In this document: positions 1-56,335 of the stretch, piece by piece
Numbering within the stretch: the first letter of the stretch is position 1
How the letters are laid out: the number at the start of each line of letters is the position of its first letter
Origin: Bacilli bacterium
Lineage (GTDB): Bacteria > Bacillota_I > Bacilli_A > ML615J-28 > CAG-698
DNA: 56,335 nt
Reading direction: 5' to 3'
Assembly (NCBI GenBank): GCA_050177775.1
Contig: JBFXGS010000001.1
Location: 1-56,335, forward strand
Position numbers and translations under genes: made by a program
The notes under the pieces: generated by a model
Told to the model about the DNA's origin: nothing
The model's input: the letters and a program-made list of their open reading frames with translations, nothing else
The model's database searches: none

Positions 1-213
1 TATCGAACCGCCCGGAGAATTGATATATAAGTAAATATCTTTTTCGGCATCTTCCGCCGCCAAAAACAACAATTGGGCAACAACGGAATTAGCCAAGTCA
101 TCATTTATTTCACCACTAAGCATAATAATGCGATCTTTTAAAAGACGGGAATAAATATCATAGGACCGTTCACCCAAAGATGTTCGTTCAATTACTATTG
201 GTGCGTAATACAT
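1..213 (-). CDS. clpP: ATP-dependent Clp protease proteolytic subunit, N-terminal 71 codons (gene continues past the window start)
   Basis: Reverse-complement translation from ATG (211-213) gives [71 protein letters not shown], a typical ClpP N-terminus. GGAG RBS upstream on the minus strand. Not in the ORF track because it is open-ended. Confidence 0.9.
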
Positions 214-325
214 TTGTTTTCTCCTTTATTATTTATATTTTACCACTTATATATGAAATAAGTCAAACAAAACACGGTTCATGAATTTACCAAGAAGGAT
301 TTTGGTGTTTGATTAAGAAATTTAC

Positions 326-354
326 TTGCAAGATTAGGTTCTTAATGATATAAT
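326..354 (+). promoter_or_regulatory. Sigma-A type promoter of the pheST leader
   Basis: TTGCAA (326-331), 17-nt spacer, TATAAT (349-354), with an extended -10 TG at 346-347. Confidence 0.7.
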
Positions 355-360
355 TCAATA

Positions 361-578
361 AAGCGATAATCAAGAACCAGTAATTGGAAAAAAGCTGTGG
401 CAGGGAGTTAGGATCGTGACTGAGAGTCTTAACCAGATTTACCAATGAATTCATCTTGGGAGTGGTTCCAATCAAACCCGCAAACCAACTTGCGTTATCA
501 AAGAAAGAAGTGCAACAATTGTTGAACTAAGGTGGTACCACGGAAAACTTCGTCCTTAACTTGTTTAAGGATTTTTTT
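361..578 (+). promoter_or_regulatory. T-box riboswitch leader (Phe specifier) with intrinsic terminator
   Basis: Conserved T-box sequence GGTGGTACCACGG at 531-543. Terminator hairpin CCTTAA/TTAAGG at 554-570 followed by a T-run. Candidate specifier UUC at 450-452 followed by A. Lies directly upstream of pheS. Confidence 0.85.
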
Positions 579-595
579 GCTTTTTAGGAGGAAAT

Positions 596-1618
596 ATGGA
601 TAATCAATTAAAATTATTGCAAGAACAATTATTAAATGAACTTGCGAAAGTAAAGACAACCAATGGGTTGAATGAGACAAAAGCGCTCTACTTAGGAAAG
701 AAAAGTCCGATTCAAGACTTGTTTGCGAAAATGAAAGATTTGAGCATTGAAGAAAAGAAGACGCTTGGTCAAAGTGTTAACATGTTTAAGAATTTTGTTG
801 AAGAACAAATTTCTTTAAAAGCCGAACAACTTGAACAAAACAAAATAAAGGCTAAATTAGAAAGCGAAGCCATTGATGTAACTTTACCGGGAGCCACCTT
901 TAATGAAGGAAATAATCACCCTCTTACCAAAATGCAAGAAGAAATCGAAGACATTTTTGTGGGAATGGGTTATTCAATTGCCGAAGGACCGGAAGTTGAA
1001 CTTGATTTATACAATTTTGAAATGCTTAATTTACCCAAAGGGCATCCGGCTCGAGAAATGCAAGATTCATTCTATTTTGATGCCAATACCCTTCTTCGAA
1101 CGCATACTTCTCCGGTACAGGTCCGAACCCTATTAGCGGCCAATAAGCAACCGGTGAAAATTATTTGCCCGGGAAAAGTATATCGGCGCGATGATGATGA
1201 TGCGACACACTCCCATCAATTCATGCAAATTGAAGGATTGGTTGTCGATCGGCATATTACCATGGCGGACTTAAAAGGGACCCTTACTTTGCTGATGCAA
1301 AAAATGTTTAAAACTAATTTAGATATTAGGTTTAGACCTTCTTTTTTTCCTTTTACGGAACCAAGTGTGGAAGTTGATGTTACTTGTTTTAAGTGCCAAG
1401 GCAAGGGTTGTTTGCTATGTAAGAATGGTGGATGGATTGAGGTTTTAGGGGCTGGGATGGTTCATCCCGATGTTTTAAAAATGTCCGGATACGATCCTCA
1501 TGAATTTCAAGGATTTGCCTTTGGAATCGGTATTGAAAGAATTACCATGCTCCGCTATGGAATCGATGACATCAGGAATTTTTATACTGATGATTTACGA
1601 TTCCTTAAGCAGTTTTAG
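596..1618 (+). CDS. pheS: Phenylalanine--tRNA ligase alpha subunit
   Basis: 340 aa. Class II aaRS motifs ([24 protein letters not shown]). AGGAGG RBS. Confidence 0.97.
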
Positions 1619-1627
1619 GAGGCTGTT

Positions 1628-4012
1628 ATGCGTGTAAAATTAGCTTGGTTAAATGAATTAGTTGACGTTTCAGATTTAAGTATTCAACAATTATCAAAAA
1701 TCATTTCACTTCATTCGACCGAAGTGGAAAGTATCGAAACAATGGCTCAAGGAACCGCTTTAGTAGTGGGGCATGTTTTAAAATGTGAACCCCATCCCGA
1801 TTCAAATCATTTACATGTTTGCTTAGTAGATGTCAAAGACGAACAATTGATTATTGTTTGTGGGGCACCCAATGTTGAAGCCGGCCAAAAAGTAGTGGTA
1901 GCCAAAACAGGTTGTGTTCTTCCCGGTGGTTTAACCATTAAAAAAGCGAAGATTCGCGGAATTGAATCTTCGGGCATGATTTGTTCACTTGCGGAAATAG
2001 GAATTGAAAATAAATATATTCCTGAAGAGTATCAAGCCGGAATCTTTTATTTTAAAAATGATGTGGAAATTGGCGGACCGGCTTTACAAGCTTTACACCT
2101 TGATGATGTTGTTTTTGATCTTTCAATTACCCCGAATCGCGGCGATTTAATGAGCATGCTAGGGGTGGCCATTGAAGTGGGAGCGGTGCTTAAGCGCCCC
2201 TTAAAACCGCTAGCTTACGAGTTAAAACATTACCAAAAATCATTTGATTTATCCGTTACTTTAGAATCAAAAGGTTGTGTCGGGTATTTTGCTCAGGCCT
2301 TTAAAAATGTGGAAATAAAACCTTCACCTTGGTGGTTAATTGCTCGTTTAATCGCTTTTGGAGTGCGACCGATAAATAATGTTGTGGACATTACCAATTA
2401 TATTTTGGCGCTTTTTGGCCAACCACTCCATGCTTTTGATTGTGAAAAATTAGGGAATAAAATCGTTGTTCGAGAAGCCTATCAGCAAGAACCGTTTGTT
2501 ACTTTAGACGGAATTAAAAGAGACTTAATTGCCAATGATTTAGTCATTACTAATGGTCAAACTCCGGTTGCTCTAGCTGGTGTAATGGGCGGAAAAAGCA
2601 CGGAAATTGATGACAAGACAACTTCTGTAGTTATTGAGGCGGCCGTCTTTGATCCCATGACAGTCCGAAAAACTTCTCAAAGATTAGGGTTAAGAAGTGA
2701 ATCTTCGGCTCGTTTTGAACGAGGTGTTGATATCAATCGAACCAAAGAAGCGCTTGCCTTTACTTCATACTTATTACAAACATTAGCCAATGCCCAACCA
2801 ATGAGCGATGTTGTGGAAGCGGGAATAACCAACATAAAAGACACAGCTATTGGTATTTCCGAACAAGATGTCTCTTCTTTATTGGGAATCAGTGTTTCTA
2901 AGAAAGATATGATCTCGATTTTTGAAAGTTTAAAATTTAAAGTTCAAGACGAAAAAGGTTTAAAAGTTTTTGTTCCAAATCGTCGAAGTGATCTTCGCAT
3001 AAAAAATGATTTAATTGAAGAAATCGGTCGTCTTTATGGGTATGAAAACTTGCCTAACACCCTTCCGTCATCATCAATTGCCGGCGCTTTAACATTAAAA
3101 CAAAGTAAACGTCGTTTAATTAGACACACTTTAGCGAATTTAGGGTTAAGTGAAGTTATAACCTATTCCCTTGTCAATGACCAATATAATGACACCTTTA
3201 CCATCAACCATTTGGAAAATTCTAAATCATTAACTTTAATAAACCCGCTTACCCAAGAACGAAGCATTTTAAGAAAAGGATTATTACAAGGCTTAATGGA
3301 GGTTGTCAAGTATAACTTCGCAAGAAAATGGAAAGATTTGGCTTTGTTTGAAATTGGGAAAGCATATAGCTTGCAAGAACAACCCCAAGAGGAAGAGATG
3401 CTTAGCTTGGCAATGGTCAATCATTATTATGGGAAGGCTTGGAAAGATTATTTAGAAGTAGATTTTTATGTAATAAAAGGGGTTCTTGAGGAGTTAGCCA
3501 AGCAATTGCGAATTTCTTTCACTTTCAAACCAATTAGTAATCCCGGTGTTGAGTTACATCCAAAGCGCAGTGCGGATGTTTTCCTTGATAATGAAAAGAT
3601 TGGATTCATTGGCAGCTTACATCCTCAATATGCGATTAAGTCCGGCCTTGATGAAGTCTATGTTTGCGAAATAAAACTTTCCAAAATATTGGAAAAAGAA
3701 AAGCAACTTAGCAAATATCAACCTTTAAGTAAATATCCGAACATGGAACGTGATCTTGCCATAGTTGTTTCTAAAGATATCTTATCGGAAGAAGTTGTAA
3801 ATGCGATTAAGAAAACGGATGAAAAATTAATTAGCGATGTTTTTGTTTTTGATGTTTACACGGGCGAGAATGTGGAAAAAGACCAAAAGTCACTGGCCAT
3901 CAGGATTGTTTTTACGGCCAACGAACCATTAAGTGATGAAATAATTTTACCAAAAATGAAACGAATTATGAAAGTTCTTGAAAGTAATTTTCATGCCAAA
4001 TTAAGAAGTTAA
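1628..4012 (+). CDS. pheT: Phenylalanine--tRNA ligase beta subunit
   Basis: 794 aa. N-terminal tRNA-binding domain, B3/4 and B5 regions, C-terminal FDX-ACB-like domain. Follows pheS. Confidence 0.97.
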   Translation: MRVKLAWLNELVDVSDLSIQQLSKIISLHSTEVESIETMAQGTALVVGHVLKCEPHPDSNHLHVCLVDVKDEQLIIVCGAPNVEAGQKVVVAKTGCVLPGGLTIKKAKIRGIESSGMICSLAEIGIENKYIPEEYQAGIFYFKNDVEIGGPALQALHLDDVVFDLSITPNRGDLMSMLGVAIEVGAVLKRPLKPLAYELKHYQKSFDLSVTLESKGCVGYFAQAFKNVEIKPSPWWLIARLIAFGVRPINNVVDITNYILALFGQPLHAFDCEKLGNKIVVREAYQQEPFVTLDGIKRDLIANDLVITNGQTPVALAGVMGGKSTEIDDKTTSVVIEAAVFDPMTVRKTSQRLGLRSESSARFERGVDINRTKEALAFTSYLLQTLANAQPMSDVVEAGITNIKDTAIGISEQDVSSLLGISVSKKDMISIFESLKFKVQDEKGLKVFVPNRRSDLRIKNDLIEEIGRLYGYENLPNTLPSSSIAGALTLKQSKRRLIRHTLANLGLSEVITYSLVNDQYNDTFTINHLENSKSLTLINPLTQERSILRKGLLQGLMEVVKYNFARKWKDLALFEIGKAYSLQEQPQEEEMLSLAMVNHYYGKAWKDYLEVDFYVIKGVLEELAKQLRISFTFKPISNPGVELHPKRSADVFLDNEKIGFIGSLHPQYAIKSGLDEVYVCEIKLSKILEKEKQLSKYQPLSKYPNMERDLAIVVSKDILSEEVVNAIKKTDEKLISDVFVFDVYTGENVEKDQKSLAIRIVFTANEPLSDEIILPKMKRIMKVLESNFHAKLRS

Positions 4013-4036
4013 AAAAGAGCGGGACCCGCTCTTTTA
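4012..4036. terminator. Bidirectional intrinsic terminator between convergent pheT and ispH
   Basis: AAAAAGAGCGGG-A-CCCGCTCTTTT hairpin flanked by an A-run and a T-run. Confidence 0.8.
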
Positions 4037-4942
4037 CTTTATGAAATCATCATCTTTTAATTTGGTTTGATACGTTGGCGTAGGATTTTTTAAGGCTTCG
4101 ATTATTTCTGCCACAATCGCATCGGGAGTCGATGCCCCGGCGGTAATTCCGATTCTTTCGAATTTTGTGAAATCATATTCGTTTAAATCATTAACATTTT
4201 CGAGGAAGAAAGTCGGAAGGTGGGCTTTTTTTTCGCTTACTTCTTTAAGTTTATTGGTGTTGTTACTACTTGGATCACCGACAACAAGCAACACATCAAT
4301 TTGATCACGGTATTCCATAATGGCTGTTTGTCTTGTTCGTGTGGCATTGCATACCTCTTCAACCAATTCAAGTTGAGGAAGCAGGGTTTTCATTTTTAAA
4401 TAAAGATGATAAGCATCTAAATAGGACATCGTCGTTTGCGTAGTTAAAACGGCTTTGGGATTTACAGTCCTGGGAATGGAATTTGGATCATCTTCATCGG
4501 TTATTAAAACGATTTTTGAAGATAATCCCAGGATGCCTTCGGTTTCCGGGTGATTCTTTACTCCATAAAAATAAACTTGATAATCGTCTTTTAATTTATT
4601 TAAGATTAATTGATGGGTTTTTTCAACATCACGGCAAGTGGCATCAACAATATGCAACCCTTTGTCTTGGGCATGTTTACGAAGTTCATCACTAACCCCA
4701 TGCGCGGTAAAGATAATTGTACCCGTTGTTGCTTGTTTCAACATTTCTGACCGCGAAGAGCCTTCTAAAACAATGACCCCTTTTTTTATAAAGGCATTGA
4801 CAATATTCTTATTATGGACAACGTTTCCCAGCATATAAATGGGGCGGGGAAGGTGGGGATTATTGATGGTTTTATTTATAATATTAATGGCTTTGGCGAC
4901 CCCTATGCATAAACCTTGAGGTCTAATTTTAATAATGTTCAT
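4034..4942 (-). CDS. ispH: 4-hydroxy-3-methylbut-2-enyl diphosphate reductase (MEP pathway)
   Basis: IspH/LytB-like sequence (MNIIKIRPQGLCIGV..., VHNKNIV, TAHGVS, ATCRDV). Start trimmed to the ATG at 4942, preceded by a GGTGAT RBS. The track ORF extends to 4990. Confidence 0.9.
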   Translation of the reverse strand: MNIIKIRPQGLCIGVAKAINIINKTINNPHLPRPIYMLGNVVHNKNIVNAFIKKGVIVLEGSSRSEMLKQATTGTIIFTAHGVSDELRKHAQDKGLHIVDATCRDVEKTHQLILNKLKDDYQVYFYGVKNHPETEGILGLSSKIVLITDEDDPNSIPRTVNPKAVLTTQTTMSYLDAYHLYLKMKTLLPQLELVEEVCNATRTRQTAIMEYRDQIDVLLVVGDPSSNNTNKLKEVSEKKAHLPTFFLENVNDLNEYDFTKFERIGITAGASTPDAIVAEIIEALKNPTPTYQTKLKDDDFIK

Positions 4943-5044
4943 ATCATCACCAAAGTTATTATAACACAACAAACGAAGTTTTCCCAACAAATAACTAATG
5001 AATTTATGAGTGAAATATGTTATAATAATTAAAACGGAGGGCTT

Positions 5045-5923
5045 ATGAACTATAGTTTACAAAATGAACACTTACAAATAACCGTGAGAAGTTATGGAGC
5101 TGAGCTTATTTCTTTAAAAAGCAAACAACAAACCGAGTTTATCTGGCAACGAAATCCGGAATTTTGGAATCGCTGCGCGCCGGTTTTATTCCCAGTCGTG
5201 GGACGGTTGTTAGATAAATATACAATGATTTATGGGAAAAAATATGAGATGGATATTCATGGTTTTTTAAAAGACCAAGAATTTTCGTTATTATCACAAA
5301 GTAAAAACCATTTATCTTTGGTCCATCGTTTTAATGAAGAAACGGTAAAAATGTATCCTTTTCACTATGAATTTGTTATTACTTATCGATTAAGGGAAAA
5401 ACAAGTACGAACCGAATACTTAATACGCAACTTAGGGAAAGACGATTTATTTTTTAATGTTGGAGGACACCCAGCCATTAATGTTCCGCTTTACCCAAAT
5501 GAATCCTTTTGTGACTACACCATTTCTTTTGAAAAAGAAGAAACGTTTGATGCCCCGACAATAGAGAAAAATGGGACGTTGAATTTTGATGTTCCAGCTA
5601 TTTCTTACTCTAAATTAAAACATTTACCACTTGATCGTTCTTTGTTTTTCTTAGACACCATTGTTATTCCGAAAGTGAAATCGAAGCAAGTAGAATTAAT
5701 GAACAAACAACATCAAGGGATAATCTTCCGTTTTGAAAACTTCAAAACATTGGCTATTTGGACAAGATATCATCAACAAGCCCCGTTTGTTTGTTTAGAA
5801 CCGTGGCTTGGTTATGGTGACCGTTATAATAGTGATCATGATTTTATGAAAAAAGATTATATGCAAAAACTGGCTTTTAACGAGCAATTTACCGCTTTTT
5901 ATGAAATTGAATTGATGGAATAA
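5045..5923 (+). CDS. Aldose 1-epimerase family protein (LacX/YphB-like)
   Basis: 292 aa, with the pattern FIWQRNPEFWNRCAPVLFPVVGRL and HGF typical of the small mutarotase-like family. GGAGGG RBS. Confidence 0.75.
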   Translation: MNYSLQNEHLQITVRSYGAELISLKSKQQTEFIWQRNPEFWNRCAPVLFPVVGRLLDKYTMIYGKKYEMDIHGFLKDQEFSLLSQSKNHLSLVHRFNEETVKMYPFHYEFVITYRLREKQVRTEYLIRNLGKDDLFFNVGGHPAINVPLYPNESFCDYTISFEKEETFDAPTIEKNGTLNFDVPAISYSKLKHLPLDRSLFFLDTIVIPKVKSKQVELMNKQHQGIIFRFENFKTLAIWTRYHQQAPFVCLEPWLGYGDRYNSDHDFMKKDYMQKLAFNEQFTAFYEIELME

Positions 5924-5980
5924 AACACTATACAAAAAGGAAATTTTGTAGTATAATAACATATATTATGAGGAGGATTT

Positions 5981-6538
5981 ATGATTACCACAAGTGATTT
6001 TAAAACAGGAATTACCATTGAATATGATGGAAATGTATATACCGTTATGGAGTTTCAACATGTGAAATCCGCAAACAGTATGGCATTTGTTCGCACAAAA
6101 CTTAAGAATATGCGAACAGGAGCAATTATCGAAATAGCGATTAACCCAAAAGACAAAATTAAAAAAGCCATGATTGAGAAGAAAAAGATGCAATATCTTT
6201 ATGACGGAGGGACATCCCTTGTCTTTATGGATATGGACACTTATGAGCAAATTGAGATTCCAAGTGACAATTTAACCTATGAAAAAAACTTCTTAGTTGA
6301 AGGCGCATCCGTCCTAGTTGTTGATTTCGAAGGTGAAATTCTTGGTGTTACTTTACCGGAAAAATTAGTATTAGAAGTTAAAGAATGTCCACCAGGAGTT
6401 AAAGGAAATACAGCGGCGAATGCTACCAAAGAAGCCGTTTTGGAAACCGGGTACCATCTTCAAGTCCCTTTATTCATTGACGCTGGTGAAAAAATTATTG
6501 TTAATACCGTTGAAGGGAAATACTATTCCCGAGCATAA
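5981..6538 (+). CDS. efp: Elongation factor P (non-canonical loop tip)
   Basis: 185 aa, colinear with bacterial EF-P over its full length. The beta3-beta4 loop reads HVKSANSMAFVR instead of HVKPGKGxAFVR. Confidence 0.95.
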   Translation: MITTSDFKTGITIEYDGNVYTVMEFQHVKSANSMAFVRTKLKNMRTGAIIEIAINPKDKIKKAMIEKKKMQYLYDGGTSLVFMDMDTYEQIEIPSDNLTYEKNFLVEGASVLVVDFEGEILGVTLPEKLVLEVKECPPGVKGNTAANATKEAVLETGYHLQVPLFIDAGEKIIVNTVEGKYYSRA

Positions 6539-6605
6539 AAAGAGGTTCCTTCTTTTTTTCTTGAAAACAGAAATTTTTAAGGTATCATATTAAAGAGGTG
6601 ATATA

Positions 6606-7373
6606 ATGTTACTTTGCGTTGATATTGGAAACACCAATATTGTATTAGGCGTTTTTCAAGATGAAAAACTATCGCATAGTTTCCGGATTCAATCGGATTT
6701 AATGCAAACAGCCGATGAATACGGAACCAAAATAATGAATATTTGCAGTTTTTATGAACTCGATTTTCATATGATTAACGGTGTCATCATTTCGAGTGTC
6801 GTCCCCGGGTTAGACAACACTTTTGAAAAAATGGTAGAAACCTATTTTAAAACCAAAGCCATGTTTGTTGGTCCTGGTACAAAAAGCGGAATCAAAATTA
6901 AAATTGATAATCCAAAGCAACTAGGTGCTGATATTTTGGTGGGAGCGGTGGCAACCTATCATAAATATGGTTCCCCGGCGATTATTGTGGACATGGGAAC
7001 GGCGATTACTTTCGCCTATTTAAATCAAGAAAAAGAACTATTAGGAGGAGTGATTGTTCCTGGGATAAAAACCGCCTTTAGTAGTTTAGTTTCGAAAACA
7101 TCAAAGCTGGAAGAAGTCAGAATGGATGCCCCTTTAAAAATCATTGGCAAGGATACGGTTTCTTCCATTCAAAGTGGCATGATTTATGGAACCTCTTCCA
7201 TGATAGATGGCATGATTAGAAAAATAAAAAAAGAAATGAACCTTGAAAAAGTAATTACGGTTTTAACAGGTGGTGAAGCGCGCTTAATAAAACCTTATTT
7301 AGAAGAAACGGTCATTTATGATGATAATTTATTATTGGATGGTTTAAAATTAATTTATCTGAAAAACCAATAA
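6606..7373 (+). CDS. coaX: Type III pantothenate kinase
   Basis: 255 aa. N-terminus LLCVDIGNTNIVLGVF and a later DMGTAITF, typical of CoaX. Confidence 0.92.
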   Translation: MLLCVDIGNTNIVLGVFQDEKLSHSFRIQSDLMQTADEYGTKIMNICSFYELDFHMINGVIISSVVPGLDNTFEKMVETYFKTKAMFVGPGTKSGIKIKIDNPKQLGADILVGAVATYHKYGSPAIIVDMGTAITFAYLNQEKELLGGVIVPGIKTAFSSLVSKTSKLEEVRMDAPLKIIGKDTVSSIQSGMIYGTSSMIDGMIRKIKKEMNLEKVITVLTGGEARLIKPYLEETVIYDDNLLLDGLKLIYLKNQ

Positions 7374-7378
7374 AAAAA

Positions 7379-7405
7379 CCCTAGATTTTTATCTAGGGTC
7401 GTTTT
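7379..7405. terminator. Bidirectional intrinsic terminator (coaX / GNAT convergent pair)
   Basis: CCCTAGAT-TTTT-ATCTAGGG 8-bp stem, with an A-run before and a T-run after. Confidence 0.8.
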
Positions 7406-7824
7406 ATTCTTCGCATACGATAATGGGGAATTCGAGCATCATAGAACAAATCCCCAAAAGCAGTATATCCACATTTTTCATAAAATGGTAGGGCATGTGT
7501 TTGTGCGTCAAGGATGATTTCTAAAACCCCGTGTTCATCGCAATATCGATGTAATTCCATCATTAAAGCATATCCGTAGCCTAACGAACGATATTCTTTT
7601 AAGATGCAAACACGTTGAATTTTGGCCGTTTTATCTTTTATTTTGATTCTTGCGGCCCCGATTGGTTTCTTCTCATCGTATACGACAAACATGATGCGAT
7701 CTTTTTCTTCAAGGTCGAATTCTTCTTCCATGGTTACTTTTTGCTCTTCAACAAAAACAATTTTACGGATGATAAAATGATCGATTATTTGGTCTTTAGT
7801 TGTACAAATTTCATATCTTACCAT
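7393..7824 (-). CDS. GNAT family N-acetyltransferase
   Basis: About 143 aa from MVRYEICTT. Acetyl-CoA motif region RSLGYGYALMMEL. Start set at the ATG with an AGGAG RBS, overlapping the uppP stop. Confidence 0.8.
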   Translation of the reverse strand: MVRYEICTTKDQIIDHFIIRKIVFVEEQKVTMEEEFDLEEKDRIMFVVYDEKKPIGAARIKIKDKTAKIQRVCILKEYRSLGYGYALMMELHRYCDEHGVLEIILDAQTHALPFYEKCGYTAFGDLFYDARIPHYRMRRIKRP

Positions 7825-8672
7825 GTAAATACTCCTAAAGCAATTAAGCTTAAAACGACTAAAGCTAGACCTAAACAATAGAATCCAAAATATTTGATGT
7901 TCTTATGTTTTACTATTTTAAAGAATAATGAAATTGACAGATATGTTCCTATCAGACTGGCGATGAAACCACCAAGATACCCTCCCCAAAAAACAGGTTC
8001 GGTTGAGGCACTTTCGGGGTTGATTAAATCATAAAGCCCTAACAAAGCTGCCGCAATACTAGCGGGGATATACATCATAAACGAAAATCTGAGGGCTTTA
8101 TCTAGTTTTAAATGATTAGCAACGCCGAAGGAAGAAGTAACACCAGAACGACTAATTCCCGGAAGCAGGCCGATGACTTGGGCTCCACCCATTAATAAAG
8201 CATCCTTCCAAGTAATATCTTCTCTTAAAGCTTGATTTTGTTTTTTTGAGATAAATAAAAGTAACAACCCGGTTATCATTAAGGAGAAGCCAACAACTAA
8301 AATGTTGGTGTAGTACTGATCCCAATCGTTTAGTTTGATAACTAATCCGATGATTCCGGCCGGAATAGTGGCTAAGATAATATAGATTACATAAAGAAAA
8401 GATGGTTTCTCATTTTCATTCTTTCTAACTAAATATTGCCAACAGCCAATAATCAATTGTTTAATTAATTGTCGATAATAGATGATAATGGCGATTAGTG
8501 AGGCAAAATTGACGGCAATTTGAAAATTGTTCATAGATTCTTGAGTAATTACTTTACCAAAAATTTGATCAAAAATGACCATGTGTCCACTTGAGGAAAC
8601 AGGAAGCGGTTCCGTTACTCCTTGAACCAAACCAAGTAATATATATTTAATGAATTCGACTAATTTTTCCAT
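7818..8672 (-). CDS. uppP: Undecaprenyl-diphosphate phosphatase
   Basis: 284 aa polytopic membrane protein with BacA/UppP motifs (GLVQGVTEPLPVSSSGH, PGISRSGVT). Confidence 0.93.
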   Translation of the reverse strand: MEKLVEFIKYILLGLVQGVTEPLPVSSSGHMVIFDQIFGKVITQESMNNFQIAVNFASLIAIIIYYRQLIKQLIIGCWQYLVRKNENEKPSFLYVIYIILATIPAGIIGLVIKLNDWDQYYTNILVVGFSLMITGLLLLFISKKQNQALREDITWKDALLMGGAQVIGLLPGISRSGVTSSFGVANHLKLDKALRFSFMMYIPASIAAALLGLYDLINPESASTEPVFWGGYLGGFIASLIGTYLSISLFFKIVKHKNIKYFGFYCLGLALVVLSLIALGVFTW

Positions 8673-8793
8673 AACATCACCTTAACATTAAATAATATTA
8701 TACCAAAAAAAACTTAAGATGAAAACCGTTTCCGAAATATTTATTAACAAAGACGGAAAAAAATGTTATAATTAACAAAAAAGGAGATTTAAA

Positions 8794-9195
8794 ATGTTTT
8801 TAGAAATTGATACACAATCTTTAGTTCTCATCCTTTTAGCAATTTGCTTAGTACCGATTATTGGTTTGATGGTATATGCCATAATTGTGGCTTTAAAACA
8901 TCGCAATAAATTATCGCAAAGCCAAAAGGCGGAGATTGAGAAAGAAACAGATACAACCCAAAGCGAATTGTTTTTTGGTTTATTTGGGGGGAAAAACAAT
9001 ATTACGGGCGTTTCTTCGGAAATGAGTCGTGTGAGTGTTCAAGTCAAAGATGTAAATACCGTTTTGTTAGAAGATTTAAAAGCCCAAGGGGCAACAGGAA
9101 TTTTAGTAGTTGGCAACACCATTAAATGTGCTTTCGGTGATCGAGCCACTTATATTTATAATTTATTAGAGGAATATGCAAACCAAAATGAATAA
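8794..9195 (+). CDS. Membrane-anchored PTS EIIB(Glc)-like domain protein lacking the phospho-Cys
   Basis: 133 aa. N-terminal TM helix, then FGGKNNITGVSSEMSRVSVQVKD...GATGILVVGNTIKCAFG, colinear with the EIIB motif LGGKENI..CATRLR..KD...G..GV. The CATRLR Cys position reads E-M-S-R-V-S. Confidence 0.6.
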   Translation: MFLEIDTQSLVLILLAICLVPIIGLMVYAIIVALKHRNKLSQSQKAEIEKETDTTQSELFFGLFGGKNNITGVSSEMSRVSVQVKDVNTVLLEDLKAQGATGILVVGNTIKCAFGDRATYIYNLLEEYANQNE

Positions 9196-11173
9196 AGATA
9201 AACTTGCCATTGAAACATTAAGAATATTGTCTGTTGAACAAATAACGAAGGCAAATTCCGGCCATCCCGGGATTGCATTAGGTGCTGCTCCAATTCTTCA
9301 TACTCTTTATGGCAAGCACTTAAATGTATCTCCAAAGCATCATCAATGGATAAATCGGGATCGGTTTGTATTGTCAGCCGGACATGGTTCAGCGCTATTG
9401 TACTCTCTTTTGTATTTAGCTGATTTTGGCTTAGACATTGACGATTTAATGCAATTTCGCCAATATGGCAGTAAAACTCCCGGCCATCCCGAGGTCCACA
9501 TTACCCCTGGAGTTGATGCTTCAACGGGGCCGTTAGGACAAGGAATAGCAATGGCCACCGGCATGGCGATTGCTGAAGAATATTTAAGAGCCCGGTTTAA
9601 TCGTCCCGATTTTCCTGTTTTTGACCATTATACTTACGCTCTTTGCGGTGATGGCGATTTACAAGAAGGAATCACTCAAGAAGCAATGAGCTTAGCCGGT
9701 CATTTAGGATTGAACAAATTGATAGTTTTATTTGATTCTAATGATATTCAATTAGACGGAAAAGTTGCCAACGCCAATTCTGAAATTGCCAAGGATAAGT
9801 ATCCGGCGATGGGATGGGATTATCTATATGTAAGTTCAGGTGAAGATACGGAAGCCTTATCTTCAGCTATCAATCAAGCCAAACAAAATAAAAAACCAAC
9901 AATAATTGAAATAAAAACAATTATTGGACAAAATTCCTCGGTTGCGAACACTTCAAAGGCGCACGGAAGCCCGCTTAGTTTAGGCGAAGTTCAAAAGATG
10001 CGAAGTGCTTTTGGAGGGGAACCGTTTAGTGTTCCGCAAGAAGTATTTGAATATTATCAAAAAATATTAGTTGAACCGGGAAAAGAAAAATTTGAACAAT
10101 GGCAACAAATGTATTCTCTTTACCAAAACACTTATCCAAACGAAGCCCAAGTCTTTGAAGATCTCAATGGGAAAGCCATCAGTGGTGATTGGGACCGCCC
10201 TTTTAACTATGATGAAGAGTACAACAAGGCAACAAGAACAACCAGCGGTGAAATCCTTAATTACTTACAATCTTTAAATTTAGGTTTAATCGGTGGCTCG
10301 GCTGATCTTTGTTCTTCCACGAAAGTTAAAGGAATCGAGGGGGATTTTTCAAAAACCAATCGGCTGGGGCGAAATATCAACTTTGGTGTTCGCGAACACG
10401 CGATGGGAGCAATTGCTAATGGGTTAGCGCTGCACGGATTTGTTCGTCCGTTTGTCAGTGGTTTCTTTGTTTTTTCTGACTATATGAAACCAGCCATTCG
10501 TCTGTCTGCCCTCATGAATTTACCGGTTATTTATATCTTTACCCATGACTCCATTGGTGTTGGCGAAGACGGGCCCACGCATCAGCCCATTGAACAATTG
10601 TCGGTGTTGAGAAGTACGCCGCACATCAACGTTATTCGGCCGGCCGACGCCAATGAAACGTTAGTGGCTTGGGACGTGATAATGAATACCAAAGACAATC
10701 CGATTGCCCTCATTCTTACAAGGCAAGATATTCCCAACATTACCAACAAAAAACTTGCCAATCACCTAAAACAAGGGGCTTACATCATATCTCCTGAACG
10801 TAAAAACCTTGATGGGATTATTCTTGCAAGCGGCTCAGAAGTGAAACTTGCCATTGATGCGCAAACCAAATTGCGTTTTGAGGGGATTGATGCGCGGGTT
10901 GTTAGCATCCCGTCTTTCTACTTGTTTGAAAAAGAGAGCAAACAATATCAAGAGCAAGTCATTCCGAAAAACGTGAAAACAAAAGTGGCCGTGGAAATGG
11001 GCGACGGCGTGCATTTTTATAAGTATTTAGGAACCGATGGGGTCTTGCTTAATGTTAATGGCTTTGGCCAAAGTGCCCCTATTTCCGTCCTAATACCAAA
11101 TTATGGTTTTACTGTCGATAACGTTGTGAAAACCTTTAAAGAATGTTTTCAAAACAACCAAAAAACCGAATAA
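9176..11173 (+). CDS. tkt: Transketolase
   Basis: 665 aa. Motifs SGHPG and GDGDLQEG, plus pyrimidine-binding and C-terminal domains. An alternative ATG at 9188 is possible. Confidence 0.96.
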   Translation: MQTKMNKDKLAIETLRILSVEQITKANSGHPGIALGAAPILHTLYGKHLNVSPKHHQWINRDRFVLSAGHGSALLYSLLYLADFGLDIDDLMQFRQYGSKTPGHPEVHITPGVDASTGPLGQGIAMATGMAIAEEYLRARFNRPDFPVFDHYTYALCGDGDLQEGITQEAMSLAGHLGLNKLIVLFDSNDIQLDGKVANANSEIAKDKYPAMGWDYLYVSSGEDTEALSSAINQAKQNKKPTIIEIKTIIGQNSSVANTSKAHGSPLSLGEVQKMRSAFGGEPFSVPQEVFEYYQKILVEPGKEKFEQWQQMYSLYQNTYPNEAQVFEDLNGKAISGDWDRPFNYDEEYNKATRTTSGEILNYLQSLNLGLIGGSADLCSSTKVKGIEGDFSKTNRLGRNINFGVREHAMGAIANGLALHGFVRPFVSGFFVFSDYMKPAIRLSALMNLPVIYIFTHDSIGVGEDGPTHQPIEQLSVLRSTPHINVIRPADANETLVAWDVIMNTKDNPIALILTRQDIPNITNKKLANHLKQGAYIISPERKNLDGIILASGSEVKLAIDAQTKLRFEGIDARVVSIPSFYLFEKESKQYQEQVIPKNVKTKVAVEMGDGVHFYKYLGTDGVLLNVNGFGQSAPISVLIPNYGFTVDNVVKTFKECFQNNQKTE

Positions 11174-11181
11174 ATTAAACT

Positions 11182-11227
11182 AAACCGACTAAGCTAATTA
11201 AAAACAATCAAAGCTTAGTCGGTTTTT
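11182..11227 (+). terminator. Intrinsic terminator after tkt
   Basis: 14-bp stem AAACCGACTAAGCT / AGCTTAGTCGGTTT followed by a T-run. Confidence 0.8.
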
Positions 11228-11305
11228 ATGCACTTATCAATTTTATTTATGGCGAAGGAAGATTATTATGTGATATAATAAAACCAATCAAGAAAAGGTG
11301 ATTAT

Positions 11306-12640
11306 ATGAATTTTTTGGAAATTGCAAAAAAATACGAACAAGCATTTATAAAAGACACACAAGGATTATTACAAATTGACAGTACATTAATCGAGCAACC
11401 GGACAACAAAGAAATGCCATTCGGAAAAGGGATTTACCAAAGTTTGGAATACGTTTTAAGTCTTGGAAAAGCATTTGGCTTTGAAACAAAGAACATTGAT
11501 AATATCGCCGGTCATATTGAATTTGGGGAAGGCAAAGACATTATCGGGGTTTTAGTTCATGTCGACGTTGTTCCCGCAGTAGGAGAATGGATGTATCCTC
11601 CTTTTTCGGGAACCGTTGCGGATGGAAAAATTTTTGCAAGAGGCGCCCTTGATGATAAAGGACCGGCGGTTTGTGCACTATACGCTTTTAAAATTTTAAA
11701 AGATTTGGGATTTCAACCTAAAAAACGCTTGCGTCTAATTATTGGCACGGACGAAGAAACGGCTTGGAGAGGAATCAGGCGTTATTTTGAAAAAGAAGAA
11801 ATGCCTGCTTTAGGTTTTTCTCCCGATGCTAATTTTCCCCTTATCTATGGCGAAAAAGGGATTATGTCTTTAGATTTGATTGGTCCCAAAGACCCTCATT
11901 TATTTTTCAAATCCGGAGTTCGTTACAATGTTGTTCCCGATTATGCGGAAGCAACTATCGATAAAGAAGTAAAAGAAGCTTTCCAAGCATTCTTAAACAG
12001 CAACCATTTAAAAGGTCAAGCTGACAAAAAATTAACTTTGTTTGGTCGCAGTGCTCATGCGATGGAACCTAATTCAGGAGTCAACGCCGCTATTAAATTA
12101 TGTCAGTTTTTAATTAATGTTACTTCCAATCAAACTGTATCTTTAATTGCCAATCAATTGAATGATTCTCGCTTTAAGGCAATGGGGCTATCCTTCTTTG
12201 ACCCCGAAATGAAGGATTTAACGGTCAACGTTGCCATTGTTGAAATTGATCAAAACCAATCACATATTGGTCTTAATTTGCGTTATCCGATTAATTGGAA
12301 CAAGGAAGCATTTTTGGAAAAGTTTAGGGAAAAAGTTGCCGATTATGGTTTTAAAGTAATTGTGAAACAAGACCAAATTCCTCATTATATAAATAAAAAC
12401 GATCCGTTGATTAAAACGTTGCTGGGAGCATATCAACGTAATTCTCAAGATTTTGATAACGATATTATGACCATCGGTGGTGGAACATATGCGAGAGCTT
12501 TAAAAAAAGGGGTCGCATTTGGTCCGGAATTCCCAAATCGTGAGAATGTCGTACATCAACCAAACGAATATTTTGTCATTGAAGATGCCATCAAAGCCAT
12601 GGCTATTTATGCTGATGCTTTGTGGGAATTAGGAAAATAA
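11306..12640 (+). CDS. pepV: M20 family dipeptidase (PepV/Sapep-like)
   Basis: 444 aa. Motifs HVDVVP, GALDDKGP and GTDEE, typical of PepV-type dipeptidases. Confidence 0.85.
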   Translation: MNFLEIAKKYEQAFIKDTQGLLQIDSTLIEQPDNKEMPFGKGIYQSLEYVLSLGKAFGFETKNIDNIAGHIEFGEGKDIIGVLVHVDVVPAVGEWMYPPFSGTVADGKIFARGALDDKGPAVCALYAFKILKDLGFQPKKRLRLIIGTDEETAWRGIRRYFEKEEMPALGFSPDANFPLIYGEKGIMSLDLIGPKDPHLFFKSGVRYNVVPDYAEATIDKEVKEAFQAFLNSNHLKGQADKKLTLFGRSAHAMEPNSGVNAAIKLCQFLINVTSNQTVSLIANQLNDSRFKAMGLSFFDPEMKDLTVNVAIVEIDQNQSHIGLNLRYPINWNKEAFLEKFREKVADYGFKVIVKQDQIPHYINKNDPLIKTLLGAYQRNSQDFDNDIMTIGGGTYARALKKGVAFGPEFPNRENVVHQPNEYFVIEDAIKAMAIYADALWELGK

Positions 12641-12642
12641 CC

Positions 12643-13278
12643 ATGCGGTTAAGGAAAATAAAACAAGCCGCAACCAAACTTGAATCCTTTCCCGATTTAG
12701 TTATTAAGGGTGGTGAAGAAAACATCGGAAAATGGTCCGAAGTTTTTCATAATACAAACCCCATTTATTTAGAAATTGGGATGGGAAAGGGACAATTTAT
12801 TAGTGAGCATGCTCGCCAAAACCCGAACATCAATTATTTGGGTTTAGAAAAATTTGATAGTGTCGTTTTAAAGGCAGCACGTCGTATCGAAAAAGAAACG
12901 ATTCCCAACTTACGTTTTATATGTGCAGATGCAAAAAATATCGAACAAATTTTTAAAAAAGAAGAAATTGTCAAAATTTTTTTAAATTTTAGTGATCCAT
13001 GGCCCAAAGAGCGGCACGCTAAACGCCGATTGACTTTCGATGGCTTTCTGCTTAGTTATGAATATATTTTAAAGCACCCCGGGATTATTGAATTAAAAAC
13101 CGACAATCGACAATTGTTTGAATACAGCATCATGAAATTTAACGAACGAAAATATCGTTTCTTAGAATTAAATTTGCATTTGCATGAGCAATACATTCCC
13201 AACATTATTACAACCGAATATGAAGACAAATTCGTTAAAGAAAACAAAATAATTTATTATTTAAAGGTGGAATTATGA
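12643..13278 (+). CDS. trmB: tRNA (guanine-N7)-methyltransferase
   Basis: TrmB pattern: LEIGMGKGQF SAM motif and FSDPWPKERHAKRR. Start set at ATG 12643. The track begins at an upstream GTG inside pepV. Confidence 0.9.
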   Translation: MRLRKIKQAATKLESFPDLVIKGGEENIGKWSEVFHNTNPIYLEIGMGKGQFISEHARQNPNINYLGLEKFDSVVLKAARRIEKETIPNLRFICADAKNIEQIFKKEEIVKIFLNFSDPWPKERHAKRRLTFDGFLLSYEYILKHPGIIELKTDNRQLFEYSIMKFNERKYRFLELNLHLHEQYIPNIITTEYEDKFVKENKIIYYLKVEL

Positions 13279-14351
13279 ACAGCAACATTAACTTTGACAT
13301 TTTTTATCAATTAGTCAATTTGCATGGTGTCTCCGGCCATGAAAAATCCATTCGCCAATTTATGAAGCAGGAATTAAGTAAATATAGCGATGAGATTATT
13401 CAAGACAAACTGGGGAGTATTTTCGGAGTAAAAAAAGGCCAGGATAAACCGGTGATAATGGTGGCGGGACATATGGATGAAGTGGGAGCCATGGTTACAG
13501 CCATCACCGATCGGGGATTTCTGAGAATGATTCCCATGGGTGGTGTCAACCCCGAAGTAATGGTCTCGCAAAACGTTTTAGTTTGCACCGGTAATAACCG
13601 TTTTGTTCCGGGAATTGTTGGGGCCGTTCCCCCACATATTACCAAAGTTGAAGAGCATAAACCGATCAGTTTTGATGATTTGTTGCTGGATATTGGTGCG
13701 GATTCAAAAGAGCATGCCATTGAAATGGGGATTGAGATTGGGCAACAAATAACCTTTGTTAATCATTATTATTTTACAGAAGATAAAAAGAAAATCGTTT
13801 CAAAGGCTTGGGACAATCGTTTTGGTTGTGGAATGGCGATTGAAGTTCTCCGTGAATTGAAAGATATGGATCATCCGAATGCGGTTATTGCAGGAGCGAC
13901 GGTGCAAGAAGAAGTTGGTTTAAGAGGAGCCCAAACATCCAGTCAAATGGTCGAACCGGATTTATTTATTGCCATTGATGTTTCACCGGTTGGTGATTTT
14001 TTAAGCAAGGATCATCCAAGAGCTTATGGAACTTTAGGAAAAGGATTCTTAGTGCGTTTCTATGATCCTCGTTGTATCATGAATCCAGCCATCAAAGAAT
14101 ATTTTGAAAAAATAGCCAAGAAAAATGACATTCCTTTCCAACAATTCTTATCATTAGGCGGAACCGATGCTGCTGCTGCCCAATATGCAGGGTCAGGAAC
14201 GCTTTCCACAACCATTGGTCTTCCGGGACGATATATTCACTCAACAGCCACCATGATTCATGTTGATGACATGCTGGCTGTCAAAAAAATGGTTTTAGCT
14301 ATTATTAAAGATTTTGATAATGACCGATTGGTCGCTTTACAAAATGCTTAA
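13275..14351 (+). CDS. M42 family aminopeptidase (YsdC/PepA/FrvX-like)
   Basis: 358 aa. Motifs GHMDEVG, WDNRFGC and QEEVGLRGA. ATGA overlap with trmB. Confidence 0.88.
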   Translation: MNSNINFDIFYQLVNLHGVSGHEKSIRQFMKQELSKYSDEIIQDKLGSIFGVKKGQDKPVIMVAGHMDEVGAMVTAITDRGFLRMIPMGGVNPEVMVSQNVLVCTGNNRFVPGIVGAVPPHITKVEEHKPISFDDLLLDIGADSKEHAIEMGIEIGQQITFVNHYYFTEDKKKIVSKAWDNRFGCGMAIEVLRELKDMDHPNAVIAGATVQEEVGLRGAQTSSQMVEPDLFIAIDVSPVGDFLSKDHPRAYGTLGKGFLVRFYDPRCIMNPAIKEYFEKIAKKNDIPFQQFLSLGGTDAAAAQYAGSGTLSTTIGLPGRYIHSTATMIHVDDMLAVKKMVLAIIKDFDNDRLVALQNA

Positions 14352-14847
14352 ATGTTATGTTGGTTCACAAAACCGCGTAAAACTTTTGGCCACTAAACAG
14401 GTATTAAAACACTTTGAAGTAATCGGTTTAAGTGCCAACAGTCAAGTATCAAATCAACCCAAGACGGATTTAGAAACGATTCAAGGAGCCTTGAATCGCA
14501 CAAAAGGATTGCCTAAAGATGGGCTTCGGATTGGGCTGGAAGCGGGAATTCAGTTACATGGAGATCGCTTGTTTTTGGTCAATTGGGGCGTTTTGCTTGA
14601 CGAACAAGATCATGAATATTTTGCCGGTGGAACTAGAATTCCTTTGCCCGACTTTATGAAAGAACCGCTTTTAGAAAAGGGGTTGGAACTGGCAGAGGTC
14701 ATCGACCAATATACCAATTCCGTTGATATTCGCCAAAAGCAAGGAGCAATCGGTGTTTTCACAAACAATCTTGTGAAACGAAAAGATATTTTTATTCATA
14801 TCGTTAAACTTTTATATGGGCAATATTTACGAGGAGAAAAAAGATGA
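14344..14847 (+). CDS. Inosine/xanthosine triphosphatase-like NTPase (YjjX/DUF84 family)
   Basis: About 167 aa. N-terminus VGSQNRVKLLA and size match the YjjX family. Start chosen at ATG 14344, overlapping the upstream stop. Confidence 0.6.
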   Translation: MLKCYVGSQNRVKLLATKQVLKHFEVIGLSANSQVSNQPKTDLETIQGALNRTKGLPKDGLRIGLEAGIQLHGDRLFLVNWGVLLDEQDHEYFAGGTRIPLPDFMKEPLLEKGLELAEVIDQYTNSVDIRQKQGAIGVFTNNLVKRKDIFIHIVKLLYGQYLRGEKR

Positions 14848-15395
14848 AAGGATTAATTGTTTTAGCCGATGGTTTTGAAGATGTTGAAGCGATGGCAACC
14901 ATTGATGTTTTGCGTCGTAGTCAATTGGAGATTCACTTAGCAACAATCAATAAAAACTTGTTTGTTGAAAGTGCCCAACATTTGATTGTAAAAGCGGAAA
15001 AAGAATGGGAAAAAATCGCCGAAAAAGATTATGATTTTCTTGTGATTCCCGGTGGTCGGGCCGTCTTTTCGGTATGGAACCAATTTGCCCCCCTTTCGAA
15101 ATTAATTGACCAATTTGTTTTATCAAAAAAGTTAGTTGCGGCCATCTGTGCCGGTCCCGCTTTAGTTGGAAAATTAGGGCATTATCAAAATCACTCCTAT
15201 ACTTGTTTTCCAGGTAGCGAGAAAGTAATTGTTGGTGGTCACTATTCCCCTAAGGAAACCGTCATCCGTGACGGCAACTTTATTACTGCCAAAGCAATGG
15301 CGTTTGCAATTGATTTTGGGTTGGCGATTGTTGAATACTTGCAAGGCAAAGAGCAAAGAGAGAAAATCTATCATAGTATTCGTGGTGAACTGTGA
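14844..15395 (+). CDS. DJ-1/PfpI family protein
   Basis: 183 aa. Nucleophile-elbow motif AAICAGP. ATGA overlap with the upstream gene. Confidence 0.88.
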   Translation: MKGLIVLADGFEDVEAMATIDVLRRSQLEIHLATINKNLFVESAQHLIVKAEKEWEKIAEKDYDFLVIPGGRAVFSVWNQFAPLSKLIDQFVLSKKLVAAICAGPALVGKLGHYQNHSYTCFPGSEKVIVGGHYSPKETVIRDGNFITAKAMAFAIDFGLAIVEYLQGKEQREKIYHSIRGEL

Positions 15396-15416
15396 GTTAG
15401 GCACTCACGGTTTTTT
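15390..15416 (+). terminator. Intrinsic terminator after the DJ-1 gene
   Basis: CTGTGAG / CTCACGG stem with one G-U pair, followed by TTTTTT. Confidence 0.7.
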
Positions 15417-15512
15417 CATTTTATAAAAATAAAATGTTCTTGTTAATTAGTGCTTATTATGATAAGATTAAACTACATTAATAATATGAACTTAAGAAAA
15501 GTGGTGATATCA

Positions 15513-18500
15513 ATGAATGAAAAACCAACCGAAGTTAAAAATAATCCTAAACCAAGAAAACCACGAACGACGGTAGCTAAGGTTGAACCGGTTGAGGAAA
15601 TAGATGTTCAAAAATTGACTGCCATTCCTGAAAAAGCACCTACTTTATCGCCAATTGAAGAATTAAAACAAAAGAAAATTGTTAACCTTCCCGAAGAAGA
15701 ACCAAAGCCGACGGAAGAAGAATTGTTCGAACAAGAAGTAAAAGCCAAAAAAGAAAAGAAAATAAAAAAAGAAGAAGAAAAGCCAATCACTAGATATTTA
15801 AATACTCCTATTTTGGAAGGCTTGAGTAACGAGATTGTTGAAGAACGAAAAGCCGAGGGCCTGGTTAATGTTGCGAAAAAAGCGCAAGGCAAGTCCATTC
15901 CTGGGATTATTTTTTCGAATTTATTTACATGGTTTAATATCTTATATACGATAATTACCATTCTCTTTTCGGTTTTAGAAAGTTGGGATAATTTAGGCTT
16001 TTTGTTTACGATTATTCCCAATTTGATCATTGGAATTATCCAAGAAATCAAAGCGAAAATGACGGTTGATAAATTATCACTACTAACAGCTCCAACAACA
16101 ACCGTTGTTCGCAACAGTGAGAAATTTGAAATTCCTGTTTCCGAAGTTGTGCTTGATGATATCGTGTTTTATACTCCAGGCAAACAGATTAGTGCCGATA
16201 GCATTGTTGTTGAGGGTACTTTAGAAGTTAATGAATCATTATTGACAGGGGAATCTGAAGCAGTCATAAAAAACGTTGGCAATCCGCTTTTGGCAGGAAG
16301 TTTTGTTGTAAGCGGTGTTGCGGTTGCTCGGGTTGATAAAGTTGGTAAAGATAATTATATTGAAAAATTATCCGCGGATGCGCGAATGTACCGAAAACCA
16401 AAATCAGAATTACTGACGACATTAAACTGGATTATTAGAATTATTTCCTTTATTATTTTGCCATTAGCAATTCTTACATATATTACGACTTCAAGTGATG
16501 CCATAAAGGATTTTTTGAATTTAGGAACTTGGGCCGAAAATATATTTGGTATTAATGCAGGCTATTTGCTTAATCGTGACGGAGTTATTAAAGCGGGAAG
16601 TTCTATTCTGGCGATGATTCCGGCAGGACTATTTTTACTAACTAGTATGGCACTGGCCGTGGGCGTAATTCGCCTCGGAAAGAGTAAAACGCTGGTTCAA
16701 GAATTGTATTGCATCGAAATGCTAGCAAGAATAAATGTATTGTGTTTAGATAAAACCGGAACCATTACGGATGGAACCATGCGTGTTTGTGATTGTGTGG
16801 AAATAAAGAACTATACAGATTACACTATCAGAGAAATCGTTGGTTCGATGATGAATGCTTTTAACGATACAAATCCTACTTCGGAAGCTTTGATTCGTTT
16901 TTTTGATAAAAACAAAGTCTTAGCACCAACCGAAATTATTCCTTTTTCTTCAAAACGCAAATATAGTGCGGTTACTTTTGGTCGCCAAGGCACATTTTTA
17001 TTAGGCGCACCCGAATTTATTTTGTTCGAAAATTATGATAAAGTTCAAAGCAAAGTTGAAAGATTTGCGCAACAAGGATGTCGAGTATTAGCCCTAGGAC
17101 ATACTACTTTAAAAATAAAAGAACATGATTTACCAAAAACAATTAAACCTTTAGCGCTAATTGTTATTCAAGACCATATCCGTGATGATGCGGCTGATAC
17201 TATCGCTTATTTCAAACACAACGGGGTTGAGGTAAAAGTAATTTCCGGTGACAATCCGATGACGGTATCCGAAATTGCTTTGCGAGCTGGTGTGGAAAAT
17301 GCCGAGCGTTTTATTAGTTTGGCGGGATTAACCGACGATCAAGTTCGTGAATCCGTTTTTGATTATACCGTATTTGGTCGAGTTAGCCCTGTTCAAAAAC
17401 GGATCATCATTCAAACCCTTAAGAAACATAAAAAAGTTGTTGCCATGACTGGAGATGGCGTCAATGACATTCTTGCGTTAAAAGAAGCGGATTGTAGTAT
17501 TGCCATGGCATCAGGAAGTGAAGCAACTCGTTATGTTTCCCATTTGGTTTTAATGGATTCCAATTTTTCCTCCATGCCTAAAGTCGTTGATGAAGGACGG
17601 CGTGTCATCAATAATATTCAAAAGACTTCGACGCTGTTTTTAACGAAAACCATTTTTTCGATATTACTTACGATTTTGTACATTGTATTCGCCATGCAAA
17701 GCGGCCCGTATCGAATTACTTATCCGTTTACCGCTAAAAACCTTTATATGATTGAATGGTTTGCCTTAGGTGTTCCGGCTTTTGTTTTGGCTTTACAACC
17801 AAATCACGAGATTGTGAAAGGAAAATTTTTAACAAACGTTTTAAAATCGACCTTACCGGGAGCGTTGACAGTTGTCTTTTTCCACTTACTTTTAATCCTA
17901 TTAAGACCTTTACCGGGATTTGAAAGTTTACAGAATAATCCGGAAGTTTACACAACGATTACAACCATTATTACAACGGCCGTTGTTATGATTGTTTTGT
18001 TTCAAATGTCGCGACCATTTAACTGGTTTAGAAAACTTTTGTATACCTTAATGTTGGCTGGCTGCTTGGTGATGGGAACGGGTTTAATCAAAGACTGGCC
18101 GATTATTCCGGATTTGGAATTGACTTTCTTAAAAAATCCTAAAGATTATGATACGCGATTAACCATTATTGATACTGATGATGGTGAAGAATGGCTTTTA
18201 AACGATGAACTAACGGGCGTAAAAGCTTTTGAATATCCGGTCATCACTTTAACTGATAGTGAAGCGGGCATAACTTATATGGCTCCGGTTATTACCATCA
18301 ACAAAGACCATGAATGGATATTTAATGGCAATAAAACCGGGATAAAAGCCGATTCCGTTCTCAAGTTTGATTTGTCGGTTCGAAATGGTTATTGGTATTT
18401 AGATAATGTAAAAACGATCAAAGCCACTAAGCAACCAATCCTTAATTTTGATGCTCTCAATAATCAATTTGAAGAACCAATTCTGACTGTCGATGATGGA

Positions 18501-19049
18501 TATTGGTGCCTAAATGATATTACAACACAAATCAAAGCGGGAAATGAAGACCAAATTGATTTTGCTGTAAACGAGTTTGGATTCTTAACGATGAACGGGA
18601 AAGAAACCAAAGTGATGGCGGAACCAAAAGATGAGATCATCAATGCCAATGAATATTTAATTCCGGAAATTCAAATTGTAACCGTCGACCAAATTCGCGT
18701 TTTCAAAATTAATAATGTCACAACGACCATCCCTTCCAATGATGCCAACAATATTACTTTAACGGTTAATAATGAAGGCTATTGGGAAATAAATGGAATT
18801 AACACCAATTATTTGGCTTTGAAAATATCGGATACTATTGTTGATGATACGGCTCATGTCAAAGCTGATTTAGAAATAAGCATTGATGGACATTGGATTA
18901 TTAATGGTGAAGAAACAACCATTAAAGTTGACAATCACATCTTAATTCTGGAAATCGTTATGACTTTGTTACTGGTGGCTTTAGCTTATTCAATAATGTG
19001 GGGATTCTCTTCTTTCTTAAGAAAAATAAAAATGGTTCCCGAACAATAA
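15513..19049 (+). CDS. Cation-translocating P-type ATPase of unknown specificity, with a K/E/P-rich N-terminus and a roughly 280-aa repeat domain before the last TM helix
   Basis: Motifs LTGESEAV (A domain), CLDKTGTITDG (phospho-Asp) and MTGDGVNDILALKEAD (hinge). TM4 motif is PAGL. Start set at ATG 15513 (MNEKPTEV). The track starts at an upstream GTG. Confidence 0.9.
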   Translation: MNEKPTEVKNNPKPRKPRTTVAKVEPVEEIDVQKLTAIPEKAPTLSPIEELKQKKIVNLPEEEPKPTEEELFEQEVKAKKEKKIKKEEEKPITRYLNTPILEGLSNEIVEERKAEGLVNVAKKAQGKSIPGIIFSNLFTWFNILYTIITILFSVLESWDNLGFLFTIIPNLIIGIIQEIKAKMTVDKLSLLTAPTTTVVRNSEKFEIPVSEVVLDDIVFYTPGKQISADSIVVEGTLEVNESLLTGESEAVIKNVGNPLLAGSFVVSGVAVARVDKVGKDNYIEKLSADARMYRKPKSELLTTLNWIIRIISFIILPLAILTYITTSSDAIKDFLNLGTWAENIFGINAGYLLNRDGVIKAGSSILAMIPAGLFLLTSMALAVGVIRLGKSKTLVQELYCIEMLARINVLCLDKTGTITDGTMRVCDCVEIKNYTDYTIREIVGSMMNAFNDTNPTSEALIRFFDKNKVLAPTEIIPFSSKRKYSAVTFGRQGTFLLGAPEFILFENYDKVQSKVERFAQQGCRVLALGHTTLKIKEHDLPKTIKPLALIVIQDHIRDDAADTIAYFKHNGVEVKVISGDNPMTVSEIALRAGVENAERFISLAGLTDDQVRESVFDYTVFGRVSPVQKRIIIQTLKKHKKVVAMTGDGVNDILALKEADCSIAMASGSEATRYVSHLVLMDSNFSSMPKVVDEGRRVINNIQKTSTLFLTKTIFSILLTILYIVFAMQSGPYRITYPFTAKNLYMIEWFALGVPAFVLALQPNHEIVKGKFLTNVLKSTLPGALTVVFFHLLLILLRPLPGFESLQNNPEVYTTITTIITTAVVMIVLFQMSRPFNWFRKLLYTLMLAGCLVMGTGLIKDWPIIPDLELTFLKNPKDYDTRLTIIDTDDGEEWLLNDELTGVKAFEYPVITLTDSEAGITYMAPVITINKDHEWIFNGNKTGIKADSVLKFDLSVRNGYWYLDNVKTIKATKQPILNFDALNNQFEEPILTVDDGYWCLNDITTQIKAGNEDQIDFAVNEFGFLTMNGKETKVMAEPKDEIINANEYLIPEIQIVTVDQIRVFKINNVTTTIPSNDANNITLTVNNEGYWEINGINTNYLALKISDTIVDDTAHVKADLEISIDGHWIINGEETTIKVDNHILILEIVMTLLLVALAYSIMWGFSSFLRKIKMVPEQ

Positions 19050-19051
19050 TC

Positions 19052-19080
19052 AAGGGTGATGTTTCAATCACCCTTTTCTT
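19052..19080 (+). terminator. Intrinsic terminator after the ATPase gene
   Basis: AAGGGTGAT / ATCACCCTT 9-bp stem followed by a T-rich tail. Confidence 0.8.
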
Positions 19081-19141
19081 GTATAAAAATCTTGAAATAT
19101 AAGTAATTTAGGTTTATTATTTTGATTATAAATGGAGATAA

Positions 19142-19504
19142 ATGATTATGGCCGTTTTAGGAAACATATTATGGTTGCTATTTGGTGGCATTTTAATGGG
19201 ATTGTTTTGCTATGTGGTGGGAGTGCTTTTTTGTTTTTCCATCATAGGGATCCCGTTTGGCTTACAACTATTTAAGATCGGTAACCTCTTTTTTTGGCCA
19301 TTTGGAAGCAATATCATTATCAATTTTGATGCTCATCCATTCGCCAACATCTTATGGATTATTTTCTTTGGGATTGAGTTTAGCATCAGTTGTTTACTTA
19401 TCGGAGTAATTTTTTGTCTTACCATTGTGGGAATTCCTTTGGGAAAGCAATGGTTTAAATTAGCTAAGTTGGCTTTGCTTCCGTTTGGGGCAACTTTAAA
19501 ATGA
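19142..19504 (+). CDS. yccF: YccF domain-containing inner membrane protein
   Basis: 120 aa with duplicated GIPFGLQLFK / GIPLGKQWFK motifs and LWLLFGG, typical of YccF (PF03733-like). Confidence 0.8.
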   Translation: MIMAVLGNILWLLFGGILMGLFCYVVGVLFCFSIIGIPFGLQLFKIGNLFFWPFGSNIIINFDAHPFANILWIIFFGIEFSISCLLIGVIFCLTIVGIPLGKQWFKLAKLALLPFGATLK

Positions 19505-19980
19505 AAGAAGAAAAAACCAATGTTGTTAGACTTCTGGAAGCCAAAAAAATCACTTTTCGCCTTTATCACTATCCTCATTCTGACCAAGCCCTCGATGGCG
19601 AGATGGTTGCGAAACTAATCAATAAGGATCCAAAACAAGTGTTTAAAACCCTTGTTGCAAGAGCAAAGCACCAAGTATATGTTTTCATGATTCCCGTTTT
19701 TGACAGTTTAGATTTGAAAAAAGCTTCTTTTGTTGTCAATGAAAAAAGTTTAGAGTTGGTGGGAGTTAATGAACTTTTGCCGTTAACAGGCTATGTTCGG
19801 GGTGGTTGTAGTCCCATTGGTATGCGTTATAAATATCCCACTTACATTGATGAAAAAGTGAAAGATAATGATTCCTTAATTTTTAGTGCAGGAAAAATTG
19901 GGGTTCAAGTTGAATTATCATTAGAAGATTTAGAAAAAGTGATACCGCTAAAACTTGGTAAGCTGGTAGTATCAAATTAG
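19501..19980 (+). CDS. ybaK: Cys-tRNA(Pro)/Cys-tRNA(Cys) deacylase
   Basis: 159 aa YbaK/EbsC-like protein (TNVVRLLEAKKI, KTLV, GGCSPIG). ATGA overlap with yccF. Confidence 0.85.
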   Translation: MKEEKTNVVRLLEAKKITFRLYHYPHSDQALDGEMVAKLINKDPKQVFKTLVARAKHQVYVFMIPVFDSLDLKKASFVVNEKSLELVGVNELLPLTGYVRGGCSPIGMRYKYPTYIDEKVKDNDSLIFSAGKIGVQVELSLEDLEKVIPLKLGKLVVSN

Positions 19981-19999
19981 AAAGAGACTAGAATTCATT

Positions 20000-20812
20000 A
20001 TGAATTGGTTTGAAAAATTAATAGATTTCTTAAGTTATCAATTGCCGAGCGCACCCCAACCTTATGAAGCTTTCCATTTATTTTTTTTATTTTTAACAAT
20101 CTTCATTTGCATCATCATTGCTTTAAAATTATCCCATAGCAGCGATAAGCAAGATAAAAAATTATTACTGTTTTTTAGTGTTTTATTATTAAGTTTCGAA
20201 GTATACAAACAATTTGTTTTTACAATTGAAGGTAATGTTTGGGATTATCAGTGGTATGCTTTTCCATTTCAGTTTTGCTCAGTCCCGATGTATGTGGCTT
20301 TTATCACCGTTTTTTTAAAACCCGGAAAAGTCAAAAATGCCTTTTATAATTTTTTAGGTACTTTTTGTTTGTTTGCTGGTTTGGCAGCGATGTTCTATCC
20401 AAACGATGTTTTCATTCCGACGTTAGGTATTAGCATTCAAACGATGGTTCATCATGGCTCCATGGTTATTATTGGCTTTTATTGTTTAATTTCAGGAAGA
20501 ACCAATCTTCATTCCAAAAGCATAATTGGAAGCGCCATTATTTTTACAGGGTTATTTTTTATGGCATTAGGAATGAACTTATTGTTTAAAAATATTGGAG
20601 AGACATTTAACATGTTTTTTATCAGCCCCTATTTTTCATGCCATTTACCGGTTTTATCACAAATTCAAAGTCAGTTTGGCTACTATGCCTTTTTGGTAAC
20701 CTATTTAGTCGGGTTCATCGGTATCGCTTATGTTATTCTTTTGGTTGCGATGGGAATCAGAAATTGGCACTACAAGACCAAGAATTTTAGGAAGTTTGTT
20801 AAGGCAAATTAA
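20000..20812 (+). CDS. Polytopic integral membrane protein (YwaF/TIGR02206-like, tentative)
   Basis: 270 aa with about 7 hydrophobic helices and no catalytic motif recognised. Confidence 0.5.
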   Translation: MNWFEKLIDFLSYQLPSAPQPYEAFHLFFLFLTIFICIIIALKLSHSSDKQDKKLLLFFSVLLLSFEVYKQFVFTIEGNVWDYQWYAFPFQFCSVPMYVAFITVFLKPGKVKNAFYNFLGTFCLFAGLAAMFYPNDVFIPTLGISIQTMVHHGSMVIIGFYCLISGRTNLHSKSIIGSAIIFTGLFFMALGMNLLFKNIGETFNMFFISPYFSCHLPVLSQIQSQFGYYAFLVTYLVGFIGIAYVILLVAMGIRNWHYKTKNFRKFVKAN

Positions 20813-20852
20813 AAAAAAAGAAAAGCACAAATGTGCTTTTCAGACTGATGAC

Positions 20853-20885
20853 AAACCCCATTTTCAAAAGTGGGGTTTTATTTTC
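20853..20885 (+). terminator. Intrinsic terminator at the end of the housekeeping block
   Basis: AAACCCCA / TGGGGTTT stem followed by a T-run. Preceded by a second hairpin GAAAAGCAC-AAAT-GTGCTTTTC at 20820-20841. Confidence 0.75.
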
Positions 20886-20980
20886 TGCCCACATCAGCAG
20901 CAAATAAATATAAAAACATGCTTATTCGATAGAAAAATATGACTATTTTGTGTTTTGTTCCACTTTATAACGAAATAAAA

Positions 20981-21005
20981 AGAGCGTTGACTTTGTCAAC
21001 GCTCT
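20981..21005 (-). terminator. Intrinsic terminator of the minus-strand DUF4127 gene
   Basis: AGAGCGTTGAC / GTCAACGCTCT 11-bp stem, followed on the minus strand by a T-run. Confidence 0.75.
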
Positions 21006-21025
21006 GAAAAGCACAAATGTTTTTT

Positions 21026-22492
21026 TTAATTTTCAATCGTTATTTTTATTTCGAAAGCACGATTCCAAGGGAAACAAGCGTTATAATTTAATGGGAACAA
21101 AGGGTCCGATAAAGCATGAAGATTTGTCTGCAACAATTGAATTAATTCTTTACTTGGTTTAAAGTCAAAGATATTGAGCAAGTTGGAATGCAAATACTGA
21201 TGAATTTTTGGTCTGACGATATCTTGGTAAAAGCAATCATCAATAATCCGTTCGAGTAAAAATTGATGACATAGTTCGTGGTTCGTAAAGTGTTTATCAC
21301 AAGTAATTAAAGCGGTTGCTAAAAGGCTACCAGTGGCATTTGATGCGGTATTCCACCCGCTGAACCCCTTCAATTTTAAGAAATCAATTTGTTTTAACAA
21401 TTGATAGCAAGCCCCGTTGGGAGCATTAATATCAAGTAAAAAAACAGGAATGTTATCTTTTAAGATGATATTTAATTTGTCAATAAACGCCAGAGTATCG
21501 GGATCAAAAGATATTTCGAGCGGTTTTTCTCGATCGCACACTTCCATTTTCTGCGAGTTGTTGCTTTGGAAAACAGCAAGAACAAAGGATGCGGAAGCAA
21601 AATCATCGGTTCTTTTCATGCTAAGAATGGACGTCATTTTTTGCAGGTTTTCGATATACGGGCGATCTTCAAACGGTAAGGGGTTTTTTAATAATTCTTC
21701 ATTGGGATGTAAAAGGAAATAAGTTAAATCTTGTTTTCTTATCTCGCGAATGATTTTGGCAAGTATAAAGCAGCTGGCTTCATCGGTTCCATTATAAAGC
21801 CAAGCTTTAGTCGCTAATTGACCTTCTTTTATTTTTGCTTCTAAAAGATCGTGTTCCAATGTTTGTAAACCATTGGGCATGGAGTCTTCTTGTAGGAGCA
21901 GCAAGAAATCAATTTTGTTTTGTTTTAATAAATCAAGGATGATTTTATTGACCTCATGTTTTTTAATCCGGGCAATTTCGTATGTTTTAAGAATATCAAT
22001 TGGTATTTTAGAACTAATTTCTTGAAACTTTTCATAATCAGAAGGGTTTTTATATCTGAGAAATTGTCCTTTATACCGACTAAATTCATTTATTAATTTC
22101 CAATATTGGGTTGTTTTCTCATCAAAAGTTGATATTGAAGTCCGAAGAACGGTATCAAAAGCGTAAATCTTTAATTTTGGATTAAGCGTTTTTAAACTTT
22201 TTAAAAACTTTATTTTATAATCAAGTTCTTCGACCGAATAATTGGCCTTTCGGCTTTGAATTAAACCACCGCTAATAAGACTGTCAATTGGACAAATCAA
22301 ATAATCTAAATGGTTTACTTCATTTTTAAGAAAGTTTTGAATAGCGGTGAAATCAAGTTTTGAGTGCAGAGTTCCAAGCAAGTTTTTTTCCATCGTTATT
22401 AGGTTGATGTTGGCCATTTTTGCAAGAGCAATGACCCAATCATAATTGCAAGGACGACTATCTAGCGGAATTAATCCAACATTTGTTTTCAT
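21026..22492 (-). CDS. DUF4127 family protein, paralogue 1 (divergent copy)
   Basis: 488 aa with no signal peptide. Shares IPLDSRPCNY, DSLISGGLIQSR, QEDS, SGWNTASNATGS, LLERIIDD and FPWNRAFEI with the two paralogues at 36063 and 39500. Confidence 0.65.
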   Translation of the reverse strand: MKTNVGLIPLDSRPCNYDWVIALAKMANINLITMEKNLLGTLHSKLDFTAIQNFLKNEVNHLDYLICPIDSLISGGLIQSRKANYSVEELDYKIKFLKSLKTLNPKLKIYAFDTVLRTSISTFDEKTTQYWKLINEFSRYKGQFLRYKNPSDYEKFQEISSKIPIDILKTYEIARIKKHEVNKIILDLLKQNKIDFLLLLQEDSMPNGLQTLEHDLLEAKIKEGQLATKAWLYNGTDEASCFILAKIIREIRKQDLTYFLLHPNEELLKNPLPFEDRPYIENLQKMTSILSMKRTDDFASASFVLAVFQSNNSQKMEVCDREKPLEISFDPDTLAFIDKLNIILKDNIPVFLLDINAPNGACYQLLKQIDFLKLKGFSGWNTASNATGSLLATALITCDKHFTNHELCHQFLLERIIDDCFYQDIVRPKIHQYLHSNLLNIFDFKPSKELIQLLQTNLHALSDPLFPLNYNACFPWNRAFEIKITIEN

Positions 22493-22564
22493 TATAAGCT
22501 CCTTTGTGCTCTAATTGTAACATACGAAAATCAAAAAGAGAATAAGAATATTTGCAAAAATCAA

Positions 22565-22593
22565 TTGACTAGACATTTAGTAAATGATATAAT
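22565..22593 (+). promoter_or_regulatory. Consensus sigma-A promoter of the first sugar-ABC operon, overlapping an operator-like motif
   Basis: TTGACT (22565-22570), 17 nt, TATAAT (22588-22593). The 11-mer TTGACTAGACA recurs at 41045. Confidence 0.75.
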
Positions 22594-22604
22594 CAAATGT
22601 GAGA

Positions 22605-22618
22605 TGTAAACGTTATCA
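22605..22618 (+). promoter_or_regulatory. Catabolite-responsive element (cre, CcpA site)
   Basis: TGTAAACGTTATCA matches the cre consensus TGWNANCGNTNWCA at every defined position. It lies just downstream of the -10 box. Confidence 0.7.
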
Positions 22619-22676
22619 GATCGCGTTTACTGTCCGTTAGGGAAACCTAATTATCTATAAAGAAAAGGAGAAAAAG

Positions 22677-24221
22677 ATGTTTAAGAAACTAATGATTGCT
22701 GTTTTAATGATCGTTTCTGTTTTCATGTTTGTCGGCTGTAATCAAGACGATGACATTGTTGAAAGTTTGGATTCCATTAAAATTTATGGCCCGTTTGACA
22801 CGTTCGACCCTGAAACCGATTATGTTCACCAATTAATAAAAGACATAACCGGTGTTGATGTTGATTATGACTTTTTACCACAGGATGGTGCTTCCGCAAA
22901 TACAAAATTGTATTTAGACATTGCCGGACAAGCACAATATCATCTTTTAAAACTTGCTCCTACTCAATTTGATCAATTACGTGCTGTTGGAGCACTGCTT
23001 GATATTACGGAATTACTAGAAGAATATGCCCCAAATATTACCAGTTCCGTAACTGAAGAAGTATGGAAAACAGCAACTTTTGATGGAAAAATCTATGGTG
23101 TTCCACAAAAGAATCCATCAAATAACATCAACAGTGCCTTATTCTTAAGAAAAGATATTTTTGTTGAGAATGATGTGGCATTGCCAACAACTTTAACTGA
23201 ATTTAAAGAAGCTTTAGTAGCTTTAAAAACAAAACTTGGTTCAGCATTTGTACCTTTCAGTGCAAGTTCTCATAATATTGAACCAATCAGAGGAGCGTTC
23301 GGGATTGTAACCGACTGGGTTCCACAAATTGATGGCAGTTTAAAATACTGGACGCAAACCGAAGCTTTCCAAGACTATGCCGATTATATGAAAGAATTAG
23401 TTGATTTGGGAGTTATGCAAGATGGTTACTTAACAATTCCTAATTATGGTGCAAATAGCCGTGCCGGATTGCAAAATGGGACTGTTGGTGTTACACTAGA
23501 TGCATGGTGGAGTGGTAATGGCATCATTAATGGCATCGCTGCTTCGGAAGGAAAAACTGAAGAATATGTCATCGAACACGCGTCAGAATATTTACATTTC
23601 ATTGATTCATTATTAGGCGATGTCAACTATGGTACTCCAGGAAAAGGCCAAGCCAAAATGGATTACTCCATTACATATTTCTATGCTATTCCAAAATACA
23701 TGGGAAATACCGCGATGGCGGTTATTAAATGGATGAATGAAAAAATGGATCCCGTTAATTTCAAACGTTTAACAATCGGTGAAGAAAACGTTCATCATAC
23801 CCTTGTTGACGGAAAATATTTCCCAATTTTAACGCCTGATGCCAATAATAAAGTTCCGTTTGATTCTTTCAATAAGGCCGATTATTTCTTAACAGGAATT
23901 CGTGAAGCTGATTACTCATTATATTGGCAATGCCGTGCCCGTAAGAATCCTCGTCAACAATTTGTTTGGGAAGGCATGAATACGGAAGCTCAAAAAACTG
24001 CGGTGGGAATTTATGACCGTGTTGGTTTAGCGCCTGGTTTCTTAATTTATGGAGCTAACAAAACAAAATTATCACAACTCACGACTGATTATTTGGTTAG
24101 TGTTATTACTGGTCAAGGAACACAAATGACACAAACGGAATTTAATGCGAAACTAGTTGCGGAAGCGCAATTAACAGAAAGCATTGCGGAAGTCAATGCT
24201 TGGTATGCGACACTTGAATAA
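22677..24221 (+). CDS. ABC transporter extracellular solute-binding lipoprotein (large LplA-type, CUT1)
   Basis: 514 aa. Signal peptide with lipobox FVGC. Size and context of large sugar SBPs, and followed by LplB/LplC-type permeases. Confidence 0.85.
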   Translation: MFKKLMIAVLMIVSVFMFVGCNQDDDIVESLDSIKIYGPFDTFDPETDYVHQLIKDITGVDVDYDFLPQDGASANTKLYLDIAGQAQYHLLKLAPTQFDQLRAVGALLDITELLEEYAPNITSSVTEEVWKTATFDGKIYGVPQKNPSNNINSALFLRKDIFVENDVALPTTLTEFKEALVALKTKLGSAFVPFSASSHNIEPIRGAFGIVTDWVPQIDGSLKYWTQTEAFQDYADYMKELVDLGVMQDGYLTIPNYGANSRAGLQNGTVGVTLDAWWSGNGIINGIAASEGKTEEYVIEHASEYLHFIDSLLGDVNYGTPGKGQAKMDYSITYFYAIPKYMGNTAMAVIKWMNEKMDPVNFKRLTIGEENVHHTLVDGKYFPILTPDANNKVPFDSFNKADYFLTGIREADYSLYWQCRARKNPRQQFVWEGMNTEAQKTAVGIYDRVGLAPGFLIYGANKTKLSQLTTDYLVSVITGQGTQMTQTEFNAKLVAEAQLTESIAEVNAWYATLE

Positions 24222-24246
24222 TTAATCCGAATTCGGAGGTAAGTCA

Positions 24247-24885
24247 ATGTTAAACAGAGCACTTTTTGTTTTGGGGCGTTTATTTTTATTAAATGTCATA
24301 TATATTCTAACGGTTGCTTTTAGCCTAGGAATATTAGTTGCCCCGGCAACAAGTGCTCTTTTCTATTGTACAAAAGATTTACTAAACAAAGATACCAAGG
24401 AATATGGGTTTCTTAAGCAATATATGAATATCATAAAAACCAAATTTCGTTTTAGTTTTTGGTTCGGTTTAATGGCAGCCTTAATTCTTTATCTTTGTAT
24501 TGTTAATCTCGATAACGTGTTATTAATGAATTATCCTTCTTGGTTGTTAAAGACAATTGTCGTTTTCCAGTATATCATCATTGTTGAAACTTCTTTAATG
24601 ACCGTCATGGTTCTTTTTTTAAATGGTTTGTTTTTATTTTCTAAGTTTTCTGATTTGTTGAAAATGGCTTTTTTTATTCTTCATCGTCATTTTTTTACAA
24701 CCTTAATCATGGTTATTACCATTACCGTTTTAGTATATGTTTTTGTTTTTTATCTTAATGCCTTTTTGTTGCTGTTATTTTTTAGTGTCGTTTATCTTTG
24801 GATAAATTTATTATATTGGCCCATCGTTAATAAATACATTGTTAAGAAGGAGGAAAAACCAGAATATGAGCAAAAAGCCGAATAA
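24247..24885 (+). CDS. DUF624 (YesL-like) membrane protein
   Basis: 212 aa. N-terminal LNVIYILTVAFSLGILVAPATSALF pattern typical of YesL-family proteins in sugar ABC operons. Confidence 0.7.
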   Translation: MLNRALFVLGRLFLLNVIYILTVAFSLGILVAPATSALFYCTKDLLNKDTKEYGFLKQYMNIIKTKFRFSFWFGLMAALILYLCIVNLDNVLLMNYPSWLLKTIVVFQYIIIVETSLMTVMVLFLNGLFLFSKFSDLLKMAFFILHRHFFTTLIMVITITVLVYVFVFYLNAFLLLLFFSVVYLWINLLYWPIVNKYIVKKEEKPEYEQKAE

Positions 24886-25804
24886 GTTGTTAAAACATTT
24901 AAATCAGTACGGCGCTTTGTATTTTTTCTTAATCCCGGGATTAGTTCTAGTTGCCATTTTTAACTATGTTCCGATGGCCGGAATTGTCATTGCCTTTAAA
25001 AACTATGATATTTTTGCCGGAAGGACCCCAATCGAATCCATCATCAAAAGTGATTGGGTCGGGTTAGCTCATTTTAAAGAGTTGTTCAGTAATACCGATT
25101 TTACCAACGCCTTTGAAAACACATTAATAATCAGTACTTACAAAATTGTCTTTCTATTTCCGATTCCCATCATCTTAGCGATTATGATAACCGACATCAA
25201 AGCCTTGTGGTACAAAAAAGTGATTCAAACCGTCTTATATTTGCCGCACTTTTTATCATGGATTGTTGTTACCGCGTTATTTATTCAAATCCTTGGACCT
25301 TATGGAGTTATCAATAATTGGCTAAAAAGTTTGAACATTATCGAGCATTCCCTGGCTTTCTTTGGAAACAACGATATTTTCCGCGGTTTAATTGTCATCT
25401 CCGCGGGTTGGAAAGAAGTCGGTTGGAATGCGATTATATATATTGCTGCCATTACGGGGATTAATCCCCAACTATTTGAAGCGGCAAAGATTGATGGTGC
25501 CAGTAAAATGCAACAAGTGTTTTATATTACCATCCCGTCCATTGCCAATACGATTGTGATGTTGTTTATTTTAAGAATCGGCGCCATTTTGGATGCCGGA
25601 TTCGACCAAATTTTTAACATGTATTCCTATGTTGTTTATGATAAAGGTGATATTTTATCAACACTAGTTTACCGTTCAGGTATCGGACAACAAAATTATA
25701 GTTTTGCGACGGCGGTTGGTTTATTCAATTCCGTTGTTGCTTTAATTATGGTCCTTGGTGGAAACTATTTATCACGCAAAATCTTTAAGAAAGGACTGTG
25801 GTAA
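24866..25804 (+). CDS. Sugar ABC transporter permease (LplB-like)
   Basis: EAA loop EAAKIDGASKMQQVFYITIP and 6 TM helices. Start at ATG 24866 with an AAGGAGGA RBS. Confidence 0.9.
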   Translation: MSKKPNKLLKHLNQYGALYFFLIPGLVLVAIFNYVPMAGIVIAFKNYDIFAGRTPIESIIKSDWVGLAHFKELFSNTDFTNAFENTLIISTYKIVFLFPIPIILAIMITDIKALWYKKVIQTVLYLPHFLSWIVVTALFIQILGPYGVINNWLKSLNIIEHSLAFFGNNDIFRGLIVISAGWKEVGWNAIIYIAAITGINPQLFEAAKIDGASKMQQVFYITIPSIANTIVMLFILRIGAILDAGFDQIFNMYSYVVYDKGDILSTLVYRSGIGQQNYSFATAVGLFNSVVALIMVLGGNYLSRKIFKKGLW

Positions 25805-25805
25805 T

Positions 25806-26672
25806 ATGCTTGAATCAAGGAATGATAAGATTTTTAGTATTATTGTTTACATCATATTATCGATATTTGGATTATCGATAACCCTTCCGTTCCTTAATTT
25901 ATTAGCAACATCGCTTTCGGATCAAGTCGCGGTATCGAACGGGAGTGTGTCTTTTTGGCCCAAAAATTTTACATTAAGTGCTTATCAATTTGTTATTCAA
26001 AATGAACAATTTTGGAACGGACTAAAGACGACCGTCTTTGTGACTTTTGTCGGAACCGGCTTAGCGATGGTCGTAACCACACTTGTTGCTTATCCGTTAA
26101 GTCTTCCTAAATTCCGTGTTCGCAAAATCTTTTTAATTATATTCATCATCGTGATGCTCTTCAATGGCGGGTTAATTCCCACCTATTTACTAATCAATCA
26201 AATTGGACTGAGAAATAATCGTTGGGCGCTCATATTGCCATCTTTGATTTCAACTTATAACATGTTGTTAATTAAAAATTATTTTGAAACTCTTCCCGAA
26301 GCTCTTTATGAATCGGCTAAAATTGATGGAGCTTCCGAATTTCAAATCTTTTTAAAAATCACTTTGCCGCTATCTTTACCGACGCTTGCTACGGTTGCTT
26401 TATTCTATGCGGTGGGTTTTTGGAATGCCTATGTTAATGGGATGCTCTATATTTCGACGCCAAGCAAAATGCCTTTGCAAACTTATTTACAAACGCTCTT
26501 AAATATGGCTTATATTCCGGCTCATGAATTATCTCCGGAAGTCGCAGAAAGCCTTTCAACGGAATCGATTCGTGCCGCCACCATTTTCTCAGCCACCATT
26601 CCTATTTTGATTTTATATCCTTTCTTACAAAAATATTTTGTGAAAGGATTAGTGTTGGGTTCGGATAAATAA
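25806..26672 (+). CDS. Sugar ABC transporter permease (LplC-like)
   Basis: EAA loop ESAKIDGASEFQIFLKITLP. Start at ATG 25806, immediately after the upstream stop. Confidence 0.9.
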   Translation: MLESRNDKIFSIIVYIILSIFGLSITLPFLNLLATSLSDQVAVSNGSVSFWPKNFTLSAYQFVIQNEQFWNGLKTTVFVTFVGTGLAMVVTTLVAYPLSLPKFRVRKIFLIIFIIVMLFNGGLIPTYLLINQIGLRNNRWALILPSLISTYNMLLIKNYFETLPEALYESAKIDGASEFQIFLKITLPLSLPTLATVALFYAVGFWNAYVNGMLYISTPSKMPLQTYLQTLLNMAYIPAHELSPEVAESLSTESIRAATIFSATIPILILYPFLQKYFVKGLVLGSDK

Positions 26673-27097
26673 TGAAAGATTCTTTGAAAATCTTTTTATT
26701 AAGGTCGTGGGTCATTGGAGTTGTGGTCGTGGTTGGGCATTTTATGATGAAATTACAGCACTTGTCGATTGGTCTTATTTTAGGAGTAATTAATACCTTT
26801 TTAGTAGACTTGGTTGTTTTAACGATTTTAAAAGGAAATCAAACCCACTTTCCGAAAGGTTGGAAATTGTTTTTACGAACAATTCTTAATATTGTGACCG
26901 CCATTGGTCTTAGTTTAATTATTCGCTTAATAGATTTAGCACTTTTAAATAAAGGTTTAATTACCATGCCCATTGAAACTTTTCGTTTTATTGCTTATTA
27001 CCAAGTAATGTATTATTTTGGTTTCTTTGTTTATAAAAAAATCTTGGTCATAATAGAGAGGAAAAAATATGAGTCGAATACTAACAAGCCTTCATAA
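26672..27097 (+). CDS. Small hypothetical membrane protein (about 4 TM)
   Basis: 141 aa, hydrophobic, with no recognisable motif. Its start overlaps the permease stop by 1 nt. Confidence 0.5.
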   Translation: MKDSLKIFLLRSWVIGVVVVVGHFMMKLQHLSIGLILGVINTFLVDLVVLTILKGNQTHFPKGWKLFLRTILNIVTAIGLSLIIRLIDLALLNKGLITMPIETFRFIAYYQVMYYFGFFVYKKILVIIERKKYESNTNKPS

Positions 27098-27761
27098 TAA
27101 GCCCATGACGTTAGTTGTCAGTTTACCCGAAAACACTTATGAGATGGCCAAAGCCGCATGGGAAGCGCAAGCAGATGCCATCAAAGTTCACATTAATCTT
27201 TTTCATAATGCCAGCCTTGTCAAGTTTGGTTCTTTAGAAGAACAACGACCGGTTTTAGAAAAAATAATTCACGATTCACCGGTTCCGGTCGGAATCGTTG
27301 CCGGCCAAGACACAAAAACAAGCGAAGCAGTCATTGAAGAACTTGTGAAAATGGGATTTGATTTTATATCTTTGTATGGTCATCATATGCCAGTCTCGTT
27401 AGTTAATCGTCGAGATGTTTCTAATTTATTTGCCATTGATTATAGTTATTCTTTAGAAGAAGTTAAAACCATTACCAATTCTTTTATTGCGGATATTTTA
27501 GAATTATCCATTCTACCTCATGAAGAATATGGACAAAGGTTAAATGCCCGCGATTTGAGTAGATACTTAGCGTTTTCACAAATATCAAGCATTCCAACGC
27601 TTCTTCCTTCACAGCGTTTACTTTTGCCTAGTGATGTAAACATGATTGCAAAATGCGGGGTGAAGGCGATTATGATTGGCGCAATCGTTTTTGGTCATGA
27701 TTTGGATCAAATGTCCAAACAAATAATGCAGTTTAAACAAGCCATCAATCAATTAAATTAA
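27069..27761 (+). CDS. Hypothetical cytoplasmic protein, possibly a (beta/alpha)8 phosphate-binding barrel
   Basis: 230 aa. Alternating beta-alpha pattern (LVVSLP, ADAIKVH, PVGIVAGQ, DFISLYG, ILELSIL, IPTLLPSQ, GVKAIMIGAIVFG), reminiscent of NanE/ribulose-phosphate-binding barrels. AGAGGAAAA RBS. Confidence 0.45.
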   Translation: MSRILTSLHNKPMTLVVSLPENTYEMAKAAWEAQADAIKVHINLFHNASLVKFGSLEEQRPVLEKIIHDSPVPVGIVAGQDTKTSEAVIEELVKMGFDFISLYGHHMPVSLVNRRDVSNLFAIDYSYSLEEVKTITNSFIADILELSILPHEEYGQRLNARDLSRYLAFSQISSIPTLLPSQRLLLPSDVNMIAKCGVKAIMIGAIVFGHDLDQMSKQIMQFKQAINQLN

Positions 27762-27774
27762 AGGGGGATTAAAA

Positions 27775-28737
27775 ATGTCACTTACTGTTTTAGCAATTCC
27801 AACTTATGATAGTCGGGCTTTCGATGTCCGCCGTTTTATTCATCCACCCATTTTTGATGGCATTATCGACCAAGAAAAAAAGCCGCCGCAACCACCCGCT
27901 TGCTTTTTAGGAGCATGGTATCGCAAGGTGTTTTCCTCGTTTGATTCTTGGTTGGGAATTGAGGGCGTGATTGAACTTGGTGAATTTACTCCCGATGAAG
28001 CGCGCTTTAATCTTGACGGTAAAGGGCGATACATGGATGTCCCAAGCATTTATATGGGGGGAAAAAGTGCATTCGAGAGTGATGCCGGACTGGGTTTAGG
28101 ACCAACATATTTAACAGGTGATTTTTCGGCGGAGTTGTCAGGCTCCAGTCCCAAAATGGCTTACCGCCCGTTTTGGCGTTTTATCTATCAAGATGCAATG
28201 GAAATATCTGGAAATGTAAAACGTCGCGAGATTAATTCATGGAATGTCTCGGATCCAAGAAGTGTTATCTATAACTACTTTCCCGGCGATGTTTTAAGAA
28301 TGAGCGTCTATAGTCCGATTAAGGATTATTTACAATTGCATATTGAAGTAATTAAAACAACAACCATTCCCAAATATGTGAACATTAGAAAACAATACCA
28401 TTTGGTAAATGATCGTCCCGATGATTTTTTTAGTCCCATCTTTTTATCAAAAGGACATGGGTACAAAGATGCAGAATTTAAAAGAGTCAATGCCATCGAT
28501 CAATTTGGCAATGAAGGATTTCACGCGAAACCGACGAAAGCCGAAGTATCAAAAGCGACTTGGCATGAAACCTATTTATATCGGATGCTAGATGGGGAAA
28601 TAAAAAGAGTTCCTTTTTCAAAAGCAAGACAAACAAGTATGATTTGTCCCAATGTGGAAGCGGTTAATGTTGAACTAATCAACCCAGATATGGGAAGCGA
28701 GGCCATAACCATTCAACCAGGTAAAATTAAGGGGTAA
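27775..28737 (+). CDS. Orphan 320-aa cytoplasmic protein, paralogue A (family unassigned)
   Basis: No signal peptide or TM helix. Roughly 60 percent identical by eye to the 35090-36052 product. GGGGGA RBS. Confidence 0.6.
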   Translation: MSLTVLAIPTYDSRAFDVRRFIHPPIFDGIIDQEKKPPQPPACFLGAWYRKVFSSFDSWLGIEGVIELGEFTPDEARFNLDGKGRYMDVPSIYMGGKSAFESDAGLGLGPTYLTGDFSAELSGSSPKMAYRPFWRFIYQDAMEISGNVKRREINSWNVSDPRSVIYNYFPGDVLRMSVYSPIKDYLQLHIEVIKTTTIPKYVNIRKQYHLVNDRPDDFFSPIFLSKGHGYKDAEFKRVNAIDQFGNEGFHAKPTKAEVSKATWHETYLYRMLDGEIKRVPFSKARQTSMICPNVEAVNVELINPDMGSEAITIQPGKIKG

Positions 28738-28751
28738 AGGGGAAAATATTT

Positions 28752-30455
28752 ATGAATTTTAATGAGAAAACTTATATCTGTAAAGATGTTTATACGATTG
28801 ACGGCATCTTAAACTTTATCGGAAAAATCCCCGTTGATATCAACGGGAGAACAGTCACTTATAAAATGTATGCCAATTATCATGAACTGTTAGACAAGAA
28901 TGTTTTTGAGATAAAAAGCCAAGGAATTCGTTTATATGTTCACTTTGATGAAAAAATAAAACCAGATGGTTATTCGATAAACATTACCACAGAAAATAAA
29001 ATAATCATTAAAGTCGCCAATAACCGCGGGATTCGTTATGCTTTTAAAATGCTCAATGACCTTGTGAAAAAAACAAAACAAGGTTTTACGCTTCCAATTA
29101 TCTTAATTGAAGATGAACCTTCTTTTTCGGTTAGAGGGATTGTGGAAGGATATTATGGGGAACCATGGACTTTAGATGAACATCTTGATATGGCTGATTT
29201 TATGGATCAATATCGGTTGAATGCGTTTATGTACGCTCCCAAAACAGATCCATATCATCGCGATAAATGGTTTGAATTATATCCGGATGATCTTTTTTCC
29301 ACGCTTTGTTCAGTGAAAGACAAATTAGAGAGTAAGGATATTGATTTCTATTATTGCATTTCACCAGGCCATGCCAAGAAACCTGAAGACGGATTTAAAT
29401 ATGTCGGTGATGAAGATTTCGAAAGACTGTTTAATAAATTAAGACAAGTTATCGACATTGGCGTCAATCACTTCGGTTTGTTCTTAGATGATATTGATTA
29501 TCAACTGAGCGGAGAAAACCAACGAATTTTTAAACGGCCGGGAATTGCTCATGCCCATATTTGCAATAAAGTATATGATTTCTTAAAGGAAAACGTCCTT
29601 GACCCAACTCTGGTTATGTGTCCAACCGAATATCATCAAATTGGTCAGACCGAATACCGCCATGATTTAAAAGAATATTTAGATGATGAAATTGTAGTGT
29701 TTTGGACAGGAGATCGGGTTTGTGCTGAAGCAATTACAGAAAATGAGGCTAAAGAAACATTAGAAGCCTATGAAAAACCTATTTTTATTTGGGACAATTT
29801 TCCTGTTAGTGATTTTACATATGGAGTTAGAGAGTTTATTGCTCCGATTAAGAATCGATCCGCTAACTTAGGAGCCTATGCCGAAGGGTTCTTTATTAAT
29901 CCAAGCCTTCATTATCATATTTCAAAAATGGGGATGATTACGATGGCTCATTATGCTTGGAATACTTCCCACTATGATCCGGAAAAATCTTTTGAAATAG
30001 CGCTTAATAGTGTAAGTCGAGAATTTGCAAATTTAGGTCAAGCTTATTTTAATTATAATTATCCAAATGTTCTCTCCCATGGAAACCTAGAAATGGAAAA
30101 ACAAATGGTTGAAAACCATGATTATCCCGCCATTATAAATTATATGCAAGATATGTCTAAGAGTGCAAAAGCTTTATTGACCCTTAAAGAACCTATAATT
30201 GATGAATTGAAACCATGGTTACAAAGAGCTGTGGAAGAAGAAATAATGGTGAAAAAAATAATAGAAGGAAAAATTGTTAAACAAGAGTTGTTGGCCTTTT
30301 TTGAAAACATCAAGTTTTCAGGCGGAAAAATCCTTGATTATTTAATCGCTGATTTAAAACTATTTAGTGATGAAGAATATAGCACGCTCATTGCCAAAAG
30401 AAGAGGTGGAGAATGGTACCGCGTTTTTGAATATAAACGTTGGTCCAACCATTAA
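28752..30455 (+). CDS. GH84 family beta-N-acetylglucosaminidase (O-GlcNAcase/NagJ-like), cytoplasmic
   Basis: 567 aa. Motifs RGIVEGYYGEPWT, YAPKTDPYHRDKW, FGLFLDDIDY (catalytic DD), CPTEYH, FWTGDRV and IWDNFPVSDF. No signal peptide. Confidence 0.85.
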   Translation: MNFNEKTYICKDVYTIDGILNFIGKIPVDINGRTVTYKMYANYHELLDKNVFEIKSQGIRLYVHFDEKIKPDGYSINITTENKIIIKVANNRGIRYAFKMLNDLVKKTKQGFTLPIILIEDEPSFSVRGIVEGYYGEPWTLDEHLDMADFMDQYRLNAFMYAPKTDPYHRDKWFELYPDDLFSTLCSVKDKLESKDIDFYYCISPGHAKKPEDGFKYVGDEDFERLFNKLRQVIDIGVNHFGLFLDDIDYQLSGENQRIFKRPGIAHAHICNKVYDFLKENVLDPTLVMCPTEYHQIGQTEYRHDLKEYLDDEIVVFWTGDRVCAEAITENEAKETLEAYEKPIFIWDNFPVSDFTYGVREFIAPIKNRSANLGAYAEGFFINPSLHYHISKMGMITMAHYAWNTSHYDPEKSFEIALNSVSREFANLGQAYFNYNYPNVLSHGNLEMEKQMVENHDYPAIINYMQDMSKSAKALLTLKEPIIDELKPWLQRAVEEEIMVKKIIEGKIVKQELLAFFENIKFSGGKILDYLIADLKLFSDEEYSTLIAKRRGGEWYRVFEYKRWSNH

Positions 30456-30464
30456 GGAAGCCTT

Positions 30465-31133
30465 ATGATGATGGAAAAAATAAAAAATCAGTTAATTGTT
30501 TCTTGTCAAGCTAAAGATAATGAACCATTAAAAGATCCAATGATTATGGCAAAGATGGCAGCATCGGCACTACTTGGGGGAGCAAAAGGCATTAGGGCAG
30601 CGGGCGTTGAAGATATTAAAGCCATTAAAGCATTTAACGATACGCTTGTTATCGGTTTAATAAAACGAAATTACCCTGATTCTGAAGTTTACATTACACC
30701 AACCAAAGTTGAAGTTTTAAAGTTGGTTGAAAGTGGTTGTGAAATAATTGCTCTCGATGGAACAAATCGTCACCGCCCCAATCAAGAAACTTTGGTAAGT
30801 TTAATCGTATTAATCCATGCCAACAATCGTTTAGCCATGGCAGATATTTCAACATTTGAAGAAGCTTTAATGGCGCAACAAGCAGGTGCTGATTGTATTT
30901 CCACAACTTTATCGGGATACACAAGTTATTCAAAGCAACAAGCGGGGCCTGATTTAAAATTACTTAGTAAATGTGTTGCAAAATTACAAATACCCGTGAT
31001 TGCGGAAGGACGGATTCGTAACCCTCAAGATTTGAAACGCGTTTTAAAGAAAAAACCTTTTGCAGTTGTCATCGGAACAGCGATTACGAGACCTTCAGAA
31101 ATCACCAAAACATTTGTGGAGTGCTTCAAATGA
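30465..31133 (+). CDS. nanE: N-acetylmannosamine-6-phosphate 2-epimerase
   Basis: 222 aa with the NanE pattern (LIVSCQA..EPL, IALDGT, ADIST, TTLSGYT, IAEGRI, VVIGTAITRP). Confidence 0.88.
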   Translation: MMMEKIKNQLIVSCQAKDNEPLKDPMIMAKMAASALLGGAKGIRAAGVEDIKAIKAFNDTLVIGLIKRNYPDSEVYITPTKVEVLKLVESGCEIIALDGTNRHRPNQETLVSLIVLIHANNRLAMADISTFEEALMAQQAGADCISTTLSGYTSYSKQQAGPDLKLLSKCVAKLQIPVIAEGRIRNPQDLKRVLKKKPFAVVIGTAITRPSEITKTFVECFK

Positions 31134-32773
31134 ACCGAAAAACTATTGTAGATTCAACCCATGATATATTGGCTTTTTGGAATCGTGAATTTGCGAACAA
31201 CTATCCTATTTCCGAACGCTTATTTAAAGAAAAGATTCTTAATTCAAAGGAAGTTGCTTTGGACGGATCGTATTCACTATATGACCAGGAAGAGTATATT
31301 GGCAGCGTTATTCTAAAATTTAACCAAATTAATGATAAAAAGCTTCAAGATAATGCTTATATTTCCTTTTTATTTGTGAATCCCAAATTTCGTAACCGCG
31401 GGTATGGTTCCCTTTTTATCAGTGATGTAATTCGTATTTGTATTGAAAATGAAAAATCAATGCTATACGTCGGCGGAGACAATGATTGTTTATTTTCGGG
31501 TGTTTTTTTAGATAACAATGATTTCGTTCATCAATTTTTTAAGGACCATCGGTTTAACATTGCTTATAAAAATTATAACTTAATATGTAAAACCTCACCC
31601 CAAGTACCAAATGATGAATATGAATATTCCACTTTAAAAACAGAAGAAGAACGAAACGAATTATTAAAACAAGTTCGCAAATTGTTTCCATCGCGTTGGC
31701 ATTATGATATTCAGAATTGTGAGCCGCAAGCGTTCTTCGTTGCGAAAGAAAACAAGGTAATTGTCGGGTTCGTTCGGTTAAACACTCCGCTTTTTTCACA
31801 AATTGCCAATAGTGTTAATACTTACCCTTTGTACAAAATGCTGGGAGGGATTGGACCGGTAGCCATTTTTCCCGAGAAAAAAGGCTCGGAACTAGCCAAC
31901 AACATCGTAAAACAAGCCGTAAAACATTTGTTTGATTTGGGTTGTTCAGAGGTAATAGTTGACTGGACAAACTTTATTGATTTCTTCAAGCAATCAGGAT
32001 TTTCCAATGTATCTAACTCCTATGTTCTTTACGAGATGCGCATTCGTGAAAAAATAAAAGGACCAAAAACGCATATCTATCAAGTTATCGAAAATGATTT
32101 GCGGCATGAAATCCTTGAAGGAAAATATAAACACGGGGACATTATTCCAAGTGAGGTGGAATTAGCGGCCACGTATAAAGTGACGAGAATGACTGTTCGT
32201 CAAGCCATTAGTAATTTGCTAATTGACGGCTTTCTTTATCGACATAAAGGCCGCGGGACTTTTGTAACTTACAACAAGCGGAACATTGATTTTGAGGATA
32301 AACCTTTCTTTTCTTTCACAAATGATAAAAATAATAACGGGGAATTAAGAACGACGGTTTTACTCTTTGAAATTAGAGCCGCTGATGAATTATTAGCCTT
32401 ACGTTTACAACTAAAATTAGGGGATCCTCTCTATTATGTGGAAAGACTGACTGCCCTAGAAAATAAGCCGTTGCTATTTGAAAGACTTTATCTTCCTGCT
32501 AATATGTATAATAATTTAAGCGTTGAAGTCTTTCAAAAATCATTTTATGAATATGCAAAAAACGAATTGCATTGGAATTTACTTTCCTACAATATCCATA
32601 TTGAGGCCAGAGGATTAAGTGGTCGAGCTGCGGAAGTGTTGCAATTATCAACGGGAGATCCAACTCTTTATTGCAGCAGTGTGACTCATTTAGCGAATGG
32701 ACGCGCCATTCTTTATTCTCGAACTTTCTTCAATGCCGAACAAGTAAACTTTTCTCATCAATTTTCTTGTTAA
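31130..32773 (+). CDS. Fusion protein: tandem GNAT-like domains + GntR/HutC-family wHTH + UTRA effector domain
   Basis: N-terminal roughly 310 aa has two GNAT-like cores (FVNPKFRNRGYGSLF; GPVAIFPEKKGSELANNIV). This is followed by IYQVIENDLRHEILEGKYKHGDIIPSEVELAATYKVTRMTVRQAISNLLIDGFLYRHKGRGTFV and a UTRA-like C-terminus. ATGA overlap with the nanE stop. Confidence 0.8.
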   Translation: MNRKTIVDSTHDILAFWNREFANNYPISERLFKEKILNSKEVALDGSYSLYDQEEYIGSVILKFNQINDKKLQDNAYISFLFVNPKFRNRGYGSLFISDVIRICIENEKSMLYVGGDNDCLFSGVFLDNNDFVHQFFKDHRFNIAYKNYNLICKTSPQVPNDEYEYSTLKTEEERNELLKQVRKLFPSRWHYDIQNCEPQAFFVAKENKVIVGFVRLNTPLFSQIANSVNTYPLYKMLGGIGPVAIFPEKKGSELANNIVKQAVKHLFDLGCSEVIVDWTNFIDFFKQSGFSNVSNSYVLYEMRIREKIKGPKTHIYQVIENDLRHEILEGKYKHGDIIPSEVELAATYKVTRMTVRQAISNLLIDGFLYRHKGRGTFVTYNKRNIDFEDKPFFSFTNDKNNNGELRTTVLLFEIRAADELLALRLQLKLGDPLYYVERLTALENKPLLFERLYLPANMYNNLSVEVFQKSFYEYAKNELHWNLLSYNIHIEARGLSGRAAEVLQLSTGDPTLYCSSVTHLANGRAILYSRTFFNAEQVNFSHQFSC

Positions 32774-32775
32774 CT

Positions 32776-32798
32776 AGTGCCATTAAATGGCACTTTTT
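32776..32798 (+). terminator. Intrinsic terminator ending the first operon
   Basis: AGTGCCAT-TAA-ATGGCACT hairpin followed by TTTT. Confidence 0.75.
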
Positions 32799-32802
32799 CA
32801 AT

Positions 32803-32836
32803 TTGTATATACAAGTTATTTTTTAAATGGTATAAT
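32803..32836 (+). promoter_or_regulatory. Promoter of the second operon with a perfect 12-bp palindrome operator candidate
   Basis: TTGTATATACAA (32803-32814) is a perfect palindrome overlapping the -35 region. TATAAT lies at 32831-32836. Confidence 0.6.
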
Positions 32837-32855
32837 TAAAAAAAGGAAGAGAAAT

Positions 32856-35090
32856 ATGAGGAAAATTTTTATGGCTTTTTTGTTAGCAACGCTTTTATCC
32901 GGGGTTAGTATTAATGCCGAAACCACTGCCATTGTTGATGATTTTTTAAACGGGAAGGATGTGGTCCGCTATGAAAACTATTTGGTTTATTATAGTTTCA
33001 ATTCGACTTTAAAATCACCTGCAAACCAATGGGGATATGAAATTGCGGTTAGCAGTAATCACTTTGTGATTGATTGTGACACAAACGCAACCATGGAAAC
33101 AGGAGGATATATCATATCCGGGCATGGGACGAAAAAAACGACGTTGCAAAATGTCAAAGTTGGTGATCAAGTTAGTATCAATTGGGAAACTAAACAAATC
33201 GTGATTACGCGCGATAGTTTGAAAAGCCCGCAATTTTTAGCTCATCGTTTTAAAACAACCTCGGAAAACTATTACAATCAAGCAATCGAGGGCGGATATG
33301 ACTTTAACAGAACGCTTGTTGAACATATGCTTAATTTAAATGATAATGATTTACTGCAGATTGATGCCATCGTTGAAAAAGAAAGTCCCACAAGCAATGA
33401 AATTGATTTGGTTAAGATACTGGCTGATGGCATTGATGCTAGGATGCTATCCATCAAGTTTTTAACTTCTTTCTCTTCAACTACGGAAATTAGAGCTTTA
33501 TGGCATCGACCCAATGCGGCAGGCATTAAAGAGAACAACTTAGAAAATTTAAAGGCGTTTGTGCAAGAAGTAAAGGACCTTGGGTTTAATACCATTTTTG
33601 TGGAGACGCTTTGGAATGGATATGTCAGTTATCGGTCGGATATCATTGCTACGCATCCGCAAGTTGCTAATTTTACCTATGGTGAAGAATATAAAAACGA
33701 TTATATTGCGGCTTTAATTGGTGAAAGTCAAAAATTAGGCATTGATGTTCATGCTTGGTGCCACACCTTTAATGCGGGGAATGCAACCTACAAAGCCACT
33801 TCCATTAAAGATGAATGGTTATTGGAAGATTATCAAGGACTTACTTTACATCCAAATAGTTATGGAGGCAGTTATTATTTAGATCCATCTAATCCGGAGG
33901 TACTGACTTACTTGACAAGCGTTTTTTCGGAAATGGTTGAAAAATACGATTTTGCGGGAATTCAATTAGATTACATACGTTATTATGATAATAATTATTT
34001 ACAAACGCCGATTCGTGATAGTGGTTACGGATTACTCCCGGAAACACAATTTAAAACAGAATATTCATTAACCGGTGATGTTCGAACCCTCATTAAACAA
34101 AACACCTATTTGGAATTATGGAATGAATGGCGCCAAAACAATGTAACCAATGCTGTTCGAACTTTTTCTTCGGCTTTAAGAAGGCTTAATCCGCAGATCA
34201 TCATATCCGCGGATGTTGTTTCGAGTATCAATTATGCGAAAAGTACATATATGCAAGACTGGAAAACATGGGTTGAAAAAGGATACATTGATTTATTATG
34301 CCCAATGATTTATACCGGAAGTGCCGAAACTATTGAAAAAGACTCGTTAGCGATAATGAATCAAATAAAAAACCTTTCGTTTTTAGCTTCAGGGATTGCT
34401 CCAATTTATTATGGGCATTCGTTAGAAATCAATCATGATGAATTCGTCGCAACAAAAAGCGGCGATGGTTTAGCCTTTTTTGCAAGCCAAAACATCGTTG
34501 GATTAAGTGATGTTACTCAATCAATTAAAACAGGGGTTTTTAGAAACACGGCAGTATCTCCGCTTCGAGAAACCAAATTGGTTATCACAGAAGCTTTGTT
34601 GAACTTGAAAAGCTATGTTGAAAAGGCGATGGCGAATGAACCGCAACAATTAATGTTTTTAAACCATGTCGAAGAAATGATGACAATGAAGTGTGATAAC
34701 CCGGCTGATTATCAAGCCCTTATGGAAAAAATGATTTTTGTAAGAACGATAACTCCGTACATCTCTTCTTCTTCAATGCGAGAAATATTCTCACAAGAAT
34801 TAACTCAATTAATTCATATTCTTGATGTGAAAATAAGTCGAGAAATGATTGCTTATGGTTTTTATAACCCTGATGATGAAGAAAGGCCCAATCCGGATCA
34901 ATTTGATTACCCAATCGATAATCCAGAACCCGAACCTGAACCGAAACCCGAGCCGGAACCAGAACCGGAACCCGAGCCTGAACCAGAGCCGGATGAAGAA
35001 AAAGGTTGTTTTAAAGTGTTTTCGTTTCCTTCTGTTTTGCTTCTTGGATTAATTTTTATCTTTATTCGAAAAAAAGAAAGAGGTTATTAA
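32856..35090 (+). CDS. Secreted, C-terminally anchored GHL10 (DUF187/YngK-like) glycoside-hydrolase-like protein
   Basis: Signal peptide MRKIFMAFLLATLLSGVSINA. GHL10-like core RALWHRPNAAGIKENNLENLKAFVQEVKDLGFNTIFVETLWNGYVSY ... GIQLDYIRY. C-terminal PE repeat, KGC, TM helix and RKKERGY tail. Start trimmed to ATG 32856. Confidence 0.75.
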   Translation: MRKIFMAFLLATLLSGVSINAETTAIVDDFLNGKDVVRYENYLVYYSFNSTLKSPANQWGYEIAVSSNHFVIDCDTNATMETGGYIISGHGTKKTTLQNVKVGDQVSINWETKQIVITRDSLKSPQFLAHRFKTTSENYYNQAIEGGYDFNRTLVEHMLNLNDNDLLQIDAIVEKESPTSNEIDLVKILADGIDARMLSIKFLTSFSSTTEIRALWHRPNAAGIKENNLENLKAFVQEVKDLGFNTIFVETLWNGYVSYRSDIIATHPQVANFTYGEEYKNDYIAALIGESQKLGIDVHAWCHTFNAGNATYKATSIKDEWLLEDYQGLTLHPNSYGGSYYLDPSNPEVLTYLTSVFSEMVEKYDFAGIQLDYIRYYDNNYLQTPIRDSGYGLLPETQFKTEYSLTGDVRTLIKQNTYLELWNEWRQNNVTNAVRTFSSALRRLNPQIIISADVVSSINYAKSTYMQDWKTWVEKGYIDLLCPMIYTGSAETIEKDSLAIMNQIKNLSFLASGIAPIYYGHSLEINHDEFVATKSGDGLAFFASQNIVGLSDVTQSIKTGVFRNTAVSPLRETKLVITEALLNLKSYVEKAMANEPQQLMFLNHVEEMMTMKCDNPADYQALMEKMIFVRTITPYISSSSMREIFSQELTQLIHILDVKISREMIAYGFYNPDDEERPNPDQFDYPIDNPEPEPEPKPEPEPEPEPEPEPEPDEEKGCFKVFSFPSVLLLGLIFIFIRKKERGY
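34924..34992 (+). repeat. Imperfect GAACCN hexanucleotide repeat encoding a (Pro-Glu)n linker
   Basis: Encodes PEPEPEPKPEPEPEPEPEPEPEP. A similar tract lies at 39367-39420. Confidence 0.85.
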
Positions 35091-36052
35091 TGAGCTTAAC
35101 AATAAAAGTAATACCGACTTTAGACAGTCAATATGTCGATAGTCGCAAGTTTCAAAACGCCAAAATTTATTATGGAAGTATCGACAATGAAATAAAAGCT
35201 CCCATTTCACCAAAGTGTTTTTTAGGAGCTTGGTACCGAAAAGTTTTTTCATCCTTTGACTATTGGCTTGGAATAGAAGGAGTTATAAAACTGGGAGAAT
35301 TTATTCCTGACAAAGCCCGTTTTAATCTTGATGGAAAAGGCCGATTTATGGATAATCCTTCAATATATATGGGTGGAAAGAGCCAAAAAGAAAGCGATGC
35401 TGGCCTAAACTTAAATCTTTCTTATCTTTCGTTTGATACCAAAGATGATTTGCAATTATCTTCGCCTAAAGTGGCTTACCGTCCTTTTTGGCGTTACATT
35501 TACAATATGGCAACGGATGAAAGCGGAAATGTGGATCGTCATGAAGTTAATTCATGGAACGTTCATAATCCCCGTCATTTGGGAAATTATTATTTTCCGG
35601 GTGATGTAATTAAAATGAGCGTATTTAGTCCGTTGAGGGACTATTTACAATTGCGAATTGATGTCATCGAACCGACCAACAATCCTAAATATGTGAAAAT
35701 ACGCAATAATTACAATTTGGAAAACAATTTACCAACATCATTTTTAAGTCCGCTGTTCTTTTCCAAAGGACATGGTTACGAAAAAGCAGAATTTAAAAGA
35801 GTGAACTCCATTGACCAATATGGCAACGAAGGATTTGTTGCCCAAAATACTAATGCTGAAGTTACGGAGGCTCTGTGGCAAGAAGTGTATTTATATCGGG
35901 AGATTAATGGGGAGATTTGTAAAATACCTTTTTTACAAAATCGCCAAACATCCATGATTTGTCCAAATACAGATGCGATAACCGTAAGGAATCATCCTTT
36001 TGACCCAACTGGGGAAACCATACAAATTCATCCCGGGAAAATTAATCTTTAG
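35090..36052 (+). CDS. Orphan 320-aa cytoplasmic protein, paralogue B
   Basis: Same length and colinear blocks as 27775-28737 (CFLGAWYRKVFSSFD, WLGIEGVI, ARFNLDGKGR, SIYMGGKS, AYRPFWR, FPGDV..MSV, SKGHGY..AEFKRVN, RQTSMICPN). TAATG overlap with the upstream stop. Confidence 0.6.
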   Translation: MSLTIKVIPTLDSQYVDSRKFQNAKIYYGSIDNEIKAPISPKCFLGAWYRKVFSSFDYWLGIEGVIKLGEFIPDKARFNLDGKGRFMDNPSIYMGGKSQKESDAGLNLNLSYLSFDTKDDLQLSSPKVAYRPFWRYIYNMATDESGNVDRHEVNSWNVHNPRHLGNYYFPGDVIKMSVFSPLRDYLQLRIDVIEPTNNPKYVKIRNNYNLENNLPTSFLSPLFFSKGHGYEKAEFKRVNSIDQYGNEGFVAQNTNAEVTEALWQEVYLYREINGEICKIPFLQNRQTSMICPNTDAITVRNHPFDPTGETIQIHPGKINL

Positions 36053-36062
36053 GAGAAAAGGC

Positions 36063-37565
36063 ATGAAAAAAATTTTATATATTCCACTTGATGAACGCCC
36101 TTGTAATTATGATTTTCCGAAAAGTATTTTTACAAGTTCCTCATACTCCGTCATTGTTCCACCCATTAGTATCATGGGTGATAAAAAAAATCCGGCTGAC
36201 CATGAAGCTTTAGAAACCTTTTTACTTGAAGAATCAAAGGAAGCGGATGGTTTAGTTATTTCTCTTGACACATTAATTTATGGTGGAATTGTGCCTTCGA
36301 GGCTCCATTATTTGGAAGCCTCTGTTTTGAAAGAAAGGTTATTGTTTTTAAAGAAAATCAAGCTAATTCACCCCCATTTACCCGTTTTTGCTTTTCAACT
36401 TATTATGCGTTGTCCTCAAAACAATTCGAGCGATGAAGAACCGGAATACTATAAACATGCAGGTCGGAATATTTATCTGCAAGGTTATTTTCAAAACAAA
36501 CAACAACTTGGCCTTCTCAGCGTTGATGAAGAAAAAATTTGGAAGACCATCACCATTGAGGATGCTTATTTAAATGATTTTCTAAGTCGAAGAGCTTTGA
36601 ATAAGCAAATTAACATTTTTGCGCTTGATTTGTTAGAACAAGGGACAATTGATTTTTTGGTTGTTCCTCAAGATGATGCCAGTGAATTTGGTTACACGGC
36701 AATGGATCAAGTTGATATTAGATCGGTAATTCGCCAAAAGCAACTAATGCTTAAAGCTTATATGTATCCTGGGGCCGATGAAGTTGGATGTATTTTAATG
36801 AGTCGGATGATTAACCATTTAGAAAATAAAAAGCCGGCCGTGTTTGTGAAATACCCATCCCCGACCACCCCGATGGTAATTCCTTGTTTAGAAGATCGCT
36901 ATGTCGATGTAACCATCAAATACCATATTGCTTGTGCCGGAGGAATTACGGTTCCTTCGCTGAGTGATGCCGATATTGTTTTGCTTCCCTTTTTAGGGGC
37001 AACCAAAATGATACCACACCCGAATAATGAAGCCAGTTTAGATGTTGATGTTATGTGCAATTTTGTGGAAATGATGGAGTTTGCGGAATATGCCATTAAA
37101 AAAGGCTATCCGGTTGCTATTGCTGATTTAGTTTATTTAAATGGTGGTTCTTTAGATATCTTAAATTTTCTTGAAAGCAAAGGATTAACCATGAGGGTTG
37201 CCGCTTATGCGGGATGGAATACCTCAAGTAATGCTTTAGGAACAGCCATTGCTCAAGCTATGCAGTTTTGGCATCAAGGATCTACCAAACTTCACCAAAC
37301 ATTTCTCATCAAGAGGTATGTCGAAGACGTGGGGTATTGTGGAGTAGTGCGAGAGAATGTTACCAAACAACTGGCAAAATATGGTATGGATTACTTTAAT
37401 GTGAAAGAAAAAAGCGGGCTTGCCGCCGATCTTGTCAAACAAGAACTAAACTTGTTCATTGAAGAATATCTTCCAAGCATTTCTAACCGATTCGCTTTGG
37501 AGGATGTTAATCTGCCATGGCGTCGAATGTTTGAAGTTGATTTCCAAGTCGTTCTAAAGGATTAA
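36063..37565 (+). CDS. DUF4127 family protein, paralogue 2
   Basis: 500 aa from MKKILYIPLDERPCNY. AGGAGAAAAGG RBS. The track ORF starts upstream inside the previous gene. Confidence 0.65.
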   Translation: MKKILYIPLDERPCNYDFPKSIFTSSSYSVIVPPISIMGDKKNPADHEALETFLLEESKEADGLVISLDTLIYGGIVPSRLHYLEASVLKERLLFLKKIKLIHPHLPVFAFQLIMRCPQNNSSDEEPEYYKHAGRNIYLQGYFQNKQQLGLLSVDEEKIWKTITIEDAYLNDFLSRRALNKQINIFALDLLEQGTIDFLVVPQDDASEFGYTAMDQVDIRSVIRQKQLMLKAYMYPGADEVGCILMSRMINHLENKKPAVFVKYPSPTTPMVIPCLEDRYVDVTIKYHIACAGGITVPSLSDADIVLLPFLGATKMIPHPNNEASLDVDVMCNFVEMMEFAEYAIKKGYPVAIADLVYLNGGSLDILNFLESKGLTMRVAAYAGWNTSSNALGTAIAQAMQFWHQGSTKLHQTFLIKRYVEDVGYCGVVRENVTKQLAKYGMDYFNVKEKSGLAADLVKQELNLFIEEYLPSISNRFALEDVNLPWRRMFEVDFQVVLKD

Positions 37566-37566
37566 C

Positions 37567-39507
37567 ATGAAAAAGTTAACGTTTATTCTTTGCTTTATTT
37601 TTGTTGTTTTGTTCTTTGTTTTTTTTAGAGTTAACACTTTTGCTCACTCGATGAGTGTTGAGAAAAATGACACGATTAAAAGTGGGACAGTTATACCAGG
37701 AATAACTTACGAAAGCTTTTCGGGAATGACAATAAATGATGCCCAAACCACCAGCAATCAAAGAATTAGTTGGGTGAAAAAATCCGCAAGTGCTCATGCG
37801 AAAATAGTTTCCTGGAGTAAACTAAAAGAAAACGGCATTGAAGGCGCGAACCTATTAAATCTGGCAAGTGATTTTGAGAGTAAAAATCCAGGATGGCGAG
37901 TGCTTGCCGGAATTAATGGGGACTATTACGACCCGACGACTAAAACGCCCGTGAATGCCCTTGTACAACAAGGTGATGTTGTAAAAGGAACAAACTTTAC
38001 ATTATCGAGATATTTTTCAATTGGCTTTAACGATGATAGCACTGGCTATGTAACATCGAAAACCAATGTTTTAGAAACAAAGTACGCTTTAACGATTTAT
38101 GATGAATCAAGGACTCGGGTTATTCTGGAAGTGGAACTTCAAGGATTAAACACGTATCCTAACAGCAAACAGACAAGTGTTTATTATAATAGTCAATATC
38201 CTTATCAAATTCCTAATGCCCGTTATTTTCGTGTAAATGATTTAGATTATGCCATCAATTACGGGTCTTATTTATTTAAAGGAAAAGTCAATGAAGAAGT
38301 AAATAATACCGAAACCCATTTAGGACAATTAGTGATCGCATCTTTAGATGAACGTGTTCAATATTTACTTGAAAAAAATCCATATATCCGGGTTCAAAAG
38401 CATTTAAAAGATGTCAATAACGGTTATGACAATATTATTGGAGTCGGAAGTCAACCTCTAAAAGATGGGACAATCTTAGAATTTTCCGAAATAAATGACC
38501 AAAATCTTGATTTCGCAAAACTTCGTGCACCGCGTTCTTCAATTGGCTTTACCCATGACGGCAGTTTTGTGATGGCTACCATGGATGGAAGGCAGTCGTT
38601 AATGGCCGGAGTTGACTTACGAGAAGAAGCCATGGTTATGGCATCTTTGGGGTGCCATCAAGCCTTTAATTTAGATGGTGGGGGATCAACCCAGTTAATT
38701 GTTCGAGAAAATGATCAATTGGTGATGTTAAACTCGCCTTCCGAAATCTATCGGAATAATGCCAATGGGGTTTTAATAGTGGAACCCGATGTTGATATTG
38801 AGGTTGACATTTCCCATTTATCTTTTTCATCGCTTGACTTACAATACTCTTTGGTGCCGCAAACCGGGGTGAATATTATAAGCCATTCTTTATATGCTAA
38901 TAATGTTCCGATAACAACGAGCCCAGAAACGATTACCATTGATTCTTTAATTTATTCGGGAATTAATTATTTGTCTTTGGTTGTGAAATACGAAAAACAA
39001 GGATTTATTTATGAACGATGTTTGTGGGTTGAACGAATAAATCTTGCTAATTATGGACTTGTTGAACCTATTGTTAAGGAAAAGCCCCATGATTTTACGG
39101 TTGTATTTGAAAAAGATGAAACTATCAAGGGCTTTACCGCGGTTATTAATTTTGATGATCCCGATAACACAATCACAAAACTTTATTTAGCATATGAAGG
39201 TAATGAAGAAATCGCCTTAAAAAGAATCAACGGGTATGAAGTCGATTTTTATAATGTTGAAAATAATTCATCTTTTTCTTTTTCGATTATTTATTATTAT
39301 CGAATTAACACGATAAATGCGGTATCGGAAACTTATGAAACTTTGTTTCCTTATGTTTATCAAGCGGAAACAGAGCCCGAGCCTGAACCTGAACCTGAAC
39401 CAAAACCAGAACCGGAAACTAAAGGTTGTTTATCTTGGGAAACACTATTACCTATTTCGCTTTTGATGTTAGGTTTTGGATGGTTTAAGAGGAGGAAACA
39501 TGAATAG
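37567..39507 (+). CDS. Secreted, C-terminally anchored phosphodiester glycosidase (NAGPA/DUF2233 domain) protein
   Basis: Signal peptide. Motifs GINGDYYD and RSSIGFTHDGSFVMATMDGRQ...GVDLREEAMVMASLGCHQAFNLDGGGSTQLIV, typical of the NAGPA domain. Also a C-terminal beta-rich region, PE repeat, KGC, TM helix and KRRKHE tail. Confidence 0.8.
   Translation: MKKLTFILCFIFVVLFFVFFRVNTFAHSMSVEKNDTIKSGTVIPGITYESFSGMTINDAQTTSNQRISWVKKSASAHAKIVSWSKLKENGIEGANLLNLASDFESKNPGWRVLAGINGDYYDPTTKTPVNALVQQGDVVKGTNFTLSRYFSIGFNDDSTGYVTSKTNVLETKYALTIYDESRTRVILEVELQGLNTYPNSKQTSVYYNSQYPYQIPNARYFRVNDLDYAINYGSYLFKGKVNEEVNNTETHLGQLVIASLDERVQYLLEKNPYIRVQKHLKDVNNGYDNIIGVGSQPLKDGTILEFSEINDQNLDFAKLRAPRSSIGFTHDGSFVMATMDGRQSLMAGVDLREEAMVMASLGCHQAFNLDGGGSTQLIVRENDQLVMLNSPSEIYRNNANGVLIVEPDVDIEVDISHLSFSSLDLQYSLVPQTGVNIISHSLYANNVPITTSPETITIDSLIYSGINYLSLVVKYEKQGFIYERCLWVERINLANYGLVEPIVKEKPHDFTVVFEKDETIKGFTAVINFDDPDNTITKLYLAYEGNEEIALKRINGYEVDFYNVENNSSFSFSIIYYYRINTINAVSETYETLFPYVYQAETEPEPEPEPEPKPEPETKGCLSWETLLPISLLMLGFGWFKRRKHE
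39367..39420 (+). repeat. Imperfect GAACCN hexanucleotide repeat encoding a (Pro-Glu)n linker
   Basis: Encodes ETEPEPEPEPEPKPEPET, immediately before AAAGGTTGT (KGC). Confidence 0.85.
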
Positions 39508-41011
39508 AATCATTTATGTTCCCCTTGATGAACGTCCCTGTAATTATCGATTTCCTTTTCAAATATTTAATCAAAAAAACACGGAAATAATTACTTGTCC
39601 AGAACATTTGATGGGTTATAAAAAGCGACCGGCCCAAATCAACCAACTTAATGAATGGTTAATGATCAATACTAAGCATGCTTATGGTTTGGTTGTTGCC
39701 CTAGATACACTTATTTATGGAGGAATTGTACCCTCACGACTCCATAATTTGCCTTTAGATGTGTTAATAAGTCGATTAACTATTTTAAGAAGTTTGAAAA
39801 AACAAAATCCTAATTTGATTATATATGGATTTTCCTTAATTATGCGATGCCCCGAGTATAATTCTGCCGATGAAGAACCGGAATACTTTCAAAACCACGG
39901 AAAAAACATTCACCTTTTGGGTTATTTGTCCCACATGAAAGAATTAAACATTCTTAGTAAATCCGATCAAGAAAAACTTGATAATATCCAAATCCCCAAG
40001 GAATACATCGATGATTTTTCACATCGTCGTTATGTTAACCAACAAATTAATATCGCTGCATTAGAGCTTGTGAAAGAAGAAATCATTACCTTTTTCACAA
40101 TTCCTCAAGATGATTCTTCAAAGTATGGTTGGACGGCCAAAGATCAAATCAAGATTAGAGAGGTTATAAAAAAACATAAACTGTTTAAGAAAGTTTTTAT
40201 GTATCCTGGTGCGGATGAAGCTGGTTGTGTTTTACTCAGTCGAATGGTTTGTCTTAACAATCATCTTCAACCGAAAGTATATATTAAATACCCCGGTCCC
40301 ACTTGTTCGAAAATAATCCCCTCCATCGAAGATCGCTATTTGGATACGATGGTAAAATACCACATTATTGCTTGTGGCGGGATAGTAGTTGATGCTTTAA
40401 AGGAATGTGATGCGGTTTTATTGATCAATGCTCCTGCAGATTACATGCGCTCCTCATTTAATAAAGAAGAACCCGGCCGGGGACTGGAAGTTCAGAGAAA
40501 CCTTGTTGAAGCCATCGAGTTTATTGAATACGTGGGCCAAAAACAAAAAGCCATTATTATTGGCGATATTACTTATGGAAATGGCAGTGATTTAGAAATT
40601 TATCATTATTTATCTTTAAAGAAAATGCTTTTTAAACTGGCGGGTTTTGGAGGATGGAACACAGCTTCCAACAGTATCGGGCAAGCCATCGCCATGGGTT
40701 TTTCGTGCTTGCTAAACGGGTTTACCAAACAACATTTAGCTTTTTTAATCAGCCGCTATGTTGAAGATATCGGTTATTGTGGTTATGTTCGTCAAACAAT
40801 TATGAAGGACTTTTTGCCTAGACATCCTCAGTTAAACTATTTCGATGTAAAAAGCAAAGCCGGAATCGTCGCAACAGAAGTTAAGGATCAATTAAAGTTG
40901 TTTGTACAAACCAAAATGCCTGATTTATGGCCCCACATTATTATTAAGAAAGTTGAATTACCTTGGAAACGCATGTACGAAATCGATTTAGAGGTTGAAT
41001 ATCGACCCTAA
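39500..41011 (+). CDS. DUF4127 family protein, paralogue 3
   Basis: 503 aa from MNRIIYVPLDERPCNY. AGGAGGA RBS. 8-nt overlap with the upstream gene. Roughly 45-50 percent identical by eye to paralogue 2. Confidence 0.65.
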   Translation: MNRIIYVPLDERPCNYRFPFQIFNQKNTEIITCPEHLMGYKKRPAQINQLNEWLMINTKHAYGLVVALDTLIYGGIVPSRLHNLPLDVLISRLTILRSLKKQNPNLIIYGFSLIMRCPEYNSADEEPEYFQNHGKNIHLLGYLSHMKELNILSKSDQEKLDNIQIPKEYIDDFSHRRYVNQQINIAALELVKEEIITFFTIPQDDSSKYGWTAKDQIKIREVIKKHKLFKKVFMYPGADEAGCVLLSRMVCLNNHLQPKVYIKYPGPTCSKIIPSIEDRYLDTMVKYHIIACGGIVVDALKECDAVLLINAPADYMRSSFNKEEPGRGLEVQRNLVEAIEFIEYVGQKQKAIIIGDITYGNGSDLEIYHYLSLKKMLFKLAGFGGWNTASNSIGQAIAMGFSCLLNGFTKQHLAFLISRYVEDIGYCGYVRQTIMKDFLPRHPQLNYFDVKSKAGIVATEVKDQLKLFVQTKMPDLWPHIIIKKVELPWKRMYEIDLEVEYRP

Positions 41012-41044
41012 TTATATCCTTGTGAAAACCTTTTCAATCTTTTC

Positions 41045-41073
41045 TTGACTAGACAAGTAAAGGAATGTATAAT
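41045..41073 (+). promoter_or_regulatory. Consensus sigma-A promoter of the giant lipoprotein gene, overlapping an operator-like near-palindrome
   Basis: TTGACT (41045-41050), 17 nt, TATAAT (41068-41073). CTTGACTAGACAAG (41044-41057) pairs at 6 of 7 palindrome positions. Confidence 0.75.
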
Positions 41074-41103
41074 AAAGTTATCATTAGATAAAGGAGGAAA
41101 CTA

Positions 41104-44100
41104 ATGTCAAACATTAAAAAATTTCTATTTTTCCTAAGTTTAATCATTGTGGTGTTTTCGCTCACAGCTTGTAAACCCAAGGATACGGAAAAACCAAGCT
41201 TAGTGATTCCATCGCCAACGATTACTCATGTTGTTAATGAAGATGTTGACTTGCTAGAAGATATCACAGCAACAGATAATGTATCAGTTGCAGCCGATAT
41301 TACGATTGAAATATCTGATTTAGGCGGATATGACAAAACAAAAGTCGGCAATTATACCGTTACGATTAAAGCGACGGATAAAGCAGGCAACTTCATTACG
41401 CGAACGATTACTGTTAATGTAACCGAAGCGCCAATTTTGGATACTGTTGCTCCAACGTTAACAATAGGCAAACCAAGCATCACCCATGAGGTCAATGCCA
41501 CTGTCAATCTATTAGCCGATGTTACGGCAACAGACAATATTGATGCTGCCAACGACATTACCATTAGCATTTCTAATTATAATGGCTATGACAAGAGCGT
41601 TGCAGGAACTTATGTCATCACGGTAAAAGCGACGGACAAGAGTAACAACTTCTCGACCGCGACGATTACCGTAATTGTGAAAGATGATGTTTTGCCACCG
41701 ATGGTGACAGGAGCAGTAACAACCATTACGCAACTAGCTGGCGAAACGGTTGACCTGACAAAAGGTTTAACCGGTGTTGACAATAAAGATGGCGTTAATG
41801 TTATTTTTACAGTCACCAATCTTAAAGATTATAACAAAGATGTTCCCGGAACATACACCGTCGAAATCACCGCGTCCGACTCATCCGACAACCATGGCGT
41901 TCCTTTTAACCGCACAGTTGTTGTGGAAGAGGGGTATGCTCGTGCCGAAATGACTTCATTTGCTGGTGATACAATTCGTTACCAAGCTCTTTATAACCCA
42001 CAAATCATGAATAGTAATACGGCAACCGGTTATAACTCGGCTTATGATGGTCATTATGTTAATGTTCTTTCTAAAGAATACTTGGAATGGATCATTGAAT
42101 ACGCCCCTGAGCGTTTAGGAGCCGGTGTCGGTTGGAGCGTTATTGCTGTGACTGATTCTACGGATAAAATTGTTTATGTTCGCCATTGGAATAGTGGTGA
42201 AGCTTACCACGATGCTCAAGGAAATTTAGTTTCGGCAAAATCAGTTAACTGGTCAACGGGAACTATTCGCACATGGACGGAAGAAGTCGGTGGCCAAACC
42301 GTCGGCATGTCTAATGCGAAATACAGTTCAGCCGAAATGGGCATGATGATGGCCAATATTAATGAATGGGTTCCTGAAGGCGGACATGTTTTCATCTTCC
42401 TTAACTGGACAACGATTGGTGAAGATGAATCAGGCAATTTAATCAGCATCGCTAACTCAGCAACCATGCCTCGTTCAATGGGTGCTAATTACATTATGTC
42501 AAGTGATGAAAATGGCGATGATGTCATGGATTATGCCATTGGAAGAACTTTAAAAATTCTTGATAAACAATTGACCGATAATACTATTCGTCAAAGTTTT
42601 GATCCCGCTAATCCTTTCCCAATTATTTCGATTCCTAGTGTTCGTTATGTCACATCAACCGGAATTTGGAAGAACCGTTATACAGAAACAGTTTATTTGG
42701 ATGAATTCAATCAAACAAATCCATACAACCCTTTAAATGGCGTTTTTGCAAATGACGGAAAAGGAACCGACATTACTTCTTCAATTACATATAAAATCTT
42801 CCGTTATCAAACAACGGAACAAGCTTATGGATTATTGACTTCGCTCGCGATCGATGACCCACGTTGGGCGTATTATGTCGATGCTGCGGAATTATGGAAG
42901 AAGGAAGAAAATGAAGTAACCCTTGAACAAGTGATGGTTGATGCCAATAATGATTATCATTTTGTCGTTCAATACCAAGTTACCGCTAATGGCCATACCG
43001 ATACCGCTTATAAACTTATTCAAATAAAAGCGCAAGTTCCAGACTATATTGATTTATATGGAGCAACGGACTCGGTTTTCTCAGAAGCCATGGGACTTCA
43101 ACAACGTTTGGATATGAATCCAAATCTTGAAAACTTTGGTTCGATGACAACCACCGAAAAAGGGATTATTTATACCGCTTCGGCTTTCAAAGCATTAACT
43201 GTTTTCCCAGCCTTGGAAAAAGGCGTTGTTGTCGTCGTTGATCCGTTCTATCGCATTCAATTGATAAGAATCGTAAATGGAATAGCTTTTGAATTGGATG
43301 GAACAGGGACAGCCAAAACAACGGATTTAACTTGGATTTCAAGTCAAATGTTAGCCGGGTTAGATACGTTAGTTCCTGCCGGTGGATATGTCATGATTTA
43401 TCCGGAAGGACTTAATGGCGCTGTTCTCACAAAAGCTTTAAAAGCTTATTATGATTATGGTTATCAATCAGGAGTTTTAACAGAAGCTTTGCCTACTAAT
43501 GGAAAAGTTTCGGTTGAAATGATTATCAAAGAAGTCAAAGAAGTATCGACGTTCATCGTTAATGATGTGGCTCCACAGATTAACATTAACAATGCTTTAA
43601 CAAACATCTTTGCTGTGGAAAACAATAAAGCATCATTAGTGTTCTCTTCTGCAGGTGGTGGAGCGGGTTTCCGTTTGGATACCGGCAAAGCATACTACTA
43701 TACGAAAGCAGACTATGCTGTTTTATCACAACACACTGATGTTGTTTCTTCGTTCACAACTTTAAGTCCTAACAAAGGTGTGCCTTGGTTCCGTGACGGT
43801 GTCATTATCGTAGTTGATGCGAGTGGAAAATTTGTTCAAGCTCGCGTAATGACCACATCCGCTGCCGCTGAAATCCATGTTGACGGAACGGTTGTTTACG
43901 GAAATGCTGCGGTTGTAGCTTTAAGTGAAACGGCCAAAGCGGCTGCTGGTCAAGCTAACCTGACATGGGATTTAGTGCTTCCAAATGCCGCTAACACGGT
44001 TGCCCATGGACCGCTTGCGGATATTCAATCGGTTATTCCTGAAGGTGGAGCATTCTATATTCTTCCGGGTACCGCCAATACGGCCGTTCGAAATTATGCC

Positions 44101-46485
44101 ATTCAATTAGTTTGGAACAATGCCTACCCTGGAAGTGGAATCATTGTTGATGGCACCTTAGCTGAACAACCGGCCGGCAATCCAAGCCCAGCGACCAATG
44201 GTTTTGATTTCACAAACTATACCGCTGCTTACTTTGCAGGATTAACCTTTAAAGTTCAATTTGTTTCGACAGTTACGGCAAAACCAGCTAAAATTGCTCG
44301 TCCGGTTGCAACGATTACCGATAACATTTTAGCTTGGGAGCAAGCAACAAATGCCGGAAGTTATGATGTTTATGTTGATGGCGTTTTGAAAGCCGCCAAT
44401 GTCGGCACATTAGTAACGGATACAACAACTTATAATTATGATTTACGTTTATTAAAATTAGATGATCAAGTACATACCATTCAAGTTCGTGCGATTACCG
44501 CAAACGTCCAAACGGCTGCCACTTCGGTTTTATCGGATCCCGTCAGCGTTCAATTCATTGCGCTTACCACTCCGGAAAACTTAGTGGTTAACGATACCGT
44601 TCTTTCTTGGGGCGTTGTTGATAAAGCCGCAACTTATGAAATTTGGGTCAATGATGTTTTAGTCGGCACATCGGAAACCAATAGTTTTGACTTAAAAGAC
44701 TTCTTTGGTTCTTCAACAAAAGATGTTCAAGTAAAAGCTTTACCGGGTGATGCTGATAAAATGTATGTGGCTTCGCCATTAACCGAAAAATTCCCATTTG
44801 GTGAACCAACGACGACTTATTTAACATTAACGCTTGAAACGCAACATGTCACACACACGACGGTTGATGAATGGATGATTAAGCGTAATGTTACCGTTCC
44901 TAATGGTGGTTTCTCGGGTTCAAATGAAATCTTCTTAATTGAAGACGCTTTTGCTTTCACAAGCTATGCGACCCCAACCGGAGTAATCACTGCCAACGGG
45001 ACCTTCTTATTGTTCGGTGCGGACGGTAAATTAAAAGCGGTTCGGACCATTATCAATAATCATCAATGGTTAGCAACCAACGATCCGCAAGTCAACAACG
45101 GTTGGACGACTTTAACCGGAGTAACCGCGGGGCAAGTAAAAGTTCAAGAAGTTACCCCGTTATTAGCTGAAGGCGACTTTATCCTTGTCACCACTGCGGG
45201 AACAAGCAAGCAAGAAGGAGCAACCTTAAATGCTCGTGATTTCTTAGCTTATCACTTTATGGGTTCTTGGGATACAACCATTGCCAGCGGTGAAATTTGG
45301 CGTAAGACGATTGATCAATTCATTAATCCATCAACAGTTACTTATAAATTATCGACTTACCCGGTTACTTATTACCTAAGTTTAGCTTTGGAAAGTCAAC
45401 ATATTACTTACACGACGGTTGATGAATGGATGATTAAGCGTAATGTTACCGTTCCTAATGGTGGTTTCTCTGGTTCAAATGAAATCTTCTTAATTGAAGA
45501 CGCTTTTGCTTTCACAAGCTATGCGACCCCAACCGGAGTAATCACTGCCAACGGGACCTTCTTATTGTTCGGTTCGGACGGTAAATTAAAAGCGGTTCGG
45601 ACCATTATCAATAATCATCAATGGTTAGCAACCAACGATCCGCAAGTCAACAACGGTTGGACGACTTTAACCGGAGTAACCGCGGGGCAAGTAAAAGTTC
45701 AAGAAGTTACCCCGTTATTAGCTGAAGGCGACTTTATCCTTGTCACCACTGCGGGAACAAGCAAGCAAGAAGGAGCAACCTTAAATGCTCGTGATTTCTT
45801 AGCTTATCACTTTATGGGTTCTTGGGATACGACCATTGCCAGCGGTGAAATTTGGCGTAAGACGATTGATCAATTCATTAATCCATCAACAGTTACTTAT
45901 GCTGTTGTCGGACGTCCGTATGTTAACAAACTGGCTTTAACTTTAGAGAGTCAACAAATAACTTATACGACGGTTGATGAATGGATGATTAAACGTAATG
46001 TTGTGGTAGCCGATGGCGGCTTTGCCGGATCAACCAGTATTTTCTTCATCGAAGATGCTTTTGCTTTCACAACCTTTGCAACGCAAACAGCCTTTGTCAC
46101 GGTTAACGGGACTTTACTATTATTTGGAGCGGATAACAAACTTAAAGCAATCCGAACCATTATCAATAATCATCAATGGTTAGCAACCAACGATCCGCAA
46201 GTCAACAACGGTTGGACGACTTTAACGGGAATAACTTCCGGTCAAGTAAAAGTTCAAGAAATAACCCCGTTATTAGCAGAAGGCGATTACATTATTCTTT
46301 CGAATAATGTTACTACCAAACAAGCCGGTGCTACTTTAAATCCAAGAGATTTCTTAGCTTACCACTTTATGGGTTCTTGGGATACAACCATTGCCAGCGG
46401 TGAAATTTGGCGTAAGACGATTGATCAATTCATTAATCCATCAACAGTTGCTTTTGCCATTAAGAAAGTCGTTGTTACTTTCTAA
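41104..46485 (+). CDS. Giant surface lipoprotein (1793 aa) with Ig-like, FN3-like and repeated unassigned domains
   Basis: Lipobox LTAC at the N-terminus. Three roughly 90-aa Ig-like (DUF5011-like) repeats, two FN3-like modules and three C-terminal 185-aa tandem repeats. AAGGAGGAAA RBS. Confidence 0.85.
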   Translation: MSNIKKFLFFLSLIIVVFSLTACKPKDTEKPSLVIPSPTITHVVNEDVDLLEDITATDNVSVAADITIEISDLGGYDKTKVGNYTVTIKATDKAGNFITRTITVNVTEAPILDTVAPTLTIGKPSITHEVNATVNLLADVTATDNIDAANDITISISNYNGYDKSVAGTYVITVKATDKSNNFSTATITVIVKDDVLPPMVTGAVTTITQLAGETVDLTKGLTGVDNKDGVNVIFTVTNLKDYNKDVPGTYTVEITASDSSDNHGVPFNRTVVVEEGYARAEMTSFAGDTIRYQALYNPQIMNSNTATGYNSAYDGHYVNVLSKEYLEWIIEYAPERLGAGVGWSVIAVTDSTDKIVYVRHWNSGEAYHDAQGNLVSAKSVNWSTGTIRTWTEEVGGQTVGMSNAKYSSAEMGMMMANINEWVPEGGHVFIFLNWTTIGEDESGNLISIANSATMPRSMGANYIMSSDENGDDVMDYAIGRTLKILDKQLTDNTIRQSFDPANPFPIISIPSVRYVTSTGIWKNRYTETVYLDEFNQTNPYNPLNGVFANDGKGTDITSSITYKIFRYQTTEQAYGLLTSLAIDDPRWAYYVDAAELWKKEENEVTLEQVMVDANNDYHFVVQYQVTANGHTDTAYKLIQIKAQVPDYIDLYGATDSVFSEAMGLQQRLDMNPNLENFGSMTTTEKGIIYTASAFKALTVFPALEKGVVVVVDPFYRIQLIRIVNGIAFELDGTGTAKTTDLTWISSQMLAGLDTLVPAGGYVMIYPEGLNGAVLTKALKAYYDYGYQSGVLTEALPTNGKVSVEMIIKEVKEVSTFIVNDVAPQININNALTNIFAVENNKASLVFSSAGGGAGFRLDTGKAYYYTKADYAVLSQHTDVVSSFTTLSPNKGVPWFRDGVIIVVDASGKFVQARVMTTSAAAEIHVDGTVVYGNAAVVALSETAKAAAGQANLTWDLVLPNAANTVAHGPLADIQSVIPEGGAFYILPGTANTAVRNYAIQLVWNNAYPGSGIIVDGTLAEQPAGNPSPATNGFDFTNYTAAYFAGLTFKVQFVSTVTAKPAKIARPVATITDNILAWEQATNAGSYDVYVDGVLKAANVGTLVTDTTTYNYDLRLLKLDDQVHTIQVRAITANVQTAATSVLSDPVSVQFIALTTPENLVVNDTVLSWGVVDKAATYEIWVNDVLVGTSETNSFDLKDFFGSSTKDVQVKALPGDADKMYVASPLTEKFPFGEPTTTYLTLTLETQHVTHTTVDEWMIKRNVTVPNGGFSGSNEIFLIEDAFAFTSYATPTGVITANGTFLLFGADGKLKAVRTIINNHQWLATNDPQVNNGWTTLTGVTAGQVKVQEVTPLLAEGDFILVTTAGTSKQEGATLNARDFLAYHFMGSWDTTIASGEIWRKTIDQFINPSTVTYKLSTYPVTYYLSLALESQHITYTTVDEWMIKRNVTVPNGGFSGSNEIFLIEDAFAFTSYATPTGVITANGTFLLFGSDGKLKAVRTIINNHQWLATNDPQVNNGWTTLTGVTAGQVKVQEVTPLLAEGDFILVTTAGTSKQEGATLNARDFLAYHFMGSWDTTIASGEIWRKTIDQFINPSTVTYAVVGRPYVNKLALTLESQQITYTTVDEWMIKRNVVVADGGFAGSTSIFFIEDAFAFTTFATQTAFVTVNGTLLLFGADNKLKAIRTIINNHQWLATNDPQVNNGWTTLTGITSGQVKVQEITPLLAEGDYIILSNNVTTKQAGATLNPRDFLAYHFMGSWDTTIASGEIWRKTIDQFINPSTVAFAIKKVVVTF
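44815..46482 (+). repeat. Three tandem 555-bp direct repeats inside the giant lipoprotein gene
   Basis: Anchor ACGACGGTTGATGAATGGATGATTAA at 44857, 45412 and 45967 (period 555). Copies 1 and 2 differ at 3 of 489 core positions. Copy 3 is diverged but contains blocks identical to copies 1 and 2. Confidence 0.95.
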
Positions 46486-46505
46486 GATGTTCAATGATTA
46501 AGTGA

Positions 46506-46533
46506 ATAAGTCGAGGAGCAATCCTCGACTTAT
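46506..46533 (+). terminator. Strong hairpin after the giant gene (weak or partial terminator, no clear T-run)
   Basis: ATAAGTCGAGGA-GCAA-TCCTCGACTTAT 12-bp stem, followed by CGTTAATC rather than a T-run. Confidence 0.5.
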
Positions 46534-46553
46534 CGTTAATCACGGAGGAAGAG

Positions 46554-47216
46554 ATGAAATTTGAAAAATTATTTAATAGCAAATTTTATATGTTTTTTGA
46601 ATGGATATATCGACTAATCCTAGTTAACTTATTATTTATCCTATGCTCTTTGCTTGGCTTAGTCATCTTTTCGATAATTCCCGCTTTCATTGCGATGACA
46701 ACCATAATCAAATCATATTCTTCCGACACCAATTTTCCGATTGTGAAAACATTTTGGCGCATCTTTATAAAACACTTTAAACAAAATCTTAATTTATCGT
46801 TGGTTTTTCTATTCTTGTTTTTGATATTTATTTTCAACACCTATTTTTTCTTCCTCGGTTGGCAAGAATATCAAGCCTTAATCAATGAGATAATCTTTAA
46901 TTTCACTCTTGTTTTAGATGGAGTAATGATTGTAGCATTTATTAATGCCATTTTTGTGAGAGTTTATTTTCCTAACTTAAATACCAAGAAAACCATTAAA
47001 TATGCCTTTGTTTTATTGAGAGCGCTACCCTTACCATTTGTTTTTATTTTCTTATTATTAATAATCGAATCAATTATCATTTATTATTTTCCCTACTATT
47101 TAATTATTTTAGGTTTTTCTTTATTGATGCTCATTATCAATACATTGATTAAAACGAAATATCAAAAATTGGTTGCTGAAGGAGTAGTTTCTCTTCAAGC
47201 CCAAGATTATGTTTAG
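46554..47216 (+). CDS. DUF624 (YesL-like) membrane protein, second copy
   Basis: 220 aa. LILVNLLFILCSLLGLVIFSIIPAFIAM pattern. GGAGGAAGAG RBS. Confidence 0.7.
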   Translation: MKFEKLFNSKFYMFFEWIYRLILVNLLFILCSLLGLVIFSIIPAFIAMTTIIKSYSSDTNFPIVKTFWRIFIKHFKQNLNLSLVFLFLFLIFIFNTYFFFLGWQEYQALINEIIFNFTLVLDGVMIVAFINAIFVRVYFPNLNTKKTIKYAFVLLRALPLPFVFIFLLLIIESIIIYYFPYYLIILGFSLLMLIINTLIKTKYQKLVAEGVVSLQAQDYV

Positions 47217-47235
47217 AGAACAAGGAGGTGGACTT

Positions 47236-50130
47236 ATGAAGAAAAAAATAGTCATCTTAATGCTTATTTTCTTAATAGCATTTTGTGGATACTTGATTAT
47301 CGATGCTTTACCAGTCGAAGCAAGTGAACCTCGCCCCTATCCTGGTTCGATTTATGAACAGGTTTTGCTTGAAAGCACTTCCTATGAAGAATATCTGAAG
47401 GATCTTTCGACCAACCAATCCGGAGCTTTCTTTTCCGTTAATGCCTCGCAAGGGTATACTTACTCGTTAAATGAAGCCAACGATGTTCCTTATGTGCTAA
47501 CGATTGATGGGCAAGAGGGTTTATTTATTCCCGAAGTTGGTGATGTTTCCTGGTCATTTAATGTTTTGGAAGCCGGGATTTATACCATCGCTTTAACTTA
47601 TTATCCAATTGAAGGGCGAAGTTCCGAAATAACAAGGGGTTTAAAAATTAATGGCGATTACCCTTTCTCGGAAGCAACCTCATTTGTTTTGCCAAGAATA
47701 TGGGAAGACGCCTATGATGTTGCTTCAAAAAGAGAAGACGGGAAGCACGATCAAAAACCGACTCAATTAGAAAAGTTAAAATGGAATGTTTTTCCAATCC
47801 GAGATACCGCGGGTTTTTACTATGGTCAGAGTTATCAGTTTGCTTTTGAACAAGGAGTAAACACCGTAACGTTAGTGGGAAATAAAGAACCAATGGTCCT
47901 TTCTTCTTTACAATTTAATCCTTATGTTGTGGAAAAAAACTACGAGGAAACTTTAACTTACTACCAAACACAAAATTATCAAGAAATAAATGTCGCTGAT
48001 TTTCATGATGGTGGTTATATTAAACAACAAGGCGAACATTCATTCGAAAAATCGACGCCTATTTTATCACCTGTTGCCAACTGGAGCAGTTATAAAGTTG
48101 ATCCATATGTTCAGTTTATGACCAGATATAATACCATTGGGGGCACAACTTGGCGCGTGGCCGGGGATTTTGTCAGTTGGGAAGTGGAAGTTTTCCAATC
48201 CGGACTCTATCAATTAAGTTTTAAAGTCTTACAAAACTATCGCCAAGGCATGTATTCAACGAGAATTTTATCCATCAATGGAAAAGTCCCCTTTAGTGAA
48301 TGCCGAAACATCCAATTTGCGTATGATAGCGATTGGCAAAATGTCACCCTCGGTAATGATGAAGGAGCTTACCTATTTTATTTTGAACAAGGAAAAAACA
48401 TTATTACTTTAGAAGCAACGATTGGCGTTTATGCCGATATTGTTCGGGTTGCTGAAGAAACCATCACCACTTTAAATTCTTTATATCGTAAAGTAGTCAT
48501 GATTGCCGGAGCAAATCCAAATGAATATCAAGATTATTTATTAGAAGAACGAATCGATGGCTTATTTACGATGATTGAGTCAAGCGCTGATAACTTACAG
48601 CATTGCATTGATCAAATAATCAATATATCCGGTGAAAGAAGTGCCCTAATTTCGAGTTTCGAAAGAACTTTATATCAAATGCGACAATTTGCGAAAAGCG
48701 AACGAAACATTCAAATTGGGTTAAAAGAATTGGATGACAACATTGCGGCTTTAGGAACATGGGTTATGACCATTTCCGAACAATCATTGGCTGTTGATTG
48801 TTTTTATATTCATGATAATCAAGTTAAATTACCAAAAGCCAAGACCAATTTTTTCCAAAAATTATGGCATGAAATTGTAATGCTGTTTGGAAGCTATGGA
48901 GCCAATACTTCACTAGAGAGCAGTGTTGAGACCGATGGGCCAACGATTACAGTATGGATATCTTCTGGCCGGGATCAATCCCAATTATTAAGGCAACTAA
49001 TTGATGAATCTTTTACATTGCAAAAAAATGTTAATGTTCGATTAAAACTAGTATCACAAACGGCTTTACTTCCTGCCACATTATCGGGAAACGGTCCCGA
49101 TGTGGCCATTGGTGTTGGTCAAAACATCCCCGTTAATTGGGGAATCAGAAATGCTTTATTAGATTTAACGCAATTTAGCGATTATGAAGAAGTCAAAACG
49201 TGGTTTCATCCTAGCGCGCTTACCCCATTTTCATTTCAAAATCGTGCTTACGGTCTTCCGGACACCCAAGATTTTTTAGTTTCGTTTGTCAGAACAGATA
49301 TTATGAGTGAATTAAATATGGAGGTTCCTGATTCGTGGAATGAAGTAATTGATGCTCTTCCACAACTTCAACGACAATATTTAGATTATTATTTACCAAA
49401 CTCCAAAGGGGCTTTGAGCTCTTTGCTTTATGCCATGGTTGCTCAAAAAGGTGGGCAATTGTATGATGAAGAAGGAACAAAAACCATGCTGACAGAAACA
49501 AATGCTACCGAAGCTTTCATTGACTTCACGACTTTTTTTAGTGATTATGGTTTTGAAATCAGCGCTAATTTTTCTAATCGTTTCCGTAGCGGTGAAATGC
49601 CAATTGGGGTTGCCAACTTTTCGTTATATAACACATTATCGGTTTTCGCTCCCGAAATCCGTGGCCATTGGGAATTTAAACCGCTACCCGGTTATGAAAT
49701 CAATGATGAAGTTAATAACCAAACGACTTCTACCGTTAGTGGAACCGTCATTTTAGGAAGCACCAAAGAGCCAAACGCAAGTTGGGAGTTTTTGAAATGG
49801 TGGTTAGGAAAAGAGACTCAATCCGGCTATGCCCGCGGAATGGAAGCTATTCTTGGGGCCGCCGCCCGCTATCCAACTGCCAATTTAGAAGCTTTTGAGC
49901 AATTGCCTTGGTCAACAAAAGACTATCAATTATTAACGGCTCAACGAGAAAAAGCTGTTGGTGTTCCGACTTTCCCGGGTGATTACATTGTGGGTCGTTA
50001 TATAGATAATGCCTTTAGAGCAAGCATTAATAACAACATTAACCCTAGGGATAGTTTGTTTGAATATTGCAAGAAAATCAATATTGAACTGGGAAGAAAA
50101 CGCCAAGAGTTTGGTTTGAATGGAGAGTAA
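47236..50130 (+). CDS. Large extracellular solute-binding protein with a duplicated CBM-like N-terminal module
   Basis: 964 aa from MKKKIVILML (signal or anchor). Two similar roughly 250-aa modules (VSWSFNVLEAGIYTIALTYYP...LKINGDYPFSEA and VSWEVEVFQSGLYQLSFKVLQ...LSINGKVPFSEC), then an SBP-like C-terminal half. AAGGAGGTGGA RBS. Confidence 0.75.
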   Translation: MKKKIVILMLIFLIAFCGYLIIDALPVEASEPRPYPGSIYEQVLLESTSYEEYLKDLSTNQSGAFFSVNASQGYTYSLNEANDVPYVLTIDGQEGLFIPEVGDVSWSFNVLEAGIYTIALTYYPIEGRSSEITRGLKINGDYPFSEATSFVLPRIWEDAYDVASKREDGKHDQKPTQLEKLKWNVFPIRDTAGFYYGQSYQFAFEQGVNTVTLVGNKEPMVLSSLQFNPYVVEKNYEETLTYYQTQNYQEINVADFHDGGYIKQQGEHSFEKSTPILSPVANWSSYKVDPYVQFMTRYNTIGGTTWRVAGDFVSWEVEVFQSGLYQLSFKVLQNYRQGMYSTRILSINGKVPFSECRNIQFAYDSDWQNVTLGNDEGAYLFYFEQGKNIITLEATIGVYADIVRVAEETITTLNSLYRKVVMIAGANPNEYQDYLLEERIDGLFTMIESSADNLQHCIDQIINISGERSALISSFERTLYQMRQFAKSERNIQIGLKELDDNIAALGTWVMTISEQSLAVDCFYIHDNQVKLPKAKTNFFQKLWHEIVMLFGSYGANTSLESSVETDGPTITVWISSGRDQSQLLRQLIDESFTLQKNVNVRLKLVSQTALLPATLSGNGPDVAIGVGQNIPVNWGIRNALLDLTQFSDYEEVKTWFHPSALTPFSFQNRAYGLPDTQDFLVSFVRTDIMSELNMEVPDSWNEVIDALPQLQRQYLDYYLPNSKGALSSLLYAMVAQKGGQLYDEEGTKTMLTETNATEAFIDFTTFFSDYGFEISANFSNRFRSGEMPIGVANFSLYNTLSVFAPEIRGHWEFKPLPGYEINDEVNNQTTSTVSGTVILGSTKEPNASWEFLKWWLGKETQSGYARGMEAILGAAARYPTANLEAFEQLPWSTKDYQLLTAQREKAVGVPTFPGDYIVGRYIDNAFRASINNNINPRDSLFEYCKKINIELGRKRQEFGLNGE

Positions 50131-50133
50131 GAA

Positions 50134-51090
50134 ATGAATAGAACACTTATTTCTCAAGAACAAAAACAATTAGAGCGTAAAAACCGTCGTCAAGAGTTTT
50201 GGAAACAGGTCAAAAAGAATCGCGTTTCCTATTTTATGGTTGCTCCGTTTTTAATCATTTTTTTCACATTCACGGTTTTGCCGGTCTTAATGAGTTTCTT
50301 TTTAAGTTTTACTTCTTTTGATATGCTTCAAGCACCGAAGTTTATTGGCCTTGATAACTATATTAATTTATTTTTAAATGATGAAGTTTTTTTAATCGCC
50401 ATAAAAAACACCTTTATTTTAGCGATTATTACGGGACCTGTTTCCTACGTGTTAGCTTTTTTGTTTGCATGGTTAATTAATGAATTGCCAAGAAAAATTC
50501 GCTGGTTTATGACGCTGGTTTTTTATGCTCCTTCCATTAGCGGAAGTGCTTATTTGCTTTGGCAATTAATTTTTTCATCCGATATGTATGGGGTCCTCAA
50601 TGCCTTTTTAATCAATTTAGGGATTATTAATGCTCCCATTTTATGGCTTGAGTCTCCTCAATATGCTTTGCCGATTTTAATCATTGTGCAATTATGGTTA
50701 AGTTTGGGAGTTACTTTTCTTGCTTTTATTGCCGGACTTCAAACGGTGGATCGAACTTTATATGAAGCAGCGGCCATCGATGGTTTACGAAATCGTTGGC
50801 AAGAATTATGGTTTATTACCCTTCCCCAAATGAAGTCTCAATTAATGTTTGGCGCGGTAATGCAAATAACCAATGCCTTAGGGATTGCTTCGGTTTCCAT
50901 AAATCTTTTGGGATTTCCGTCCGTTGAATATTCCGGACATACGATTGTAACGCATTTAATGGATTTTGGTTCAACAAACTCAACGCGTTTGGAAATGGGA
51001 TATGCTTCAGCTATTGCCACCATCCTCTTTTTCATCATGCTTGGTTCAAACCTAATTGTCCAAAAAATCATTAGGAGGGTGGGATCATGA
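50134..51090 (+). CDS. Sugar ABC transporter permease (CUT1)
   Basis: EAA loop EAAAIDGLRNRWQELWFITLP and 6 TM helices. Confidence 0.9.
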   Translation: MNRTLISQEQKQLERKNRRQEFWKQVKKNRVSYFMVAPFLIIFFTFTVLPVLMSFFLSFTSFDMLQAPKFIGLDNYINLFLNDEVFLIAIKNTFILAIITGPVSYVLAFLFAWLINELPRKIRWFMTLVFYAPSISGSAYLLWQLIFSSDMYGVLNAFLINLGIINAPILWLESPQYALPILIIVQLWLSLGVTFLAFIAGLQTVDRTLYEAAAIDGLRNRWQELWFITLPQMKSQLMFGAVMQITNALGIASVSINLLGFPSVEYSGHTIVTHLMDFGSTNSTRLEMGYASAIATILFFIMLGSNLIVQKIIRRVGS

Positions 51091-52046
51091 GAAAAAAACC
51101 ATCCTCAATCGTGATGACGGACCAAGAACGAAGTCAAATAATTCAAGATTTAAAAGTTCAAGAATTAGAATGGTACAAACAAAAACAAAAGTTCAAAAAA
51201 TATCGTCGTGTTCGCTTAAGTAGATCATTATGGGGCGATATTTTTGTGATTCTTGTTTTAGTCTTATTTGGTTCATTTAGTGCTTATCCTTTAGTTTATA
51301 CAGTTTCCAATTCCCTAAAGGGACTTGATGAAATCTTTGTCTTTCCGCCTCGTTTGTTTCCAAGAAATATTACTTTTCGAAACTTTATTGATTTATTCAA
51401 TTTAATCGGCAATACACAAATTCCCATTTCTCGTTATTTTATAAATACGTTGACCATTACTTTGTTTGGAACGGTTGGTCATGTGTTGCTATCATCTCTT
51501 TGCGCTTACCCATTATCAAAGCATCGTTTTCCCGGACGTCATTTAATCAATCAATTAGTGGTTTATTCGCTAATGTTTTCCGCAGCGGTTACGGCGATTC
51601 CATCCTATATGATTATCAGTTGGTTGGGCTTGATTGACTCGCAACTGGCGATAATTATTCCGGCTTTTGGGTTTACTTTAGGACTTTTCTTAATGCGTCA
51701 ATTCATGAATGTCATTCCCAATGAATTATTAGAAGCGGCTAAAATTGATGGTGCCAACGAATATCAAATCTTTTTTAAAGTCGTGATGCCGCTTGTGAAA
51801 CCGGCTTGGTTAACCTTAATTATTTTATTGTTCCAACAACTATGGGGAACCGATGGCGGGACATATATTTTTACTGAAAATTTAAAGCCCCTTAGTTATG
51901 CGCTTGGTCAAATTGTTGCAGGTGGAGTGGCAAGAACGGGAACGGCTGCCGCAGTGACCGTCATTATGTTGGTGGTTCCTATTTCGGTTTTTATTTTTAA
52001 TCAAACCAAGATGCTTGAAACAATGGCTCATTCTGGGTTGAAATAG
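51087..52046 (+). CDS. Sugar ABC transporter permease (CUT1)
   Basis: EAA loop EAAKIDGANEYQIFFKVVMP. ATGA overlap with the upstream gene. Confidence 0.9.
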   Translation: MRKKPSSIVMTDQERSQIIQDLKVQELEWYKQKQKFKKYRRVRLSRSLWGDIFVILVLVLFGSFSAYPLVYTVSNSLKGLDEIFVFPPRLFPRNITFRNFIDLFNLIGNTQIPISRYFINTLTITLFGTVGHVLLSSLCAYPLSKHRFPGRHLINQLVVYSLMFSAAVTAIPSYMIISWLGLIDSQLAIIIPAFGFTLGLFLMRQFMNVIPNELLEAAKIDGANEYQIFFKVVMPLVKPAWLTLIILLFQQLWGTDGGTYIFTENLKPLSYALGQIVAGGVARTGTAAAVTVIMLVVPISVFIFNQTKMLETMAHSGLK

Positions 52047-52055
52047 GAGGGACTT

Positions 52056-53534
52056 ATGAAAAAAATAGTTTTTCTCTTGCTTATATCAATCACAACGGTA
52101 ACTATGAGTTTTGTATCGGTTCATGGAGCTTATAATTATAGTCCCTTAGGCGAGGTCATTGCTTCCGCAGAAGCCTTGATTGCTACCAAAGTCATTGACT
52201 CATCTAATTTACGAACCGAAAATGATGAAAAAGCCAATGTGATTTTTGGAGCCTTGAGTGATATTTATTCGTATGATGGAAAAATTTATTTAGTTGATAA
52301 CTCCAACAATATCGTTCACATCTTAAATAGTGATTTTAAATACATAAAGAGTCTCGGTCAAGGCGTGTTGAAAAAACCGCAAGGAATATTTATTACTACA
52401 GATTACATATATATTGCCGATACGGATAATTTCCGAATCGCCATCTTTAATCATCAAGGGGAATATGTGAAAGAAATAACGGCACCCGATGATTCCACCT
52501 TCAAACAAAATCCTGATGATCAAACCGGATACGATTTTAAGCCGATTAAAGTTGCGGTTGATCGCACTGGCCGAGTTTATTCAATTGCTGATCAAATTTT
52601 TGAAGGAATTATTGATTTTAATCCCGATGGCAGCTTTTCTAGATATGTGGGAGCAAATTCGATTACTCTGTCTGTTTGGGATGCTTTTTGGCTCCAATTT
52701 ACTTCGGAAGAACAACGCCAAAACCAAGGGTATCGTTTAGCAACAACCTTTTTAAATTTAAACATTGATGACAAAGGATATTTATATACCTTATCGAGCG
52801 TTTCCGAAGGGTCCAAAGTTATCAAAAAATTAAATTATAAAGGCATTGATGTTTTAACAAGAAACGGGTATGTTCCCCAAGTTGGCGATGCCACTTTCTT
52901 AACAAATCAAAAGGGAATTCCCGAAGGACCGAGTCAATTAATTGACATTGATATCAGTGACAAAGGTTTTTATACAGTATTAGACAGTGTTCGCGGGCGC
53001 ATGTTTACCTATGATTTTGAAGGAAATCTTCTCTACATTGGTGGACAAATAGGGAACATTGGTGGTTCCACCAATAATCAAAGCACGCTCTTTATCAGTC
53101 CTAAAGCCCTTTGTTATCACCAAGACCAAATTATTGTCATTGATTCTTTAAACAAAAATTTGGTGGTCTTTGAGTATACTGAATTTGGAAGACTTGTTAA
53201 TGAAGCCACCAATCTATATCAATTGGGAAAGTATGATCAAGCCAAAACCGTTTGGGAACAAGTTTTAGTCTTAAACACCAATTATTATCTGGCTTATGCG
53301 GGAATCGGAAAAGCCCAACTGCGAGCCGGTGATTATCGACAAGCCATGAACAACTTAAAATTAGGTTATGACACCTATAATTATTCTCAAGCTTATCAAC
53401 AATATCGATATGATCAATTAACAAAAGTTTTCCCATTTATCATGGGATTTGCGATTATTGGCCTTTTTTATGGTTTTATGAAATCGATTAAGAAAGCGGT
53501 TGATAATGAAGTAAAGGAGGAAAAAGATGAATAG
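52056..53534 (+). CDS. Secreted NHL-repeat beta-propeller / TPR protein with a C-terminal TM anchor
   Basis: 492 aa. Signal peptide. NHL-like repeats (IYLVDNSNNIVHILN, IYIADTDNFRIAIFN, VYSIADQ, IIVIDSLNKNLVVFE). TPR-like YQLGKYDQAKTVWEQVL...GDYRQAMNNLK. TM helix near the C-terminus. Confidence 0.65.
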   Translation: MKKIVFLLLISITTVTMSFVSVHGAYNYSPLGEVIASAEALIATKVIDSSNLRTENDEKANVIFGALSDIYSYDGKIYLVDNSNNIVHILNSDFKYIKSLGQGVLKKPQGIFITTDYIYIADTDNFRIAIFNHQGEYVKEITAPDDSTFKQNPDDQTGYDFKPIKVAVDRTGRVYSIADQIFEGIIDFNPDGSFSRYVGANSITLSVWDAFWLQFTSEEQRQNQGYRLATTFLNLNIDDKGYLYTLSSVSEGSKVIKKLNYKGIDVLTRNGYVPQVGDATFLTNQKGIPEGPSQLIDIDISDKGFYTVLDSVRGRMFTYDFEGNLLYIGGQIGNIGGSTNNQSTLFISPKALCYHQDQIIVIDSLNKNLVVFEYTEFGRLVNEATNLYQLGKYDQAKTVWEQVLVLNTNYYLAYAGIGKAQLRAGDYRQAMNNLKLGYDTYNYSQAYQQYRYDQLTKVFPFIMGFAIIGLFYGFMKSIKKAVDNEVKEEKDE

Positions 53535-54216
53535 TGATATCAAAAAAAGTCGTTTTTTTCCTGGCATTAACTTTAAACAAGTTGTCAAGAACTTTATTCA
53601 TAATGCTTTTGGACATCCCCTTTATTTAATCACGCATCCCATCAAAGGGTTTGATGAGTTTAAACGTGAAAAAACTTCCAAAGGAGAAGTTGCCATTTTC
53701 TATCTTTTAATGATGATTATCACGCAAATTATAGCTTATAATAAAAATGGCTTTTTGATTAATCGCCAAAATCCCGATGATTTTAATTTGTTTTTAACGA
53801 TTGCCTTGGTGGTTTTTCCCGTTTTGATTGGTACCGTCGGTAACTGGTCCATAACGGTATTAATGGATGGAAAAGGAACAATGAAAGAAATCTTTCACGT
53901 CATTTGTTATGCTTTCTTTCCCTATGTTTGGTTAGGTTTATTATCAACATTAATAAGTAATTTTATTACGATAGATGAAGTGATCTTTTTTAATTTTTTC
54001 AGTGGATTGGGTGCTTTATTACTGGTGTACACTTTGTTTTTTGGGTTGATGGGAATTCATGAATATGGATTATTAAAAACCATTTTCATGATTTTGGCAA
54101 CCATTGTTGCCATTGCGGTTATTTTATTCATCATGCTACTCTTCTTATCCTTAATTCAACAAGTTTACTCGTACTTATCCTCGGTTTATCGTGAATTTGT
54201 GATGAGGTTCCTATGA
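53527..54216 (+). CDS. Yip1-domain multi-pass membrane protein
   Basis: 229 aa with 5 hydrophobic helices after a roughly 50-aa N-terminal segment (HPIKGFDEFKREK), typical of bacterial YIP1 family proteins in this type of cassette. Confidence 0.6.
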   Translation: MNSDIKKSRFFPGINFKQVVKNFIHNAFGHPLYLITHPIKGFDEFKREKTSKGEVAIFYLLMMIITQIIAYNKNGFLINRQNPDDFNLFLTIALVVFPVLIGTVGNWSITVLMDGKGTMKEIFHVICYAFFPYVWLGLLSTLISNFITIDEVIFFNFFSGLGALLLVYTLFFGLMGIHEYGLLKTIFMILATIVAIAVILFIMLLFLSLIQQVYSYLSSVYREFVMRFL

Positions 54217-56335
54217 TGGAAAAAGATACCATCGTCGCATACCGACCACAACCGTGGTATAAAAGATTATGGATTAATTTAAAAACGAGCATAAAAGATT
54301 ATATCCATAACTATCGCTTTCCTTGGAAAAAATTAATCATTGTTTTAGTATTAGCTTTAATCATTTTAACGGTTTATTTAGCGGTTATTTTTAACCAAAT
54401 TGTTGTCCCCATCAGAGCTGCTTATGATAAAACAACGTTTATAAAGGCGGATGATTACATCAGCGACCATGGCCAAGAAACTATCATCGAGAATAATCAC
54501 TTCCGTTTTACTTTAAACAACCAAACGACGCTTTTTAGTATCACCGATAAAGCGACGCAAGAAGTGTGGTCAAGTAATCCAAGCACGACCTCCAAACGCT
54601 TTTTAGAACCTCTAATTGTTTATTATGCCGGCTCATTGGGTGCGGCGGCATCGTTGGGGGCTTATGAAAAGGCAATAGAATTTGATGACTTCTATTTTCG
54701 AAAACAAGGAAATACTCTTGAAATTCTCTATGAAATTGGCGGCAAAAAAGATGTGGACCGCACGGACTTTCCGGAAATAATGACTGATGCACGGATGCAA
54801 GAAAAAATATTATCCCACCTTGAAGCGGGAAGCACGGCCTATCGCCGCGTTACGGAACAAATGTATACCCTTGGTGAACTGAAAGGTGAACAAGTTTGGA
54901 AATTAAAAGACGGGATAACGACTGTCCCTTTACGAAATCTATATAAAATCTTTTATGAAGATTGCGGGTACACAGCCGAAGATTTACAATTTGATTTGGA
55001 ATTAAGTGGCATTGTGTATGAAGACATTTATCCTTATATTGAAATTGCGATTCGTTACACATTGACCGATGAAGGCTTTACCGCCGAAATTATAAATGAA
55101 TCCATTTTCGAAAAAGAAAAATATCCTCTCGTTTATTTAGATTTATTGCCCTTTTTTGGTTGTGCAACAATCAATGATGTTGGTTATTCACTAATACCCG
55201 ATGGCAGTGGCGTCATCATTGATTTCAATAATAATCGTTCCTTTGCCATGCCGTACCAACAACGCGTTTATGGAAAAGAACTGGCCATCAACACAAGAAT
55301 AAAAGAAAATCCTTCCGAAAAAATCAACTTTCCCATTTTTGGGATGAAGCGAAATAAGCAAGGATTTATCGCAATTGGTGAAGATGGCGTTGAGATGGCT
55401 TCCATTTTGGGAAGAACCAGCACGGAAGATAATCCATATAACCAAACATATTATCGTTATCAATTTCGAGAAAGCGAAGTATTCACTTTTGCGGCCATCA
55501 ACAGTTCCACAAACATTGTGCAATGGACGGATTGGTATTCATTGGCAAACTTTAAAGTCAATTACCAATTTTTACATGAAGATGAGGCCAGCTATTCAGC
55601 CATGGCCAAGCAATATCGTCAATACTTACTTGCGAACGATATGATAAAAGAGGCGGATACAACTTCTTCAGTCATGATTGATTTAACTTTGCTGGGCGGG
55701 TATGTTGATTATGACAATTTTATTGGTATCCCTTATTCTGAGGTTCGAAGCCTGACGAGTGCCGACCAAGTTAAAATCATTATTGAAGAATTGATTAAAT
55801 TTGGAATTACCGATGTCCGAATCATCTATTCGGGGTGGGGAAATGATGGCATCAAACCGACCTTCATGGGTAAGATTAATTACAACCGTTTAGTTGGAAA
55901 GAAGAGCCAACTTGAAGCTTTAGCAAACCAATATGGTTCGATTGTCTATTTTGAAGCAAATGTTGCGAAAGTATTTACCGGAAAAGACTTTAATGAAAAA
56001 GATTTGGCGGTGCGCGATGTCTTTGGAAAAACGGTGGAGAATTATGCTTTCAACGAAGCAACGTTATATGTTGATCGGCAATCAATGGTGGAATACTTAT
56101 TAAAACCCACGACCTATTTAGAAACCCTTAATAATTTAGCTTCTTTTTACCAAAAACGTGGTTTTAAAAACCTCAGCTTAACGGATTTTGGATCTTATAT
56201 GTATGGTACTTATCAAAAGAAAGATACCATTTTACGGACAGAAACGTTAAATTTAATAAGTGAAGCCAGTGAAAAACTTTTAGAATTTGACAAAGTAATG
56301 TTACGAAACCCGAATGTTTTGGCGTTATCAAATGC
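54213..56335 (+). CDS. N-terminally membrane-anchored large protein, DUF5696-like (putative extracytoplasmic glycan-active enzyme), 3' end outside the window
   Basis: Frame 3 is open from ATG 54213 to the window end (at least 707 codons), confirmed by translating it manually (MMEKDTIVAYRPQPWYKRLW..., TM helix LIIVLVLALIILTVYLAVIF). Absent from the ORF track because it has no stop. ATGA-type overlap with the Yip1 gene stop. Confidence 0.7.
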   Translation, partial: MMEKDTIVAYRPQPWYKRLWINLKTSIKDYIHNYRFPWKKLIIVLVLALIILTVYLAVIFNQIVVPIRAAYDKTTFIKADDYISDHGQETIIENNHFRFTLNNQTTLFSITDKATQEVWSSNPSTTSKRFLEPLIVYYAGSLGAAASLGAYEKAIEFDDFYFRKQGNTLEILYEIGGKKDVDRTDFPEIMTDARMQEKILSHLEAGSTAYRRVTEQMYTLGELKGEQVWKLKDGITTVPLRNLYKIFYEDCGYTAEDLQFDLELSGIVYEDIYPYIEIAIRYTLTDEGFTAEIINESIFEKEKYPLVYLDLLPFFGCATINDVGYSLIPDGSGVIIDFNNNRSFAMPYQQRVYGKELAINTRIKENPSEKINFPIFGMKRNKQGFIAIGEDGVEMASILGRTSTEDNPYNQTYYRYQFRESEVFTFAAINSSTNIVQWTDWYSLANFKVNYQFLHEDEASYSAMAKQYRQYLLANDMIKEADTTSSVMIDLTLLGGYVDYDNFIGIPYSEVRSLTSADQVKIIIEELIKFGITDVRIIYSGWGNDGIKPTFMGKINYNRLVGKKSQLEALANQYGSIVYFEANVAKVFTGKDFNEKDLAVRDVFGKTVENYAFNEATLYVDRQSMVEYLLKPTTYLETLNNLASFYQKRGFKNLSLTDFGSYMYGTYQKKDTILRTETLNLISEASEKLLEFDKVMLRNPNVLALSN

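What the first reader, a model, noticed from the sequence alone, without database searches (positions are those of the whole stretch)
41104..46485. 1793-aa lipoprotein made of Ig-like, FN3-like and about six copies of an unassigned roughly 180-aa domain
A lipobox (LTAC) is followed by three roughly 90-aa Ig-like repeats at about 41190-41950, which contain ATDNV/ATDNI and TVTIKATDKAGN/VITVKATDKSNN. The central 900 aa then contain at least three diverged segments ending in a P(E/A)GG(H/Y/A)(V/F)(F/M/Y)I motif (EWVPEGGHVFIFLNW, LVPAGGYVMIYPEG, VIPEGGAFYILPG). These are preceded by VVVD..-type strands. The same layout appears in the three C-terminal repeats (LLFGADGKLKAVRTI ... LLAEGDFILVT). Two FN3-like modules lie at about 44290-44800. 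The gene has its own consensus promoter carrying the island operator motif and sits between two sugar ABC systems. It is likely a surface glycan-capture protein built from a novel binding domain.
Basis: partly seen in the sequence, partly recalled or inferred. Interest (0 to 1): 0.6.

Follow-up and report, generated by a model that had tools for sequence, protein, structure and literature searches.

The report
Giant surface lipoprotein, six uncatalogued modules
This gene encodes a real 1793-residue membrane-anchored surface protein of a small, probably wall-less bacterium; it carries six copies of a rare protein module with no match in Pfam, NCBIfam or solved structures, and most likely holds an amino-sugar polymer at the cell surface for the sugar importer encoded next to it, though binding is untested.

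Summary
ORF 41104-46485 (+) encodes a 1793-aa lipoprotein (lipobox SLTAC, Cys23). Its order is 3 Ig-like domains, module A, a fourth Ig-like domain, modules B and C, 2 FN3 domains, then three 185-aa repeats (R1-R3).

With alignments enriched by distant relatives, profile-profile comparison links the modules. A~B/C gives 96.7% probability and B/C~R gives 93.7%. Seven other protein families of the island used as controls all score below 1%. "About six copies of one domain" is therefore right.

The module has no Pfam, NCBIfam or PDB-sequence match. Foldseek found no solved-structure match for the central model. Only 64 of 1.84 billion cluster representatives carry it, all from Acholeplasma- or Haloplasma-like Bacilli.

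Its partners are Ig-like and FN3 domains and, in four clusters, an alpha/beta-hydrolase esterase. No glycosidase domain was found as a partner. The gene always heads a DUF624-SBP-permease cassette directly after NAGPA and DUF4127 genes, behind a conserved NagR-like operator in its promoter.

Best reading (about 0.5): a multivalent surface capture protein for an acidic amino-sugar polymer. This is context-based, and no binding has been shown.

This scan met the orthologue before on other DNA (e1-951905), with the same conclusion.

The parts
41044..41073 (+). Promoter (-35 TTGACT at 41045, -10 TATAAT ending 41073) overlapping an operator-like near-palindrome CTTGACTAGACAAGT (41044-41058)
   Evidence: The promoter scan gives 11 of 12 matches. 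The 10-mer TGACTAGACA occurs exactly only here and at 22566 in the window. (A)GTTGACTAGACAAGT is conserved upstream of the orthologues in L016 and L018, and the perfect palindrome TGTCTAGACA lies at the head of those loci. The resemblance to HutC/NagR-type GntR operators is from memory; a GNAT-GntR/UTRA regulator gene lies at 31121-32773.
41104..41172 (+). Signal peptide with lipobox SLTA-C (Cys23)
   Evidence: Translation. Cys23 is invariant in 17 homologues. Lgt and LspA genes are present in the genome.
41182..41925 (+). Three tandem Ig-like domains (aa 27-104, 113-190, 193-274) of the Bact_surface_Ig-like / InlK_D3 type
   Evidence: Self-BLAST E 5e-26 to 8e-7. Pfam InlK_D3 scores 29 bits against a cut-off of 25; PF16403 is below its cut-off here but above it in relatives.
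41929..42588 (+). Module A (aa 276-495), the most conserved copy of the new module; contains VNVLSKEYLEW, WSVIAVTD, IVYVRHW and WVPEGGHVFIF
   Evidence: Dense invariant columns in 17 homologues. hhalign A~BC gives 96.7%, E 4e-10. The BC profile hits aa 349-439 at 17 bits. The AF2 secondary structure shares the layout of the other copies.
42589..43053 (+). Fourth, probable Ig-like domain with an insertion (aa 496-650)
   Evidence: The best Foldseek hit of the central model is the Ig-like domains of chitinase MmChi60 (E 5.8e-3, probability 1.0, about 150 columns). This part of the profile matches the Ig region of other lipoproteins. The assignment is weaker than for the other parts.
43054..43503 (+). 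Module B (aa 651-800), with GVVVVVD, IQLIR and LVPAGGYVMIYPEG
   Evidence: hhalign B~C gives 96.9%, E 1.4e-10. Conserved G664, R668, P702, G707, R722 and G761 across 62 non-redundant instances.
43504..44253 (+). Module C (aa 801-1050), a B-type module with insertions; contains GGAGFRL, GVIIVVD, FVQAR and VIPEGGAFYILPG
   Evidence: G853, R857, P894, G899, R914, G982. AF2 pLDDT is about 80-94 in this part.
44254..44805 (+). Two FN3 domains (aa 1051-1140, 1141-1234)
   Evidence: hhalign F1~F2 gives 97.2%. The AF2 model has pLDDT 89.8, and Foldseek matches tandem FN3 structures at E 7.5e-6 to 1e-4.
44806..46482 (+). Three tandem 185-aa R modules (aa 1235-1419, 1420-1604, 1605-1793); 555-nt DNA units
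   Evidence: R1-R2 are 93% and R1-R3 75% identical at protein level. hhalign BC~R gives 93.7%. Conserved G1269, K1311, G1333, W1334, G1357, D1358, R1378 and R1400 in 47 non-redundant instances. AF2 gives a compact alpha/beta domain with pLDDT about 90.
46506..46533 (+). 12-bp stem, 4-nt loop hairpin between the lipoprotein gene and the DUF624-SBP-permease cassette; no U-tract follows
   Evidence: Sequence. The intergenic region folds at -27.7 kcal/mol, z -5.9. Hairpins of different sequence occupy the same place in L016 and L018 (z -6.7 and -4.7). The consensus scan did not call it a terminator.

Best explanation
The product is an N-terminally lipid-anchored, elongated surface protein of an Acholeplasma-like, probably wall-less bacterium.

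The four Ig-like and two FN3 domains act as spacers. The six copies of a previously uncatalogued alpha/beta module (A, B, C, R1-R3) form a multivalent binding surface for an acidic amino-sugar polymer, for example phosphodiester-linked wall or capsule polymers of other bacteria.

The protein would hold that polymer next to the surface-anchored GHL10 and NAGPA enzymes encoded upstream. It would then pass the fragments to the large solute-binding protein and ABC permeases encoded downstream.

Expression is probably switched on together with the rest of the island, through a GntR/HutC (NagR-like) operator that overlaps the -35 box.

Shown here: the gene, the lipobox and maturation enzymes, the domain architecture, the homology of the six modules, the rarity and lack of annotation of the module, the conserved gene order and the conserved operator-like sequence.

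Inferred: surface exposure, carbohydrate binding, the anionic nature of the ligand and hand-over to the importer.
For: Lipoprotein status:
- The lipobox and invariant Cys23.
- Lgt (two copies) and LspA are present.
- No PBP transpeptidase was found in the 84%-complete genome.

Genomic context:
- Orthologues only 41% and 58% identical sit in the same order: PIG-L, GHL10, 320-aa unknown, GH84, DUF4127, NAGPA, lipoprotein, DUF624, ~970-aa SBP, 2 permeases, NHL, Yip1, DUF5696.
- Small paralogous lipoproteins (Acholeplasma hippikon P0028, Haloplasmataceae P0032) also lie beside NAGPA, DUF4127, GH20, ROK and GntR genes.
- In a 401-genome sample of the class, all 20 genomes with a true module match also have DUF4127, against 26 of the other 381.
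- In 10 of 13 genomes that carry only distant paralogues, the two genes share a contig within 30 kb.

Accessory-module behaviour:
- The module is joined to Ig-like and FN3 domains and, in four clusters, to an alpha/beta-hydrolase esterase carrying GxSxG (P0032, P0049, P0053, P0075).
- No glycoside-hydrolase domain turned up among the 52 relatives scanned.

Conservation fits a binding site for an anionic sugar rather than a glycosidase:
- B/C type: two Arg plus Gly/Pro, with no conserved Asp or Glu.
- R type: Lys, Trp, Asp and two Arg.

Regulation: the promoter/operator is conserved in orthologous loci.
Against: There is no direct evidence of carbohydrate binding or of surface exposure.

The fold of the module could not be compared on its own. 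The central model had no Foldseek hit with E<=1e-3, and the FN3 domains masked the R module in the hit lists. No resemblance to any known CBM is therefore shown.

Module A is far more conserved than a typical binding module, with many invariant polar residues. That would also suit an enzyme.

The fixed order A, B/C, R suggests a cooperating machine rather than interchangeable binding units.

The co-occurrence counts are not phylogenetically independent.
Confidence: 0.5

Rival explanations
1. Part of the protein is an enzyme of a new family. Module A alone, or the A-B-C core, would be an endo-acting depolymerase, lyase or phosphodiesterase for the polymer the island consumes. The R repeats would act as its substrate-binding arms.
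For: - Module A has an unusually dense set of invariant polar residues among homologues only 40-60% identical overall.
- Across 7 non-redundant groups it keeps N298, Y326, R337, W344, S345, D351, R360, Y407, N418, N434 and N451.
- A occurs once per protein and always first.
- The modules are alpha/beta domains, not the beta-sandwich typical of most CBMs.
Against: - There is no match to any catalytic family in Pfam, NCBIfam or PDB.
- Only one acidic residue (D351) is conserved in A, and none in B/C.
- Many family members lack A entirely (BC-R and BC-R-BC architectures).
- The B/C module is appended to a bona fide esterase, as accessory modules are.
- The locus already encodes surface-anchored GHL10 and NAGPA enzymes.
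Confidence: 0.25
2. It is a structural or adhesive surface protein of a wall-less cell: a coat, an adhesin or a variable surface antigen. Its link to the sugar locus would be only positional.
For: - Ig-like and FN3 arrays and near-identical tandem repeats are typical of adhesins and of size-variable lipoproteins in wall-less bacteria (general knowledge).
- R1 and R2 are 95% identical at DNA level.
- The R cassette exists in two very different versions among orthologues.
Against: - The position at the head of the ABC cassette is conserved in distant orthologues, with the same operator-like sequence.
- Paralogues in other families also lie in NAGPA/DUF4127 loci.
- The number of R copies is three in all 17 full-length orthologues, so it is not size-variable.
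- The module occurs fused to esterases.
Confidence: 0.15
3. It is a docking platform that organises the other exported proteins of the island (GHL10, NAGPA, the giant SBP) by protein-protein contacts, like a scaffoldin. It would not bind the glycan itself.
For: - The modules occur in multiple copies and in a fixed order.
- Several island proteins are exported or anchored and are always co-encoded.
Against: - No matching partner module was found in any island protein; hhalign gives 0.7% or less for seven families.
- The esterase fusions put the module in cis with an enzyme, which argues for substrate targeting.
Confidence: 0.1

Closest known systems
Surface glycan-binding lipoproteins of polysaccharide-utilisation loci (SusE/SusF-type SGBPs of Bacteroidota, e.g. 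BT4661)
   Same: Both are lipid-anchored, multi-domain, non-catalytic surface proteins. Both are encoded directly beside the importer of a glycan-utilisation locus and are co-regulated with it. Both carry several tandem putative binding modules on Ig-like spacers.
   Different: There is no sequence or detectable fold relationship: BT4661 (4ak1) appears only at E 0.64. The importer here is a CUT1-type ABC system with an SBP, not SusC/D. The modules are alpha/beta rather than beta-sandwich. Binding has not been shown.
Carbohydrate-binding modules (CAZy CBM families) appended to enzymes or solute-binding proteins in Gram-positive glycan loci
   Same: The module is discrete, repeated and shuffled between proteins. 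It occurs in cis with a hydrolase (an esterase) in four clusters and in glycan-locus proteins otherwise. Arg and Trp are conserved, which would suit a sugar or phosphate site.
   Different: It matches no CBM family model. Only weak GH85_C-like hits appear, and they fall on the FN3 region. The fold is unassigned and binding is untested. The three subtypes keep a fixed order, which is unusual for CBMs.
Bact_surface_Ig-like (PF16403, former DUF5011) / InlK_D3 lipoproteins of Mollicutes-like and other Bacillota
   Same: The N-terminal Ig-like domains belong to this type. 34 of 52 relatives carry PF16403 above threshold. Public records name relatives only by this domain ("immunoglobulin-like domain-containing protein", "Cry22Aa Ig-like domain-containing protein").
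   Different: That family describes only the spacer domains. The six modules that make up about 1150 of the 1793 residues are not covered by it.
The orthologue already met by this scan on other DNA (note e1-951905, 1794 aa, about 87-89% identical, probably P0002)
   Same: Same architecture and same locus position. The earlier conclusion was the same: six uncharacterised modules and probable polymer capture.
   Different: This report adds:
- significant profile links between all three subtypes, with negative controls;
- the esterase fusions;
- the two R-cassette versions;
- the 20/20 co-occurrence with DUF4127;
- the conserved operator and the intergenic hairpin.

Membership tests
Bacterial lipoprotein (Lgt/LspA substrate) | N-terminal signal peptide with a basic n-region and hydrophobic core, ending in a lipobox [LVI][ASTVI][GAS]C | tested here: met
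   The N-terminus is MSNIKKFLFFLSLIIVVFSLTAC, with L-T-A-C and Cys23. Cys23 is invariant in 17 homologues.
Bacterial lipoprotein (Lgt/LspA substrate) | The genome encodes the maturation enzymes Lgt and signal peptidase II | tested here: met
   PF01790 gives two matches over the cut-off (215 and 105 bits). PF01252 gives one match (109 bits).
Bacterial lipoprotein (Lgt/LspA substrate) | Acylation and surface location shown experimentally | not testable with these tools
   This needs Triton X-114 partitioning, palmitate labelling or surface proteomics.
Bact_surface_Ig-like / InlK_D3 Ig-like domains (PF16403, PF18981) | Score above the Pfam gathering threshold | tested here: met
   InlK_D3 scores 29.0 bits against a cut-off of 25, in 3 stretches. 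PF16403 scores 20.8 against 27 in this protein but is over threshold in 34 of 52 relatives.
Fibronectin type III domain | Seven-strand beta-sandwich fold matching solved FN3 structures | tested here: met
   The AF2 model has pLDDT 89.8. Foldseek gives E 7.5e-6 to 1e-4 and probability 1.0 to tandem FN3 structures such as 7s7k, 6q9m and 3pdd.
Fibronectin type III domain | Match to the Pfam fn3 sequence model | tested here: not met
   There is no fn3 hit at E<=1. Only GH85_C appears, at E 0.028.
CAZy carbohydrate-binding module | Sequence membership in an existing CBM family | tested here: not met
   No CBM model is hit by the modules in Pfam, even at E<=10 across 34 B/C and 51 R sequences. There are no PDB sequence hits at E<=10.
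CAZy carbohydrate-binding module | A discrete, independently folding module found appended to carbohydrate-active enzymes | tested here: inconclusive
   The module is discrete and shuffled. It is appended to alpha/beta-hydrolase esterases in four clusters. The esterases' substrates are unknown, and no glycosidase fusion was seen.
CAZy carbohydrate-binding module | Demonstrated carbohydrate binding | not testable with these tools
   This needs recombinant protein and binding assays.
SusE/SusF-type surface glycan-binding proteins | Lipoprotein encoded next to the importer of a glycan-utilisation locus | tested here: met
   The gene lies directly upstream of DUF624-SBP-permeases, and this position is conserved in three divergent loci.
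SusE/SusF-type surface glycan-binding proteins | Sequence or fold homology to SusE/F and partnership with SusC/D | tested here: not met
   There is no significant Foldseek or HMM similarity. The importer is an ABC system.
Glycoside hydrolase or other known catalytic family | Match to a catalytic family model, or a conserved catalytic acid pair | tested here: not met
   There are no catalytic-family hits. The B/C type has no conserved Asp or Glu, and the A type has only D351.
New module superfamily (A, B/C, R subtypes) proposed here | Significant profile-profile similarity between subtypes over most of the module, absent in controls | tested here: met
   A~BC gives 96.7% and BC~R 93.7%; A~R gives only 31%. 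Seven control families give 0.7% or less. The R HMM hits B/C-type modules of P0028 and P0030 at 16-18 bits.
New module superfamily (A, B/C, R subtypes) proposed here | Shared secondary-structure order | tested here: met
   The shared order is: strand-helix, strand ending in D, strand ending in R/K, strand, a variable loop with Trp, strand after P-x-G-G or E-G-D, then a helix with Arg. It was read from the DSSP strings of the two AF2 models. Superposition of coordinates was not possible.

The most novel reading that the evidence does not exclude
The module is a new fold-level family of polymer-recognition domains, specific to wall-less Acholeplasma- and Haloplasma-like bacteria. It would recognise phosphodiester-linked amino-sugar polymers, such as teichoic-acid-like or capsule-like material of neighbouring bacteria.

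The conserved A-B-C core would be more than a passive binder. It would be a new kind of surface depolymerase or polymer-threading device that works with NAGPA and DUF4127 enzymes. If so, this protein would be the entry point of an undescribed pathway for feeding on other cells' walls.
Probability: 0.15. Interest if true: 0.75.

Novelty: new variant of a known kind. Interest (0 to 1): 0.5.

Why it matters
If the module binds an acidic amino-sugar polymer, it would found a new carbohydrate-binding family. It would also give a handle on a conserved but entirely uncharacterised scavenging locus (NAGPA, DUF4127, GHL10, DUF5696) in wall-less bacteria of digesters and guts.

The ligand of this protein would say what the whole locus eats. 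The family is small (64 clusters in 1.84 billion representatives) and includes one cultured carrier, Acholeplasma hippikon, so the question can be tested directly.

The reach is limited. The family is narrow in taxonomy, the function is inferred from context only, and the scan had already met the orthologue elsewhere.

Tried and rejected
- Whole-protein self-BLAST returned only the identity hit. Cutting the protein into 120-aa segments was needed.
- hhalign with alignments made only from the 17 orthologues could not link R or A to B/C (0.2-15% probability). The link became significant only after adding distant relatives found by the genome search and the search for homologous proteins.
- Foldseek of the 775-aa central model (pLDDT 72) against PDB gave nothing at E<=1e-3.
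- I included the two FN3 domains in the second model. This confirmed FN3, but FN3 hits then filled all 50 listed rows in both PDB and BFVD, so the R fold could not be read.
- PDB sequence profiles found nothing: the whole family at E<=1, and the B/C profile at E<=10.
- Tallies of weak Pfam hits over 34 B/C and 51 R sequences showed no recurrent family.
- I tested whether another island protein carries the module, including the beta-rich tail of NAGPA and the N-terminal modules of the SBP. It does not: 0.7% or less. The genome has the module only in this gene.
- Tandem Repeats Finder reports nothing because its longest period is 500, below the 555-nt unit. The repeat finder shows the repeats.
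- Literature searches for Acholeplasma surface glycan lipoproteins and for bacterial phosphodiester glycosidases gave nothing relevant.
- A double-psi beta-barrel (RlpA- or expansin-like) or ferredoxin-like topology crossed my mind from the strand and helix order. It could not be tested and is not claimed.
- Three of the 23 genomes that matched (G198, G015, G222) matched only the Ig-like part of the profile, so I excluded them from the co-occurrence count.
Full report
**1. The gene**

The ORF listing and translate confirm one open frame, 41104-46485 on the + strand, 1793 aa. An AGGAGG site lies 7 nt before the ATG. The N-terminus MSNIKKFLFFLSLIIVVFSLTAC is a lipoprotein signal with lipobox L-T-A-C. 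Cys23 is invariant in 17 homologues.

The assembly is 1.39 Mb in 137 contigs and 84% complete. It encodes two Lgt homologues and LspA. No PBP transpeptidase was found, and the only clear Mur-ligase-type match is a single 431-aa frame. This agrees with earlier notes that the organism is Acholeplasma-like and probably wall-less, but an incomplete genome cannot prove absence.

**2. Domain map**

Segment self-BLAST shows:
- three Ig-like repeats (aa 27-104, 113-190, 193-274);
- weak internal similarity in the centre (702-794 ~ 894-1016; 415-432 ~ 749-766);
- a pair at 1051-1131 and 1149-1213;
- three 185-aa repeats (1235-1419, 1420-1604, 1605-1793).

Pfam recognises only the Ig-like part (InlK_D3, 29 bits against cut-off 25). 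NCBIfam finds nothing over threshold.

An AF2 model of aa 1040-1419, built on 51 aligned sequences, has pLDDT 89.8. Its first half matches tandem FN3 structures (E 7.5e-6, probability 1.0), which confirms the two FN3 domains. Its second half (R1) is a compact alpha/beta domain with pLDDT about 90.

An AF2 model of aa 276-1050 has pLDDT 72, rising to 80-94 in modules B and C. Foldseek finds no PDB match at E<=1e-3. The best hit is the Ig-like domains of chitinase MmChi60, aligned to a stretch of about 150 columns. I assign that hit to aa 496-650, the part of the family profile that also matches the Ig region of other lipoproteins.

The resulting architecture is: lipobox, Ig x3, A (276-495), Ig-like (496-650), B (651-800), C (801-1050), FN3 x2, R1-R3.

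**3. Are the six modules one domain?**

With orthologue-only alignments, only B~C (96.9%, E 1.4e-10) and FN3-1~FN3-2 (97.2%) were significant. A~B/C and R~B/C were weak, at 4-15%.

A search of 401 genomes of the class with the central profile found full-length orthologues in seven genomes, counting the window's own. Partial matches in 16 more genomes fell in other lipoproteins. Three of these 16 matched only the Ig-like part and are set aside in section 5. One such protein served as a query and brought in further relatives from Acholeplasma hippikon and Haloplasmataceae.

In these smaller proteins the B/C-type and R-type modules look visibly alike (for example NGVIVITDNDFNVKLVR ... VIPDGGYIMF against STVVVLDSEGKPKLIN ... 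ILAEADMLLIG). The R HMM hits B/C-type modules of P0028 and P0030 at 16-18 bits, while reversed-sequence decoys reach at most 3 bits.

With the enriched subtype alignments, hhalign gives:
- A~BC 96.7% (E 4.2e-10, 149 columns);
- BC~R 93.7% (E 2e-7, 141 columns);
- A~R 31%.

The same procedure against alignments of GHL10, the 320-aa unknown, NAGPA, DUF4127, DUF624, the SBP and the NHL protein gives 0.7% or less.

The DSSP strings of the two models show one shared order in A, B, C and R:
- strand then helix (VNVLSKEYLEW / AYYYTKADY / IFLIEDAFAF);
- a strand ending in Asp (SVIAVTD / VVVVVD / VIIVVD / FLLFGAD);
- a strand ending in Arg or near a Lys (IVYVR / IQLIR / FVQAR / KLKAVR);
- a third strand;
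- a variable loop with a Trp;
- a strand after P-x-G-G or E-G-D;
- a helix with an Arg.

**4. How known and how common is the module?**

- The whole-family profile has no PDB sequence hit in the module regions at E<=1.
- The B/C profile has none at E<=10.
- Per-sequence Pfam scans at E<=10 show no recurring family.
- HMMER with the B/C profile against 1.84 billion cluster representatives finds only 64 proteins at E<=1e-3.
- Source names, where given, are "Bacilli bacterium", "Haloplasmataceae bacterium", "Acholeplasmatales bacterium" and Acholeplasma hippikon. Product names are "hypothetical" or refer only to the Ig-like domain.
- In the window's own genome the module occurs only in this gene.

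Architectures recur in a fixed order:

| Architecture | Count |
|---|---|
| A-BC-BC-R-R-R | 17 |
| BC-R | 14 |
| BC-R-BC | 14 |
| A-BC-BC, some with further BC copies | 9 |
| BC alone, many of them fragments | 23 |

Partner domains among 52 relatives are Bact_surface_Ig-like (34), GH85_C-like/FN3 (7) and Flg_new (2). Four clusters (P0032, P0049, P0053, P0075) carry a C-terminal alpha/beta-hydrolase of the DLH/Abhydrolase_2 type. P0032 carries G-V-S-M-G. No glycoside-hydrolase domain was found.

**5. Context**

Upstream in the window lie GH84 NAGidase, NanE, a GNAT-GntR/UTRA regulator, GHL10, a 320-aa unknown, DUF4127, NAGPA and DUF4127. Downstream lie DUF624, a 973-aa SBP, two permeases, an NHL/TPR protein, Yip1 and DUF5696.

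Orthologues P0020 (41% identical) and P0009 (58%) sit in the same order. The small relatives P0028 (A. hippikon, record LR215050) and P0032 also lie beside NAGPA, DUF4127, GH20, ROK and GntR genes.

In the 401-genome sample, 23 genomes matched the central profile, but three matched only the Ig-like part. All 20 remaining genomes have DUF4127, which is present in 46 of 401 overall. In 10 of the 13 genomes that carry only distant paralogues, a module gene and a DUF4127 gene share a contig within 30 kb. These genomes are related, so the counts overstate independence; they do span seven families.

**6. Regulation**

TTGACT-17-TATAAT at 41045-41073 is the best promoter match in the region. It overlaps the near-palindrome CTTGACTAGACAAGT. 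The 10-mer TGACTAGACA occurs exactly only here and in the promoter before the first SBP gene at 22566.

The same GTTGACTAGACAAGT precedes the orthologues in L016 and L018, and the perfect palindrome TGTCTAGACA heads those loci. From memory, this resembles HutC/NagR/DasR-type operators (GTCTAGAC core). That fits the GntR/UTRA regulator in the island but was not tested.

Between the stop codon and the DUF624 gene lies a 12-bp hairpin with no U-tract (46506-46533). Hairpins of different sequence occupy the same position in both orthologous loci (z -4.7 to -6.7). This suggests a transcript-end or stabiliser element with read-through into the ABC cassette.

**7. Residue conservation**

Among instances under 60% identical to each other:

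| Subtype | Instances | Conserved residues |
|---|---|---|
| B/C | 62 | G664/G853, R668/R857, P702/P894, G707/G899, R722/R914, G761/G982 |
| R | 47 | G, K1311, G-W1334, G-D1358, R1378, R1400 |
| A | 7 groups | N298, P299, Y326, R337, W344, S345, D351, R360, Y407, N418, G427, N434, N451 |

In the B/C type, two arginines and no acidic residue are conserved. Basic residues plus Trp without an acid pair suit recognition of an anionic sugar polymer better than glycoside hydrolysis. This is an inference, and module A remains ambiguous.

**8. Reading**

The most economical explanation is a lipid-anchored, multivalent capture protein for the acidic amino-sugar polymer that the island degrades and imports. 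It would be analogous in role, not in ancestry, to SusE/F-type surface glycan-binding lipoproteins and to CBM-bearing proteins of Gram-positive glycan loci. I put this at about 0.5.

| Rival | Estimate | Main points |
|---|---|---|
| New enzyme in A or A-B-C | 0.25 | For: A's conservation. Against: no acid pair, many members lack A, the module behaves as an accessory to esterases. |
| Coat or adhesin unrelated to the locus | 0.15 | Against: conserved position, conserved operator, constant copy number. |
| Protein-docking scaffold | 0.10 | Against: no partner module found. |

**9. Novelty**

The module is absent from Pfam-A (2025 copy), NCBIfam release 20 and PDB sequences, and it is rare. The kind of protein, a surface binding lipoprotein of a glycan locus, is familiar. 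I therefore class it as a new variant of a known kind.

The scan had already met the roughly 87-89% identical orthologue on other DNA (note e1-951905), with the same conclusion.

**10. Limits**

- No coordinates were available, so the modules could not be superposed or searched alone.
- R1 and R2 are 95% identical in DNA, so copy number in this short-read-like assembly could in principle be wrong. However, all 17 full-length orthologues also have three copies.

Noticed in passing
window 44806-46482; compare P0006-P0008 and P0013-P0021: The triple R cassette exists in two very different versions among orthologues. In the window's clade (P0001, 2, 5, 9, 10) the R copies are 55-86% identical to R1. 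In the other orthologues they are only 20-25% identical, although the central region stays 50-64% identical and does not follow that split. The window's version is closer to the R module of the small BC-R lipoproteins (E 1e-17) than to the other orthologues' R (E 1e-4). P0084 mixes both versions in one array. This suggests cassette exchange at the membrane-distal end.
   Followed up: partly
window 46506-46533; L016 15026-15100; L018 15149-15236: A strong hairpin with no U-tract sits between the lipoprotein gene and the ABC cassette. It is present with different sequences in three orthologous loci (z -4.7 to -6.7). It may be a 3'-end stabiliser or a partial terminator that sets the ratio of lipoprotein to transporter.
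   Followed up: partly
window 41044-41058 and 22565-22575; L016 1414 and 9925; L018 572 and 9933: An operator-like motif, TGTCTAGACA or TGACTAGACA, overlaps the -35 boxes of island promoters and is conserved across genomes. It resembles NagR/DasR-type sites (from memory) and probably belongs to the GNAT-GntR/UTRA regulator at 31121-32773.
   Followed up: partly
P0032, P0049, P0053, P0075 (locus L020 8001-9719 for P0032): Four clusters of lipoproteins have the architecture Ig-like + B/C module + alpha/beta-hydrolase esterase. P0032 lies next to FAD_oxidored, DUF4127, a 309-aa unknown, NAGPA and GH20 genes. This hints that the target polymer is O-acylated.
   Followed up: partly
window 42490-42540 (aa 463-480): Module A ends with an invariant acidic run, SDE(N/D)GDDxxDYAxGR (D468, D472, D476 invariant). 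It looks like a calcium-binding loop. This was not examined further.
   Followed up: no
L019 (Acholeplasma hippikon LR215050, 177645-200572): A cultured species carries a 975-aa BC-R-BC lipoprotein followed by DUF4886, ROK, GntR/UTRA, a 319-aa unknown, NAGPA, GH20 and another Ig-like surface protein. This makes it a tractable organism for testing the module.
   Followed up: no

What the first reader, a model, noticed from the sequence alone, without database searches (positions are those of the whole stretch)
46554..56335. Seven-gene cassette of mostly unknown function: DUF624, CBM-SBP, two permeases, NHL/TPR, Yip1, DUF5696-like
The genes are tightly coupled, with ATGA and multi-nt overlaps at 51087, 53527 and 54213. 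They combine a CUT1-type ABC importer with three extracytoplasmic or membrane proteins that have no assigned role. These are a signal-peptide NHL beta-propeller with TPRs and a C-terminal anchor, a Yip1-type five-helix membrane protein, and a large N-terminally anchored protein. The last gene is an open frame of at least 707 codons that the supplied ORF track misses because it has no stop in the window. I recall this same gene order being conserved in Clostridia and Paenibacillus genomes without a characterised substrate. Here it lies directly downstream of the giant lipoprotein, and I saw no obvious promoter of its own. Only a hairpin without a T-run separates them.
Basis: partly seen in the sequence, partly recalled or inferred. 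Interest (0 to 1): 0.65.

Follow-up and report, generated by a model that had tools for sequence, protein, structure and literature searches.

The report
Conserved dual-ABC glycan uptake cassette
The seven genes are real and are the front part of a larger, widely conserved gene cassette: two sugar ABC importers wrapped around three uncharacterised surface or membrane proteins, one of which is a distant relative of GH129 glycosidases, and no member of this cassette has been studied.

Summary
All seven ORFs, their overlaps and every domain call hold: DUF624, SBP, two permeases, NHL/TPR, Yip1, and DUF5696 at E 4e-101.

In relatives it continues past the window end with two more ABC permeases and a second SBP.

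The eight-gene core is giant CBM-bearing SBP, 2 permeases, NHL/TPR, Yip1, DUF5696, 2 permeases. It keeps this order in 50 of 51 loci with enough flank. The 51st has frameshift-split ORFs. Taxa include Izemoplasmatales, Acholeplasmataceae, Paenibacillus, Bacillus, Lachnospiraceae, Oscillospiraceae, termite Treponema and Anaerolineae.

NHL/TPR and Yip1 are fused into one protein in several genomes.

DUF5696 is an N-terminally anchored ectodomain homologous to GH129 glycosidases (HHalign 99.4%, Foldseek E 3e-28). The GH129 acid/base is absent, and the candidate nucleophile Asp is kept in only 44 of 80 orthologues. Catalysis is therefore unproven.

The cassette sits beside different enzyme sets in different genomes: xylan, mannan, beta-1,2-glucan, MurNAc and, in this window, amino-sugar genes. 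It behaves as a substrate-agnostic capture and import module.

The DUF624 gene and the giant lipoprotein are clade-specific additions. I found no literature on DUF5696. I class it as a new variant of a known kind (Gram-positive glycan-utilisation ABC systems).

The parts
41045..41073 (+). Best sigma-70-like promoter match upstream of the giant lipoprotein gene. It is a candidate promoter for the whole run of genes.
   Evidence: TTGACT-17-TATAAT, 11 of 12 matches. This is a consensus match only. The number of sites in the region is no higher than in shuffles.
41104..46485 (+). Giant lipoprotein of 1793 aa (LTAC lipobox, weak Ig-like hits, three 555-nt tandem repeats). It is a clade-specific upstream partner of the cassette.
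   Evidence: It is syntenic with the cassette only in Izemoplasmatales-like loci: L002, L010-L012, L016-L018 and L051.
46503..46540 (+). Conserved intercistronic stem-loop without a U-tract, between the giant gene and the DUF624 gene.
   Evidence: dG -28.4 kcal/mol, z -5.7. It is present at the same place in 7 related loci, with 11 pairs of which 4 show compensatory changes. It occurs once in the window and has no Rfam match.
46554..47216 (+). DUF624 (YesL/MusI-type) multi-span membrane protein, a likely accessory of a CUT1 importer.
   Evidence: PF04854 at 6e-14. NCBIfam MusI_fam scores only 32 bits against a cut-off of 160. It has at least 4 hydrophobic helices. It is found in only a subset of loci, at varying positions.
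47236..50130 (+). Giant membrane-anchored solute-binding protein. Order of parts: N-terminal TM helix, two CBM35-like beta-sandwiches, a four-helix stalk, then a CUT1 oligosaccharide-binding domain. The mechanical ORF start is 47209.
   Evidence: - Pfam SBP_bac_1/8 at aa 593-878.
- AF2 model with pLDDT 87.5 and pTM 0.80 gives the domain layout.
- Best PDB sequence match for the SBP domain is the sophoro-oligosaccharide SBP Lin1841, 4.5e-33. A CBM35 region of 5x7g matches at 1.6e-8.
- Foldseek returns oligosaccharide SBPs at about 1e-17.
- The RBS supports a start at 47236.
50134..51090 (+). ABC importer permease A1 (MalF/UgpA-like).
   Evidence: PF00528. The EAA motif YEAAAIDG...ITLP is conserved in 77 orthologues.
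51087..52046 (+). ABC importer permease A2 (MalG/UgpE-like).
   Evidence: PF00528 at 3e-15. The EAA motif LLEAAKIDGA is conserved. ATGA overlap with A1.
52056..53534 (+). Extracytoplasmic six-bladed NHL beta-propeller plus TPR repeats, with a signal peptide and a C-terminal TM anchor.
   Evidence: - Pfam NHL/DUF5128/TPR.
- A profile of 31 orthologues against the PDB hits PknD-sensor-derived 'Pizza' propellers at 1e-61, PknD at 6e-25 and consensus TPR at 2e-39.
- Hydrophobic segments at aa 4-22 and 457-475.
53527..54216 (+). Yip1-domain five-helix membrane protein.
   Evidence: PF04893 at 1.2e-15 with the full-length profile. Five hydrophobic helices. It is fused to the NHL/TPR protein in L005, L040, L053, L058, L070, L086, L167 and L168.
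54213..56335 (+). First 707 codons of a DUF5696 protein of about 870 aa. Layout: cytoplasmic N-terminus, one TM helix (aa 41-59), then a GH129-superfamily ectodomain (beta-sandwich, (beta/alpha)8 barrel, C-terminal beta domain). The gene is truncated by the window end.
   Evidence: - PF18952 at 4e-101.
- Full-length orthologue P0002 is 76% identical and 869 aa long.
- AF2 model has pLDDT 88.7 and pTM 0.85.
- Foldseek hits ZgGH129 at 3e-28 and NagBb at 2e-22, then GH101, GH31 and GH36.
- HHalign against GH129 gives 99.4% probability, E 4e-20.

Best explanation
The region is the front two thirds of a conserved glycan capture-and-import cassette.

**Core composition.** The eight genes are a giant CBM-bearing membrane-anchored SBP, permeases A1/A2, an NHL-TPR propeller, Yip1, DUF5696 and permeases B1/B2. 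A second lipoprotein SBP lies next to the core. Together these encode two CUT1-type ABC importers, driven by an ATPase encoded elsewhere, built around three accessory proteins.

**Proposed working.**
1. The CBM35-like modules of the big SBP hold a polymer or long oligosaccharide at the membrane surface.
2. The membrane-anchored GH129-like DUF5696 ectodomain binds it and probably trims it.
3. The fragments are handed to the two SBPs and imported through the two permease pairs.
4. The NHL-TPR propeller, tethered to (and in some genomes fused with) the Yip1 membrane protein, holds the assembly together. This would parallel the Yip1-family protein YknW, which modulates assembly of the YknXYZ ABC transporter.
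5. In this organism's clade a DUF624 membrane protein and a giant lipoprotein are added in front. The whole run is probably transcribed from the 41045 promoter, through a conserved stem-loop that lacks a U-tract.

**Shown.** Domain identities, topologies, retained EAA coupling motifs, gene order across phyla, the NHL-Yip1 fusions, and homology of DUF5696 to GH129.

**Inferred.** Physical complex formation, catalytic activity of DUF5696, the substrate here (amino-sugar-rich glycans, judged from neighbouring genes), and co-transcription.
For: - **Domains.**
- **Topology.**
- **Importer competence.** All four permease families keep EAA motifs. The SBP domain resembles oligosaccharide SBPs.
- **Continuation past the window.** A 76-84% identical relative carries permB1, permB2 and SBP2 downstream of DUF5696, with 4-11 nt overlaps.
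- **Synteny.** 50 of 51 loci with enough flank keep the canonical order, and the exception is frameshifted. The cassette is also present in Anaerolineae.
- **Fusions.** NHL-TPR and Yip1 are fused in at least 8 loci. The fusion is colinear with both window proteins at 4e-66 and 3e-24.
- **DUF5696 and GH129.** Sequence profile to PDB 1e-10. Foldseek 3e-28, with TM-score normalised to the target 0.68-0.74. HHalign 99.4%.
- **Glycan-utilisation context.** Flanking genes include GH10 (12 of 120 flanking ORFs), GH3, GH43, GH67, GH130, GH26, GH32, GH94 and NamZ, plus AraC, LacI and GntR regulators. The window itself carries GH84, GHL10, NAGPA, NanE and GntR upstream.
- **Yip1 precedent.** PMC4887032.
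- **Tight coupling and RBSs.**
Against: - No ABC ATPase lies in the window or in any of the loci examined, so energisation is assumed by analogy with shared MsmX/MsmK-type ATPases (established knowledge, not tested here).
- The canonical GH129 acid/base (NagBb E478) aligns to a gap, with no acidic residue nearby.
- The best candidate for the nucleophile (D658 of P0002, the D of LSLTDFGS in the window) is present in only 44 of 80 orthologues. HHalign instead places NagBb D435 on a Ser/Ala column.
- The family-invariant acidic residues (D330 in PDGSG, D/E356, E763) lie outside the canonical positions.
- The cassette accompanies chemically unrelated substrates. This is hard to reconcile with one linkage-specific hydrolase.
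- No experiment or paper on any member was found.
- Complex formation is inferred only from synteny, coupling and fusion.
Confidence: 0.55

Rival explanations
1. DUF5696 is a catalytically dead GH129-like 'pseudo-glycosidase'. Under this reading NHL-TPR, Yip1 and DUF5696 form a purely structural or binding scaffold or gate. They would dock glycan chains and the SBPs onto the two permease pairs, and all hydrolysis would be done by the variable enzymes encoded nearby.
For: - No canonical catalytic acid is family-invariant: D658 in 44 of 80, D713 in 48 of 80, D725 in 68 of 80.
- NagBb E478 aligns to a gap, and the Ca2+-site His/Asp of LHLDGW is replaced by IYSGW.
- The cassette is constant while the flanking GH sets change: xylan, mannan, beta-1,2-glucan, MurNAc and amino sugars.
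- The most conserved block (PDGSG...YGxD) lies in the N-terminal beta-sandwich, not in the barrel.
Against: - ZgGH129 also lacks the NagBb acid/base and uses other residues, including one from the N-terminal domain of the partner monomer (PMC5698469). Divergent catalytic machinery therefore has precedent in this superfamily.
- Every orthologue keeps at least two of the barrel acids.
- The invariant D330, D/E356 and E763 could form a new active site. I could not map them in 3D.
Confidence: 0.3
2. The NHL-TPR/Yip1/DUF5696 trio is a sensing or regulatory module. It would detect extracellular glycan, as the NHL propeller of the PknD kinase sensor does, and modulate transporter activity or signalling rather than take part in capture or transport.
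For: The propeller's closest solved relatives are PknD-sensor-derived NHL propellers. AraC regulators and response regulators are frequent neighbours.
Against: None of the three proteins has an output domain (kinase, HTH or cyclase). The trio is embedded between, and translationally coupled to, transporter genes in every locus. The regulators nearby are of varied, ordinary types.
Confidence: 0.08
3. The genes are merely adjacent: an ordinary sugar ABC operon next to unrelated membrane proteins, with no shared function.
For: Each component family also occurs on its own elsewhere. No ATPase is in the locus.
Against: The eight-gene order is identical in 50 of 51 loci, across Bacillota, wall-less Bacilli lineages, Spirochaetota and Chloroflexota, at 24-76% protein identity. 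Start and stop codons overlap. Two of the proteins are fused in several genomes.
Confidence: 0.02

Closest known systems
CUT1-family ABC sugar importers of Gram-positive glycan-utilisation loci (for example MalEFG/MsmEFGK type, with a shared MsmX/MsmK ATPase)
   Same: - MalF- and MalG-like BPD_transp_1 permeases with EAA loops.
- SBP_bac_1/8 oligosaccharide-binding proteins anchored to the membrane.
- No ATPase gene in the operon.
- Neighbouring intracellular GHs and AraC, LacI or GntR regulators.
   Different: - Two permease pairs and two SBPs occur in one operon.
- One SBP is about 960 aa, with two CBM35-like modules and a helical stalk.
- Three extra conserved proteins (NHL-TPR, Yip1, DUF5696) are inserted between the permease pairs.
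GH129 glycoside hydrolases: B. bifidum alpha-N-acetylgalactosaminidase NagBb (PDB 5wzn), and the GH129-like Zobellia 3,6-anhydro-D-galactosidase DagB/ZgGH129 (5opq, 8rzk)
   Same: - The same three-domain architecture: beta-sandwich, (beta/alpha)8 barrel and C-terminal beta domain.
- Demonstrable homology (HHalign 99.4%, E 4e-20; Foldseek E 3e-28 and 2e-22; profile HMM 1e-10).
- The IYSGWGNDG block aligns to the NagBb beta2 motif LHLDGWAQPGYDN.
   Different: - About 12-16% identity.
- An N-terminal TM anchor and an insertion of about 110 aa in the N-domain.
- NagBb E478 has no counterpart.
- The nucleophile counterpart is uncertain and not family-wide.
- The Ca2+-site His/Asp are absent.
- NagBb is described as acting on imported Tn antigen and DagB as periplasmic, neither as part of a transporter operon.
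YknWXYZ of Bacillus subtilis (Yip1-family YknW as an accessory subunit of an ABC transporter)
   Same: A bacterial Yip1-domain polytopic membrane protein encoded with, and needed for assembly of, an ABC transporter (PMC4887032).
   Different: YknYZ is a MacB-type exporter with a membrane-fusion protein. Here the partners are type I importers, and the Yip1 protein is tethered to an NHL-TPR propeller. No sequence comparison with YknW was made.
MusEFGK2I of Corynebacterium glutamicum and YesL/YteU of B. subtilis (DUF624 proteins attached to CUT1 importers)
   Same: A DUF624 membrane protein encoded immediately next to SBP and permease genes. There is a weak MusI_fam match at 7.5e-8.
   Different: The score of 32 bits is far below the NCBIfam cut-off of 160, so it is not a MusI-family member. 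The gene is present in only some versions of the cassette and at different positions. The role of MusI is taken from my own knowledge, not from a paper read here.
Bacteroidota Sus-like utilisomes (SusCD plus surface glycan-binding proteins and surface GHs)
   Same: Functional analogy only. Both are a genomically modular, substrate-swappable surface capture, trimming and import apparatus encoded with variable CAZymes.
   Different: There are no homologous components. Import is through ABC importers in a cytoplasmic membrane rather than a TonB-dependent outer-membrane transporter.

Membership tests
Pfam DUF5696 (PF18952) | HMM score above the gathering threshold (25.6 bits). | tested here: met
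   339.8 bits, E 4e-101, for the window fragment. 468.9 bits over profile positions 5-612 for the full-length orthologue P0002.
Pfam Yip1 (PF04893) | HMM score above gathering (28.6 bits) and a five-helix membrane core. | tested here: met
   58.3 bits, profile positions 2-172 of 173. Five hydrophobic segments.
NHL-repeat six-bladed beta-propeller with TPR | Repeated NHL blades detectable by profile, plus TPR helices. | tested here: met
   The single sequence is weak (NHL 27 bits, DUF5128 28 bits, TPR below cut-offs). The orthologue profile hits 5-6 blades of Pizza/PknD/TRIM NHL propellers at 1e-61 to 6e-25, and consensus TPR proteins at 2e-39. No structure was predicted.
CUT1 ABC importer | Two BPD_transp_1 permeases carrying the EAA coupling loop. 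| tested here: met
   PF00528 for both window permeases. EAA motifs are conserved in all four permease families of the cassette.
CUT1 ABC importer | Cognate cluster-B/D sugar-binding protein. | tested here: met
   SBP_bac_1/8. PDB matches to Lin1841 at 4.5e-33 and other oligosaccharide SBPs.
CUT1 ABC importer | MalK/MsmX-type nucleotide-binding subunit. | tested here: not met
   No Walker A or LSGGQ motif in any frame of the window, and none in the cassette of any locus. An ATPase encoded elsewhere is expected for Firmicutes CUT1 systems but could not be checked.
CAZy GH129 | Homology and the three-domain fold (beta-sandwich, (beta/alpha)8 barrel, C-terminal beta domain). | tested here: met
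   HHalign probability 99.4%, E 3.9e-20, over P0002 residues 240-857 against NagBb 1-634. Foldseek E 3e-28 and 2e-22, with TM-score normalised to the target 0.68-0.74.
CAZy GH129 | Catalytic nucleophile Asp (NagBb D435, ZgGH129 D486) at the end of beta4. | tested here: inconclusive
   HHalign, at low local confidence, puts D435 on a Ser/Ala column (S655). By strand position the nearest Asp is D658 (the window's LSLTDFGS). It is present in only 44 of 80 orthologues.
CAZy GH129 | Acid/base Glu (NagBb E478). | tested here: not met
   E478/E479 align to a gap between N699 and P700. The neighbouring columns are G/N/T/S, G/P and N/Y. ZgGH129 also lacks this residue (PMC5698469).
CAZy GH129 | Ca2+-site His/Asp in the beta2 motif LHLDGW. 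| tested here: not met
   The aligned block is IYSGWGNDG, with consensus xYxGWxNxG. That these NagBb residues bind metal is inferred from the quadruple-mutant sequence 5wzq and a review statement on Ca2+.
CAZy GH129 | Demonstrated glycosidase activity. | not testable with these tools
   This needs an enzyme assay.
NCBIfam MusI_fam (NF052431) | HMM score above the curated cut-off (160 bits). | tested here: not met
   32.4 bits. The protein does pass Pfam DUF624 (52.4 bits against 24.2).

The most novel reading that the evidence does not exclude
The eight-gene core may encode a single membrane supercomplex, a Gram-positive or wall-less-bacterial 'utilisome'. In it, two ABC importers would be physically bridged by the NHL-TPR/Yip1 unit and by a GH129-derived subunit. 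That subunit would have traded linkage-specific hydrolysis for a generic role: holding or feeding long glycan chains to the transporters, or using a new active site built from the invariant PDGSG/D356/E763 residues. This would be a previously unrecognised class of accessory machinery for type I ABC importers, portable between substrates.
Probability: 0.2. Interest if true: 0.8.

Novelty: new variant of a known kind. Interest (0 to 1): 0.6.

Why it matters
Uptake of complex glycans by Gram-positive and wall-less bacteria is usually drawn as one SBP, two permeases and a shared ATPase. Surface capture is attributed to separate enzymes.

This cassette adds three conserved, uncharacterised proteins and a second importer in a fixed order. 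It is common. The DUF5696 profile finds 6341 clusters (50% identity) at E <= 1e-3, and a single-pattern scan found 386 relatives in species-representative genomes. These include gut Lachnospiraceae and Oscillospiraceae, soil Paenibacillus, termite Treponema and sediment Izemoplasmatales.

Working out its function would:
- assign roles to DUF5696, to bacterial Yip1 proteins and to an NHL-TPR family;
- possibly found a new GH129-related enzyme family or a pseudo-enzyme class;
- improve prediction of fibre (xylan, mannan, beta-glucan) and cell-wall-glycan use from genomes.

Tried and rejected
- **Source contig.** The window's own Yip1 protein is found only on a 5-kb Logan contig, so the downstream end could not be read from the same organism. 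The 76-84% identical MAG locus L002 was used instead.
- **Literature.** Searches for DUF5696, PF18952, GHL1-3 and Yip1 together with ABC, xylan or PUL terms found nothing on this cassette. The MusI/DUF624 search was swamped by unrelated 'Musi' hits.
- **Wasted search.** My last homologue search used a 59-aa fragment of 5opq to recover ZgGH129 relatives and returned nothing. I recovered GH129 sequences instead by scanning metagenome contigs with the NagBb fragment printed by HMMER.
- **Pfam link to GH families.** A Pfam scan of full-length DUF5696 at E <= 10 shows no second family, so the GH129 link is invisible to Pfam.
- **Giant lipoprotein.** No informative PDB sequence match. TRF found no tandem repeats, but the repeat finder found 3 x 555 nt.
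- **RNA families.** Rfam has no match in 40000-56335.
- **Promoter and terminator scan.** Counts do not exceed shuffles, so the scan gives no evidence for or against an internal promoter.
- **Rejected: a single fixed substrate** for the cassette, because the flanking enzymes differ between loci.
- **Rejected: degenerate second permease pair**, because the EAA motifs are conserved.
- **Not possible.** I could not map conserved residues onto the 3D model because coordinates are not exposed.

Full report
**1. Checking the observation**

The seven reading frames are present on the + strand exactly as described. The last one is an open frame of 707 codons from 54213 to the window end.

The junctions are very tight:
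- ATGA at 51087.
- An 8-nt overlap, ATGAATAG, at 53527.
- ATGA at 54213.
- Spacers of 3 and 9 nt at the other two junctions.
- An AGGAGG-type ribosome-binding site before every start.

One correction concerns the second gene. Its mechanical start at 47209 is probably wrong. AAGGAGG lies 7 nt before the ATG at 47236, and the database version of the protein is 964 aa.

- DUF624: 6e-14.
- SBP_bac_1/8: confined to aa 593-878 of the 973-aa protein.
- BPD_transp_1: found twice.
- NHL/DUF5128 plus TPR.
- Yip1: 1.2e-15.
- DUF5696: 4e-101, matching only profile positions 19-459 of 612, so the gene is cut by the window end.

- The big SBP has one N-terminal helix.
- The NHL/TPR protein has a signal peptide and a C-terminal helix at aa 457-475.
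- Yip1 has five helices.
- DUF5696 has a basic cytoplasmic N-terminus and one helix at aa 41-59.
- The upstream 1793-aa protein has a lipobox.

The 68-nt spacer before the DUF624 gene holds a strong stem-loop (dG -28.4 kcal/mol, z -5.7) with no T-run. The best promoter-like match in the region is at 41045. Promoter-like matches overall are no more frequent than in shuffles.

**2. The cassette is larger than the window shows**

The closest full-length DUF5696 is 76% identical and 869 aa long. It comes from a 'Bacilli bacterium' MAG, and further relatives are Izemoplasmatales, Acholeplasmataceae and Mariniplasma. The window therefore probably comes from an Izemoplasmatales-like member of the Bacilli.

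In that MAG the order is giant lipoprotein, DUF624, big SBP, two permeases, NHL/TPR, Yip1 and DUF5696, as in the window. It then continues with two more BPD_transp_1 permeases (402 and 341 aa), which overlap their neighbours by 4-11 nt. A second SBP (a lipoprotein with a Big_2 domain) and an aBig_2 lipoprotein follow.

Mariniplasma anaerobium and a Clostridiales MAG show the same core.

A scan of one genome per species found 386 relatives through a single peptide pattern, and I fetched the best 80 with 10-kb flanks. I built HMMs from the window proteins and labelled the ORFs of all loci.

The order big SBP, permA1, permA2, NHL/TPR, Yip1, DUF5696, permB1, permB2 is kept in 50 of the 51 loci that have enough flank. 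The exception has frameshift-split ORFs in the same order.

The taxa include:
- Izemoplasmatales, Acholeplasmataceae and Haloplasmataceae.
- Paenibacillus, Bacillus and Alkalihalobacillus.
- Lachnospiraceae, Oscillospiraceae and Herbinix.
- Termite-gut Treponema.
- Anaerolineae.

The second SBP lies either just before the big SBP or after permB2. DUF624 and the giant lipoprotein accompany the core only in the window's clade, and DUF624 sits elsewhere in a few others.

The DUF5696 profile finds 6341 clusters (50% identity) at E <= 1e-3 and 3819 at E <= 1e-30. This is a large family.

**3. The parts**

*The transporters.*
- All four permease families keep the EAA coupling loop, so both pairs look like working type I importer membrane domains.
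- No nucleotide-binding-domain motif occurs anywhere in the window or in the cassettes examined. As in other Firmicutes CUT1 systems, the ATPase is presumably shared and encoded elsewhere. That step rests on general knowledge, not on a test here.

*The big SBP.*
- It models with confidence (pLDDT 87.5). The layout is a TM helix, two beta-sandwiches (about aa 60-230 and 260-395), a bundle of four long helices (397-514) and an SBP fold (518-960).
- The SBP part is closest to oligosaccharide binders: the sophoro-oligosaccharide SBP Lin1841 at 4.5e-33, then binders of cycloisomalto-, manno- and malto-oligosaccharides.
- The second sandwich matches the CBM35 region of 5x7g at 1.6e-8, and some homologues carry Pfam CBM_35.

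*NHL/TPR and Yip1.*
- A profile of 31 NHL/TPR orthologues hits six-bladed NHL propellers derived from the PknD sensor at 1e-61, PknD itself at 6e-25, and consensus TPR proteins at 2e-39.
- In at least eight loci the NHL/TPR and Yip1 genes form one ORF.
- The 714-aa protein of Paenibacillus harenae is colinear with the window NHL/TPR protein, including its C-terminal helix (4e-66), and then with Yip1 (3e-24). The Anaerolineae locus and L168 show the same fusion.
- This fusion is the strongest evidence that at least these two proteins work as one unit.

**4. DUF5696 is a GH129 relative with non-canonical residues**

Evidence for homology:
[quoted passage not shown] The matches fall in the N-terminal, central and C-terminal parts.
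- The AlphaFold model of the full-length orthologue is confident (pLDDT 88.7, pTM 0.85).
- The best structural matches are those same two proteins (E 3e-28 and 2e-22, TM-score normalised to the target 0.68-0.74). GH101, GH31 and GH36 follow.
- I recovered NagBb and 57 homologues from gut metagenome contigs and checked the numbering (D435 in AYLDVF, E478 in SSEEVS). I then aligned the two families profile to profile. The result was probability 99.4% and E 3.9e-20, over residues 240-857 against 1-634.

Homology is therefore established. Catalysis is not.
- Across 80 orthologues, the only invariant acidic residues are D330 (in a PDGSG loop of the N-terminal sandwich), D/E356 and E763.
- NagBb E478 aligns to a gap with no acid nearby.
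- NagBb D435 is placed, at low local confidence, on a Ser/Ala column.
- The Asp that sits just after the modelled beta4 strand is D658, which is the D of LSLTDFGS in the window. It is present in 44 of 80 orthologues. D713 is present in 48 and D725 in 68, in clade-specific combinations.
- The Zobellia enzyme also lacks the NagBb acid/base and depends on other residues, one of them from the N-terminal domain of the partner subunit (PMC5698469).

Divergent machinery therefore has precedent in this superfamily. I could not inspect model coordinates to see whether the invariant residues form a pocket.

**5. Context and substrate**

I made a Pfam census of 120 ORFs flanking the cassette in 45 loci. 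It gave:
- GH10 twelve times.
- AraC-type regulators twelve times.
- GH3 eight times.
- Response regulators seven times.
- GH43 five times.
- GH32, GH26, GH130, NamZ and UxuA at lower counts.

Individual loci show distinct enzyme sets.

| Locus or group | Flanking enzymes | Implied substrate |
|---|---|---|
| Lachnospiraceae | GH10-GH3-GH67 | xylan |
| Paenibacillus | GH10 plus a GDSL esterase | xylan |
| Bacillus caseinilyticus | GH10-GH43 | xylan |
| Treponema | GH130 | mannan |
| Mariniplasma | NamZ-NagZ-kinase-MurQ-NagB | MurNAc |
| L168 | GH94 1,2-beta-oligoglucan phosphorylase plus a glycoamylase | beta-1,2-glucan |

In the window, the upstream 20 kb carries the following:
- GH84.
- NanE.
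- A GNAT-GntR regulator.
- GHL10.
- A NAGPA phosphodiester glycosidase.
- Three DUF4127 paralogues.
- A second SBP/DUF624/permease set.

The local substrate is therefore probably an amino-sugar-rich glycan. This is an inference from neighbours only. The cassette itself behaves as a portable, substrate-agnostic module.

**6. How it most likely works**

The best-supported reading is a surface capture-and-import apparatus.
1. The CBM-bearing, membrane-anchored SBP and the lipoprotein SBP feed two ABC importers.
2. The membrane-anchored GH129-like ectodomain binds the incoming glycan next to the transporters and probably trims it.
3. The NHL-TPR propeller, tethered to Yip1, organises the assembly.

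There is a precedent for a bacterial Yip1-family protein acting as an assembly factor of an ABC transporter: YknW of YknWXYZ (PMC4887032).

The main rival is that DUF5696 is a non-catalytic scaffold or glycan-holding subunit. The unconserved catalytic positions and the changing substrates both favour this rival. Sensing-only and chance-adjacency readings fit the data poorly.

The conserved stem-loop before the DUF624 gene is found in seven related loci, with four of its eleven pairs showing compensatory changes. It has no Rfam match. It is consistent with read-through transcription plus transcript processing or stabilisation, but this is untested.

**7. Novelty and verdict**

I found no paper mentioning DUF5696 or this gene arrangement. 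The library does not cover subscription journals.

The system is a new variant of a known kind. The known kind is the Gram-positive glycan-utilisation locus built on CUT1 ABC importers. The new elements are:
- the fixed dual-importer architecture;
- the giant CBM-SBP;
- the conserved NHL-TPR/Yip1/DUF5696 trio;
- the recognition that DUF5696 is a GH129-superfamily branch with altered catalytic positions.

Interest is moderate to high (0.6). The cassette is widespread and untouched experimentally, and it offers directly testable hypotheses. It remains within the general logic of sugar-uptake operons.

Noticed in passing
window 46503-46540, and the same position in L002, L010, L011, L012, L016 and L017: The stem-loop between the giant lipoprotein gene and the DUF624 gene is conserved in seven related loci. 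It has 11 pairs, 4 of them with compensatory changes, and no U-tract. It occurs once in the window and has no Rfam family. It may be a processing or stabilising element, or a partial terminator.
   Followed up: partly
window 21026-41011: Upstream of the cassette lies an island typical of amino-sugar or cell-wall-glycopolymer use. It holds three DUF4127 paralogues (21026-22492 on the - strand, 36000-37565, 39476-41011), a NAGPA phosphodiester glycosidase (37567-39507), GHL10 (32787-35090), GH84 (28752-30455) and NanE (30465-31133). Three ORFs have no Pfam match (27069-27761, 27775-28737, 35090-36052).
   Followed up: partly
window 22677-26672: A second, ordinary CUT1 set (514-aa SBP, its own DUF624 protein, two permeases) lies 20 kb upstream. 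The genome therefore pairs DUF624 proteins with more than one importer.
   Followed up: no
window 31121-32773, compared with L002 18501-20154: In the window, two GNAT domains and a GntR/UTRA regulator form one 550-aa ORF. In the related MAG the same domains are two genes overlapping by 8 nt. This is either a real fusion or a sequencing or frameshift difference.
   Followed up: no
window 44817-46226 (inside the giant lipoprotein gene 41104-46485): Three tandem copies of a 555-nt unit (185 aa), at 95% and 76% identity to the first copy. TRF missed them because the period exceeds its limit.
   Followed up: partly
window 47209 versus 47236: The first-in-frame ATG used by the ORF list gives a 973-aa SBP overlapping the DUF624 gene. 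The ATG at 47236 has AAGGAGG 7 nt upstream and matches the 964-aa database protein, so the overlap is probably not real.
   Followed up: yes
L002 12607-13815, and the equivalent gene in L008, L009, L012, L016-L019 and L051: In the Izemoplasmatales-like clade, permease B1 carries a K/E/Q-rich cytoplasmic N-terminal extension of about 110 aa (386-476 aa, against about 300-315 aa elsewhere). DUF5696 in the same clade has a Trp/Lys-rich amphipathic helix before its TM anchor. These may be clade-specific cytoplasmic contacts.
   Followed up: no
L168 3673-8367 and L004 15179-20445: The same cassette sits next to a GH94 1,2-beta-oligoglucan phosphorylase plus a glycoamylase in one genome. In Mariniplasma it sits next to a complete MurNAc/GlcNAc salvage set (NamZ, GH3, BadF-type kinase, MurQ-like SIS, NagB). 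This suggests cell-wall scavenging by a wall-less bacterium.
   Followed up: partly
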